Origin: a virus
Lineage: Duplodnaviria; Heunggongvirae; Uroviricota; Caudoviricetes
Length of the DNA stretch: 43,452 nt
IMG/VR virus record: IMGVR_UViG_3300042348_001111
Span: 1-43,452 of that record
Reading direction: 5' to 3' (one strand)
In this document: positions 1-43,452 of the stretch, piece after piece
How positions within the stretch are numbered: position 1 is the stretch's first letter
Layout of the letters: every line of letters begins with the position of its first letter
Notes under the pieces: generated by a model
What the model was told of the DNA's origin: nothing
Database searches by the model: none
Seen by the model: only the letters and a program-made list of their open reading frames with translations
Position numbers and translations under genes: made by a program

Positions 1-3000
1 ACGTTTTCTTCGTTCATGCCCAATGCAGAAGGTATAGGTTTTTTCACACCATCTGCAAACATGCCCAGGATGTTTCCTATGCTTGCAATAACGCGCTGGT
101 TTTCCTCACTCAGAGTACCAAAGTTGGTGTATTTCCTCAAAGTAAGGTCATACTCAGTGTCACCGGTTTCTGTTTTACCTTTTTCAACTGCGATCTGAAA
201 CTGCCAAATGACGTTTTCAGAGTTTAGCTCAAGACCAAACTGTGAAGCCAGTGCTACAAACTTGTTGATATTGGCTGCAATACCAATACCTGACTTGTAC
301 ACACCACTGATGTTCTTTGTGGCAACCACACCATCAATGGACAAGTGATTGTAACCACCACCCATCTGCTTAACGTCTCTTCCAAATTCTTCAGCAATGT
401 CTTCAAAAGCCTGCACTGAAGAACGCTCGTTGATGTATAGATAATTAAACACTGCTTCGTTTGACAAAATGTCCATCATAGAGCGCAGGTTGGCGTTCTG
501 AAAAGCAGGGCGCGTTACCTTTTTGTACTTAGGATTGGCAAGAAAGTTCTCCAGTGTCACTGGCAGACCAAGCTTTTCAAATGCCGCCAGTACAGCGTCG
601 TAGTTCTTGAGCGTATCAACGTCTTCTGAAAGTCTTTCTGCAGTGTATCCTACAAAAGTCTTGGCATTGTCAGAAGGTTTATAGCTCTCACCCATCGCTT
701 CAATCTTAGCAAGCTCTGACTTAACCAACATCTTTGCGTCGTCGTCTTTGCTCATGTACTCTACAAACTCGGTGTAACGACCCGCGTCTTCAGAACTGTA
801 AGCGCTGTAGTCTCCATAGAGTACAGGGTTGTCATCAGCATTAAAGTAATGCGCAAGTGTCTGCCCGTACAAACTGTCAACGTCAAAGTCAGAACCTGCC
901 AACAAGTGTACAAAATGCGGTACAATAATACCGTTCAGGTTTGCACTGTCAATAAAGTCTACAACCTTAAGTACGATCATAGATCGCTTATCCTCTGTAG
1001 GGATACGCGTTGCAAACATCTTGGTCAGCTGCTTCATGTAAAACTCCTCATGTTCTTTGTTTCTGAACTGAGGCTTGGGCACAATTGCTTCAACAAAGTA
1101 GGTCTTGGTGCCATCGGCATTTGTCTCTACAGACACCCCTAAAGGACGCGTTTTGACATTAGGATACCTGGCAGGGTTCCTGCGGTAGTCTTCACTGCGA
1201 ATGATGTTGCCATCCATGTCTGTCATTAGGTCATACCCAAAAGAAGACATGTGAATACTCTTAAAGCCAGAACGCTTTTCATCAGTGATATGCTTAGAGT
1301 ACTGTGAGAAGAAATAATACTCCAGCATGTTACGTATTCCTGGCAGGTTGGGCGAGTGCACCGGTGTGCCATCAACATTCAGATCAAACAGCTTAAGCGT
1401 GTTTACTGGTGCTCCCTGAGACTCCAAAGAAGTTCTGATAAGGGTAAAAATTTTACCTACTTCAAAGTCGCCGTCCTTACGCAAAATTGTCTTTAAATTA
1501 ATTAAGTTTGACTCACCGACGTCTTTAAGTGTACGCTGATAAGTTCTCAGAATAGTGGCAACTTTTTCCATAGATTTTTGCTCACTCTCTGCAATGTCTC
1601 TTCCAGAGGCGCGCATGATTTCAGCAATATTTAAAAGGTCTGCAGCTATCAGCGCTTTGGCCTGTACAGAAAACTTAGCTGTGTCTTTGACACCTGATGT
1701 TTCTACCTGCAGAAACTTATAGCGGTTGTCAACAGCCACAGAAGACATTTCAAGGTTTATGTAACTTCCTTCTGTAAGCTTTTGACTTTCAGTAAAGATA
1801 TCAACAGGTAGCAGTGTAGCGTTTTTAGACGCAGTGGTGTCCATCAAGTGATCTATCTGGTGGAACTCCATGGCGTTCAACAGATCATGCAGTATTTTGC
1901 GAGAAGGAATAGGCTTATAGTACTTATGTATCTCCTGCATGTTAACCTTTATCTGTGTCATAAATGGTGCAGGATCCAGACCAGCAATTTTCGCCTCTTT
2001 TGCAGCATCCCTTAAAGAATAGACTTCTGCGTAAAGCATGTGAATAGTGTCCTGTGCTTTTTTGATGTATTCCCTTTTTCTTTCAGGAGACACAAGAACT
2101 TCTTCAGGGATAACAAACACAGACACATCGTTACGGTCAATGTGAACCTCAGACTGTTTATGATACGCATTGCGCGTTGAAGTCACTGTCTTTTTAGAGT
2201 TGTTTACAATGTTGTTTCTCTCAAGCAATGATATTTCATCTGCAGTAAGCTTGCGATAGTGCTTTGCTATCATTAGTTCTGCAGCCTCTGCACTCAGACG
2301 ACCCATGGCATCGTGCATATCCATCTGGTGCATTAGTGTAGAAAAACTCTGACCATCAAAAACCTCACGCATCATGTCACCATACTTAATGGTTCTTTCA
2401 ATACCTGTGCTTGGGTCAGTAATTCTTTCTTTTACGCCGCTCTGTGCTTTAGCAAAGTCAGCAATTAAGATGTCACGCAGGTTTTCAGAAAGCCTTTCAT
2501 CACCCAGGATCTCATCTGCGTTGTAATAAGGCCCGTACATTGGGTAGGTCTCATGTATAAAAGCTTTGATCGTATTGATGTACGCAACTTTGTGATCGCC
2601 GCGTTTAGGCGTAGATCCTGCAGCAAGTTGTTTTTTCTGACGCTTGAAATAATCAGAAGGATCTTTTACGTTCATGGCACTGTCACCATCCAGCAAGTCA
2701 TTTACTGTAAGTGAGTTAGCCCAGAAGTTAAAAAACGCATCTGCTACAAAACCTTCCATGTTTTCCTGTTTAGGAATTTCTATAGGCTTAATCTCTGAAC
2801 CTTTTAGTTTTTCGCCATAGTTTTTAGGAGTTTTATAGTACTTGTTTTCAAGAACGTTTTCTTGTTTTCTTCCATCTACTATGAGTACAGGTGCAATAAA
2901 TTCTGAGGTGTATCTTGTAATAGTTCCGTCAGTTCCTGTTTGAATATATACTGCACCAGTAGCAGTTCTTAAAGGTCGTTTTTCTTTCTTTAAAACTTGC

Positions 3001-6000
3001 AGTTCGACTAAACGATCAAGATGTTTTTGTAACGCCTGCTGAGCATAGGTGTTCAATTGGTTACGAAGTGTAACCATTACATCTTCAGGCAGTTCTTCAA
3101 ACTTAGTACCTGCAAAAGCAAAATCACGCAAACCTGTGTTGGTGTCGTTGGTGACCAGTTCTGCGTTTGCCTGAAAAAAATCTGGTATCTTGCCAATAAA
3201 GTTGTATGCACGCAAGTCTGTGCTATCAACTTCTGCCTTTGTCACATCATCTTTTTGATGTGTAGCGTTAAACTTCAAAATCAGACTGTGCTTTTCTCCT
3301 GCGTCAAAGACCTGTTTTCTTTCAAGTCTTTTGTTGTACTCACGCTGAATACGATTGTATTCCTGACGCACAGCATTTGTAAGTGTGTCTGTTATTTTAA
3401 GGTGTCCATCTTTTGTTTTTAGCATGCCTTTATTATCAGCATACTGCTCATATAATGCAGAAATCAAAAAGTTAGTCTGCGATGACTCAAGCTGTGAAAA
3501 ACTTCTCAGGTAAGTTTGTATCTCAACAAGTTTGTCTTTTCCTTCAGCGTCTTTGATAACTTGTTTGTGAGAGGTTCTGTTCAGAAAAGAAAGAAGGTGT
3601 GTGATATACATTGACTTGCTGTCAATGTTTTTAAAACTTTTACCAGGTTTGAACTTGCCGTCAAACACCTGGTTTACTCCACCAAACATTGCAACGCGGA
3701 AGTTGCGTAAGAACAATTCCTGCTTTGCTTTGAAAGTAGCGTTGCCTTCTGGATCAAGCAAAACACCCATTGCTGGATTGTCTTTGAACCAGTCGTTAAC
3801 ATACTCTTCAAAGTAAGGATCCTCTCTTAGCGTTTCTTCCAATCCTTTTCTTCTTAATGTTTGCGCCAAACGTAGCGCTGGCGTGTAACTCACAAACCGG
3901 TAACGCGACTTGTTTTCTGAGTCTTTAACTGTACTCTGTATACCTTGTGGGTCATATTTGACCATGTAAGCAGCTGCTCTGCGTAAAATAACATTGAAAC
4001 GATCTACTGTCAGTTCAGCATTTTTGTCTTTAGTTATATACCTTGCAAAAGCGTCATGATTATTTTGGTTGTTGACAGCTTCTTTAATAATTTGTAAGAT
4101 GCTTAAAAAAAAGTCTTTTTCAAAAAAGATTCCTTCAGCAATCATCTGTTCATGACTGTTGTAATGATCTACAACTTCTTTGCTAAGCTGCGTGTTGTCA
4201 TGCACTACATTGTTTTGCGTCTTGTCTATTGCAAGCAATGATAAACGTATCAGAGACTTGGGCACGTTAATACCTACAGCATTCATAAGCGTGTGCAACT
4301 CACTTGTGAGTTCTTCAAGCTTTTCACCCTGGTTATCACTGTCTAAAATAAAATTGCTTTCATAAATTGTTCTTGATAGAGTACTCAAGTCCTGTGCAGC
4401 TTTAAGATATGCTTCATCTTTTGCAGAAGAAGCGTGCTTGGTCTTAATGCTTGTAATAATCTGTGTCTTGCGGAGGTTGATATCCTGAAACAAAACCTGG
4501 TCCTTTATAGTATATGAACTGGTTTCTGTACCCATATCCATACCTGATGGGTCAGTTTTTTTATTGGTATAAACAGTAGTAGTGATAAAGTCAAGCTCAG
4601 TAGTATCCAGCGCATCAATCATCATATTGTAAAGTTGCTGATTGCTTTGGGGTCTACCGCTGCTGTCCATGTTTGTGAACTTGTGCAGCTTGTCGTAAAT
4701 GTTGTCAAGATCATCTGCCAGCAAGTTGTTTCCATCATAGCGTGCAGTATTGGCAACAACCTTAATATGATCAATGATATTGTCTACTTCAACATCTGAT
4801 GTAACGCTCATAAGTACACCAAACATCTGGTTACCGTTTGCAAGACGTGGCAGCGTAATGCCCAGTCTTTCATCTACACGGTTATACTTTAGCAGTGCCA
4901 AAAACCTTCTGATTTCTTTGTTGACTCCTTCAAGTTTGTTGTACTGATTTAGTCCACTGTCAAAATCTGCAGACTCAGTTTCCTGGTCGTTAGAACCAGT
5001 TTCATCATCTTCGTTATACACAGGAGGATTTTCATCTGTGAGTAGCTCTTCTAATTTTTCTCCTGTAAGCGTGTCTTCTTGTTCTGGTTTGCTTTCTATA
5101 AGCGTATTAATCTTTTCAAAGTTTGCTTTGACAAGTTTCATCAAGGTCTTTTTAGACTCTTGACCATTAGTGTTGTCTACAAAGCTGTCTCCTGTACCGT
5201 CATTGCGCTTTACTAAATTAGGACGTACCAAATTATCATAGTCAGGATTACCTGTGTTGTTCAAGTCAGGCAGTACTTCATTCCGCATGCGTGCACCCAA
5301 CATAAAACGATAGTTCTTCCAGGTATTGCCTAAAACTTCAAGAATCTGATCACGTTTATCAGGATGATTTGCAGTAAGTCTATCAAGGTTGTACACTTTG
5401 GCCAAAATAAATTTAGCTATTCTGTCAAAGTTTTGCTCAAACGTCTGCTTGTTATTATATCTTTTGAGCATGTAGTAAGTCACCATATTGACCAACTCAT
5501 TTTGCTGTTCTGCAGAATTAAGACTTCCAATTCTGTCTGTAATTCCTACACCGCCAGGCAAATTTTCAATTTCAACCAGACCTTCAATAATCTCATATGC
5601 TGCCTGACCATCATATATGTCAGAAGCCATTACAGAAGAACTTGCGTAGTAACCGCTGCTTACGCGTGAGTACATTCTGTCAATTTCATTGCTCTTACCT
5701 GTAAACATTTCAATCAAACGTTTGAGCAACTGCATCAGGTCACCAAGAATACCTTTAGGTTTCTTGTTGTCTGTCATATATTTTTGAAAACCATCTGCAA
5801 GAATTTCTTCTGCCTGAAGTTGTTTCATGCGCGTCTTGTCATAGACATAGTTACGCTTGCGTGCAAACTCTTTGAGTGACTCTTCTGTAAACTTAGAAGC
5901 ATGGACTTTCATCCCAGATACCAAGTCTACAAGACCTGCGCGATATGCATCTGTCATCAAATATCTAAACACACCGTGAAAGGCCTCATGGTAAACAGTA

Positions 6001-8957
6001 CCTTTCCCTTTAATTTGATTGTTCAGATAGATCACACGGTCTTTGAACATCCCCAATACAGTTCCATCTAGGCTTGCAAGATCATTCAGTGTAGATAGAT
6101 CAAACTCTGAAAGCTTAAACTGAGGGTATGTTTTCTTTAACCAAGCAACAGCGCTGAGACGTTCAGCATCTGTTTCTGTTTCTACATTGCCTGCCATCAT
6201 GCTAAACAAAGGCATGCGTGGTATGTCAATAGTGCTAGGTGCTACAGGTTGTTGCGTAGGATTTTGTACATGAATTTGTACCGGTTTTTCTACTGTAACA
6301 GGTACTGGAGCAGGAGCAGGAATACTGCTTAGATTACTCACATTATTTTTAGGAGTAATAACAAAACGCCTCATGCCAGAATCAACATGCATGTAGTTGT
6401 TCAGGTTAGAACCAAAACGTGCACGTGCGTTAATACCATTTTTAGGAGTGTATTTTGGTGAAAAAGAAATATTTGGTACAACAGTACCATCTTTTTCTTC
6501 ACGAAAAAACAAAAACTCTGGTCTAAATACACCATTGTAAGTAAAATCCTCTTTAAGATTCTGCATGAACCTGGGATCTTCACTGGTCTGTGTCTCAAGT
6601 TTGTTAAGCACCTGATTACGAATTTGCTGTGAAAATCTTTCTCTTGCTTCTTTAACAGCATTAGCAAGTTCTACAATCAACCCATCAACAGAACCTCTGC
6701 GGCTCATGACAGTAATTGTCCTGTAAAACTCGTAAAGATCTTCAGCTTTACTAAGATCAAACTTTGCAAGCTCAGGAAACTTTTCCTGAATTTGTTTTAC
6801 AAGTTTTCCTTCACTAAGCGCTTTTGCAGTAGTAGTGATGATTTTTTCATCAAACAAAAAGTTGTAAAGCCTTTTGTTCTCCTCCATAAAACCATAACGA
6901 TTATCTTTTCTGGCGGTCTTAATCCAAAATTGAAGTTGACCTTTTTTTGTAGTTGAAAAAGCAACATAAAGTGGTTGATCATTTTTTGTTTTGCTACTAG
7001 CAGGCTTAAAAGAATACTCATAAAATTCAAAGTTTTTTATGTCTGTTTCTCTATTGGTACTGTTAGTCAATACAGTGCTAAGCTCAAAAATAAAGTTGGC
7101 AAACTCTTCTACTGGTGACATTGTACCCACATTTTCTGCAATATTGTAGGTAGGAATCGCACCATCTCTAAACTTAATGACCAGGTTCATTTGATCCTTG
7201 TCTGTAGGTTTTAAAAGATTTTCTACAGTCCTAGGATTAAGACCAAGTATTTCTTTTGCATACCGTTCCATACTCAATAGAATGGGTTCAGCACCTGACT
7301 CTGGTATATACTCTATTTTTTCATCTTTATCCAGCAAATCCACCATTTGAAAATCTGCTAACGTTTTGCGAATACGATTATACAAAAATGGTATCTGGCG
7401 TTCTTCTTTAACTCCAGTCTTTGTGTTAACAACCGTAAGCTGCTTGTATAGCGTAGGATCTGACTCAAGTTTTTTACCAAGAGGTGTAAGAGTCTTAAAA
7501 GACCGTGTGGACTGCATTTCATACGCGGCAGCAAACTGCTCTGTAATATCTATAGAGGTTTCACCACTGGTAAATTCTGACATCAAATCATCCTGCACAG
7601 ACGCTACAAACTCTTGGTACTTCTCTGCGCTGTCTTTGATGTTTTCTAAATCCTGCTCTGTAAGTTCTACGTTTCCTTTGTTTGTTGCTTTGACACTAAG
7701 ACGCTTTAACTCTGCAAGATGTCCTGGATTGCTAAAATCTACCCGCTCTGTAGTGTTGTCAGAAGATACAAAAGTGTAGTTGTTGCTGCTGTACAGGTAA
7801 AACTTTTTGTCTGTTCCTATAAAGCTTCCAACCAATACAAAGCTTTGCTCTGATGCTTTAGGGCGCGACACTGTAACTACCTTGCCATTGCTTTCAGAAA
7901 GTAGGTAAGCTCTCTGCGCACTGTTCTCAAATGTCTCGTGGTTTCTGTTAGCAAGCTTAGCCATTGATGGATCAGACTGTGCCAGGTTTTGAATACGCTG
8001 AACGCGCTCATCACCTACATTGCTGATCTTTACAGCATGTATCCTAATCCTAGTAAGAGGTTGTGGTTGGTTAAGTAACTTGAATATCTCAGCAGTTTCT
8101 TCTTCATTGACTGCTTTTACGCGAAAGCTGCTTAAAAGTGTGTCTTCAAAAAAGACGTTTTCAACCGTGTTTAACTGATAAGACTCTGCAGGTATTGAGA
8201 ATTTAACGTTTGCAATCTGCTCCTGAGCAATAGGCTCCAGTGAACCGTCATTGTTCAGAGTGTATAGTACCTCGTTTTCAGAGACAGCTTCCACCATCTG
8301 ACCGTTGGTTAGTGTCACCAGCATGTTTTTAAGCTGTGCCTCTTCTGCAATTTCACTGATAGGGATAAAGTCTGAACGCTTGTCCAAACTAGCAAACATG
8401 TCACCTATCAAAGACTCAAGGCCATCTTTGTTGTCCTGAGGCATCTGACTGTCTATAATTTGCTGACGCAGTGCCGCTGAAAGTTGCTCCAGTAACTGGG
8501 TTCTTTCTTCCAGATTGGCAAAACTGTGAGTAGCAAAGTAGTTTTTGATCAGAGTTACTATGCCATTGGTTCCCACCAGGTCTGACCGGTTGATGACTGT
8601 TTTGCCACCAAGTGCATCAATTTTTTTAGTGATGCTGTCTAGTTTAAGTTCTGCAGGTTTGGATATACCATAAAGTTCTGAAAGTATCTTTACATACCCC
8701 TCAGGATTTTCTGTAGCAGCGGTCATATTACTGACTTGGTCAGCCCTACCTTTTTCATAGTATGAAGAGTCCAAGTCAGCAAGACCCGCGTAGATGTGTG
8801 CCAGGTTATGCACAGAAAGCATCTTCTGCTCAGGAGTCAGCCCGCTTCTCAAAATAAAAGAAGCAGCATTGTCAAAGTTATTATATACAGTAGGCTCCAG
8901 TCTTATGAGATCTAGAACAACACCTGTGTACTTGTCAGTTTGTATTTGACACGCCAT
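1..8957 (-). CDS. Giant virion-packaged DNA-dependent RNA polymerase (crAss-like vRNAP) with N-terminal zincin-like domain; 3' end truncated by window edge
   Basis: ATG at 8957 (MACQIQTDKYTGVVLDLIRL). The same frame reads sensibly at 5976-5990, 876-1020 and 3-140, and the ORF track shows no stop-terminated ORF in this frame, implying about 2985 open codons. Motif FATRIPTEDKRSMIVLKVVDFIDSANLNGIIVPHFVHLLAGSDFDVDSLY has the DxDxD catalytic motif at 876-890 (first D is residue 2690). HEAFH at 5976-5990 is followed by EEILADGF. It follows the cargo genes as in crAss-like phages. Confidence 0.93.
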   Translation of the reverse strand, partial: MACQIQTDKYTGVVLDLIRLEPTVYNNFDNAASFILRSGLTPEQKMLSVHNLAHIYAGLADLDSSYYEKGRADQVSNMTAATENPEGYVKILSELYGISKPAELKLDSITKKIDALGGKTVINRSDLVGTNGIVTLIKNYFATHSFANLEERTQLLEQLSAALRQQIIDSQMPQDNKDGLESLIGDMFASLDKRSDFIPISEIAEEAQLKNMLVTLTNGQMVEAVSENEVLYTLNNDGSLEPIAQEQIANVKFSIPAESYQLNTVENVFFEDTLLSSFRVKAVNEEETAEIFKLLNQPQPLTRIRIHAVKISNVGDERVQRIQNLAQSDPSMAKLANRNHETFENSAQRAYLLSESNGKVVTVSRPKASEQSFVLVGSFIGTDKKFYLYSSNNYTFVSSDNTTERVDFSNPGHLAELKRLSVKATNKGNVELTEQDLENIKDSAEKYQEFVASVQDDLMSEFTSGETSIDITEQFAAAYEMQSTRSFKTLTPLGKKLESDPTLYKQLTVVNTKTGVKEERQIPFLYNRIRKTLADFQMVDLLDKDEKIEYIPESGAEPILLSMERYAKEILGLNPRTVENLLKPTDKDQMNLVIKFRDGAIPTYNIAENVGTMSPVEEFANFIFELSTVLTNSTNRETDIKNFEFYEYSFKPASSKTKNDQPLYVAFSTTKKGQLQFWIKTARKDNRYGFMEENKRLYNFLFDEKIITTTAKALSEGKLVKQIQEKFPELAKFDLSKAEDLYEFYRTITVMSRRGSVDGLIVELANAVKEARERFSQQIRNQVLNKLETQTSEDPRFMQNLKEDFTYNGVFRPEFLFFREEKDGTVVPNISFSPKYTPKNGINARARFGSNLNNYMHVDSGMRRFVITPKNNVSNLSSIPAPAPVPVTVEKPVQIHVQNPTQQPVAPSTIDIPRMPLFSMMAGNVETETDAERLSAVAWLKKTYPQFKLSEFDLSTLNDLASLDGTVLGMFKDRVIYLNNQIKGKGTVYHEAFHGVFRYLMTDAYRAGLVDLVSGMKVHASKFTEESLKEFARKRNYVYDKTRMKQLQAEEILADGFQKYMTDNKKPKGILGDLMQLLKRLIEMFTGKSNEIDRMYSRVSSGYYASSSVMASDIYDGQAAYEIIEGLVEIENLPGGVGITDRIGSLNSAEQQNELVNMVTYYMLKRYNNKQTFEQNFDRIAKFILAKVYNLDRLTANHPDKRDQILEVLGNTWKNYRFMLGARMRNEVLPDLNNTGNPDYDNLVRPNLVKRNDGTGDSFVDNTNGQESKKTLMKLVKANFEKINTLIESKPEQEDTLTGEKLEELLTDENPPVYNEDDETGSNDQETESADFDSGLNQYNKLEGVNKEIRRFLALLKYNRVDERLGITLPRLANGNQMFGVLMSVTSDVEVDNIIDHIKVVANTARYDGNNLLADDLDNIYDKLHKFTNMDSSGRPQSNQQLYNMMIDALDTTELDFITTTVYTNKKTDPSGMDMGTETSSYTIKDQVLFQDINLRKTQIITSIKTKHASSAKDEAYLKAAQDLSTLSRTIYESNFILDSDNQGEKLEELTSELHTLMNAVGINVPKSLIRLSLLAIDKTQNNVVHDNTQLSKEVVDHYNSHEQMIAEGIFFEKDFFLSILQIIKEAVNNQNNHDAFARYITKDKNAELTVDRFNVILRRAAAYMVKYDPQGIQSTVKDSENKSRYRFVSYTPALRLAQTLRRKGLEETLREDPYFEEYVNDWFKDNPAMGVLLDPEGNATFKAKQELFLRNFRVAMFGGVNQVFDGKFKPGKSFKNIDSKSMYITHLLSFLNRTSHKQVIKDAEGKDKLVEIQTYLRSFSQLESSQTNFLISALYEQYADNKGMLKTKDGHLKITDTLTNAVRQEYNRIQREYNKRLERKQVFDAGEKHSLILKFNATHQKDDVTKAEVDSTDLRAYNFIGKIPDFFQANAELVTNDTNTGLRDFAFAGTKFEELPEDVMVTLRNQLNTYAQQALQKHLDRLVELQVLKKEKRPLRTATGAVYIQTGTDGTITRYTSEFIAPVLIVDGRKQENVLENKYYKTPKNYGEKLKGSEIKPIEIPKQENMEGFVADAFFNFWANSLTVNDLLDGDSAMNVKDPSDYFKRQKKQLAAGSTPKRGDHKVAYINTIKAFIHETYPMYGPYYNADEILGDERLSENLRDILIADFAKAQSGVKERITDPSTGIERTIKYGDMMREVFDGQSFSTLMHQMDMHDAMGRLSAEAAELMIAKHYRKLTADEISLLERNNIVNNSKKTVTSTRNAYHKQSEVHIDRNDVSVFVIPEEVLVSPERKREYIKKAQDTIHMLYAEVYSLRDAAKEAKIAGLDPAPFMTQIKVNMQEIHKYYKPIPSRKILHDLLNAMEFHQIDHLMDTTASKNATLLPVDIFTESQKLTEGSYINLEMSSVAVDNRYKFLQVETSGVKDTAKFSVQAKALIAADLLNIAEIMRASGRDIAESEQKSMEKVATILRTYQRTLKDVGESNLINLKTILRKDGDFEVGKIFTLIRTSLESQGAPVNTLKLFDLNVDGTPVHSPNLPGIRNMLEYYFFSQYSKHITDEKRSGFKSIHMSSFGYDLMTDMDGNIIRSEDYRRNPARYPNVKTRPLGVSVETNADGTKTYFVEAIVPKPQFRNKEHEEFYMKQLTKMFATRIPTEDKRSMIVLKVVDFIDSANLNGIIVPHFVHLLAGSDFDVDSLYGQTLAHYFNADDNPVLYGDYSAYSSEDAGRYTEFVEYMSKDDDAKMLVKSELAKIEAMGESYKPSDNAKTFVGYTAERLSEDVDTLKNYDAVLAAFEKLGLPVTLENFLANPKYKKVTRPAFQNANLRSMMDILSNEAVFNYLYINERSSVQAFEDIAEEFGRDVKQMGGGYNHLSIDGVVATKNISGVYKSGIGIAANINKFVALASQFGLELNSENVIWQFQIAVEKGKTETGDTEYDLTLRKYTNFGTLSEENQRVIASIGNILGMFADGVKKPIPSALGMNEEN

Positions 8958-8984
8958 TATAGTTGGGTTAAAAAAGAAATGTGC

Positions 8985-11900
8985 TTATGAAAAGCAACGA
9001 GTAATGTCTTGAAGCTTGTTGAGAATAGAAGCTTCTGTAATAGGAGCAGATGGCACATTTCCTGTCTCTACAAATTTACTAAATTTAGTTGGATCTTGTA
9101 GAGCTTGCTCTCTAAATTCTTTGACTTTAGCATGAAGACTTTCTAAACTTGAAAGAGTTAAACTTGCAACGTTTCCGGTAGATGGTGAGTCAAACAAGGT
9201 GATCTGGTTTGTGACAGGGTTAACCGCCACAGCCACAGGCTTTTGCTTATAGTTTACAGGTTTACCTGTAATCAATGCTTCTTTATTTGCATCTATCAAA
9301 CGTTTACCATCAGGAGTTTTATAGTATTCTTCTAATGTAGTAAAACCAGTCTTCTTCCTTTTGTTATACTGCTCCATGGACTTTTGAAAAATCTCAAGAG
9401 CTTTGGTTACTACTGCTGTGTCTGTAGTGCCCATAAGCTTCTGCACAAAGTCCAGGTCAGCCCTCGTAGTATTCATACTTTCTGCAAGCTGCATCGCCTG
9501 TTCAGCGTCAGGGATTTTCTCAGCGTTGACCGTGTTGTTGCTGCGATCTACTACATCGTATCCCTGCTCTTCTGTACCGGTAGCAGCAAAAGGTGTTTCT
9601 TGCTCTTCAACTATTTCTGGTTCTATAATAGGAGTCTGTTGACTTATTCCCATTCCTAAAAAGGCAGCATTTGCTTCATCTACTGAGTCTATAAAAGTTT
9701 CAGAAGTTTGCGAAGATTTTGCTTCTATTGTAGGAGTTTCCTCAATAACCTCCTCACCATCAGGTCCAATTGTAATTACAGGTGGCAACTCCTCAGCAGG
9801 AGTTTGTTCTGCAGGATCTACAGTAGTGCCAGACGTAATAGGTGTTTCAGAAGGTGCTACTTCTTTGTCTATTGCGTCTTTGTGAATCTTGTAAACCTTT
9901 TCTTCACGCTCAGACAACGCTATACCTTGTAAAAGTTTCTCTGCGATCAGATACTTAATGACAGGATCCAGCTCACCAGTGGCAATGATCTCGTCATAGT
10001 CTTCCTGTGAGATGTCGTCTGTGTATTCTTTAGGTGCATACTTGACTCTAATCTCTGCTTCTTTTTTAAGCAAGTTTTGAACAACGCCTTCATATAGCTT
10101 AAATGCATAGTCTTCCTGCTCAATACTCATGTCGGGATTTGTGATTATCACCAACAAGTTTTTATAGTTCTCAGAGTCAACAAGAGCGCTTCTTAAATCA
10201 TTAATAATATTTATTGCGTCCTGTTCACCAGGCGCCAGATCATTAAGAATTTCCGAAGTTCTGTTATCTAAATCATCTTCTAGTTTGCCAATGTAGACAA
10301 TCAGGTTAAACTTAAATTTACCATCTACCATGCGCTCCTGCATTTGGCGAAAGTTATCAGGGTTCATAAGCACATCAACACTGCGCATGTAGTCTTTGGT
10401 GTCGCGGTCTAAACGGATGTAGTCATATATCATCTGAAAGCTATCACGCATGACCTCTTCAGAAATATCAGTAGTGTTTCCTGCCTGTTTGTTTTTGATA
10501 TTCATCAACTGGCGAAACGTTTCTATAACCTCTGGATCAGTAGGATTAAATGTCCTTTCTACTGTTTCAATTTCATTACCATTTTCGTCTGTTAGAGTCT
10601 GTGTCTTATCAATAGCTTTTCCCACAAAGACATCTGTAATCTGTTTGCTTTTGAGAGGTTCGTCATCTTTGTTGTATCCTACAATACTTTCTCTAACCTC
10701 CCAGTAACTAGCCCACTTTGACAGCAGTTTTTCTTCTTTGATCTTACTGTCAAGTTGTTCTTTAATTCTGTTTTTTGTTTCAGCATCAAGACCTTCAGCT
10801 TTAAGCTGTTCTTTTAACATTACAATTTCTGTGTACAAAGACTTGCCTTCACCTTCTAACGATGTAGCACTAGTAAGCGCTCGCAAGGCGTAATCTGCAC
10901 TAGTTCCAATTCCAGGTGCAGACATCAGTTCTTCAGCAATCTGTTTAGCTCTATTGGCTGACATGTCACCCTTAATAGCGTTGAGGGCAAGAACTTGTAT
11001 CGCTTCTTCCTGCGCACCACGCATCAATGTTGCAACATACTGGCCCCGGCTGCCTGCATCATACTGAGCAGGGTTGACCATTGTGCTCTTGAACTTGGTG
11101 CGAAGACCTTCAATAACGTCTGAGTATTTCTTGATATCTTTGGCAACAGCTTCTGAGAACTCACTTGCGGAGTTGTACTTTGTGTCTTCTAACTTAACAC
11201 CAAAAGACTTTTCAAATTCTTCTGCTGTCATTTCCTTACCCATGTCTTTGATAGCACGTTGCAACATGCTTACTGAGTTGGTTCTTTGGGCAGACGCTAC
11301 TGCGGCAAGCAGTGCGTTGTCACGACCATTCTCAAACTCATAGCGCAATCCTTTAGCTGCAGCTTCTGACTGCTGTTGAGCAGCATCAGTTTGTGCCACA
11401 AAGTTTACGACCTTTTCTTTGAATGTTCCTTCTTTAGCTTGCTTAAACAGTGCATTCTGTATCTCAAGATCTTTTTTGAATTGTTCTTCTGCACGCTTGT
11501 AGGGGTTAAGTTCAGGAGTCTTTGCATACTCGCGGTTAATAAGTGCGCGATTAGCAGCTTCAAATGAACTAGACGCAAGCGCTGTAGGCATGCGGATAAG
11601 TGATCCTGTAAACGCACCCATCAAAAACGTCTTCAGACCTTGCTTAGTAAACTGCTCACTGGCTCCTTTGCCAAAAGCGTCAGACAGTGAGGTTTCTAAA
11701 CCATTAAACTGACCGGCGTAATAGTCACGCCATGCAGTAGCAGATGTTTCTTGCAGATTCTCTTGTAAACCTTCTGAGACTTCAAACTTAAAAAAGTCCT
11801 TAGCAAAAGCTTTAGAGAACTGTAATGCAGCTTCTTTTTTACCAAACTCTTTGGCAACTTTTCCAAGTACGCCATAACTGCCAAAAAACCCTGACTTGTC

Positions 11901-13319
11901 AATCAGCGCTTGGCCAGCTTTAGAGTTAATGACCATTACGTTTTCTGCAGCTTCTGTCATAAACTTGTTGGCAGGAATAAACCTGTTAAACAAATTTCCA
12001 AACTGAAGTTTGTTGGTAGCAAGAAGCAATCCTAGGTTGGTGTTATAGTTAGAAGTACTTGCCTGCATGGCAAGACTTCTCATTTCTTCAAACTCTTTAG
12101 CTGTAGGTACAGCTCCATCGTTGTCTACCTGATACTGCTTGACCATTTTGTCCAGTGTATCACCATAAGAGGTAACTGCTTCAAAACTCGCCTCTGTACT
12201 GGACATGTTAAGTTCCTGTGCCACACGGCGTAGTCCCTGCAGTCCTACACCTATCATTTGACCTGTAGATGCTCCTGCTTTAGACGCAGCTGCAAGTTTT
12301 TCACCGTAGCGTACACCGGTACCCACCAGCGGTGTTCCTTTTAGTAAGTTAGTGGCAACTTCTCCCAAGTTTTTTGACTTGGCAATGTTGAAAAAATTAT
12401 TAGAGTACACAGTGAACGTCTCAGACATTGAGTCACGTAATGCGCTGCGGCTCATGTTACCAAGTGCTGCTGTTTCATCAATCTTTGCTGCAACTTTTGC
12501 AGCTGCAGAAATTTCGTCAGCACTTTTGTTGGCATAAGAAAATCCTTTGCCTACATCTGCAAGTGCATCTGCAAATCTAAATCCTGATTTTGCTGTCTGT
12601 GCAGCAGCTTGTTTTGCACCTAACCGTGCAGCTGTTGCACCAAAACTTACAGCACCCGCACCACCGGTTGCAGCTGTAATGGCAATATCTGCTGCAATTT
12701 CAATACCAAGACCTGCAAAGGTTCCTAAAGCAAAGCCAGCATTACCAATAAACTCACTCATGGTGCGCTTAGAAAAAATGCTGTCTTCGTTTTCCGGTTG
12801 CTCAAACACAAAGTTGCGCTTCATGTCAAGCTGATCTTTATAGTACTGCGTGGCAAGCGTTTCTTCATCAGGCTTCATGCGGTCCCAGTCCATGTGAACT
12901 AGCGCATCTGCCATACGTCCATATCCTTTCCAGTAGTCTACAAAAGTGTTTCCAAACTTGTAAGCAAAACTGTCAAGGCCTTTACTCAGGGCTGACCCAA
13001 ATGTTTCGCGATCAGCAAACTTTTGATAATTGGTGCTGTCAAGTGGATTAAAAAAATCACCCTGAAAATCTTTCTGGTAACGATAAGGATCTACTGACTG
13101 ATCTGGAGCATATGTAAAAGTAGAAGGTCCTACCGGCGCATTGAAACGCTCTGTCAAAGACTGCGGACGTGATGCCTGCTGTCTTTCAAAGTTGCTCTGC
13201 TGATTAAGTTTTTGAAATGCTACAGAAAACTCATCAGTCTGAGGTTCTTTGCCCGCAGATTCATTACCTTCAACACCAAGTGTGTTATCGTCCAAAAAGT
13301 TAAAAACATTGTCAGCCAT
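8985..13319 (-). CDS. Large putative ejected cargo protein (1444 aa) with Gly/Ala-rich hydrophobic segment
   Basis: Long ORF directly upstream of the vRNAP. Contains IGNAGFALGTFAGLGIEIAADIAITAATGGAGAVSFG, helical-looking regions and a Pro/Glu-rich linker. Function inferred from crAss-like synteny. Confidence 0.7.
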   Translation of the reverse strand: MADNVFNFLDDNTLGVEGNESAGKEPQTDEFSVAFQKLNQQSNFERQQASRPQSLTERFNAPVGPSTFTYAPDQSVDPYRYQKDFQGDFFNPLDSTNYQKFADRETFGSALSKGLDSFAYKFGNTFVDYWKGYGRMADALVHMDWDRMKPDEETLATQYYKDQLDMKRNFVFEQPENEDSIFSKRTMSEFIGNAGFALGTFAGLGIEIAADIAITAATGGAGAVSFGATAARLGAKQAAAQTAKSGFRFADALADVGKGFSYANKSADEISAAAKVAAKIDETAALGNMSRSALRDSMSETFTVYSNNFFNIAKSKNLGEVATNLLKGTPLVGTGVRYGEKLAAASKAGASTGQMIGVGLQGLRRVAQELNMSSTEASFEAVTSYGDTLDKMVKQYQVDNDGAVPTAKEFEEMRSLAMQASTSNYNTNLGLLLATNKLQFGNLFNRFIPANKFMTEAAENVMVINSKAGQALIDKSGFFGSYGVLGKVAKEFGKKEAALQFSKAFAKDFFKFEVSEGLQENLQETSATAWRDYYAGQFNGLETSLSDAFGKGASEQFTKQGLKTFLMGAFTGSLIRMPTALASSSFEAANRALINREYAKTPELNPYKRAEEQFKKDLEIQNALFKQAKEGTFKEKVVNFVAQTDAAQQQSEAAAKGLRYEFENGRDNALLAAVASAQRTNSVSMLQRAIKDMGKEMTAEEFEKSFGVKLEDTKYNSASEFSEAVAKDIKKYSDVIEGLRTKFKSTMVNPAQYDAGSRGQYVATLMRGAQEEAIQVLALNAIKGDMSANRAKQIAEELMSAPGIGTSADYALRALTSATSLEGEGKSLYTEIVMLKEQLKAEGLDAETKNRIKEQLDSKIKEEKLLSKWASYWEVRESIVGYNKDDEPLKSKQITDVFVGKAIDKTQTLTDENGNEIETVERTFNPTDPEVIETFRQLMNIKNKQAGNTTDISEEVMRDSFQMIYDYIRLDRDTKDYMRSVDVLMNPDNFRQMQERMVDGKFKFNLIVYIGKLEDDLDNRTSEILNDLAPGEQDAINIINDLRSALVDSENYKNLLVIITNPDMSIEQEDYAFKLYEGVVQNLLKKEAEIRVKYAPKEYTDDISQEDYDEIIATGELDPVIKYLIAEKLLQGIALSEREEKVYKIHKDAIDKEVAPSETPITSGTTVDPAEQTPAEELPPVITIGPDGEEVIEETPTIEAKSSQTSETFIDSVDEANAAFLGMGISQQTPIIEPEIVEEQETPFAATGTEEQGYDVVDRSNNTVNAEKIPDAEQAMQLAESMNTTRADLDFVQKLMGTTDTAVVTKALEIFQKSMEQYNKRKKTGFTTLEEYYKTPDGKRLIDANKEALITGKPVNYKQKPVAVAVNPVTNQITLFDSPSTGNVASLTLSSLESLHAKVKEFREQALQDPTKFSKFVETGNVPSAPITEASILNKLQDITRCFS

Positions 13320-13325
13320 TATTAC

Positions 13326-15971
13326 TTAACGTTGTTGGTTAGTAAATTCCTCATACTTAGTTGTGCTCATAGTGTAATTGGCATCTATTTCAGCAATAAA
13401 CTTTAGCACAGCATCAATAGACTCTACGTTGCCAGGTTGATAAGGCATACGCTCTGTCATTTGTTCTATTCTTTTAGTCTTTGGGTTTATATATTCAAAG
13501 TTGACCATAATTTCTGGCTGTCCATTTTTGCCAACCACACCTTGTGCAGTCCAGTCAAAACCTCTTTTACTAGAATGAGCAGGCGCCATTACTGTAGCAG
13601 AAGGATTATTAAGGAATGGTGTTAACACACCTAATGATGTGGTGTTTGCTGTATTAACATTAACATACTTTTCAAAACGACCATATGCACCTCTAGAAGA
13701 TTGAATGGTTTCATAAGGAATAGCCACTGTCAAACTTTGAGTACCTTTACTTACACCAAGTCTCTTAGCAAGTTCACCTTGCTGGCTGACATTAAGTTGT
13801 ACTTTTACTTGGCGATTAACCGCATCAAACAATACATCTGCTTCATTACCAAAAAGTTTTGCTAAATCAGCAGTATTCATGTTCTTGAATAATTCAGGAT
13901 TAATAGTATTGCCATCAGAAGCTACTACACTAGAAGCGCCATAAGGATTTCTTAAAAGCAAATCAACCTCTGCAGCAGAAAGTTTTGTGTAGTTGTAACG
14001 ATTTAGAACAGGATTTTCACGATTTTTAAAACCAGAAATCATATTTCTAAGATTAGCTTTACCTGCTTCACTTACAGCACTCAAGTCAATATCTTTAATT
14101 TGACCACCGGCACCACTGCGTACTACAGCACCTTTATAGATGCTTTTAATACTTCCATCAGGATTAAATATTTCTTCAGCTACGCGATTGATGTCCTGTT
14201 CAAGCTTTTCATTTTGCATTGTAATACCTTGAAAAGCACGCATGCTTTTGCGAAATGACTCCATGTAAGGATTAAGCTTAGAAGTTTTCTGTGCACGAAC
14301 ATACTTGTCCAGTTGTTCTGTAGCTGCATTGTAGGTTAAACCTGCAAAACTTTCAAGTAGTGCATTAGCTGTACGCGCACTGTTAGGAACACCAATCTTT
14401 ACACCTACCATTTTGCCATATTCTTGCAAATTAGTCACGTCTTGTTGTGTAAGTTTTACATTTTGTCCGGCACCCATATTTTTGAGTTTTGCAATGCTAG
14501 AGTAAAACCTACTGTACTCATTAGGATTATTTACTACAAGTTTCATTAACCCATTTTCTGAGTTAAATGCTGCAAGATATGCCTGATCGCGATTTTCTGC
14601 AGTAGACTGACTTAACATATCAGCAGCATAAAGCGGCTTGTCTGCTACAGCACTTCCTACAAATGTTTCACCAGGAAGTTTGCCATCGGCTTTAAGTTCA
14701 AGCATTTTTAACTCATTGGCCATACCTGTTTTTTGCATGTCCCACTGAAGCTTTCGTTCCTGCATAGCAAGATTGTTTGAAGCAACACGCTCACGTGAGG
14801 CAATGTTTGCCTTAGTAGCCCATGTAGTGTCAGGACGCATTTCAACAGACTGTTTGGCAGTAGCATATGTCTGTGCAAAAGAAAGCGCTGTCTGCTCTTT
14901 AGCAGCTCTAGAAAAAATGCTATACAAATTAGATGCCACATACTGAGCACCCTCTGTTTGCAATTTACCTACTTCACTGCGTGAGTTTTCAAGTTCTACG
15001 TTATACTGATCACGCGCTTCTATCAGTTTTTGGTACTCTTCTGCAATCTCTGGTTTTGTAGGAGGAAAGCCATTTGGATATTCTTTTTCAAAAAACTTAA
15101 TTTCACTTTCTAGTTTTGTAAGTTCTTTGTCTGCAGTAATGCCTTTGGTAGATTCTTGAACATTGATCTGTGGTACTAGTTTGCTGGATATAGTTCTTAC
15201 AGCTTCGTCCCTGGACACACCCATGGTCTGCATTGTATTTCGTATAGCACTCTCAGCGTTTACTCTTCCCATAACTCCAAATTGCCTGTCAAAACGCTGA
15301 CCCATTACAGATGCTGCCCAATTGTTAAAAATAGGAACAGCACCTATGCCGTTTGTACGCTTAAGCATGTATCCTCTTCCATCAGGACCGCTTTGTGTAA
15401 TCTCTAATCCTTGTTTTTTGGCTTCTGTTCTTAAATACTCTTGCACATCCTCAAAAGGTGTGAACTCTCTTGGTTGCACCTGGCGAATACTTCCATCACC
15501 GCGTTTAGCGTTGGCAAGATCTTCTTCTGCAAACTGAATGTCCATACGTGAAATGTCATTATACAAAGCACGCATCTTAGGGTCTGTAGAGTTACGGTAA
15601 GTTTCCATTATCTGCTTCTGTTTGGCATGATACTTTGTAACAGCCATATCATAAGCAACATCCTCGTCTTTACTTATAGGATCAATTAAAGTTTGAGCGC
15701 GCATTACATTTGATGGATTTGACAAATCCACATTAGACATGCTTTTCAAAGAACCTTGTAGTTTCTTAAAAGCTTCTTGTCTAAAATTTTGATTATCACT
15801 ATTTGTAAGCGGACTGTTTAGTACAGAACTGTACAGTGACTTGACCATGTTAAACCCACGATCGTATTGCGCCTGCTTGGTACCATAAACCTGAGTTAAA
15901 AACTGATAGTCAGGTCTGTACAGCTGAAGCGCACCAAATTGATCAGTTACGCCTTTTATAAAAGTTGCCAT
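13326..15971 (-). CDS. Putative virion cargo protein (881 aa)
   Basis: Long ORF starting MATFIKGVTD...YRPDYQFLTQVYGTKQAQYDRGF, helical/coiled-coil character, located in the cargo block. Confidence 0.65.
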   Translation of the reverse strand: MATFIKGVTDQFGALQLYRPDYQFLTQVYGTKQAQYDRGFNMVKSLYSSVLNSPLTNSDNQNFRQEAFKKLQGSLKSMSNVDLSNPSNVMRAQTLIDPISKDEDVAYDMAVTKYHAKQKQIMETYRNSTDPKMRALYNDISRMDIQFAEEDLANAKRGDGSIRQVQPREFTPFEDVQEYLRTEAKKQGLEITQSGPDGRGYMLKRTNGIGAVPIFNNWAASVMGQRFDRQFGVMGRVNAESAIRNTMQTMGVSRDEAVRTISSKLVPQINVQESTKGITADKELTKLESEIKFFEKEYPNGFPPTKPEIAEEYQKLIEARDQYNVELENSRSEVGKLQTEGAQYVASNLYSIFSRAAKEQTALSFAQTYATAKQSVEMRPDTTWATKANIASRERVASNNLAMQERKLQWDMQKTGMANELKMLELKADGKLPGETFVGSAVADKPLYAADMLSQSTAENRDQAYLAAFNSENGLMKLVVNNPNEYSRFYSSIAKLKNMGAGQNVKLTQQDVTNLQEYGKMVGVKIGVPNSARTANALLESFAGLTYNAATEQLDKYVRAQKTSKLNPYMESFRKSMRAFQGITMQNEKLEQDINRVAEEIFNPDGSIKSIYKGAVVRSGAGGQIKDIDLSAVSEAGKANLRNMISGFKNRENPVLNRYNYTKLSAAEVDLLLRNPYGASSVVASDGNTINPELFKNMNTADLAKLFGNEADVLFDAVNRQVKVQLNVSQQGELAKRLGVSKGTQSLTVAIPYETIQSSRGAYGRFEKYVNVNTANTTSLGVLTPFLNNPSATVMAPAHSSKRGFDWTAQGVVGKNGQPEIMVNFEYINPKTKRIEQMTERMPYQPGNVESIDAVLKFIAEIDANYTMSTTKYEEFTNQQR

Positions 15972-15992
15972 GTAAAATCTGTGCTTTAAGTT

Positions 15993-18900
15993 TTAGTCAA
16001 GTTCCACCCAGGGCAAATACATCTCACCACCATATTCGCGTAATGGAACAGGTAATGTCAGTCCTTGTGCAGACATTTGATTGAATTGTTGACGAGGAGT
16101 AATTCCCATGACTTGTCTTTGCTGAGCTGACATCATTTGATTTACAGAGTTAGTAGCATAGCGCTTAGCTTCTTGATCTCCCATAGTTCCTCTAGCTTCT
16201 TGATAAATTTGGTTCCACTGGTCAACATTTGCTATAGGGTTCATAGCTACCTGGCGTGACATGTCTGCATACGCTGGTGAGTAAGTGTCAGGACCAAGAG
16301 CATCACGACTCTGACCAGAAAAATCTGCATTACCTGTGATAGGATCAATGTATACTTGAGGAAACAATACTTGTTCCATTTGTTTTTTGCGAAACCAGTT
16401 AGTAGTGCCGTTGTTGAACGCTGCAATTTGACGCCACTTCTTTTGCTGTTCTGCATTATCCATCTGCTGATTCAACGTGGCCATGTCTTCTACATATTTC
16501 TGACGACCAGTTTCATTAGCAACAGCTTCCTGATTGTTGATCTGGGCATTAGTCATGTAAGCTTGGTTGACAATACCTACATTGCGGTTTTCTGTATCTG
16601 CAAGTACATTAGCTGCATTAGCAAAACCTTGACCTGATGCACCTAACATAGAAGCCAATGCTACATTACCATCAGTTGTGTTCATTGCTTGTTCTTGCAA
16701 ACGAGCCATTTGCTCTTGATTAGCAGCAAGTTGACGTGTAGGATCAAGAACTGTGTAACCAGGTGTCTGTAATTCTACTCTTCCTTGAGTAGGTTCATAG
16801 CGGTTTACCCTATCAGTAAGTGTTCCTGTAAAGTTTACAATATCTTGTAACCACCATGGTCCTTGTTTGCGAGGTTGTGCAGGTGCGGCTTCTCCTACAG
16901 CAATGTTAACTGGTTTCTTAGGTTCTTCTTTAGGAGTTTCTTTATTAGCTTGCTCTACAGGTGCATCAAAAAAACGCGGAACAGAATAGGTTACTTGACC
17001 AAACTTACTGTCACGTTTGTAAGGTGAGTTATTAGCACTACTTGCATCAGCAAAATAGGGAACCCCAAATTGCTGCATGCTTTTTTCATTAATCTTATCC
17101 TGAAACCAACCTGCAGCTTTGTCACCGGTTTCTTGACCAGCAATCAAATCTTTTTTGTACTGCTCAAAACCACCAGCATACTCTTTGTCTACCCAATCAC
17201 CATGGCGATCTTTAAAATCCTGCCATTCTTTTTCAGAAAGATTACCACTATTACGTGCTGCAGCATTACCAGAAGACATGTATATCCCTGTATTACCCAT
17301 TCTAGGTTGATTACCAAAAGAACCAAAGTTTGTTTCAGTGTAACGCACATTGGGTGTTTTGGCAAGCAACTGATTTATGTTTTGAGAACCATATTGTGAA
17401 AACTGCGTGTCTGTTCTGGTACCAGACATAATAATCTTTCCATTGACATCTTTAATGTATTTCTGGTCACCTTTGTAAAAACGATAAAAAGTCTCACCGT
17501 CCTTTGTGTACTGACCCATTGCAATTTCTTGGTTAGGATCAATGCGTTGATTAGGTGTGTTCTGTACTTCCGGCTGATTTGCAGCAGTTGTAGTCGTACT
17601 ACCTGTCTGTCCAGCATCTTGATATTGATTCAATACAAAACCTCCTGTTCTAAAAGAATTAAATGCTTCATATGCAGCATCTGACACGCCAGCGGGCTTA
17701 GCAACTTTTGTTTTAGGTGCTGAAGATGCGGGGATTGCAGTATTTTTAGGTGCAGTAGCTTGAGTATTTGTGTTAGTTACTGCAGAAGCAGAAGTAGACT
17801 TGGGTTCTTCAATTTTAGTAGTTCCTCCAGGAACGTCAGCACCAGGCGCCTGATTTTGAGAACCAGAATTTGCAATACTTACAAAATCAAATGTATTGTT
17901 TTTTACAGATCTGCTAATAAAATCATTGCTTAAATTTTTAGCAGTACCTACACGTTTTCCATTTTTGTCAATTTCAAAAACTTTAACAGCAGGTGTGTAA
18001 CTATTACCAGGACTTACTTCTGTAAATATTCCAGTAGTTGGACTTGACATGTATGTTCCTCGAGCAGAACTTACATTTGCTGCAAAAGGATCTTCAACTT
18101 CATAAAGCTTTCCGTCAGCATAAAACTTACTTCCTTTTGCAAAACGTTGACCGGCTATTGTTTCTTCATTTGAATCATAATAACTTTTGCCTTCTTGTGA
18201 ACTTGTTACAAACGCACGATTTACACGACCTTCTTTATATCCCAAGTCAACAGGTTTACCTGAATCAATTCTTTTTTTAAGGTCTTTTGAGTTAGTCTTG
18301 TAATATCTACCATCTTCTGATTTAAAAGTTACAATATCCCCTGTACCCCAAAAATCAGCATCTTCATGCTTTTGATAAGTAAAAGGCACATTGTTAATGT
18401 AAATAGTAGTTTGAGGAGTATACTTTAGATTAAACCCACCCTCTTGAAGTTTTTTTACACCACCATACTTTGCATCTGACATCTCAGCTTCACCTTCTGG
18501 TTGCAGTCCTGCCATTACTGAATCAGCAATTGCAGGAACACCATCAGGAAAACCTTTCATAGACTCTTGTACAAGAGCTAGCATACCCAGCTTTTCCATA
18601 TTGTTAGCAAGCATCTGCGTAGCAGAACGCTTTGTAATTGCGTCAGCGTCAGGGTTTTTTAGATCCTGGATATACTGGTTAATCTGATAACGCTTAGCAA
18701 TTTCAGCAGGTGTGTATCCTCCTGCTTTACCACCCATTCCAAATACTTCTTTGAGAATCTCTTTATCTTTAATCTTGAGTTTCTTAGTATCTGAAAAAAT
18801 AAATGATCCTTCAGGAATGTTTACAGGCATCCCTCCGTTTGAATGACGTTTGCCTACAAAAGTCATATGCTCAAGAAATCCATCGCGATTAACATCACCC

Positions 18901-19079
18901 ACCACTGTTTCACCACCCTCTACCTCAATATTTGCTTCTTCTATGGGTACTGCACCCATAGTATTTTTTACAGGAGCATTGGTATTACCCTCACCAATAT
19001 AATGTACTTGCCTGTGTACCAATGAGTAATCTCTTTGGTCTCCAGTTTTAGGTGACTTTGTTATCCTTATATTTTTCAT
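15993..19079 (-). CDS. Putative virion cargo protein (1028 aa), crAss-like cargo type
   Basis: N-terminal NIEVEGGETV...GKRHSNGGMPVNIPEGSFIFSD block that I recognise from crAss-like cargo proteins, x-x-x-GG motifs, low-complexity linkers and a Gln/Asn-rich coiled-coil C-terminal half. Confidence 0.65.
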   Translation of the reverse strand: MKNIRITKSPKTGDQRDYSLVHRQVHYIGEGNTNAPVKNTMGAVPIEEANIEVEGGETVVGDVNRDGFLEHMTFVGKRHSNGGMPVNIPEGSFIFSDTKKLKIKDKEILKEVFGMGGKAGGYTPAEIAKRYQINQYIQDLKNPDADAITKRSATQMLANNMEKLGMLALVQESMKGFPDGVPAIADSVMAGLQPEGEAEMSDAKYGGVKKLQEGGFNLKYTPQTTIYINNVPFTYQKHEDADFWGTGDIVTFKSEDGRYYKTNSKDLKKRIDSGKPVDLGYKEGRVNRAFVTSSQEGKSYYDSNEETIAGQRFAKGSKFYADGKLYEVEDPFAANVSSARGTYMSSPTTGIFTEVSPGNSYTPAVKVFEIDKNGKRVGTAKNLSNDFISRSVKNNTFDFVSIANSGSQNQAPGADVPGGTTKIEEPKSTSASAVTNTNTQATAPKNTAIPASSAPKTKVAKPAGVSDAAYEAFNSFRTGGFVLNQYQDAGQTGSTTTTAANQPEVQNTPNQRIDPNQEIAMGQYTKDGETFYRFYKGDQKYIKDVNGKIIMSGTRTDTQFSQYGSQNINQLLAKTPNVRYTETNFGSFGNQPRMGNTGIYMSSGNAAARNSGNLSEKEWQDFKDRHGDWVDKEYAGGFEQYKKDLIAGQETGDKAAGWFQDKINEKSMQQFGVPYFADASSANNSPYKRDSKFGQVTYSVPRFFDAPVEQANKETPKEEPKKPVNIAVGEAAPAQPRKQGPWWLQDIVNFTGTLTDRVNRYEPTQGRVELQTPGYTVLDPTRQLAANQEQMARLQEQAMNTTDGNVALASMLGASGQGFANAANVLADTENRNVGIVNQAYMTNAQINNQEAVANETGRQKYVEDMATLNQQMDNAEQQKKWRQIAAFNNGTTNWFRKKQMEQVLFPQVYIDPITGNADFSGQSRDALGPDTYSPAYADMSRQVAMNPIANVDQWNQIYQEARGTMGDQEAKRYATNSVNQMMSAQQRQVMGITPRQQFNQMSAQGLTLPVPLREYGGEMYLPWVELD

Positions 19080-19081
19080 AA

Positions 19082-19098
19082 TAAACTTCTGAAGTTTA
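19082..19098. promoter_or_regulatory. Perfect 17-bp palindrome TAAACTTC-T-GAAGTTTA just upstream of the 1028-aa gene
   Basis: 8-bp inverted repeat with a 1-nt centre, read directly, 2 nt from the ATG at 19079. Confidence 0.35.
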
Positions 19099-19120
19099 AA
19101 CTTGTGTGACCTTAAACCTC

Positions 19121-19137
19121 CTACATTTAGAATTTAC
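19121..19137 (-). promoter_or_regulatory. Candidate phage promoter/operator motif GTAAATTCTAAATGTAG (copy 1)
   Basis: Intergenic; near-identical copies at 31761-31778 and 37005-37020, all oriented with the genes. Confidence 0.5.
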
Positions 19138-19185
19138 GAATTTAATTCTGTTTTTCCTAACATGCAAGACTTAAAAATACAATGT

Positions 19186-21432
19186 TTAGTTTATGTATTC
19201 TATCTGACCACCATTGGCCAAAATAGCTTCAATTTCATCTTCTGAAAGATAGTATTCTCCACCTTCTTCATAAAATTTTGTTCCACCGTATTTTGCAGAT
19301 GCCATACTTGTACCAAAATCTTGAATAGGTGTGTTAGCAATTAACGCAAAATTACTACCAGGACCAGCATTCAATGTGTAGTTTCCAAAAGGATTAACAG
19401 CATTTGATGCGTTATACCGGTTGTCAGTATTTCCTGTTCTACGCAACATCTCTTCATATTCTTTAGCATAATCACGTTCACTAAGAACATCATTTAACAT
19501 TCCCAAGCCCGCAATAGCATTATTAGCAGCAAGTTGTCCAAACGGATCACCATATGTTGTTTGTAGAACCTGTGGCATTTGCAAGTTCTGTGGCGTTTGC
19601 AAATAAGGATTTGCAGTTTTAATCTGTGGTTCAGGTACTGGAACCTGAACAACTTGACGCACCGGCATTTTAGATAATTGCGGCGTTACAGGAACATTTG
19701 CCAAAGGATTAGCGACTATTGACGGAGTTCTCTGAAGTTGGTTAAACATGTTACGAGGCGCAACTTGAGGTAGTATAGGTTGAAGAGCCGGTGCGGCAGG
19801 TCTAGATACTTCTGAAACTGACAACGGTGTCATAGGTGTTACAGAACTTGTTCTTGGTGATTGTCCTTCAGGAGTACTCATGTTTAAAGAACCTATAAAA
19901 GAATTTAAGTAGTTCTGATAACCTGCAATATCATTACGTCTAAATACAGGGTTTTCTGCAGCCCATTCTTGAAATGTTTTAGCTTTTTGACCACCTGCTT
20001 GATATTTTACAGTTTGACTATAAGGATTATTGTTTACACCAAGTAGTTTACTGTAACCTAACCCTGCACCAGAAAGACCCGCAGCAGCTCCAGCAATGCC
20101 TTTAAGTGTGCCTAAAAATCCTCTATTGGGCAATGCCCACATCATGTTGCGAGGATCAGCCAACGTATTTGCAGTCATAAGACTTTTGTTCAACGCATTT
20201 GGAGCAAGATTTGCAAGAGTATTCTCATAATTTGCAGTTATTGCACCACCCTCTGCCCAGGTCCCAAAACGCTTGTGCCAATACAATGGAGAAAATGGAT
20301 CTTTTGCTTTTGAAGAATCTCTACCACCCATGCGATCCCAAAAACGCTCTTTGCGTTTAGGATTGCGATGTTGTGTAAAATCTTTCATTCCCTTCCAACC
20401 ACCATGTACCACTTTGTACTGATCACCTTTCTTTGCAAGCACCATCCACTTTTTACCAGGACGCGTTGACTTTCGTTTAGCACCTACTCTTGTGAAACCC
20501 ATAGTACGGTAACGCTGAGGAATACCACCGCCGTCTTTATACTGGGTCAAATCATAAATTTCACCACCAAGTTCTCTAGCAAAGTTTTTAGCAAAGTTTG
20601 CTTTCTTTACCATAGCAGGTGAGTACTTTTCTTTATGACGCAAAATGTAGTCTGCAGCTTCCTGTACGCTCATACCCATTCTAGTAGCCTGTGCTTTGAA
20701 AGTGCCTTTTTTAGCAGGATTAATTTTGATAGAACCACCCTTACGCATTTTTTCTGCAGAATCTATAGAATAAAGTTCTTCATCATCTTCTGCTATTTGC
20801 TCCTGCATCATTTGATCTTCTTGGTCTTCAAACTCCTGCATTTCATCATTGTTCATAGGAACATCTTCTTCTTCCATATCTGTCTCTTCAAGACCTTCCA
20901 TGGCTTCTTCTAAGATGTCTAGAGCATAGTCTTCTTCCACACCGTTTTCTATGAGCATGCCATAAATCTCGTTAGGATCATCGCCCTGCATAATCATCTT
21001 TGAAATCTCACCAATTGCAGCATTCAAGTCAGGTTGTTCCTGACCACTCTGATACATTTGGTCATTTTCTCCACCCTCCTGGTAAAACATCTCCATTGGG
21101 TTTACACTGTATTCTGCAATAGGACCACCTTGAGACATCTGTCCACCGCATTCCATGCAACCACCCATTTCTGCTTTGCGCCATCCACCACCACGCTCTT
21201 TGTACCACTTGGCAGCAAAACCATTCGCGTAGGCTGAAGGGTACACATCGTACTTTTGTTTTGCAGCAGCTTTTGCTCTGCTCCACAATTCTGGATTGGT
21301 GGGCACATTGCCACCATCCTTCATCATGTTTGCTTCAGGATATGCTGCAAAGAATGACGCTTCAGTAGGATACTTTTCGTAAAACTCTTTTTCAGAATTT
21401 ACACCAGCTATTTTTAGAAATTGTGTTTTCAT
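19186..21432 (-). CDS. Modular putative virion protein (748 aa): small basic modules, acidic tract and Pro/Gln-rich tract separated by x-x-x-GG motifs
   Basis: About 12 GG motifs. Modules include PTNPELW..PSAYA..YKERGGGW, IKINPAKKGTF..KANFAKN, and KSTRPGKKWMV..VHGG..DFTQH..RKERFWDRM. Confidence 0.7.
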   Translation of the reverse strand: MKTQFLKIAGVNSEKEFYEKYPTEASFFAAYPEANMMKDGGNVPTNPELWSRAKAAAKQKYDVYPSAYANGFAAKWYKERGGGWRKAEMGGCMECGGQMSQGGPIAEYSVNPMEMFYQEGGENDQMYQSGQEQPDLNAAIGEISKMIMQGDDPNEIYGMLIENGVEEDYALDILEEAMEGLEETDMEEEDVPMNNDEMQEFEDQEDQMMQEQIAEDDEELYSIDSAEKMRKGGSIKINPAKKGTFKAQATRMGMSVQEAADYILRHKEKYSPAMVKKANFAKNFARELGGEIYDLTQYKDGGGIPQRYRTMGFTRVGAKRKSTRPGKKWMVLAKKGDQYKVVHGGWKGMKDFTQHRNPKRKERFWDRMGGRDSSKAKDPFSPLYWHKRFGTWAEGGAITANYENTLANLAPNALNKSLMTANTLADPRNMMWALPNRGFLGTLKGIAGAAAGLSGAGLGYSKLLGVNNNPYSQTVKYQAGGQKAKTFQEWAAENPVFRRNDIAGYQNYLNSFIGSLNMSTPEGQSPRTSSVTPMTPLSVSEVSRPAAPALQPILPQVAPRNMFNQLQRTPSIVANPLANVPVTPQLSKMPVRQVVQVPVPEPQIKTANPYLQTPQNLQMPQVLQTTYGDPFGQLAANNAIAGLGMLNDVLSERDYAKEYEEMLRRTGNTDNRYNASNAVNPFGNYTLNAGPGSNFALIANTPIQDFGTSMASAKYGGTKFYEEGGEYYLSEDEIEAILANGGQIEYIN

Positions 21433-21433
21433 C

Positions 21434-24361
21434 TTAGTCGTTATAGTTGTCTAGCCAGTTTGTCTGACCACCTGTTTGACGTTTATTAGTAGCTTCTTTA
21501 AAATTAAGATAGCTTGCATTTTGTTTTACACGATCGCCATAATTTCCACGTCTATTCCATTTACTTGGCAAGTGTGACCAAATATCGCGTTTTTGATTAT
21601 CTGTTAACTGCTGATTATATCTTACACCTAACAATGCAACAGTTCCTATTGCTGCTTTTTCCGGATCCATAAAATCCATGTTTGATGTAATACCTAAAGA
21701 CTTTAGAACCTGTTTTTCATCTTCATTCAAATAGTTCCATCGTATTTGTGTCAAACCAACACTTCTAGACTCTTCGTTTGCACCATAAGTAGTAGCTTTT
21801 GACTTGTAGTCTGGCGAACTTGAGTTTTTAGAATCTATAAATTTAGCACTAGCTCTTGCAATATTTCCAACAGCACTGTGAGTATCTCCAAAATTAGATT
21901 CTGTACCATAAATGCCAAATGCCATTTGCGCAAGTTCATTATATACATCTGAAGGAATTTTTGCATTTTTCATAATGCTTTGTTTGTTTTTTACTAAAGC
22001 ATTGTAAAAAGGTTTTGTTGTTTGCTGATATTCTTTTTCATCATTTAAATCATTCCAAGAAAATACTTTTTCTTTAAATTTCTTTTCATCAAAAACAGCT
22101 TTTATAGGACTATATGAAAGTGTATTAACACTTTGATTTGCTCCTTGCCCTTTTTGTACTTTTCCTGCAGCATCAACGTAACTATTGTATTTGGCGCGAT
22201 TTTGAGCAGATACCTTAAGAACAGGTTTTCCATCTACAATCTGAAAACGATTTCCTTCATCTTCAGGTAAAACATAAACAGGTGTCTCAATGTCTACATG
22301 CTTTTGTAAATCTTTTAAATCAAAACATTTTCCATTAATGCAACCATAGCTCATTCTGTTATCTTCCACATTATCATTGTCAAATCTTGACCTTCTTCCT
22401 GTAGGTGTTCCGTGAATAGTAGTTGAAACCTCTATGCCACTGTCGTTTTTCAAATTAAAAGACGGAAGGCCATAATATGCCTTACTTGCGGGATCAATGT
22501 TTGAGATAGTGTATGCACCAGCTCCTGTTGATTTGTTGCCAGCACTCCAATCAGCTTTACCATTAACTACTTTTGTTACAGTTTGAGCATCTCCAGGATT
22601 TGCACCTACACCCACTTCATAGGTTTTCACAACCTTATCTCCTTTATAGACTTTCATTTGTGCGTTTTTCTTGTCTACAACAAGATATGTTTGTTCAGGT
22701 TTGTCGCTATAAAATCCTGTTATTAGTTGCTCATCAGGTAAATTGTTAAGCATGTCAAGATTTTTCTTTTTTTCACTCCAATCAACATATTCAGTACTAC
22801 CTGTTTGCGCATTGTTTACAGATGAACCTTGAGGAATGACAAGTTTTTGGTCAATGCCTATAATGTTTGGATTCTTTATGTTGTTGGCCTGAACAATTTT
22901 GTTGACTGTAGTTTTGTTTTCAGCGGCAATTTTGCTCAAAGTATCACCTTTTTTTACAGTATAAGTGGCGCCACCTTCATCATAATTATTTAACCAGTTC
23001 TTTGCTTCATTAAGCGTAGGAAGATCAATTTTTGTAAAAGGACTATCTTGCATCTCCATATACTTACGGAGAGTTTGTAAGTTTGACTTTACAACAGGTG
23101 CTAATGCACTTTTTGCAAGACCTGCTGAAAAACCTCCTACTACAGATTCTACTGCGGGAACATAGTCTACGTTGCCGGCAGCAGGTGGACCAAAAAGTTG
23201 GTCAACCTTCTGTCTGTTTTCCTTTGTGTTCTCGTACTTGTCAAGCCACTCTCCACCATTCTGCTTACGCTTATGCTGATAAGAGATTCTTTCACTTGAA
23301 GTTTTAGAACGCTTAAACTTTTCTTTTTCTGCACTGCTTAGTTCAGACGTTGTTTTGGGTGTGTCTTCTGAAATGCGTTTTGAAGGTCTGCATGCAGGAT
23401 AACCCGCGCGCTTTTCACCTTCTTGTCTTCCACACTCTTTACCTGTTTTGACATCTACCCATTTTTCAGCAAACCATCTATCTAAGCCACCATGCTTACC
23501 ACCACTTTGTTTTTTAACTAACTTTGTTTTAGCTAACTCAAGTATTTGATTGTAGTCACCACCTGCATTTTCCCAATTGTCTTCAACAAATTTTGTAAAA
23601 GTGTTGTTGTCTACGCCATAAGTTTTTGCAGCGTCATAAAGTCCTGGCAAGTTAAAACTACGTGCATACCATTTTGAGTCAGGTTTTTCACCACTTGACA
23701 TAATTTGTTTGCCTACCTGAGTAGCAATAGACTCACCTGTTCCAAAATTTGCACCTTTAACCAGTCTGACAAAAGGTATCAGTCTATCTTCTAATGCATT
23801 AATACTATATTTTGTAGGATTTTCTTGAAGTGCATTTATACCAGCATCTCCAATCCATCCCAAAGGAACTTTTGCAAACTCACTTAGTGCTGTCCAAGGT
23901 CTTCCTTGATTCAGCGCTTTGGCACCCATCATAACACTTCCGTATGGTATTTGATCAATAACTGTCTCTGTGGAAACATTTTTAAAAAAAGGAAATATGT
24001 CAGTAGGATTTTCTGCTTTTTGTTTTGCAATACGTTTTTGAGAAACAATCCTAGTGTTGTCTACTATTGGCGCAGATTGTGACAAAGCTCTTTGTCTAAG
24101 ATCTTCCATAGTAAACTGGCCACCACGTTGCATCATAGGTGTTTCTACAACATAATCGCCTGGAAAAAAATACTCTCCCCCAGGCATCATAAACATTTCA
24201 TTACCCAAGTTATCAACACCTTTCACAGGAAAGTCAACATCCTGCATGGTTATTCTACCAGAAGGAATAACATTTAGTGGCCTGTTAACATCAGGACTAT
24301 TGCGCTTATACCCTTGAGTGGATATAAACTTCATAAGTACATCCTTGCTATTTTTCATCAC
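21434..24361 (-). CDS. Modular virion-associated peptidoglycan-active protein: LysM + YkuD-type L,D-transpeptidase + lysozyme/SLT-like domain, with N-terminal small modules
   Basis: Lys[31 protein letters not shown] (~22832-22966). YkuD-like [24 protein letters not shown] (~22270-22690). C-terminal [24 protein letters not shown]. The likely start is the ATG at 24358, overlapping the upstream TGA. Confidence 0.8.
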
Positions 24362-27300
24362 CTTGAGCTGTTGATGTGCTTGCTATTTGTGAGTTTTAAT
24401 ACCATCTTTTTGTCACCACTGACGTTTTTGCGCAGGATGATATTGTTGCCATAGTGACGAAACTTCTTACGTTCAAGTGGTGACTTAAAGTAATCAATGT
24501 AGTCAGGGTTAATAATCTTCTGAACACCAGCACATTCTGTATTCCACATTGGTTCACGCGCAGTTGTAAATTCACCGCGATCTTTTGTGACATCCCAAAA
24601 CTGATTAAACCTATACTTGTTTTCTTCTTTTGAAAATAAAATCTCTATACCGCTTGTAGAAACTTGTGGATAGTTGACCAATTCTAAAGGAGCATTCTTG
24701 CCTTTAATTCTTAATTTAAGAAGTCCTGATATTTGCTCAGAGTTATACAATACAGCCCTGTCAAAATTTTCGTCAAGAATATGATGAAAATCTTTTCCGT
24801 CATTGTAAAACTTGTAAACATCCAAGGTGTATTCTACACTTCTAAGTGTGGTAACGGCATTTGGAGTTATCACAGGATATTCAATTTCCCATGCATAGTT
24901 TGTACCATAGTAGTTACAATAACTATCCCACCGGTCATTGTGCCTCCAAATAGCATTTTCTTTTATTGAAAGAAAGTGTCTGAAAGAAGGCATCAGCAAT
25001 GTTGGTTTCCAATCATGAAAACTTATCCATTGTTTGTTTTTAGGATCATAACTTATTGTCCAATGACAAGGTTTAAAAACAGCCGGATTGTCAAAACTGC
25101 AAAAAGTCTTTGTAGTAACAGGGTTGTTAGGTGAGCCTGATATTGTAACGTAATAGGGAACTCCTGATGGATCATCAAAAAGAAGATCGTTTCTCAATGG
25201 TGCATAGTCACGCTTAGTGAAATACACAATCTCATACTGTGAATCATAAATTGCCTGTACGCCAATTCCAACAACTGGATTGTCATAATATGGATACTCA
25301 GGATATACTTTTAAAAACTTGCTTGGAAGATTTTCATTAAACCAAAATTTCATACCATTGCGTGAAATCTCAGTAATTCCTCCAGCATACTGCATAATCT
25401 TACCAGACTGCTGTGAAACAAAAAATAAACCGTGAGGTGTATTGACTGCTGCTCTAGATGATATGCTACTTGCATAACCAATAGTGTCATCTGCATTGAC
25501 AAGAGCTTGCATGTTTCCTTGAAACAGACCTCCATCACCAATAGTCAGTTTGACACCACCGGTTGTCTGAAGCTGATCTACACCTACAAACATTACAGGT
25601 TCAGCATCTTCAAAAAGAATCATAGCGCCTGTAGCATTAAGATTCTTAATTGTGCTTATCTTTCCTGAGAAGTCTTTGTAGTTAAGCGCAAGATAATTTC
25701 TCCAATTATCTCGTCTAAGTCCAGACTGTTGTTGGAGGGAGTATATTCCTCTATTAGGGTAATATTCAAACTGTGTGGTGTATAATCTAGGGTCGTAGTC
25801 GCGGGGGAGTATAGAAGCCCAGGATGCAAAGTTGTTGAAAAGTTTTGATGCACTGAGAGATAAGTCATACTTAAAAAAGATTGGTTTTGTAATAAGATCA
25901 GATCTGAACATTGTGCTCAAATCATTAAAGGAGTTTCCATAAACATCGTAGAACTTTTCATAAGATTCTTGACCATAGTCGCGATACGCCATGTTCAATT
26001 CACTTTCTGTAAAGAAATCTCTTACGCCATTGTGAAACAAATACGCATAACTATTTCTTACTGTCAAAACCCCTGTTATAGAACTTGGACGATCTAAGCG
26101 ATGAAAATCACTTGGAGTATTAAGGTCAATTATTGGTGACGTAAATACACCATTTGGAAAAATGCTTATGTTAAAGTCCTGTGCATCATACTTTTCAAAA
26201 TTAACCCAATAACGTGGTGCAGGACCATTAACATAGTTGCGATAATCATACTCAGTCCTGTTTGGCATGTCATACATCCAGGTGTTAAAGAACATGTAAG
26301 GATTCTTTTCTGTGTAACGATTTATATACACATCTCCACCAAAAATTGGACCCGATGTAAATCTTTGCTCTGTTTCACTAGAAGTTAAAAACACACACGA
26401 TCCCGTAGGAAGTTGAACAACTGAGCTTAACTGACCATACTGATTTTGAAAGTCAACCTTTATAGCACCATAATATGCAACAGTAGTTGTAGTAATTTCA
26501 TTTTTTAAAGGGTCACTATAAGTGACACCACCATCTTTGATTCTGTGTTTTGTATTGTCTTGCCCGGTTACAGGATCCGACACAGTTGAAGACAGTTTTA
26601 ACGCCACATACTTGTTGCGATTAAGATTATTAATCCTGTGTGTTGCGTCAAAGTCATGTAAACCTGACCCTATGTATTTAGCAGATGATGGTATAATTTG
26701 ACGTCTAATAGACTTCTGCAATCCTCCTGGCACAGAACTATTACTCACATTAGAAAAGGTAGAGTAAAATCCATGGGAATTATACTGAAGCATGTATTGA
26801 CGTTCTTTAGAAATATTTCTTAAAACTTCCAATACCTGATCAATACCTTGACCAAAATAATAAAGACTACTTGTTGCTAAAACAGCAACACCAGCTGCAT
26901 TAACACCAATGCTAACAGGATTTTGAAATGCTCCTGCAATAATTGCAGGTAATACTGTAGCACTTCCAGACTCTGTTGAAGATGCGGTAGTTACACCTAT
27001 TCCACCAAGTTCACCTGAATAAGTTGTTTTGCCAAGAGCATTTATCAGTGCAATACCCGCTCCAACAACTGCTGCAATAGCAAAAGCACCATCTGAAAGC
27101 AAAACATGTTTTGGGTGCTTGTCAGGGAATTCATAGCGACCTGTTACTGTACCTCTCTCTTCTGTGTAAAGTTTGATATGATTTCCACCTAAGTAAGGTT
27201 TCACAAAGTTTGTTTCAACAGAGTGAAAAGAAAAAATATCTCTCTTATAGTTAGAAAGTTTTGAAGCTGACTCAATAGTGCCAGGATTAGCGGTACCGCT

Positions 27301-29013
27301 ATCCAAAACAGAATAGTCGTCTGTCAAAAAGTTATCTGGACGCAAATCATTGTAAGGATAATTCTGAATGAGACCTTTTCTTGAATTGTTACCGGCAAGA
27401 TTATACTCCAGCATGTTGTTGAACAAACCTTTTGCAACAATGGTGCGGTTGCCCTCACGCGAACCTCTCAGTATCTCATAACCAATAATGTCTGGTATTG
27501 GTTGATTATTTTCATTTACAGGATGAGCAATATTGGAAAATTCAACACCGAGAATAATAATTTTTGTACCTCCTTGGTTGTGAATGTGAATAGTTTCATT
27601 AGAAGGCATTTTGTGATGCCTAATGGGTTTACCACACAATGTGTCCCAAACAGGTTCTTTATCATCAGGATAACGTTCTGTAGACTCCCAGTATGACATA
27701 TCACCTTTGGCAATAATGACGCCTCCATCAGGTGTAGTACCAGTTGCGTTGTACTTGGTAGAAGTATCATACACCTGCCAAGCTTTATTTTGAGAAGATG
27801 TAAGCAAGTCTGGACCAGAAACAGTAGTGGTATCTACTGAATTGGAAGCACGTCCTGGAATATGAAAAGATGCAGAACGCGCACCAGTTCTGTATATCCA
27901 ACGTATAAAAAATGGGTACACTTCATCACGCATGTAACCAACTGTGTTTCCACCACCCCAATAGTAGTCAGCAGGATACTCAGCAGCTACCCATGAAGCT
28001 CTAATTTGATTTGCTAAAGGCTGATAGTTAAAATATGGTTGTGTGGTGACACCGGTTCTAATAAGGTAATCATTTACCTCAAACATTTTTTCACTCTTTT
28101 CATATACCACAGATTTAAGTGGTATCTGAGCAATGTCAATTGTAGGAAGACTTTGCAAAAATAAATCAAGTGTAACTTTGCTTTGTCGTATAGAGTAGTA
28201 TCCAATCTTTTTAGCAATAGTCTGTTGATTAATAACAGCTATTACTACAAGTTCGTACTCATCAAAATTTTGATCAAGATTTGTAACTGAAATATCAATA
28301 GAACCACCAATGCCTGAGTGATCCCAAATAGCTTGTGGATTACTAGGAATAGAATAGTCTGTAAGACGTACTCCATTTTCAGAATAAGCTACACATGCAA
28401 TGTAACTACCATTGTTTAGCTGACCTGCACCCTGTGCTTTACTAACCTTCACACAAGGTTGTGTAACCAAAGGATGAAGTCTTAACGCGTCACAATCTAA
28501 CTCTTCTGAATAGAGTGGCTCATAACAATTAGGATCAGAATTTGCATCTCCTATTACTTTATATGGCACCCTGTCAAGATTCAGAACACGATCAGGGTTT
28601 AAATTGTCTGCAAAATATACAGAATCAGTGCCGTCATAGTTGCCTTTGACTACTGCAGATATTAGGTGTGTTTTTTTAAAACCCAAACATGGGTCGTTCA
28701 CTACAAGAGTGTAAGTACAGTTGCTCTCATCAAAGATGCCTATTTCTGAAGCAGTGTCATTACCAGATAAAATTACCCACCGCGTCTGAGAAATATGCGC
28801 AAAGCCAAGGATTGTGTAAGGAACTGTAACGCAAATCTGGTTAGAAGGTTCATTTCCAATAGAACCCGACTCTCCATAATGAGAATTGTTAATAGCATTT
28901 ACAGCATTAAGCCAAACTCCTTCTGACATATAAATGTCAGTATAGTCTTTGACCATGCCTTTGTGAAAGCTATTGGTCTCAGTTACACTGCTTTTGCTAA
29001 AATTTTCGCTCAT
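24358..29013 (-). CDS. Muzzle / tail stabilisation protein (P22 gp10-like, crAss-like), 1551 aa
   Basis: Beta-propeller-like N- and C-terminal regions ([14 protein letters not shown]; [20 protein letters not shown]; [12 protein letters not shown]), plus size and position after the ring genes. Confidence 0.8.
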
Positions 29014-29384
29014 TGTTCTTTGATGTTGTAGTTCTTAGATTTCAACACCTTGTACACCTCTTCTGTAAGATATCCTATAAGCCATGCTGTAGATTCTTCA
29101 TCTTTTATTTCAATGTCAGATGTCATCTTAACAGCAAGATGAAACACTTCGTGGGCAATAAGATTGTGAGAAAGTTGTTCTTCAACAAGGACTATGTAAT
29201 ACTCATGTCCTTTGGAAGTAAACAACTCAAAAACAACACCATCTGCGTCCATGACATCTATCATGCCGCTGCACTTCTTATCAAGTTCAATCTGCATGTC
29301 TTCCATGTTTTTTACTACACATAGCATTGCATGCCTGCTATAAATTGAAACAGGTATCTTGCGTTTAAATATCTTACTAGCCAT
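29010..29384 (-). CDS. Small HExxH zincin-like protein (124 aa)
   Basis: IAHEVFH followed by DEESTAWLIGYL. ATGA overlap with the muzzle gene. Confidence 0.6.
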   Translation of the reverse strand: MASKIFKRKIPVSIYSRHAMLCVVKNMEDMQIELDKKCSGMIDVMDADGVVFELFTSKGHEYYIVLVEEQLSHNLIAHEVFHLAVKMTSDIEIKDEESTAWLIGYLTEEVYKVLKSKNYNIKEQ

Positions 29385-29388
29385 TGTA

Positions 29389-30483
29389 TTAACTTTTAAA
29401 CATGTTGTAGTACTTATGGTATTGAGCCTTGCGGTTCATTTCCCACACTTGCTGAAGCTCTCTAAAATCTGGAGTGTTAATAAATGACAACGCATTGTTT
29501 CTTGCAGCCCTGAGTCTTTGCTCTACTAATTGCATAAAATTTGCCACATTTTCACCACTCATGTATAAATTTTCATAAATGCGTTGCTTTAGTGCATATT
29601 CATAAAATTCATTGACAATTGGATGATCCATTACCATAAGATTTCCCTCATCGTCTTCCATTAAAGACTGATAGTTTACATAGACGACTCCTTCATCAAA
29701 ATTGGTGACCAAAAACCCATTCTTTATAACAGCTGTGTGCCAGTCATTACTATTGAGATTAATGCAGTCTGGTGATACACTTTTGGATTTCTGTATGCGC
29801 ATTGGTGTAAGCACATTGTAGGTATAACGCCTTCCTGGCGTATTGTATGCCATAATGTGATTTCCATCTTGGTCCTGTTCAATAACTGCAGAATTAACTC
29901 CTGAAAAAACAGGTCTTGACGCCATGATAATAATCTTGGCATTAGTAATGTTTACAGGAGCGTCAGATATAATTTGAAGCAACGATGTTGTTGGCGTAAG
30001 TAAATTAAAAGAAAGCAGAGTGTCATCAGGACCAATCGCCTGAACAATAAGATTCTGAGAGTCTAAACTGTGATTGATATTGTTTACGCCAGGTGTAAGA
30101 GTCTGTATAATAGTCTGCTGCTGAACCACGTTTCCAAGTGCATAAAATGCAGCTTCTTGACCCATTGCAGCACCTTCCAACAATCCTTCCGTATAAGTTT
30201 TTGTCTTATTAGGATGTTCTAAATCATGAACATTACGACCTTCGCAAAGCAGTGCAAAATTGAGCACATAAAAATCATTAGGTAGTTTACCCTTGCCTTT
30301 ATGTATTTCAATTGCTTTAGAACGCGAAAGATTAACTTTAAGACCAAGTTCATAATTTACCCTTATAGCAACTTTTAACAGTTGTTGAGCATCAATCATT
30401 CCCTCAAGGTCAAAACCACGCAAGTCAATTTTGACACTATCAAGAAGATCGTCAAAATTTCTATATTGTACCTCTGTCATCAT
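29389..30483 (-). CDS. Tail ring / head-tail adaptor protein with inserted small beta domain (364 aa)
   Basis: Segments GKGKLPNDF, FDEGVVYVNYQSLMEDDEGNLMVMDHP and YEYALKQRIYENL resemble crAss-like ring proteins; sits before the muzzle gene. Confidence 0.7.
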   Translation of the reverse strand: MMTEVQYRNFDDLLDSVKIDLRGFDLEGMIDAQQLLKVAIRVNYELGLKVNLSRSKAIEIHKGKGKLPNDFYVLNFALLCEGRNVHDLEHPNKTKTYTEGLLEGAAMGQEAAFYALGNVVQQQTIIQTLTPGVNNINHSLDSQNLIVQAIGPDDTLLSFNLLTPTTSLLQIISDAPVNITNAKIIIMASRPVFSGVNSAVIEQDQDGNHIMAYNTPGRRYTYNVLTPMRIQKSKSVSPDCINLNSNDWHTAVIKNGFLVTNFDEGVVYVNYQSLMEDDEGNLMVMDHPIVNEFYEYALKQRIYENLYMSGENVANFMQLVEQRLRAARNNALSFINTPDFRELQQVWEMNRKAQYHKYYNMFKS

Positions 30484-30495
30484 TGCTTAACTTGT

Positions 30496-31167
30496 TTATC
30501 GTGCCGAGTGTCTGTTATCTTGCTGAGTATCTTGAGGTATTTGAAGCATTACTCCAAGGTCTCTCAAAACAAGTTGTTCAATTTCTGAAAACAAAAATTC
30601 AGGAACATTGATAGTCTTATCCTGAATTGAGGTACAATCGTCAGAAGTTGTACAATTATACTTGCTAATATTACCTTCAAATACACCTTCTATACGTATT
30701 GCGTCCCACTCAAGATTTGGAAAGTAGAGATACCCATTAAGAAACCAGTAGTACTTCTTTTTGTTGTACTTAAAGGTTTTTTGGCGACTCATCTGCTCAT
30801 AAGTAGTAGGAAAAGTAGGAGTGAGTTCCTCAGAAAAATCAATAGAAGTCACTGACCTAATCAAAGGTCCATAGTAACCTTCGATCATTGCTGGAAGCTT
30901 TTCTTTGGTGCGTTTGATGTAACAGTCTGATGTAATACAATGACAATCAGATTGAGCCCGGTCAACTTCTATAAGTTCAACAAAGTCAAGCACTTGAAAT
31001 ACAGAGTTAAACTTCATAATGCGGTTCAGGTTATCCTGGCGACGCATTAAAAGTTTTGCATGCTTCATGATCAACGAATACAAAAACCTGTCGGTCATAA
31101 AAGCGTCTTGCTTTACAGCCTTTATAAGGTTGCGTATTCTAGATACAGCTTCTGATATAGTAATCAT
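30496..31167 (-). CDS. Tail ring / tubular protein (P22 gp4-like), 223 aa
   Basis: IKRTKEKLPAMIEG..IRSVTSID..KKYYWFLNGYLYF is typical of crAss-like ring proteins; synteny supports it. Confidence 0.7.
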   Translation of the reverse strand: MITISEAVSRIRNLIKAVKQDAFMTDRFLYSLIMKHAKLLMRRQDNLNRIMKFNSVFQVLDFVELIEVDRAQSDCHCITSDCYIKRTKEKLPAMIEGYYGPLIRSVTSIDFSEELTPTFPTTYEQMSRQKTFKYNKKKYYWFLNGYLYFPNLEWDAIRIEGVFEGNISKYNCTTSDDCTSIQDKTINVPEFLFSEIEQLVLRDLGVMLQIPQDTQQDNRHSAR

Positions 31168-31172
31168 TTTTC

Positions 31173-31754
31173 TTAAAATTCAAACTCGTTGTATGTATCA
31201 ACCTGCTCTTTAGCTAACTCTTGTCTATCCATGTGATATTGCAAGGAACGATAAAGACCTGCCATTTTCATGTTAGGATCTACTTGCACATACTGTTTCC
31301 ATTTTTCTGGATAGGTTTTTCCCACAGTACGCTTGAAATCTCTGGTAGGTACAAAGCCATAGAGTTCGTTATTCTTAAAACGATACTTGGTCCCATAAGT
31401 AGTAAAGAATATCTTGGCTAAATGCTGGTCACTCTCCCAATTGCGGTGCTGAATAACCTTCATGTACTCAAGTGTAGTTTTGTAATCTACATTCTTATGT
31501 TTCTTAGGGGGACAAGTTCCTATGAAAAGGTGCCCTATCTGCTCTGGAATTTCCACACCATCACGTTTCTCAATTACCATCTGCCACATGACTCCATTAA
31601 AAGTGCTGATAATCTCTTTAATTTCAGCAGCAGTTAAGTGCTTGGCAGCTGGGAGGTTTTCCCTGATAATCTTTATGAAGTCTCTGTTAAGAGTTCCTTC
31701 AGCAATTCTTCTGAAACGTGGCGCGTGGAGGTCAAGCTTTTTTGCATCTTTCAT
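31173..31754 (-). CDS. HU/IHF-like DNA-binding protein
   Basis: EIKEIISTF..VIEKRDGVEIPEQIGHLFIG follows the HU/IHF helix-then-beta-arm pattern; IHF-like genes lie in the crAss-like tail module. Confidence 0.6.
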   Translation of the reverse strand: MKDAKKLDLHAPRFRRIAEGTLNRDFIKIIRENLPAAKHLTAAEIKEIISTFNGVMWQMVIEKRDGVEIPEQIGHLFIGTCPPKKHKNVDYKTTLEYMKVIQHRNWESDQHLAKIFFTTYGTKYRFKNNELYGFVPTRDFKRTVGKTYPEKWKQYVQVDPNMKMAGLYRSLQYHMDRQELAKEQVDTYNEFEF

Positions 31755-31760
31755 AGTCGC

Positions 31761-31778
31761 CTTACAATAAGAATTTAC
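31761..31778 (-). promoter_or_regulatory. Candidate phage promoter/operator motif GTAAATTCTTATTGTAAG (copy 2)
   Basis: Intergenic, ends 6 nt upstream of the ATG at 31754. Confidence 0.45.
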
Positions 31779-31816
31779 GCAATAAAATGGACATTTTGTG
31801 CATGTTGGTGCATAAA

Positions 31817-33166
31817 TTAGACACTATAAACAAATTCGGATATCAAACCCTTCTTAGCTTCATGCAGGTGCAATAACGCCGATCGCTTGTTACCTACAAA
31901 CTTGTTGTGATAGTGATAATAGTCTGAGTTTGTCAGTGCAGGTATAATCCTGGAAACAAACCCATTTTCTTCATTTTCAGTCACAAATTCTTTAGTCTTA
32001 CGCCCATGGTAGTGTCCGGTGTAAAGCATGCGATGCTTAGAAGCACCCCACTGCTGAGGATACTCCACAGCATAGACCAATGGGTTATTTTTAGCTGTTA
32101 CGTCCCCATGCTCAAAACAAAGCATGTTGTCCCCGTAAGTAATAACCTTTCGTTCTGCATAATCAATATTGAAGACTGTATTAGGCCACTTTCTAAAAGT
32201 CTGTGAAAGCGCGTGCAACAGGTGAAAGGAAGAAAGACGATCGTGATTTCCTGAGATAAAGACCACCTCAAGATTATCACAAAATTGTTTAACATGAGAA
32301 ATCGTCCATGCCAGCGCATCAAAAGCTTTTAAGTATGCTTCTGTGGCCATTTCTGAGTTTTCAACCGGTGTGCCTTTGGTAGTAGTTCCAGAAAAGGTGT
32401 CCATATTAAGTGTATCAGGACCAATGATCATGATAACCTTTTCCATCGTATAATTTTTAAAACCCTTGGCAACAAGGTAATCAATAGAGTTTTTTAAGAT
32501 ATCACCCATATCACCGTTACCAACCTTGCCAAAATGTAGATCTTGTAAAGAAAGAACCCCGCAAACTTTTTCTGACGACGTAGCGTTAATCCAGAAAGCT
32601 GCGGGGTCAATAGGTTCAAACTGAGGTAGTTTGTATTCTGAGAGCAGTTCTAAGAAGTTATGCTGAACTTGCTCTGCCTGGGGGATTCTGGTCACAAGCG
32701 CTGAAACCAACCACTTGGTACCTTTTTCTTTATTCCAATATTGCGATAACTTCCATTTAGTAGTGTCTATTTTAAGAATCTCAATAATTTCCTCTGCACT
32801 GCGAGGTTCTGTAGCAAAGATGCCAGTAATCTTAGAAGTGCCACTTTCTAAATCCTCATGTACTTCTACCACAGAGTTAGACTTGACTTCAGCTTTATGA
32901 TATCGCATATCACCTGTAATCCCCAACTGCTCCTCCATTTCGTAAAGCTGTTCTTCTACAGAAAGCTCTGATTTAACGCCGGATAGCTTGTTTTGCACCA
33001 TTTTCAACATAATGTCATCCATCTGTTGACCTACATTGTTGACAACAGAAATGATTTCTGCTCTAATCTTTTGGTACTGGCTTAAAGGAATACCCAAGCG
33101 TTCAGCTTCTGTATCAGCTGATCTTTTGCGTTTTAGACTGTTATAGACTGCTTCAATGATGTTCAT
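31817..33166 (-). CDS. Calcineurin-like metallophosphoesterase with N-terminal HTH-like segment (449 aa)
   Basis: Ordered metal-binding motifs DLHFG, GPDTLNMD, GNHD, HGD, GHYH. Confidence 0.85.
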   Translation of the reverse strand: MNIIEAVYNSLKRKRSADTEAERLGIPLSQYQKIRAEIISVVNNVGQQMDDIMLKMVQNKLSGVKSELSVEEQLYEMEEQLGITGDMRYHKAEVKSNSVVEVHEDLESGTSKITGIFATEPRSAEEIIEILKIDTTKWKLSQYWNKEKGTKWLVSALVTRIPQAEQVQHNFLELLSEYKLPQFEPIDPAAFWINATSSEKVCGVLSLQDLHFGKVGNGDMGDILKNSIDYLVAKGFKNYTMEKVIMIIGPDTLNMDTFSGTTTKGTPVENSEMATEAYLKAFDALAWTISHVKQFCDNLEVVFISGNHDRLSSFHLLHALSQTFRKWPNTVFNIDYAERKVITYGDNMLCFEHGDVTAKNNPLVYAVEYPQQWGASKHRMLYTGHYHGRKTKEFVTENEENGFVSRIIPALTNSDYYHYHNKFVGNKRSALLHLHEAKKGLISEFVYSV

Positions 33167-33239
33167 AGAATAGGGTTTAAGTTAGCAAACTTTACAAAAC
33201 TACAGTATTTTTTGTAAAAATAGGTCGTTTTGACATTAT

Positions 33240-33280
33240 CAAAAAAAGAAGACCCCTGGCTTTTGACCAGGGGCTCCTTC
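33240..33280 (-). terminator. Rho-independent terminator ending the fibre/FN3 cluster
   Basis: Minus strand reads GAAGGAG-CCCCTGG-tcaaaag-CCAGGGG-TCTTC followed by a T run of at least 7. Confidence 0.85.
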
Positions 33281-33339
33281 ATCATATTACTGGAAAACCA
33301 ACAAACCAGTGCAATGAATATCTAAATAAAATGTGCAAC

Positions 33340-33585
33340 TTAAGGAGCACACTCAACTTTATAGGCAAGCGCTGGGACTTCAGTAGATTCGTTTGTAGCA
33401 CATATTTTTTTTACCTTAACATCATAACTAGTACCACACACAATTCCTTGAGTAATTACAATTGGAAGAGTAACACTAGCAGGATATGTCTGACAAATCC
33501 ATGTGGGTGATGTATCAGGTTTATGACAAACTTGAAAATCAACTGCACCTGTTCCCTTGGTGAAATTTATATTTAACTGTGGCAT
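33340..33585 (-). CDS. Small FN3-like protein lacking beta-strand A (81 aa)
   Basis: QLNINF (B), DFQVCHK (C), CGTSYDVKVKKIC (E-F, with the FN3 T-x-Y signature); 5 Cys. Confidence 0.6.
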   Translation of the reverse strand: MPQLNINFTKGTGAVDFQVCHKPDTSPTWICQTYPASVTLPIVITQGIVCGTSYDVKVKKICATNESTEVPALAYKVECAP

Positions 33586-33597
33586 ATCGTTTTATGT

Positions 33598-34146
33598 TTA
33601 AGAAACTGTGGCTACAAGATTTGTAACAGCTGCGCAAGCTGGTTGAGCTGGAATGGTAAAAGAACCATTGCATGTCAATGTTTGAGTACAACCTACAGCC
33701 TGAATTGTAGCAGTATACGTATAAGTTGTATCCCATTCAAGATCTCTTGTAAATGTATAAGGACCCGCTGTGTTAACGTTTTCTAAATGTGCACTTACTA
33801 AACCTGGCGCAAAGATTTGGACAGTTGTATATATTACATCTTGTCCACCAATGGCCGGTAACGTAAAAGTCACATCATCTAACGTAATGGAAGTTGTAAT
33901 TGTAGGACACACCAGTTTTGCTGCACAAACATCAGCTCCGTCTGTCGGACCACCAACAGCACACTGTGTAACAATTTGATACAGATAAACCGTATTATTG
34001 ACTGCTGTAGTATCACTGTAACTGCTTGCCGTAGCATTGAGAGTTGCAATTGTAGAAAAACTAGTACTAGAAGTTTTTCTTTGAACAAGCTGGCCTGTAA
34101 CATTTGCACCTGATGCAGGTGTCCAACTAAGATTAATTGTTGCCAT
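33598..34146 (-). CDS. Two-domain FN3-like protein (182 aa): starts at strand B and ends with a spare strand A
   Basis: Likely start MATINLSW at 34146 rather than 34194. Contains NNTVYLYQIVTQC and LEWDTTYTYT FN3 signatures and ends ACAAVTNLVATVS. Confidence 0.7.
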   Translation of the reverse strand: MATINLSWTPASGANVTGQLVQRKTSSTSFSTIATLNATASSYSDTTAVNNTVYLYQIVTQCAVGGPTDGADVCAAKLVCPTITTSITLDDVTFTLPAIGGQDVIYTTVQIFAPGLVSAHLENVNTAGPYTFTRDLEWDTTYTYTATIQAVGCTQTLTCNGSFTIPAQPACAAVTNLVATVS

Positions 34147-34154
34147 TATTAAAA

Positions 34155-34430
34155 TTATTGAGGAGTTGCTGTAAGATTTGTGGCTGCCAAACAACTTGTT
34201 GGAAGTTGTCCATCACAACACTGACATATTTTTGTAGCAAGAAGTTGCAAAATTTGGTTAAAATCCATACCTGTAGTAACATTTATACAGGGAATATTTG
34301 GACCAGTGTATCTTACACAAGGTCCAGTAATTACTTCAGGACACGCTTCACCAACACATGCAGGTGGTAATGGAATATCTACAGGCGGCAGCTGTTGCTG
34401 GCAAGGTTGACAATTTTGATTATTAGACAT
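34155..34430 (-). CDS. Cys-rich adaptor-like protein (91 aa) ending in an FN3 strand A
   Basis: CVRYTGPNIPCINV..LQLLATKIC is paralogous to the N-terminus of the 521-aa gene; ends SCLAATNLTATPQ; 10 Cys. Confidence 0.65.
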   Translation of the reverse strand: MSNNQNCQPCQQQLPPVDIPLPPACVGEACPEVITGPCVRYTGPNIPCINVTTGMDFNQILQLLATKICQCCDGQLPTSCLAATNLTATPQ

Positions 34431-34453
34431 TGTTTATTTATTTACAAAATATG

Positions 34454-36019
34454 TTAACAGGAAGTAACAGATGGGTTTAGTACTACTGATGTAGAACTCA
34501 AAGACACTACACACGAAAATGTTTTTAGTTCTGGAGTACAATGATTACTTGTGCATTCTTTAAAGCGTTCTCCCACATACGTGTATGTGCCAGAAGATTG
34601 ACCTGTAGGAATTATAATTGAAACGTCATCTGTAGCAGGACTTGGGCAATTACCAGTAACAGCAAATCTTAGCACAGCAGTAATTGCAGGACCAGTGTTT
34701 ACAACAACTTGTCCTGTTGCAGGACTATAAAGTGTAATAACAGCTGCACGTTGAGTAGCAGGAAGATTCTCATTATTACAAGGATATGTTATCTGAGCTG
34801 TTGTAGTTTGATCAGCAACACCCAACCTATACAAAATGGAGTTTAATCTAACCGGTCCAATAGCGTAACCATTTTCTGAATTGCCACAAGTGTAAACGGC
34901 ATGTACTTCAGCAATATAAAACTTGGAAGTGTTTCCAACATTTGTAAAAACATGACTTGTTGCTGGATGATTTACTGTAGCTGTTGCAACAGGGCTACCT
35001 ACTTTTGCAATACCATTCCACTCTGTAATTGTAACTACATATGCCATAGGATCTTCATAAGGCCCTGTTAAAGGATGATTCCAAGTAACAGTACACCCTG
35101 TTGAAGTAAGAGTAGTTATTTGTACATTGCTTGGAGCAATAGTTACGCACTCAGTTACTCCGGTTACAATTAAACTTTGCACTGCACAACGCATGTCGCA
35201 AATGGTAAGCCACAGGTTATTGAGAGAATCTGAAACTGTAACCGGTGTTGCAACCCAACCTGGCAAAGCAGACATCAATAATTCTTGATCGCACAACTGA
35301 GACGCTTGGTCAAGATCTGGGCACTCTTTGTTAATAGCAGCTGTTAGTGAAGCAAGACTTCCTAGCAAAGACTGTAATTGACAAAATTTTTGTTCAAAGT
35401 TAGAAAATGCTGTTGCGATCGGAAGTGTAAGACCATACGAAGTACCACTAGCACATTGTGTAGTGACAGTAATTGTAGGAGGTGTAGCTTCACTTAATTC
35501 TTCAAGTGTGTTTTCAACAGTTGTAACTCTTGTGGTTAAAGAGGTAAGCGCTGACTGCACACTTGCAATTGTAGTGAGAATTGTACAAATTCTATCTGCA
35601 AGATATGCACTGTAAGCATTTGGAAGTAACTGAGTTATCTGATCTCCATTTTGCGTAAAGTAAAGACATGCAGGCAATGCTATTGGACTAGCAGGAGAAG
35701 AAGTTGTTGTACCACCACAACAGTTATCTTCAATATTACAAACCTTATTAATCAACTCTTGCAATACTTCCAAAAGTGTATTAGGAGTTTGTGAGCTTTG
35801 ATCAACTATGCATTTGAAATCAAGAGATGTCACATCAATTACACCTATCGTGCTTTCACAAAGCAACTCTGCAAGTTGATGCACAACACTGTCAATAGAA
35901 TCTCCTTGGCAAACATTAATGCAAGGAATGTCTGGACCATTCCAAATAACGCATGTAGATGCCACAGGTATGCATGCATCCTTTGCGTTTATACTAGTAT
36001 TGCTATTAACAGGTATCAT
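34454..36019 (-). CDS. Cys-rich fibre-like protein: N-terminal Cys-rich domain, coiled coil, intact FN3 and C-terminal beta domain (521 aa)
   Basis: 26 Cys by manual count. Heptad segment IASVQSALTSLTTRVTTVENTLEEL. FN3 CVTIAPSNVQITTLTSTGCTVTW..FYIAEVHAVYTC (~34860-35150). Confidence 0.7.
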   Translation of the reverse strand: MIPVNSNTSINAKDACIPVASTCVIWNGPDIPCINVCQGDSIDSVVHQLAELLCESTIGVIDVTSLDFKCIVDQSSQTPNTLLEVLQELINKVCNIEDNCCGGTTTSSPASPIALPACLYFTQNGDQITQLLPNAYSAYLADRICTILTTIASVQSALTSLTTRVTTVENTLEELSEATPPTITVTTQCASGTSYGLTLPIATAFSNFEQKFCQLQSLLGSLASLTAAINKECPDLDQASQLCDQELLMSALPGWVATPVTVSDSLNNLWLTICDMRCAVQSLIVTGVTECVTIAPSNVQITTLTSTGCTVTWNHPLTGPYEDPMAYVVTITEWNGIAKVGSPVATATVNHPATSHVFTNVGNTSKFYIAEVHAVYTCGNSENGYAIGPVRLNSILYRLGVADQTTTAQITYPCNNENLPATQRAAVITLYSPATGQVVVNTGPAITAVLRFAVTGNCPSPATDDVSIIIPTGQSSGTYTYVGERFKECTSNHCTPELKTFSCVVSLSSTSVVLNPSVTSC

Positions 36020-36240
36020 TACAGTGTATTGATTTTTTCTTCAATAGTAGACAACCCACAACAAAAGACTCTATTGCAAGATTTCATTTCTAATGCTCTT
36101 TCATGTATCTCTTTAAGATCACTAAGCATATCAGCACTATACGTCACTTTGCATTTTTTAATGCCGTAACGCTTTTTTTTGTACGCCGTGTAAACAGCAT
36201 CCGCAAATAGTTTATTAATACTGACAGCTGCTGAGTTCAT
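36019..36240 (-). CDS. Small putative structural protein (73 aa)
   Basis: Compact ORF with 1-nt stop/start overlaps on both sides; FADAVYTAYKKKRYGIKKC. Confidence 0.65.
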   Translation of the reverse strand: MNSAAVSINKLFADAVYTAYKKKRYGIKKCKVTYSADMLSDLKEIHERALEMKSCNRVFCCGLSTIEEKINTL

Positions 36241-36416
36241 CAGGATGTTTTCTTAAAAGGATAAAAACTTTGCAACCCATCTAAGGAAGTTTTATTCTCA
36301 ATTTGCTTAAGACCTTGTTCATAGGCTGTAATGCAATTTGAGCATACTTGAGCTCCATTTGACGCGGTCTTTAACTCACAAGAACAGTTAAGTTTACTTT
36401 GACAGTTTGGACACAT
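36240..36416 (-). CDS. Small Cys-rich, probable Zn-binding protein (58 aa), absent from the ORF track
   Basis: Manual translation MCPNCQSKLNCSCELKTASNGAQVCSNCITAYEQGLKQIENKTSLDGLQSFYPFKKTS. It fills the intergenic gap, and its TGA overlaps the next ATG (TGATG). Confidence 0.8.
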   Translation of the reverse strand: MCPNCQSKLNCSCELKTASNGAQVCSNCITAYEQGLKQIENKTSLDGLQSFYPFKKTS

Positions 36417-36430
36417 TTTAGTATTGGTTA

Positions 36431-36994
36431 TTAGTTATGACATGATACACACGCACCTGTCATGTATGATCTTAAAAGTTTTTCAGCATACGCAAGCATT
36501 TCTACACCTTGTTTAGGAGCATGACAATACTCTGCTTTTGCCTTAGCTGCATCAATATACATTTTAATATAACGCAGATCATGAAGTTTTTGATGCTGCT
36601 CTGGACCAGGTTCACAAGGTTCAAGCTGAACCTTACAAATTTCCTGGTGATACATGTTTACAATGTTTGTTGTCCTCAAGTGATAGTATTCTACAAATAC
36701 TTTGTCATTTGGTGAAACACTGTAACGAATTTTGTAAAGACCATCTGGAAGACTCACAGGTGTGTCTGACAAAGGATGTTGTAACCCCAAGTCTATAGCG
36801 TTAAGGTTTTTGACAAAATCAGCTTGTAGATCGGTGTAGTATTTTGGTACCAAAAAACCTGGAAGCCATATGTCCAATCGTGGACAATCTACATCTAGAC
36901 CCTGAGCATACACAGATGCATCCCAGATGCGAAGAATAGTATCACATGCTGTGTCAGGAATGTCTAGCGCAAGTGTGTGTCTGATAGTTGCCAT
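36431..36994 (-). CDS. Conserved crAss-like virion protein, candidate tail hub / fibre-attachment protein (187 aa)
   Basis: LPDGLYKIRYSVSPNDKVFVEYYHLRT is a motif I recognise from crAss-like structural proteins; lies between the auxiliary capsid gene and the fibre genes. Confidence 0.55.
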   Translation of the reverse strand: MATIRHTLALDIPDTACDTILRIWDASVYAQGLDVDCPRLDIWLPGFLVPKYYTDLQADFVKNLNAIDLGLQHPLSDTPVSLPDGLYKIRYSVSPNDKVFVEYYHLRTTNIVNMYHQEICKVQLEPCEPGPEQHQKLHDLRYIKMYIDAAKAKAEYCHAPKQGVEMLAYAEKLLRSYMTGACVSCHN

Positions 36995-37004
36995 AATAAA
37001 ACCT

Positions 37005-37020
37005 CTACATTAGAATTTAC
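37005..37020 (-). promoter_or_regulatory. Candidate phage promoter/operator motif GTAAATTCTAATGTAG (copy 3)
   Basis: Directly downstream of a terminator and 10 nt upstream of the ATG at 36994. Confidence 0.5.
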
Positions 37021-37038
37021 AAAATTTTTAGGGTAAAA

Positions 37039-37082
37039 GCAAAAAAGGAGGGAAGAGAATTGACCCTTCGCCTCCTTTTTGC
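37039..37082 (-). terminator. Rho-independent terminator, possibly bidirectional
   Basis: Minus strand reads GCAAAAAGGAGG-cgaagggtcaattctcttc-CCTCCTTTTTTGC then TTTT; A and T tracts flank the stem. Confidence 0.85.
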
Positions 37083-37103
37083 AATTACAATTGTTTGTAA
37101 GCC

Positions 37104-38468
37104 TTAAAGCTGTACTGCAAGTTGTACGTGATTACCGGCGCTAGTTAGCAAAGCGTTCATGTAAGTCTCAAAAGGAGTGCTCCGAGCAGACACAACAATC
37201 TTTACCAAATACTGGTCAGCATCCATCGTTCCAGATGGGTTGCTCGTGCGAGGTACACTGTGCAAAATGTGATACGCAAAGTAACGAGTACTGCGGCTCA
37301 AATCAGACAATGTGGTGTCATCCAATACTTCACGCATGCGTGGATCAGTTTGGAATGGCTCCTGAGCATAACGCTTAGAAAGAATAAGTTCACGAATCAA
37401 TGTTTCACCAAAACCTTTGCCTTGATATGCAGTCTGCAATTCAGTGACAGTAAAACAAGAAGTTTGACAAGGATCACCTTCAGTGTCTACAACAGCAGCA
37501 TAAATTTGAATAGGCTCAAGTTCATAATGATCCATTGGAGAGAAAGAGCAGTTGCCAAATGTAGTGTCAACATAGGCACCAGTCAAAACCAACATTGCGT
37601 CATTGGTATCAGGAAGAGAAGCACCTGTTTCAAGAGTGTAACTAGAAGTCAAAACTTCCTCGTATACTTTCAAAGCAACAGTATCACCAGCGACTGTAGC
37701 AGCTTTGCTCAAGGTCAGTGTACCACCAGAAACACCAGTAATAAAGGTATTTTGTGGGATACCAGTACCAGTGATCATCTGACCGGCAGCAAGTCCTGCA
37801 GGAGTAGTTCCACCTGAGCCAGATGTAGTGTCAATGGTCAATGTAGTGCTGTTAGTAGTAGCAGCGGCAGCAAAACCTCCAACTTTAAAGTTGAAAACTT
37901 TTGCATTGACAAACTCTTTCATAATGGGAGACTCGTTGATCTGGTCTTTCCACTGAAGCAGTACACCTACAGGATCTGCGTTGTTGTTGCTTGAATCACA
38001 GCAAGGAGTTTTTGCATCAAGCGTCTGATACAAGTTATGAGTCAGAAAACGCAGTGCAGGTGAACCTTTTACGTCAAGACGCAGACGATAGGTGGTGTTA
38101 CAGGCAATACTTGTACAATTAAGAACAGACACACCAAGAACCTCATTGACAGGTGCAGCAGGCTCAGTAACGTAAAAAGCACTGACGTACTTTGGGTTGA
38201 TGCCTTTTGACTTTACAGTCTCTTTGTATCCACCATGGAAAGGACCAATCTTGTCGGTAGTGTGAAAACTACCCTGAGCAAGATAAAAAAGTGGATTGCC
38301 TGAACTACCTGTGTAGGTGGGAGTACCTCCAAGGTTTTGAATTTGGTGGTCAGAAGCTCTGACAACGCCAATTTGGCCAGCAGTCAACGTAAGAGTAGTG
38401 CCGGGAGTAGTGTTGAAACCAGCGGTTCCAACAAGCATTTTTTGAAATGCGTGGGGAAAATAAGCCAT
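37104..38468 (-). CDS. Auxiliary capsid-like structural protein with inserted Thr/Gly-rich beta domain (454 aa)
   Basis: Followed by a strong terminator and has codon usage similar to the capsid gene. Contains TYRLRLDVKGSPALRFL and QGKGFGETLIRELILSKRYAQEPF. Identity inferred from crAss-like synteny. Confidence 0.55.
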   Translation of the reverse strand: MAYFPHAFQKMLVGTAGFNTTPGTTLTLTAGQIGVVRASDHQIQNLGGTPTYTGSSGNPLFYLAQGSFHTTDKIGPFHGGYKETVKSKGINPKYVSAFYVTEPAAPVNEVLGVSVLNCTSIACNTTYRLRLDVKGSPALRFLTHNLYQTLDAKTPCCDSSNNNADPVGVLLQWKDQINESPIMKEFVNAKVFNFKVGGFAAAATTNSTTLTIDTTSGSGGTTPAGLAAGQMITGTGIPQNTFITGVSGGTLTLSKAATVAGDTVALKVYEEVLTSSYTLETGASLPDTNDAMLVLTGAYVDTTFGNCSFSPMDHYELEPIQIYAAVVDTEGDPCQTSCFTVTELQTAYQGKGFGETLIRELILSKRYAQEPFQTDPRMREVLDDTTLSDLSRSTRYFAYHILHSVPRTSNPSGTMDADQYLVKIVVSARSTPFETYMNALLTSAGNHVQLAVQL

Positions 38469-38515
38469 TTTGTTAAAAATTAAGGGTTAAAAGAAAAAAA
38501 GGGTTAAAGGGTTGT

Positions 38516-38959
38516 TTATTGTAAGAACAAGAGTTTATACTTAGTTGAATTGATCAGACTCTTAATTAAATCAAGATCATTTACAATTTCTGAGTAAGGC
38601 ATTACTGTCTGTAACTCATTAACCATTGTATATAGCTCTCTCATATAATTTACACAATCTTCTACAGAATACAAAGACCTTGGTGATTTTTCTGAAGAAC
38701 AATCAAGAAGTATTTCACGTGCGCCTTGAAAACCTTCAGCAATGCTATCAACCATCCCTGGAAGTCCTTCATAAAAAGAACCAAGTGCAGTATGAGCAGC
38801 AAATGAACCAAGTCCAGTAACCTTCAAATGAAGTTTGTGAGTAGATACAGCAGCATTCATCAATTCTGACACAAGAGCTGCAGTTTTTCCCTCCAAACTA
38901 TCAGCAACAGGAGTTGTCATAGGACGTTTAAGTCGGTAAGTACTTAAAGATGTTTCCAT
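38516..38959 (-). CDS. Ferritin/Dps-like four-helix-bundle protein (DUF5856-like), 147 aa
   Basis: THKLHLKVTGLGSFAAHTALGSFYE..VDSIAEGFQG parallels the Dps H-W-x-V-x-G-x2-F-x3-H-x2-L-x3-Y..D-x2-A-E pattern. Confidence 0.7.
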   Translation of the reverse strand: METSLSTYRLKRPMTTPVADSLEGKTAALVSELMNAAVSTHKLHLKVTGLGSFAAHTALGSFYEGLPGMVDSIAEGFQGAREILLDCSSEKSPRSLYSVEDCVNYMRELYTMVNELQTVMPYSEIVNDLDLIKSLINSTKYKLLFLQ

Positions 38960-39657
38960 TAGTTGTTTGTTTGAGCGTTGGTTTTAGTACGTTGGTACTG
39001 ATTAAAAAGTTCTGTGTCACCGGCCAAAATAGAAGCTGCTTCGTCAATGATCATCTCAACAATATCATCTTTAAGTTCTGACTCCACATTTGCAGTAACA
39101 GCACCTGTAGCAGGATTTACACAATTTAGAAAACTTACAGGAGTAGGAAACCTATAGTATGTAAGACGTGGGTTAATCACTTGAAACTCATCATTATGAT
39201 AGATTCTCAAACGATTACCTTGCATCGTTACAAAAGTTTCACCCCAATCTGCACTAGGTTTTCTAAATGGATCTGAAAGCAAAGAACTAACATCTGCAAC
39301 CGCTACCAAATAGCAAGTCATCATAGTATCAGGACAACATTCTGTTCTACTATCAACTACTAACGACTTGAAATGCAAGTAATTAGATGGAAGAGTAGTT
39401 GTTTCAAAATGCAAATTCTGGTTTGTACCAGTCATAGGAAATTCTGTCAAAAGTGTTTGTAAGTCATCTATCAGCATAATGGTAGATTCATCACCTTGTT
39501 TTCTGAGATTGTTACCTTGCAACTGACGTCGCACCCACTCTATCTGAGCCTTATTAAATGCTTCAGCAATCTGCCAACACTCAATGTTGTCATAGTCCAG
39601 AGAAGCAAGCTTGTTCAGCCGCTGCTTAATCTTTATCTGTAATAGATTGTTGTTCAT
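38959..39657 (-). CDS. Tail ring / head-tail connector protein (232 aa)
   Basis: IKQRLNKLAS..EAFNKAQIEW..YYRFPTPV..ELKDDIVEMIIDEAASILAGD matches the crAss-like ring proteins found after the MCP. Confidence 0.7.
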   Translation of the reverse strand: MNNNLLQIKIKQRLNKLASLDYDNIECWQIAEAFNKAQIEWVRRQLQGNNLRKQGDESTIMLIDDLQTLLTEFPMTGTNQNLHFETTTLPSNYLHFKSLVVDSRTECCPDTMMTCYLVAVADVSSLLSDPFRKPSADWGETFVTMQGNRLRIYHNDEFQVINPRLTYYRFPTPVSFLNCVNPATGAVTANVESELKDDIVEMIIDEAASILAGDTELFNQYQRTKTNAQTNN

Positions 39658-39675
39658 TTCTCAGTAGGGCACTGT

Positions 39676-40692
39676 TTAAGCGTTCCAGAGTTTTTCAACA
39701 TTTTTGGTAATGTCGGTGAGGATTTCCTCATTGAGTGGATTCTTCAAGTATTCAACTACATCAGAAGCATTTTTACCCAGCATTGAACCACTCCTCATGT
39801 GATAGATAAAACCATCACCACGTGTAGCAATTACTTTATAAAAGTTTGCATCTTTGACCATAGACCGCAATTTCAACGTCTCCATGTCCAAAGAAACAAC
39901 TTCTAAGAAACGCTGTGCTGTTTTGCGCTTATCCTTGTCAACTGTTTCTCCGTTGATGTATTTGTCCATGTTGTCATACAAAATGTCAAGTGGCGTAGAT
40001 TTTTTATACTGTGTAGAGTTAGGATCCACAACCTTGCACACGTAAAACAACTTATTAGAGTTTTTGTCAAACAGTTTTTGCAATTCTGCCAAAGCTTTGT
40101 TGCGCATCTTTTTGACCTCAGTGCGGATAGAAGCAGTCTCTTCGTAGCGATCAAGATAAAACTTAAAAGGAATTGCTGAAGAACGTGCCTCTTCCAGACT
40201 TTTAGCGACAACAGAAAAACCTCCTGCTTCAATAGCTTTAAGTTTAATCAAGTCATAAGGATCTGAAGAAGCGTCAAGAAAAATTGGTTCATTACCAAAA
40301 CGCATCACAATTTTTCCCCAAAACTCATCGTTGTCCGGACGCAGCAACCTTACTTTATTCCAGAAATCTTTGTCATCTGGATCAATAATGTTTGCTGCTA
40401 GTTCTTTTTCAAGCTGCGATACTGTCATACGAATCTGCTTTACAACAGCCTCGCGATCATCATCGTTTAACTGCTTTATTTCAGGAGCAAACTCGTTTAG
40501 TCCTGTGACATAGCGTTTGATGCCATTGTACTCCAAACATGCTAATTGTTCCTCGTGGAACACTCCTTCAAAAAGTACCATTTGATACTTTTCAAGGCCC
40601 ATGTTGGCGTTTGTATTGTCAACAAACGGTCTAACAGCAATTGTACTGTTGGTTTTAAAAGCTTGATGCTTTTCAATCATTGATACTTCCAT
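39676..40692 (-). CDS. Conserved crAss-like head-module protein downstream of the MCP (338 aa)
   Basis: Long clean ORF (YVTGLNEFAPEI..LDASSDPYDLIK) in the position of the conserved post-MCP gene. Confidence 0.65.
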   Translation of the reverse strand: MEVSMIEKHQAFKTNSTIAVRPFVDNTNANMGLEKYQMVLFEGVFHEEQLACLEYNGIKRYVTGLNEFAPEIKQLNDDDREAVVKQIRMTVSQLEKELAANIIDPDDKDFWNKVRLLRPDNDEFWGKIVMRFGNEPIFLDASSDPYDLIKLKAIEAGGFSVVAKSLEEARSSAIPFKFYLDRYEETASIRTEVKKMRNKALAELQKLFDKNSNKLFYVCKVVDPNSTQYKKSTPLDILYDNMDKYINGETVDKDKRKTAQRFLEVVSLDMETLKLRSMVKDANFYKVIATRGDGFIYHMRSGSMLGKNASDVVEYLKNPLNEEILTDITKNVEKLWNA

Positions 40693-40745
40693 AGGTTTTT
40701 AAAGGTTGGTTTTTGGTTTTTGTTTTGCTGGCAATTAGTAAAAAG

Positions 40746-40900
40746 CTCCTGAACCACGTCAAGGTTGTCAGCTCTCAGGAGAACACCTGGCTTTTACACC
40801 AGGTGGATCTGCAGGTACTACCTACAGAGAGGCACAAGGGAGGTGGAATGTGCATTTGTCTAGTGCAGGGACCAGGGAGAATCTCACTCCCTGGTTTGCA
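40746..40900 (-). other. Cluster of stem-loops in the 227-nt MCP 3' intergenic region
   Basis: Inverted repeats at 40871-40895 (9 bp), 40809-40827 (3+4 bp), 40784-40805 (7 bp) and 40746-40781 (6+4 bp with a 9-nt bulge). Confidence 0.6.
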
Positions 40901-40919
40901 CAGCGCCTTCAGCAGTTGT

Positions 40920-42563
40920 TTAGAACGAACCGCCAGTGATGGGGTTCCTCATCACAATCTTAAGAACCTTGGTAGGGTCTTTCACCCAGATGGAAGGCAT
41001 AGTCTGGGTCATGAATACGCGGTATCCATTAAAGTTTCCAGAAGAAGCGAACCCTTGAGTACGACCCATGTAGTCCATGGTACCGTTTTGATAGAACCAT
41101 TTGAGTTCACTATCCCACTTCAACTTCAACAAGAAGATGTTGTCGTTAGTGTTGTCAGTGATGTCAAATACAATAAAGTTGTAAGAAGACAATGGAAAAC
41201 CATCAATGATAGGGTTTTCAATGTCATTGGTGTGTACGTTGTCAAACGCTGGGTTCAACACAAACTTCACATTGGCCAAGAAAGGAATGGTGTAGCTAGT
41301 GAAAGCAAAACCAAAGTTCAAGTCCATCGCGTTGCTTCCGCTGATAGCGTTCAAACCAGACTTATCAATGTTGGCTACCAGACCGGTACCTACAGTGTTG
41401 AAAGCTTCTTTCTTGATAGCTTCATTGACCATCTTCATACCAGCCATACCAGTTTGAACAATGATCTGACGCTGAGGATCTGGACCTTTGAACTCAACCT
41501 TACCATTGTAGAAGTTGAAGATTTCAGAACGGAACAGCTCTAGGTTGAAAGAACTCTTGTTGTAAATACGCTTGAAAGAGTTGTCAAGCTGTGACCAAAG
41601 ACCTACAGACAGGCGGATATCATCTGGACCATCCTGCTTGATACGTCCACCTTGTCCCCACATGAGGTAGGTTTCAATGTCATTAGCAATTTTGGTCAAG
41701 TGAGCAGCTTCCATCTTGGTGACAAAAGAACGAGTCAAAGTTCCAGAGTCATAAGCCTTCTTGATGTATTCTTTACCCATCTTAGACACCATTGCGTCAA
41801 TGTTGTTCAAAGAAGGATCTTTAGCAATGTTGGAATCAAAAGAACGCCAGATTTCAGTAACAGGTACTGTACCATCAGCATTCATACCGCCTTTCATCAT
41901 CAACTCAGCACGGCTAGAAACAGAGTAATGAACGTGAGCTTCTGCGCCACCTACAAAGTTGTAGAACTCGCGGAAGCCAGCACTCAGTTCTCCGATGTCA
42001 GAGAAACGCTCTCCGTATTCTCCACGGGCAGAACCCTTGCGGAAGAACTTGGTACCAGGCTTAAGGTAGACTTTGCTCAAAGTCTTTTGGTTGTCGTTGT
42101 TCACCAACTGAACAGTGTATACGAAACCGTCACCAGAAGGAAGAATATCCTCAGCGGTAATGTAAAGTTCAGCGCCTTTGTATTTGTCGTAGGTGATGAT
42201 GTCACCATGACCGAAGCTGCGCTTGTTCAATTTGATCTTGAAGGTTGTACCATCTTGACCAAGATTTGTCAAACTAGGCTCCACATCCTCTACAACGTAG
42301 GGAAGGTCCTGAACAATTGGGGTTTGCCACTTGTATTCACCGCGAGGGTTGTCTACAGTGATGGTGTTCTTGCCACCGAAAGATGCCATCTGGTAAAGAG
42401 GCATTTCTACCTTTTGGGTCATAGCCCAAAGATCAACAGGACCCAAGTCCATGGGTTCTGCGCTCTTCAGCATATTTACCAAGTGGTAGCTGTCCACGTG
42501 CGAACTAACCTTGTAGCTAGTGTCGCGCAGGAAGAGACCGTTGTTTAAAACTGGTGTGCTCAT
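40920..42563 (-). CDS. Major capsid protein (crAss-like, HK97 fold), 547 aa
   Basis: Strong codon bias. Contains IANDIETYLMWGQGG, LRLSVG-like DDIRLSVGLWSQLD and a C-terminal MPSIWVKDPTKVLKI, matching my recollection of crAss-like MCPs; position in the head module agrees. Confidence 0.88.
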   Translation of the reverse strand: MSTPVLNNGLFLRDTSYKVSSHVDSYHLVNMLKSAEPMDLGPVDLWAMTQKVEMPLYQMASFGGKNTITVDNPRGEYKWQTPIVQDLPYVVEDVEPSLTNLGQDGTTFKIKLNKRSFGHGDIITYDKYKGAELYITAEDILPSGDGFVYTVQLVNNDNQKTLSKVYLKPGTKFFRKGSARGEYGERFSDIGELSAGFREFYNFVGGAEAHVHYSVSSRAELMMKGGMNADGTVPVTEIWRSFDSNIAKDPSLNNIDAMVSKMGKEYIKKAYDSGTLTRSFVTKMEAAHLTKIANDIETYLMWGQGGRIKQDGPDDIRLSVGLWSQLDNSFKRIYNKSSFNLELFRSEIFNFYNGKVEFKGPDPQRQIIVQTGMAGMKMVNEAIKKEAFNTVGTGLVANIDKSGLNAISGSNAMDLNFGFAFTSYTIPFLANVKFVLNPAFDNVHTNDIENPIIDGFPLSSYNFIVFDITDNTNDNIFLLKLKWDSELKWFYQNGTMDYMGRTQGFASSGNFNGYRVFMTQTMPSIWVKDPTKVLKIVMRNPITGGSF

Positions 42564-42610
42564 AGGATTTTGTTGTTAAAAAGTGAATTTAAAGGGTTAA
42601 GTTATATGGA

Positions 42611-43452
42611 TTAGCGTTTGAAAATGTTTGCAGCAGGTCGCGGAATTTTCCTTGTAGGAGTTTTGTCTTCTTCCTCTTCGCTGACATTAGACGCAATTTT
42701 GCGTCCTTCTTCAGTTTTTAGTTTTCTGACAGTTTCCTGTGTTACCTCGTTTTTAGCTTGCTTTCTGATACTTTCTTTGTAATCATCAGGATCAGATAGC
42801 AACCACAGAGTTTCAGCAATAAGATCATAGCGGGGGGTTTTTCCAAATTGGTGGTCTTCCAAAAGCTTGCCCAACAAGTTTGTTGGACGTCCTGTCATAC
42901 TCTGGTACTTTGCTGTTGTAAGTTCCTCCCAGAGAAACTTCTGACGCTTAGCGTCCAGCTTAATACCGTTGACTTCAGCAGGTTTTAAGGTGTTGTAAAT
43001 GTTTTCCATGTACTCTTCCTTCTTGCGCTGCTGCTCCTGACGGAACTGCTCTTGTTGCTGAAGTTTGGATTGAATCACTTCTTCTTGCATAGCATCAAGC
43101 TTTGGCTTAAACTGCTGTGCTTTTTTAGCAATGATTCCTGAATCCAACCACTCTTGGACTTGTTCTTCCATCAATTCTGCGTCACCATTTCCAAAACCGG
43201 TTGCTTGTAAATACTGTCTTACAATAACCTCCTGGTGTTCAGGTGTCGCAGGGTTAAGTTCACGCACTTCCTCAGTCTGAGCAAGTGCCCTAAATAACCC
43301 CTTGATGTCAGTGCCGCCCTTTGCTACATATTCTGCAGCATACTGCAACTCTTGAGGTAACGATTCAAAGAACTCCTTTGGAGTTTGTTCTCTGAGAGAT
43401 TTCTCCCTTTCTTCCAGATTAGCAGAGATTAGCTCCTTCCAATCTTTTACAG
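42611..43452 (-). CDS. Putative scaffolding / head-assembly protein, 5' truncated
   Basis: The frame stays open beyond the track's TTG start at 43348 to the window edge (VKDWKELISANLEEREKSLREQTPKEFFESLPQELQYAAEY). Helical, charged protein immediately upstream of the MCP. Confidence 0.6.
   Translation of the reverse strand, partial: VKDWKELISANLEEREKSLREQTPKEFFESLPQELQYAAEYVAKGGTDIKGLFRALAQTEEVRELNPATPEHQEVIVRQYLQATGFGNGDAELMEEQVQEWLDSGIIAKKAQQFKPKLDAMQEEVIQSKLQQQEQFRQEQQRKKEEYMENIYNTLKPAEVNGIKLDAKRQKFLWEELTTAKYQSMTGRPTNLLGKLLEDHQFGKTPRYDLIAETLWLLSDPDDYKESIRKQAKNEVTQETVRKLKTEEGRKIASNVSEEEEDKTPTRKIPRPAANIFKR

Follow-up and report, generated by a model that had tools for sequence, protein, structure and literature searches.

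The genes immediately downstream of the muzzle gene in a crAss-like phage encode cargo (ejection) proteins of the C1 type, which are chains of small, mostly independent, swappable modules. A short Gly-Gly (GG) peptide is conserved in these genes across hundreds of relatives and is specific to them. Comparison of related sequences indicates that the peptide marks the joints at which modules are gained, lost, or exchanged. We tentatively favor the view that it is an uncut tag of junctions and chain termini that acts as a hinge or putative docking element. A literature search found no publication describing such a GG tag.

The window, the whole stretch of 43,452 nucleotides analyzed here, is the virion module of a crAss-like phage of ∼121 kb whose genome is 96% complete. 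A 1,551-aa open reading frame on the minus strand (24358..29013) encodes a homolog of the muzzle (tail gatekeeper) protein, as judged by a match to a PHROG virion structural protein (E = 4e−69) and a collinear match to phiCrAss001 gp44 (BLASTP E = 2e−7). Directly downstream, also on the minus strand, are three cargo genes whose translations are 975 (21434..24361), 748 (19186..21432), and 1,028 (15993..19079) aa long, and the same order of muzzle then cargo occurs in 17 related loci. The C1 protein of phage phiCrAss001, gp45, is a virion-packaged ejection protein (PMC10172136), the proteins of the present phage are presumably likewise packed behind the tail and injected, and the counterpart gp040 of Cellulophaga phage phi4:1 is annotated as detected in virions by MS/MS.

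The second cargo protein is GG rich, with 18 GGs against 6.6 in 2,000 shuffles (P < 0.0005). It begins with a leader (residues 1 to 36), MKDGG, the N-terminal half of DUF5872, the series AEMGG-CMECGG-QMSQGG, YQEGG, and an acidic helical module, continues with MRKGG, the IKINP module, RELGG, YKDGG, DUF5754, and WAEGG, and ends with a glycine-zipper-like helix, YQAGG, a P/Q-rich part, and an AKYGG-YEEGG-LANGG tail. AF2 predicts that most of the chain is disordered, apart from three small helical modules modeled with confidence. In the alignment of its homologs, the GG pairs are invariant while the linkers diverge, and the C-terminal tail AKYGG-x-YEEGG-EYYLSEDEIEAILANGG-QIEYIN (residues 713 to 748; 19189..19296, minus strand) is nearly invariant among 17 homologs. 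Some GGs are domain internal, namely, KERGGGW in the DUF5872 half and both VVHGG and DRMGG in DUF5754, and MECGG aligns with a zinc-ribbon knuckle.

This protein has 1,811 homologs, and in the best 120 of them GG is 2.14-fold more frequent than expected, with every homolog enriched (minimum, 1.33-fold). Positions −3, −2, −1, +1, and +2 around the GG are biased in the same set, and the family consensus is [M/Y/W]-[A/K/Q/E/R]-x-G-G-[E/Q]-[M/I/Y], where +2 can also be summarized as hydrophobic. The motif is often paired (AKYGG-x3-YxEGG) or arranged around a W-L-D-x-Y core (Q-x-GG-x-WLDxY-x-GG), so that successive GGs can be merely 6 to 8 residues apart. Conservation extends to the residues that follow the GG and to the tails beyond the last GG, such as GGEIEYLD, GGxxNWLDNYxD, and GGEMYLPWVELD. 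In all related lineages, the protein encoded after the muzzle gene is GG enriched (e.g., 30 versus 13, 26 versus 13, and 28 versus 14), and enrichment is also found in Cellulophaga phage phi4:1 gp040 (14 versus 7.1) and in gene49 of Bacteroides phage R. jaberico (16 versus 4.1).

A sequence-only reading of this DNA had proposed that 21 x-x-x-G-G strings punctuate all three cargo proteins at module boundaries. All 21 strings are in place (5, 12, and 4 in the 975-, 748-, and 1,028-aa proteins, respectively), but the list was selective, omitting 4 of 9 GGs, 4 of 16 GG runs, and 6 of 10 GGs in these proteins and including some that are domain internal. Judged by count against shuffles, GG is enriched in the 748-aa protein and not in the 975-aa (9 versus 6.1, P = 0.15) or 1,028-aa (10 versus 8.0, P = 0.27) protein. 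The preference for Met or an aromatic residue three positions before the GG held for the three proteins together, where M, Y, F, or W occupies −3 at 14 of 35 sites, whereas elsewhere in the genome it does so at 9 of 102 (Fisher P = 8e−5), and was weaker once the 748-aa protein was excluded (5 of 19, P = 0.08). The 881- and 1,444-aa proteins do lack the pattern, with one GG each against 3.4 and 5.5 expected, and the five large copackaged proteins as a group are GG poor (14 versus 25.6 expected, P = 0.009).

The first cargo protein illustrates how modules and GG peptides alternate. Its N-terminal domain is followed by MQRGG (24119 to 24133), a helical part, and the C-terminal half of DUF5872 (residues 279 to 354), with KQSGG at 23498 to 23512 and KQNGG at 23252 to 23266. 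A YDEGG tag (22970 to 22984) precedes a LysM-YkuD-lysozyme-like cassette, and a C-terminal tag containing RQTGG (21467 to 21481) closes the chain. The swappable cassette, a LysM, L,D-transpeptidase, and lysozyme-like unit (residues 465 to 960; 21482..22969, minus strand), starts right after YDEGG, with the LysM domain (residues 467 to 510) beginning 3 residues on and YkuD at residues 558 to 697. It is present in the window and in related loci L009 and L011 and is missing from L001, L002, and L003, whose genes end at NWLNKYDD. The internal junction tag on its left flank (residues 455 to 464; 22970..22999, minus strand) aligns with that C terminus. The tag on its right flank (residues 961 to 975; 21437..21481, minus strand), a repeat of the NWLxxY tag, also ends the L009 and L011 proteins and is present in three copies in L005. 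At both the protein and DNA levels, the NWLxxY tag forms direct repeats on the two sides of the cassette.

Further cassettes have limits at a GG. Among relatives sharing 92% identity in the muzzle protein, cassettes of 60, 27, and 169 aa and the ∼500-aa LysM-YkuD cassette all start or end at a GG, as does a SET-domain cassette in close relatives; SET methyltransferase domains occur in the cargo chains of L001 and L007. Overall, 16 of 44 indels of at least 20 aa touch a GG, compared to 8.2 ± 2.6 expected. The Pfam limits, the invariant GG columns that flank variable segments, and the cassette indels support the GG peptide as a junction mark in the first two cargo proteins. The claim of module boundaries is not supported for the central part of the third, where only 1 of 14 indels of at least 20 aa touches a GG. 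The conserved GG elements of that protein are limited to AKYGG-VKKLQEGG (18435 to 18473), WVDKEYAGG (17169 to 17195), and the tail REYGGEMYLPWVELD (15996 to 16040). No Pfam family matched it, and its similarity to gp45 (BLASTP E = 0.39; hhalign probability, 0.2) is suggestive of homology and not significant; a phmmer search of the PDB for gp45 homology likewise gave no match. Extending a docking or packaging tag to the 1,028-aa protein was an overextension.

Comparison with phiCrAss001 provides a structural context for the tag. Its gp45 gene, like the cargo genes here, directly follows the muzzle gene, and gp45 is also GG rich (21 versus 13.2). The IKINP module (residues 232 to 290 of the second cargo protein; 20563..20739, minus strand), which lies between MRKGG and RELGG, is homologous to gp45 residues 364 to 419 and is the sole matching module (BLASTP of residues 190 to 283 against gp45 337 to 419, E = 8e−5); this region also has tblastn matches in gut crAss-like phages. 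The two systems differ in that the function here is spread over three genes with additional modules, i.e., the DUF5872 halves, DUF5754, and LysM-YkuD-lysozyme. In the phiCrAss001 virion structures (PDB 7QOG, 7QOI, 7QOJ, 7QOL, and 8CKB; Bayfield et al. 2023, PMC10172136), the solved pieces of gp45 are residues 214 to 245 and 425 to 552, between which continuity is not proven by the paper. With numbering checked against PDB 7QOG chain M, each piece begins at a GG motif or no more than 4 residues past it and stops short of the following one. The portal-bound piece, 425 to 552, is reported as one stretch and holds three GGs (AFGG-WLNTQGG and NEGG), and the paper mentions neither a GG peptide nor any cleavage (PMC10172136).

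A docking or packaging tag is the reading that better fits the phiCrAss001 structure and the conservation of both the post-GG residues and the C-terminal tails. That the peptide is left uncut is favored by the spacing of 6 to 8 residues between GGs and by the lack of matches to the C5, C48, C39, S77, S78, and ClpP families. The conserved short linear peptide that joins the cargo modules and ends the chains would then act as a flexible Gly-Gly hinge and also supply a short strand for docking, although this geometry is tentative, given the low confidence of both structure models (pLDDT of 39 and 48). A GG boundary would make any cassette suitable for loading behind the portal and in the tail barrel, and the modules would be threaded one after another through the tail channel. 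The repeated tags would also provide a safe joint at which recombination could swap cassettes.

The principal alternative, which we consider possible but on the whole doubtful, is that the GG peptides are cleavage sites and that the cargo proteins are true polyproteins, with the cuts made either in the capsid or once ejection has occurred. The protease would be a copackaged zincin-like domain or an unrecognized or host enzyme, and the modules would go to different compartments. Both glycines are strictly invariant and P5 to P3 are biased, as in a protease site, and separately translated proteins retain a leader and MxxGG ahead of the first module. Single chains carry modules bound for different destinations, with LysM-YkuD-lysozyme, a peptidoglycan enzyme unit, in the chain here and SET domains in those of L001 and L007, which would favor release by cleavage. 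If a GG-directed cut is avoided in the other large packaged proteins, this could underlie their GG depletion. Against this, cutting would discard closely spaced segments between GGs and conserved tails beyond the last GG, which would be wasteful, and the portal-bound gp45 piece is reported as a single stretch across three GGs.

The only candidate processing enzyme predicted from the genome is a zincin-like domain. The motif YHEAFHGVF...AEEILADGFQ, which contains HExxH, lies at residues 985 to 1060 (5778..6005, minus strand) of a giant copackaged protein encoded at 3..8957. HEAFH...EE is invariant in five relatives at 44 to 54% identity, and YHEAFH is also found in phiCrAss001 gp47. The Pfam MPTase-PolyVal family (PF18818) had no match in this genome. 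Zincins usually prefer a hydrophobic P1′, which is absent right after the GG. Processing of fused cargo polyproteins has been proposed as a role of this domain (bioRxiv 10.1101/2020.03.07.982082), and a zincin-type peptidase was likewise proposed as the processor of polyvalent proteins (Iyer et al., PMC5512222). The giant fused protein, which would be the expected zincin substrate, is itself not GG rich (5 versus 7.3).

The motif also departs from the consensus of known GG-directed proteases. The adenain (C5) consensus is (M/I/L)-x-G-G|x, in which P4 is hydrophobic. In the cargo proteins, P4 (position −2) is A, K, Q, E, or R and the hydrophobic residue is at −3 (P5), which, with the lack of a C5 match, rejects adenain-type sites. 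Of the GG-directed types named in the sequence-only reading, which include pS273R (C63), the three searched with Pfam in the 96%-complete genome gave no match: C5 adenain (PF00770), C48 Ulp (PF02902), and C39 (PF03412). Ulp/C48 substrates were rejected on this basis, as were C39 double-glycine leaders, since the motifs are in addition internal, repeated, and C terminal. T4-type prohead protease processing was rejected because S77, S78, and ClpP-like families (PF03420, PF04586, and PF00574) had no match in the genome. The tags could be processing sites of a new kind, where the zincin-like domain packed with crassvirus cargo or another, unrecognized protease would cut after or next to the tag in the capsid or on entry; we regard this as rather unlikely. 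If true, peptidoglycan enzymes, membrane pieces, and cytoplasmic effectors would be released separately from polyproteins, and the polymerase-associated proteins would be GG poor as an evolved escape from cutting.

A neutral flexible linker with no protein-level signal, maintained by recombination between repeats as a DNA-level "linker" of modular phage evolution, has a small probability. It would explain the clustering of indels at GG, the NWLxxY direct repeats around the cassette, and the codon bias of the first glycine, which is GGT at 81% of GG sites compared to 54% elsewhere. However, only ∼6 to 9 nucleotides are common at the DNA level and the surrounding codons vary, while the amino acids are conserved across hundreds of diverged homologs and at termini that join nothing. 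Least probable is that the 21 strings are an eye-picked mix of domain turns, a zinc-knuckle remnant, and glycine-rich disorder, as might be argued from the domain-internal cases, the two proteins without enrichment, the weak −3 preference outside the 748-aa protein, and a T4-like cyanophage protein that strings the same small domains on different, lysine-rich GG linkers, because enrichment in the 748-aa family is strong, universal, and in a shared context, cassette limits fall at GG, and the same pattern occurs in nonhomologous cargo proteins of distant crAss-like phages.

The GG peptide has partial parallels elsewhere. T4 internal proteins carry one capsid-targeting sequence as an N-terminal leader, which the gp21 (S77) prohead protease removes by cutting after L/I-x-E. 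It resembles the GG peptide as a short peptide marking proteins for head loading and later injection, but the peptide here is internal, repeated, and C terminal, ends in GG, and is accompanied by no S77 match. Adenain, Ulp/SUMO proteases, and C39 each recognize a peptide ending in Gly-Gly, and some sites here are Q-x-G-G like the SUMO tail; what sets the present sites apart is that they are numerous, internal, and close together and have their hydrophobic residue at P5. The polyvalent proteins of phages and conjugative elements (Iyer, Burroughs, Anand, de Souza, and Aravind 2017, PMC5512222) likewise place unrelated effector domains on one polypeptide codelivered with DNA, and both groups shuffle domains rapidly. 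Here, in the setting of phage late genes, the first cargo protein combines LysM, YkuD, a lysozyme-like domain, and a DUF5872 half, and the second combines a DUF5872 half and DUF5754. The polyvalent-protein paper describes no junction peptide, and the words "linker" and "glycine" are absent from its text (PMC5512222).

Among the phages of the human gut, Crassvirales are the most abundant, and their relatives are also common in water. With its conservation throughout the order and its location at cassette joints, the GG tag offers a concrete handle on how cargo is chosen, loaded, and delivered. It would account for how injected enzymes, among them peptidoglycan hydrolases and SET methyltransferases, are swapped between close relatives while the carrier protein stays intact, and it could serve as a rule for recognizing injected effectors in metagenomes.

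A single-contig viral record (121,380 bp, rated 96% complete) supplies the window, which spans its first 43.4 kb and carries every large gene on the minus strand. Along this strand, the major capsid protein (40920-42563; PHROG major head protein, E = 1e-34) is followed by several virion proteins, a muzzle homologue of 1551 aa (24358-29013, minus strand; BLASTP against gp44, the muzzle protein of Bacteroides phage phiCrAss001, E = 2e-7), proteins of 975 aa (21434-24361), 748 aa (19186-21432), 1028 aa (15993-19079), 881 aa, and 1444 aa, and a giant open reading frame (ORF) of >2985 aa. The portal and large terminase genes lie just outside the window. This order matches the crassvirus layout, in which the muzzle is followed by the cargo (ejection) proteins (PMC10172136). 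By muzzle protein, the closest cultured relatives are Cellulophaga phages phi4:1 and phi17:2 and Flavobacterium phages, and 17 uncultured related loci were fetched for comparison. The giant ORF (window 3-8957 plus genome 117162-121380) is open across the contig ends, and circular permutation of the record would give it a length of 4400 aa; open frames in relatives encode 3788 to 4245 aa.

All 21 x-x-x-G-G strings that the sequence-only reading had listed in the first three cargo proteins are present at their coordinates, but the list is a selection from 35 GG runs. Among the unlisted runs, KERGGGW (in the N-terminal half of DUF5872) and VVHGG and DRMGG (DUF5754) are internal to domains, as is the listed MECGG, which aligns with the CHKCGG zinc-ribbon knuckle of a homologue. 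Self-cleavage of the Hedgehog/intein type (GG followed by C) at EMGG-CMECGG was rejected; the site is not followed by a HINT domain, and its cysteines fall on the knuckle in the alignment. In a comparison with composition-matched shuffles, GG enrichment was confined to the 748-aa protein (18 versus 6.6, P < 0.0005) and was not found in the 975-aa (9 versus 6.1) and 1028-aa (10 versus 8.0) proteins. An aromatic residue or Met at position -3, which had been proposed for most sites, was found at 14 of 35 sites in the three proteins versus 9 of 102 at other places in the genome (P = 8e-5), and at 5 of 19 when the 748-aa protein was left out (P = 0.08). As had been noted, the pattern is absent from the 881- and 1444-aa proteins, which contain a single GG each. 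The first Gly codon of GG in window 15993-24361 is GGT in 81% of cases versus 54% for other glycines, possibly through avoidance of GGAGG or GGGGG, and the second is unbiased. A Chi-like GGTGG recombination signal was discarded, as only one exact GCTGGTGG was found.

Comparison with relatives shows that the GG motif is a trait of the family and not peculiar to this genome. Immediately following the muzzle, each related lineage encodes one or more GG-rich proteins (30 versus 13.1, 28 versus 14.0, 26 versus 13.4, and 25 versus 12.8), while the third protein (∼1030 to 1150 aa) is not. The 748-aa protein has 1811 homologues, and in the best 120 of these GG is 2.14-fold over expectation (minimum, 1.33-fold), with M (27%), Y (16%), or W at -3, A/K/Q/E/R at -2, E/M/Y at -1, E/Q at +1, and M/I/Y at +2. 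In an alignment of 26 sequences, the GG pairs are invariant, and the segments between them diverge or are replaced or lost. A position-weight matrix trained on these homologues was abandoned as circular, since it mostly recovers orthologous sites; its only hits in the genome were eight sites in the 748-aa protein and a single site in the 975-aa protein. Cellulophaga phage phi4:1 gp040, a virion protein by MS/MS annotation (GG 14 versus 7.1; FQAGG, YQNGG, FQIGG, FQSGG), Bacteroides phage R. jaberico gene49 (16 versus 4.1), and phiCrAss001 gp45 (21 versus 13.2) have little or no sequence similarity to the cargo proteins of the window, yet they share the GG enrichment, with similar contexts. No description of this GG peptide was found in the searchable literature. 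The 881-aa family is GG-poor in each relative.

The strongest evidence on the proposal that GG strings lie at module boundaries comes from close relatives that share a 92% identical muzzle protein. Pairwise comparisons (15 in all) yielded 44 indels of at least 20 aa, of which 16 touched a GG, versus 8.2 ± 2.6 expected. Because 15 of these 16 belong to the first two protein families, the proposal is upheld for the 975- and 748-aa proteins, where Pfam limits agree with it, but it was over-extended to the 1028-aa protein, in whose family 1 of 14 indels touches a GG. In the latter protein, conserved GG elements occur only after the N-terminal domain (AKYGG-x-LQEGG), at WVDKEYAGG, and in the tail. 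An all-against-all indel comparison within the 26-sequence alignment was set aside in favor of the pairwise results, since redundant sequences and noisy disordered linkers inflate it.

Individual cassettes illustrate these joints. One relative (L009) has a 60-aa cassette, missing from the window, that is bounded by MMQRGG and RMQGGG. Another (L002) has a 27-aa cassette that follows WAEGG and ends in QQGG and a 169-aa cassette that ends in YYKK, then GGQHGG. A SET-domain cassette in L001 and L007 (Pfam E = 4e-6 and 4e-7) ends in WMQRGG. The window, L009, and L011 share a LysM-YkuD-lysozyme-like cassette (window 21482-22969, minus strand) that L001 to L003 lack, their genes ending at ...NWLNKYDD. 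The cassette begins directly after a 10-residue tag, and the protein C terminus is the tag again, so that a repeated tag flanks the cassette.

Several other features of these genes were recorded. First cargo proteins throughout the family begin with a conserved leader, ILMKFIxxQ, and in L001 (14665-17280) and L007 (15997-20529) the SET methyltransferase domain is the first cassette of the first cargo protein, after a shared 19-aa leader. DUF5872 is split over two proteins, with its C-terminal half in the 975-aa protein (23300-23527) and its N-terminal half in the 748-aa protein (21184-21303); in fused relatives the C-terminal half comes first, a permutation of the Pfam model. Two homologues (P0009 and P0011) carry a 244-aa intein-like insertion (first residue Cys, ending ..ITGN then S) within the N-terminal half, between DVYP and SAYANG. 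It is absent from the window (corresponding site, ∼21235-21240), and it suggests that this site is functionally important. Synechococcus phage S-BM3 SBM3_00185 (L025, 121-1134), a T4-like cyanophage protein adjoining the small terminase gene, contains both DUF5872 halves and other mini-modules joined by lysine-rich GG linkers (GG 9 versus 4.0 expected). Therefore, small modules strung like beads with GG joints are not limited to crAss-like phages. An 11-nt unit (GTAMCGACTAA) lies in the gap separating the cargo gene 1 stop codon from the ATG that starts cargo gene 2, with three to five tandem copies in L001 (17280-17340) and L002 (18090-18135) and one copy in the window (21425-21440, AACGACTAAGATG); a TAA-to-CAA change in L002 reads into the repeats and appends QVTTK to the protein.

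The peptide takes two forms that intergrade. The first is [A/M]-[K/R]-[Y/F]-G-G, followed a few residues on by [Y/F/L]-x-[E/V/D]-G-G. The second, Q-x-G-G-x(0-3)-W-L-[D/N]-x-Y-x-x-(G-G), doubles as a C terminus. Conservation also covers the residues following GG, often in an alternating pattern with hydrophobics (GGEIEYLD, GGSIKINP, GGEMYLPWVELD). AlphaFold2 models of the whole 748-aa protein with 26 sequences (mean pLDDT, 39) and of residues 1 to 250 of the 1028-aa protein (pLDDT, 48) were too poor for motif conformation, and Foldseek found no PDB match with E < 1 for the latter. In phiCrAss001 gp45 (842 aa, 90.8 kDa; residue numbering checked), the tail-barrel helix (214-245) begins four residues after SAYGG, with FAEGGG at 260-265 beyond it. 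The portal-bound domain (425-552), reported as one stretch with three GGs within it (PMC10172136; PDB 7QOG chain M), begins with AFGG-WLNTQGG and contains NEGG, and MFAYGG lies beyond it at 558-563. This structure fits an uncut element. Our best reading, a tentative one, is of an uncut tag at junctions and termini that would hinge the modules and offer a short, putative docking strand.

Cleavage at the GG peptides is a plausible but less likely alternative. Both glycines are invariant, the 748-aa protein, which is translated separately, keeps a leader and MxxGG ahead of its first module, and one chain holds modules with different destinations. A candidate enzyme is available: a conserved zincin-like motif (YHEAFHGVF...AEEILADGFQ, window ∼5778-6005) on the giant co-packaged protein shows no variation among five relatives and recurs as YHEAFHVVF in phiCrAss001 gp47. 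This domain was already known and proposed to process fused cargo polyproteins (bioRxiv 10.1101/2020.03.07.982082), as Iyer et al. proposed for polyvalent proteins (PMC5512222). Pfam and Atlas inspection of the HExxH region gave no peptidase family, the weak leads being the polyvalent-protein domains LPD23 and LPD1. Weakly in favor of cleavage, the five large co-packaged proteins are GG-poor (14 versus 25.6, P = 0.009; all other ORFs, 100 versus 86), but neither phiCrAss001 nor phi4:1 shows this depletion, and a low GG content may be usual for helical proteins in any case. These proteins are encoded at window 3-15971 and genome 111120-121346. Against cleavage, tails after the last GG are conserved, neighboring GGs are only 6 to 8 residues apart, and the portal-bound gp45 piece is reported as a single stretch. 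Of the GG-directed proteases named in the sequence-only reading, those of Pfam families C5, C48, and C39 do not fit; they have no match in the genome, nor do S78, S77, and ClpP, and the hydrophobic residue is at P5, not P4. In the phiCrAss001 SDS-PAGE band list (15 to 300 kDa), no band could be assigned to gp45 from the text of the paper.

Less likely than either an uncut tag or cleavage are a purely recombinational linker, which we consider improbable, and a heterogeneous set of strings with no single motif, which is slightly more doubtful still. Whether or not the tag is cut, the GG motif is real, is specific to C1-type cargo genes, the class of phiCrAss001 gp45, and marks the joints of cassette exchange.

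Follow-up and report, generated by a model that had tools for sequence, protein, structure and literature searches.

Gene organization of the locus

The window analysed here is a stretch of DNA of 43,452 nucleotides, and its source record is a virus genome of 121,380 bp (96% complete, 38.8% GC). The Pfam families found around the locus are Crass_capsid (547 aa), CrAss_Ring_2 (223 aa) and CrAss_Ring_1 (364 aa). Their presence identifies the source as an uncultured crassvirus and places the genes of interest inside its structural module. The genes are located on the minus strand, after the capsid-proximal genes, in the order 521 aa, 91 aa, 182 aa and 81 aa. The features of the locus, all on the minus strand, are as follows.

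34454..36019, minus strand: 521-aa gene, with an N-terminal domain of the 91-aa type and an unsplit FN3 domain (residues 295-382)
34155..34430, minus strand: 91-aa donor-only protein, with a Cys-rich N-terminal domain followed directly by the strand-A tail
34158..34193, minus strand: donor tail 1, residues 80-91 of the 91-aa protein, CLAATNLTATPQ, with the pre-A Cys and FN3 strand A
34147..34157, minus strand: junction 1, a TAA stop and an AT-rich spacer of 8 nt, with the acceptor in another frame
33598..34146, minus strand: 182-aa acceptor-plus-donor unit, with FN3-1 lacking strand A (residues 1-78), domain 2 (79-165) and the tail (171-182)
33961..33963, minus strand: Cys62 of the 182-aa protein, at the end of strand F, whose proposed partner is Cys80 of the 91-aa protein
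33601..33636, minus strand: donor tail 2, residues 171-182 of the 182-aa protein, CAAVTNLVATVS
33586..33600, minus strand: junction 2, reading TAA, ACA, TAA, AAC, GAT in the same frame, with two TAA stops
33340..33585, minus strand: 81-aa acceptor-only protein (proposed cap), a diverged FN3 domain without strand A, with Cys62 at the end of strand F (33400-33402)

The 91-aa protein ends in ..SCLAATNLTATPQ before its stop codon. The 182-aa protein starts with MATINLSWTP, which corresponds to strand B, and ends in ..ACAAVTNLVATVS; the N-terminus of the 81-aa protein, MPQLNINFT, also corresponds to strand B. The spacer of junction 2 is 12 nt long and would be read through as S*T*NDM. An initial annotation of this DNA had described these chain ends and starts, the TAA codons, the Cys residues and the unsplit template in the 521-aa gene, and on re-reading every one of these statements was correct. 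The Cys residues it had named are present in IVTQC (Cys62 of the 182-aa protein), in VKKIC (Cys62 of the 81-aa protein) and in AVYTC of the 521-aa protein.

The C-terminal tails are referred to below as plugs, and the FN3 domains that begin at strand B as sockets. Motifs of these two types occur in this genome only in the 91-aa, 182-aa and 81-aa genes. The N-terminal domain of the 91-aa protein is homologous to residues 19-66 of the 521-aa protein (E 7e-8), and the two are paralogous. In the alignment of the 91-aa family (A2) this domain is conserved, the middle section varies in length from 0 to about 470 aa, and the tail always comes last.

Nucleotide and protein searches of GenBank phages revealed no relative, the sole match being a generic FN3 domain in a Salmonella jumbo phage. 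A protein atlas search with the 91-aa protein gave unnamed viral clusters only. The PDB was searched by sequence, using the 521-aa protein and profiles A2 and A1; this returned only TSP1-like matches, which come from inserts in the relatives, and nothing that ties the anchor domain to the head-fibre or tail-fibre protein of crAss001. The placement of the 91-aa, 182-aa and 81-aa proteins in the virion is predicted, as the phage is uncultured and is known here from its genes.

FN3 domains divided in the A-B turn

The Pfam fn3 family is matched by the 521-aa protein only (residues 295-382, E 6.6e-6), while the 182-aa and 81-aa proteins give no match. The unsplit domain of the 521-aa protein provides an internal template, with both Cys residues in one chain (ECVTIAPSNV..AVYTC). 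An exhaustive search with the 182-aa protein yielded 3,280 matches, in which residues 3-90 match tandem FN3 arrays with E-values down to 1e-138. In the unsplit repeats strand A precedes the matched part, for example as PAAPTGLSAAALSSS before QINLTWTD, and across the stretch that is split here the unsplit relatives read PAAPTGLSAAALSSSQINLTW.

A profile was constructed from 300 unsplit FN3 repeats, each lengthened by 18 residues upstream, and residues 3-90 of the 182-aa protein score 68 bits on it. Chimeras were made by placing the last 18 residues of the upstream protein before the acceptor. The 182-type acceptors alone are aligned from profile position 20-24, mostly 22, which corresponds to protein residue 2-5. 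The chimeras of tail and acceptor are aligned contiguously from profile position 4-9, with a gain of +3 to +15 bits, and shuffled tails, used as a control, gain about +2 bits. When the 91-aa tail is put before the N-terminus of the 182-aa protein, the start of the alignment moves from position 22 to position 4. The 81-aa family is too diverged for the FN3 profile, and acceptors of this type have scores near zero on it. After joining, the length of the A-B turn differs by no more than 1 residue from that of ordinary FN3 domains. At the level of sequence, the gain in profile score together with the recurrence of the cut is far beyond chance.

Conservation of the cut

Related loci were collected by IMG/VR searches and by look-ups of contigs that bear homologues. 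The same cut is found at 25 junctions from about 12 distinct related loci with 35-60% identity, all of which keep the split in the A-B turn. In one of them the upstream protein ends in ..ECPAPTNLTATVS and the next begins MATINLSWTPVND; in another ..APACPAPTNLSAVVS is followed by MAQLTVNFTP. Both junctions also persist in two assemblies of 97% identity that come from other metagenomes. The full-length homologues of the 182-aa protein form nine 50%-identity clusters, all of 177-189 aa, and in 9/9 of these the pattern M-A-x-I-x-L-x-W-T-P runs from residue 1 and the tail stands at the end. The strand B start and the tail end are likewise present in all of the twelve full-length homologues. In the alignment of the 81-aa family (A3) the start and the Cys are kept. 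The cut, the tail motif and both Cys residues are thus retained in all relatives, which supports the initial annotation; the genes are truly separate, and the FN3 domain is cut in the A-B turn.

The spacers at the 25 junctions range from -1 to 85 nt and consist of unrelated AT-rich sequence. The relative frames 0, 1 and 2 occur at 10, 7 and 8 of the junctions, respectively, and 18 of the 25 spacers contain a stop in the frame of the acceptor. No fused homologue was found among the relatives; a longer protein carrying domain 2 was also not found, in a search that is weak as evidence. None of the marks of recoding (a conserved relation of the frames, a slippery site in an overlap between the genes, or one leaky stop on its own) was seen at these junctions.

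It could be supposed that the three ORFs are one gene, which is fused by frameshifting or readthrough, or that an assembly error or recent decay has broken it. Junction 2 is indeed in frame, and some phage structural proteins are said to gain Ig-like domains by programmed frameshifts. However, spacer length and frame vary freely, acceptor-frame stops at 18 of the 25 junctions bar fusion through one shift, TAA ends 97 of the 138 ORFs of the genome, independent assemblies agree and every homologue has its own ATG at strand B, so that the probability of this reading is negligible. Reassignment of TAA was rejected on the same stop-codon usage, TAA being the main stop codon. The conserved cut, the free frames and spacers, the use of TAA and the lack of a fused homologue exclude recoding, sequencing error and pseudogenes or recent decay, and the earlier judgement that recoding is unlikely, made from the two TAA codons of junction 2 and the lack of a slippery heptamer at junction 1, is strengthened.

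Selection on the donor tail

The invariant positions in the alignment of 13 sequences of the 182-aa family include W8, T9, P10, C62, C80, C159, C171 and A179. Averaged over each segment, the majority fraction reaches 0.66 in the tail, compared with 0.45 in domain 2 and 0.69 in FN3-1. The alternating L-x-A-x-V pattern and the strand-A profile of the tail have been kept after long divergence. Among pairwise identical tail residues, only 31% share the codon, which indicates that the constraint acts at the peptide level. As judged from these alignments, it is the protein, and not a DNA linker, that is constrained. A conserved DNA recombination linker was considered and rejected, since the spacers bear no relation to one another and the codons of the tail differ by synonymous changes.

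Structure models

The AF2 model calculated with the 182-aa alignment has a mean pLDDT of 93.9. In this model FN3-1 consists of six strands, B to G (residues 2-7, 16-24, 31-36, 42-48, 54-62 and 73-75), and the seven-strand sandwich (A-B-E / C-C'-F-G) is not completed by FN3-1 within one chain. Domain 2 is a complete FN3-like domain and has seven strands. Residues 166-182 are in a coil conformation, with the pLDDT dropping from 83 to 61. Folding back of the tail within its own chain, which had been named as an outcome that would speak against the initial annotation, is therefore not what the monomer model presents. Extended tandem FN3 pairs from the PDB are matched by this model with a TM-score of up to 0.60 (query-normalised). 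This extended geometry puts the tail two domain lengths from the place where strand A of FN3-1 must begin.

The confident folding of FN3-1 without strand A by AF2 is a point against the need for a plug, as the socket may be stable when it is empty.

Junction 2 was modelled as a read-through product, with TAA taken as Q, so that the chain consists of the tail, a 5-residue linker and the 81-aa protein, and with the alignment of the 81-aa family. Since MAFFT had put the 81-aa family onto FN3-1 in the block alignment (A4), only the tail and the 81-aa protein were folded (A6). The mean pLDDT of the model is 89.8. The tail segment TNLVATVSQ forms a strand (pLDDT about 91) that is hairpinned to PQLNINFT, the strand B. 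Superposition of model residues 6-103 on Tencon residues 1-94 gave a VIA-align Z of 12.4 and an rmsd of 2.4 A, and comparison with a tenascin domain gave a Z of 13.1. The proposal that the two parts make up one domain is thus borne out at the level of the model, in which the tail and the 81-aa protein form a complete seven-strand FN3 (Z 12-13, rmsd about 2 A). The model shows the 81-aa protein as a predicted FN3 domain without strand A, into which the upstream tail fits as strand A. It is important to note that a single chain with an artificial linker shows compatibility in modelling, not binding. A complex prediction for the 91-aa, 182-aa and 81-aa proteins (alignments A2, A1 and A3, three chains at once, with the 182-aa protein as the partner) was also calculated; a control with chain 1 replaced scored equally high, so that the score is not specific and counts neither for binding nor against it.

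Cysteine residues and the putative disulfide

The domains of this family have one Cys located 4-5 residues before strand A and a second one where strand F ends or strand G starts. Domain 2 of the 182-aa protein (C80 and C159) and the FN3 domain of the 521-aa protein carry the pair in one chain. The split domains have the pair divided over two chains, with the pre-A Cys on the donor tail and the other on the acceptor, and this arrangement is conserved in all members: the tail Cys is present in 9/9 members of the 91-aa family, and Cys62 of the 182-aa family is invariant in 13/13 sequences. Ordinary FN3 arrays do not contain these Cys residues.

The N-terminus of an FN3 domain is at the same pole as the F-G loop. 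This proximity makes an intersubunit disulfide plausible. Virions of crAss001 are known to contain structural disulfides (PMC10172136). From the conservation of Cys only, the joint between donor and acceptor is probably disulfide-locked. As to the pairing put forward in the initial annotation, the conserved positions of both Cys in all relatives agree with it, while for the disulfide lock itself Cys conservation is the sole support.

The Cys residues could also have another role, and the assembly takes place in a reducing cytoplasm.

Proposed assembly of the appendage

The arrangement described above allows us to propose that strand complementation in trans, probably locked by disulfides, builds a virion appendage with an anchor, a stalk and a cap, a reading that we consider fairly probable. 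The three genes would encode successive segments of one bead-like crassvirus appendage whose joints are nicked FN3 domains. At a joint, the last 11-12 residues of the upstream protein, comprising the Cys and then strand A, would be inserted in trans next to strand B of the protein that follows. The downstream polypeptide starts in the A-B turn, and the inserted tail would complete its seven-strand sandwich. The 91-aa protein would contribute the anchoring domain and the first plug, the 182-aa protein a socket, a complete FN3 domain and a second plug, and the 81-aa protein only a socket, at which the chain would end. After oxidation of the particle, a disulfide between the subunits would probably link the pre-A Cys to the Cys that the acceptor carries at its F-G end, making the joint covalent.

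In the lineage of the window the first protein of the chain is always donor-only and the last always acceptor-only, and the order donor-only, donor-plus-acceptor, acceptor-only is conserved, in agreement with the initial annotation. With such ends, the plugs equal the sockets in number only if the pairing occurs in trans. The asymmetry of the ends, the coil conformation of the tail and the strict adjacency of plug gene and socket gene favour trans pairing along the gene order. Homologues of the 521-aa protein in other lineages (L013, L018) also end in a donor tail, which is followed by an acceptor gene.

The tails of junctions 1 and 2 share one generic motif, so that the order of pairing is suggested by gene order alone. 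The complete 119-kb genome of a relative from another lineage (G001) contains two clear plugs and four sockets, besides a 103-aa protein with a longer, two-strand-like tail; the first socket-bearing unit has no donor anywhere in that genome. In another relative (L006) a MATINLSW protein has no tail upstream. These orphan sockets suggest that an empty socket is tolerated or filled otherwise, or that the units self-associate.

A different explanation, which we regard as unlikely, is that the truncated FN3 domain is stable alone and the tails serve something else, the split-like appearance being due to descent from a once-fused gene. The pLDDT above 93 with which AF2 folds FN3-1 in the absence of strand A fits this explanation, as do the socket of G001 without a donor and the acceptor-like start in L006 without an upstream tail. 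The tails might then bind a different component of the virion or the host, or act as a flexible linker. However, the tail keeps its strand-A profile and its L-x-A-x-V pattern under selection at the peptide level, every tail is located directly upstream of a socket gene, and the pre-A Cys and the post-F Cys are kept on both sides of every joint.

It could also be suggested that the plug and socket are promiscuous. The 182-type unit would then form a disulfide-locked homopolymer, that is, a crassvirus filament of variable length, covalently stapled and pilus-like. We regard this as distinctly unlikely, although it would explain the orphan socket of G001 and would, if true, provide a viral counterpart of the type V pili of the Bacteroidota hosts of the phage. 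A closely related and still less probable variant is that the 182-aa unit accepts the tail of its own kind and homopolymerises between the anchor and the cap into a pilus-like filament of variable length. The tails of the 91-aa and 182-aa proteins are nearly one motif, the first donor-plus-acceptor unit of G001 has no other donor available, and type V pili use the same logic of anchor, stalk and tip (PMC13655056). However, relatives extend the chain with different genes in series (189 -> 103 -> 335 aa; 177 -> 178 -> 255 aa), and self-association is without support. The idea that the 182-aa protein polymerises with itself into a pilus-like filament, which formed part of the initial annotation, gained no support; the relatives lengthen the chain with extra, different genes.

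Closure in cis was considered as well. In this arrangement the tail of the 182-aa protein would complete its own FN3-1, giving a circular permutation, and the tail of the 91-aa protein would plug directly into the 81-aa protein. The counts of plugs and sockets would balance here too, and the N- and C-termini of any FN3 domain come together at the A-B turn. However, the monomer model places no seventh strand on FN3-1, with residues 166-182 left as coil; the two domains are like extended tandem FN3 pairs, and domain 2 is followed by only about 6 linker residues; and the adjacency of 91 -> 182 and of 182 -> 81 is conserved. This makes cis closure very improbable, and pairing in trans along the gene order is the arrangement that we retain.

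If this proposal is true, phages build fibres from separately encoded beads that are joined by nicked FN3 domains, and a joint of about 12 residues lets the distal modules be swapped gene by gene. It would explain the many small FN3-like ORFs in viromes that look truncated and have no Pfam match, and it would allow the binding partners among neighbouring virion proteins to be predicted by a rule. The joint would also represent a compact natural pair of tag and catcher, possibly self-locking by disulfide. The logic of donor strands would thereby be carried from bacterial pili to virus particles, and it may be a general principle of assembly that has been glimpsed only once in a crystal structure, that of Tuc2009.

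Comparison with known systems

Fraser et al. (in 2006) reportedly described Ig-like domains that are appended to phage structural proteins by programmed frameshift. The similarity to the present locus lies in FN3 or Ig-like modules at the ends of virion genes, but the product of the frameshift is a fused polypeptide, and fusion is excluded here. The nozzle of Pseudomonas phage A1002 is split over two genes and rebuilt by beta-strand complementation (PMC13730344). The split part in that case is a nozzle beta-propeller and platform, not a chain of FN3 beads. A split FN3 monobody refolds from two fragments, with a Tm of 45 C compared with 78 C for the unsplit protein (PMC11666773). Such engineered domains are artificial and much less stable, their fragments are held non-covalently, and the cut is made in the C-D loop. 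Their lower stability provides a rationale for a natural disulfide lock.

In the chaperone-usher pili (Fim/Pap) an incomplete Ig-like fold is completed by a strand of the next subunit, as proposed here. However, what these pilins lack is the C-terminal G strand, its replacement comes from an N-terminal extension, and assembly depends on a periplasmic chaperone and an usher. At the crassvirus locus the N-terminal strand A is missing and the donor would be a C-terminal tail, so the strand pattern is a different one. Among the structural genes scanned around the locus, no chaperone or usher gene was seen.

The type V pili of Bacteroidia (FimA/Mfa1) are closer in topology, since in them a C-terminal donor strand replaces the N-terminal strand of the acceptor (PMC13655056). 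Judged by sequence and by the single-chain read-through model, the crassvirus locus would fit this topology. Both systems would have a donor anchor, a donor-plus-acceptor stalk and an acceptor-only tip in common, and the hosts of crassviruses belong to the same phylum. The type V pilins are lipoproteins with a transthyretin-like two-domain fold, whose N-terminal strand is removed by a protease. In the crassvirus proteins, in contrast, the strand is absent genetically, the fold is FN3, and the product would be a defined hetero-chain and not a proven polymer; the acceptors start directly from strand B, without a signal peptide or lipobox.

No description of serial split-FN3 joints in a phage fibre was found in the literature, beyond the precedents of Tuc2009 and A1002. 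The initial annotation had known of nothing comparable in phages; this stands for the serial arrangement, but a related case has been solved. In Lactococcus phage Tuc2009, the crystal structure shows that a 25-residue C-terminal hairpin of BppU completes the sheet of BppA domain 2, and the composite of BppU and BppA resembles a titin domain (PMC4742702). Searches with profiles A1 and A2 and with the 521-aa protein found no PDB chain that would indicate homology to BppU or BppA. This is nevertheless the closest solved precedent, and the only solved one from a phage that was found. In the adhesion device of Tuc2009 a C-terminal extension completes the beta-sheet of a separately encoded protein, giving an Ig-like or titin-like domain, and a joint of this type is predicted here from the comparison of relatives and the single-chain read-through model. 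The arrangement in Tuc2009 is a two-strand hairpin at a single joint, without a Cys lock, in the baseplate of a siphophage, while in the crassvirus a single strand A would be donated to an acceptor whose N-terminus lies exactly at strand B, and the joints would occur in series.

Anchor and repeat domains of the donor-only proteins

The donor-only protein of 91 amino acid residues (window 34158-34430, minus strand) contains ten Cys residues, and its C-x2-C and C-x4-C spacings are conserved in the family. Possibly the anchor domain binds metal or is held together by a disulfide knot. In relatives the anchor domain is followed by one to several thrombospondin type-1 (TSP1)-like repeats, with the motif C-V-V-S-x-W-S-x-W..TRTRT, and then by the tail. 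Donor-only genes with such repeats are found at the following related loci:

L003:2302-3966
L004:2505-3965
L012:3295-4974
L015:4092-4973
L021:1134-1820, recorded as Pfam TSP1_spondin

The TSP1 chains of complement C9 and F-spondin are weak matches of the profile built from the donor-only family. To our knowledge, TSP1 repeats are unusual in phages.

Plugs and sockets in relatives

The complete 119-kb relative genome G001 (the record of locus L014) has, at 26712-30605, four socket-type starts, which lack strand A, and two clear plug tails, together with a longer tail on a protein of 103 residues. Its first donor-plus-acceptor unit has 189 residues, and a donor for the socket of this unit is absent genome-wide. 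In G001 the homologue of the 521-residue protein has 407 residues; its own C-terminus is a plug, and a socket gene follows. Loci L013 and L018 show this arrangement too. The extension of the 103-residue unit (L013:5577-5885 and the L014 equivalent), CAPASGVSATS(S/L)FTVDFNY(P/T)LT, is longer than the other tails and looks like two strands. At one L018 plug-socket junction (5559-5646), the 85-nt spacer carries a perfect inverted repeat, GATAGGGTG..CACCCTATC, possibly a terminator or regulatory hairpin.

Neighbouring genes and known systems

A metallophosphoesterase gene lies within the structural module, flanked by fibre genes and ring genes, a position kept in all relatives of the window's lineage:

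window 31817-33166, minus strand, 449 residues, PHROG 'DNA repair exonuclease' (E 7e-47), SbcD/Mre11-like motifs GNHD and GHYH

In the 521-residue protein (window 34454-36019, minus strand), a heptad-like stretch at about residues 140-175 (..SVQSALTSLTTRVTTVENTLEELSE..), downstream of the Cys-rich N-domain, hints at a fibre in which two or three chains form a coiled coil. Such a fibre would recall the pair of head fibres in crAss001, which dock by their N-termini. The hairpin of lactococcal phage Tuc2009 is better matched by the extension of the 103-residue unit, because of its two-strand-like character, than by the single-strand tails.
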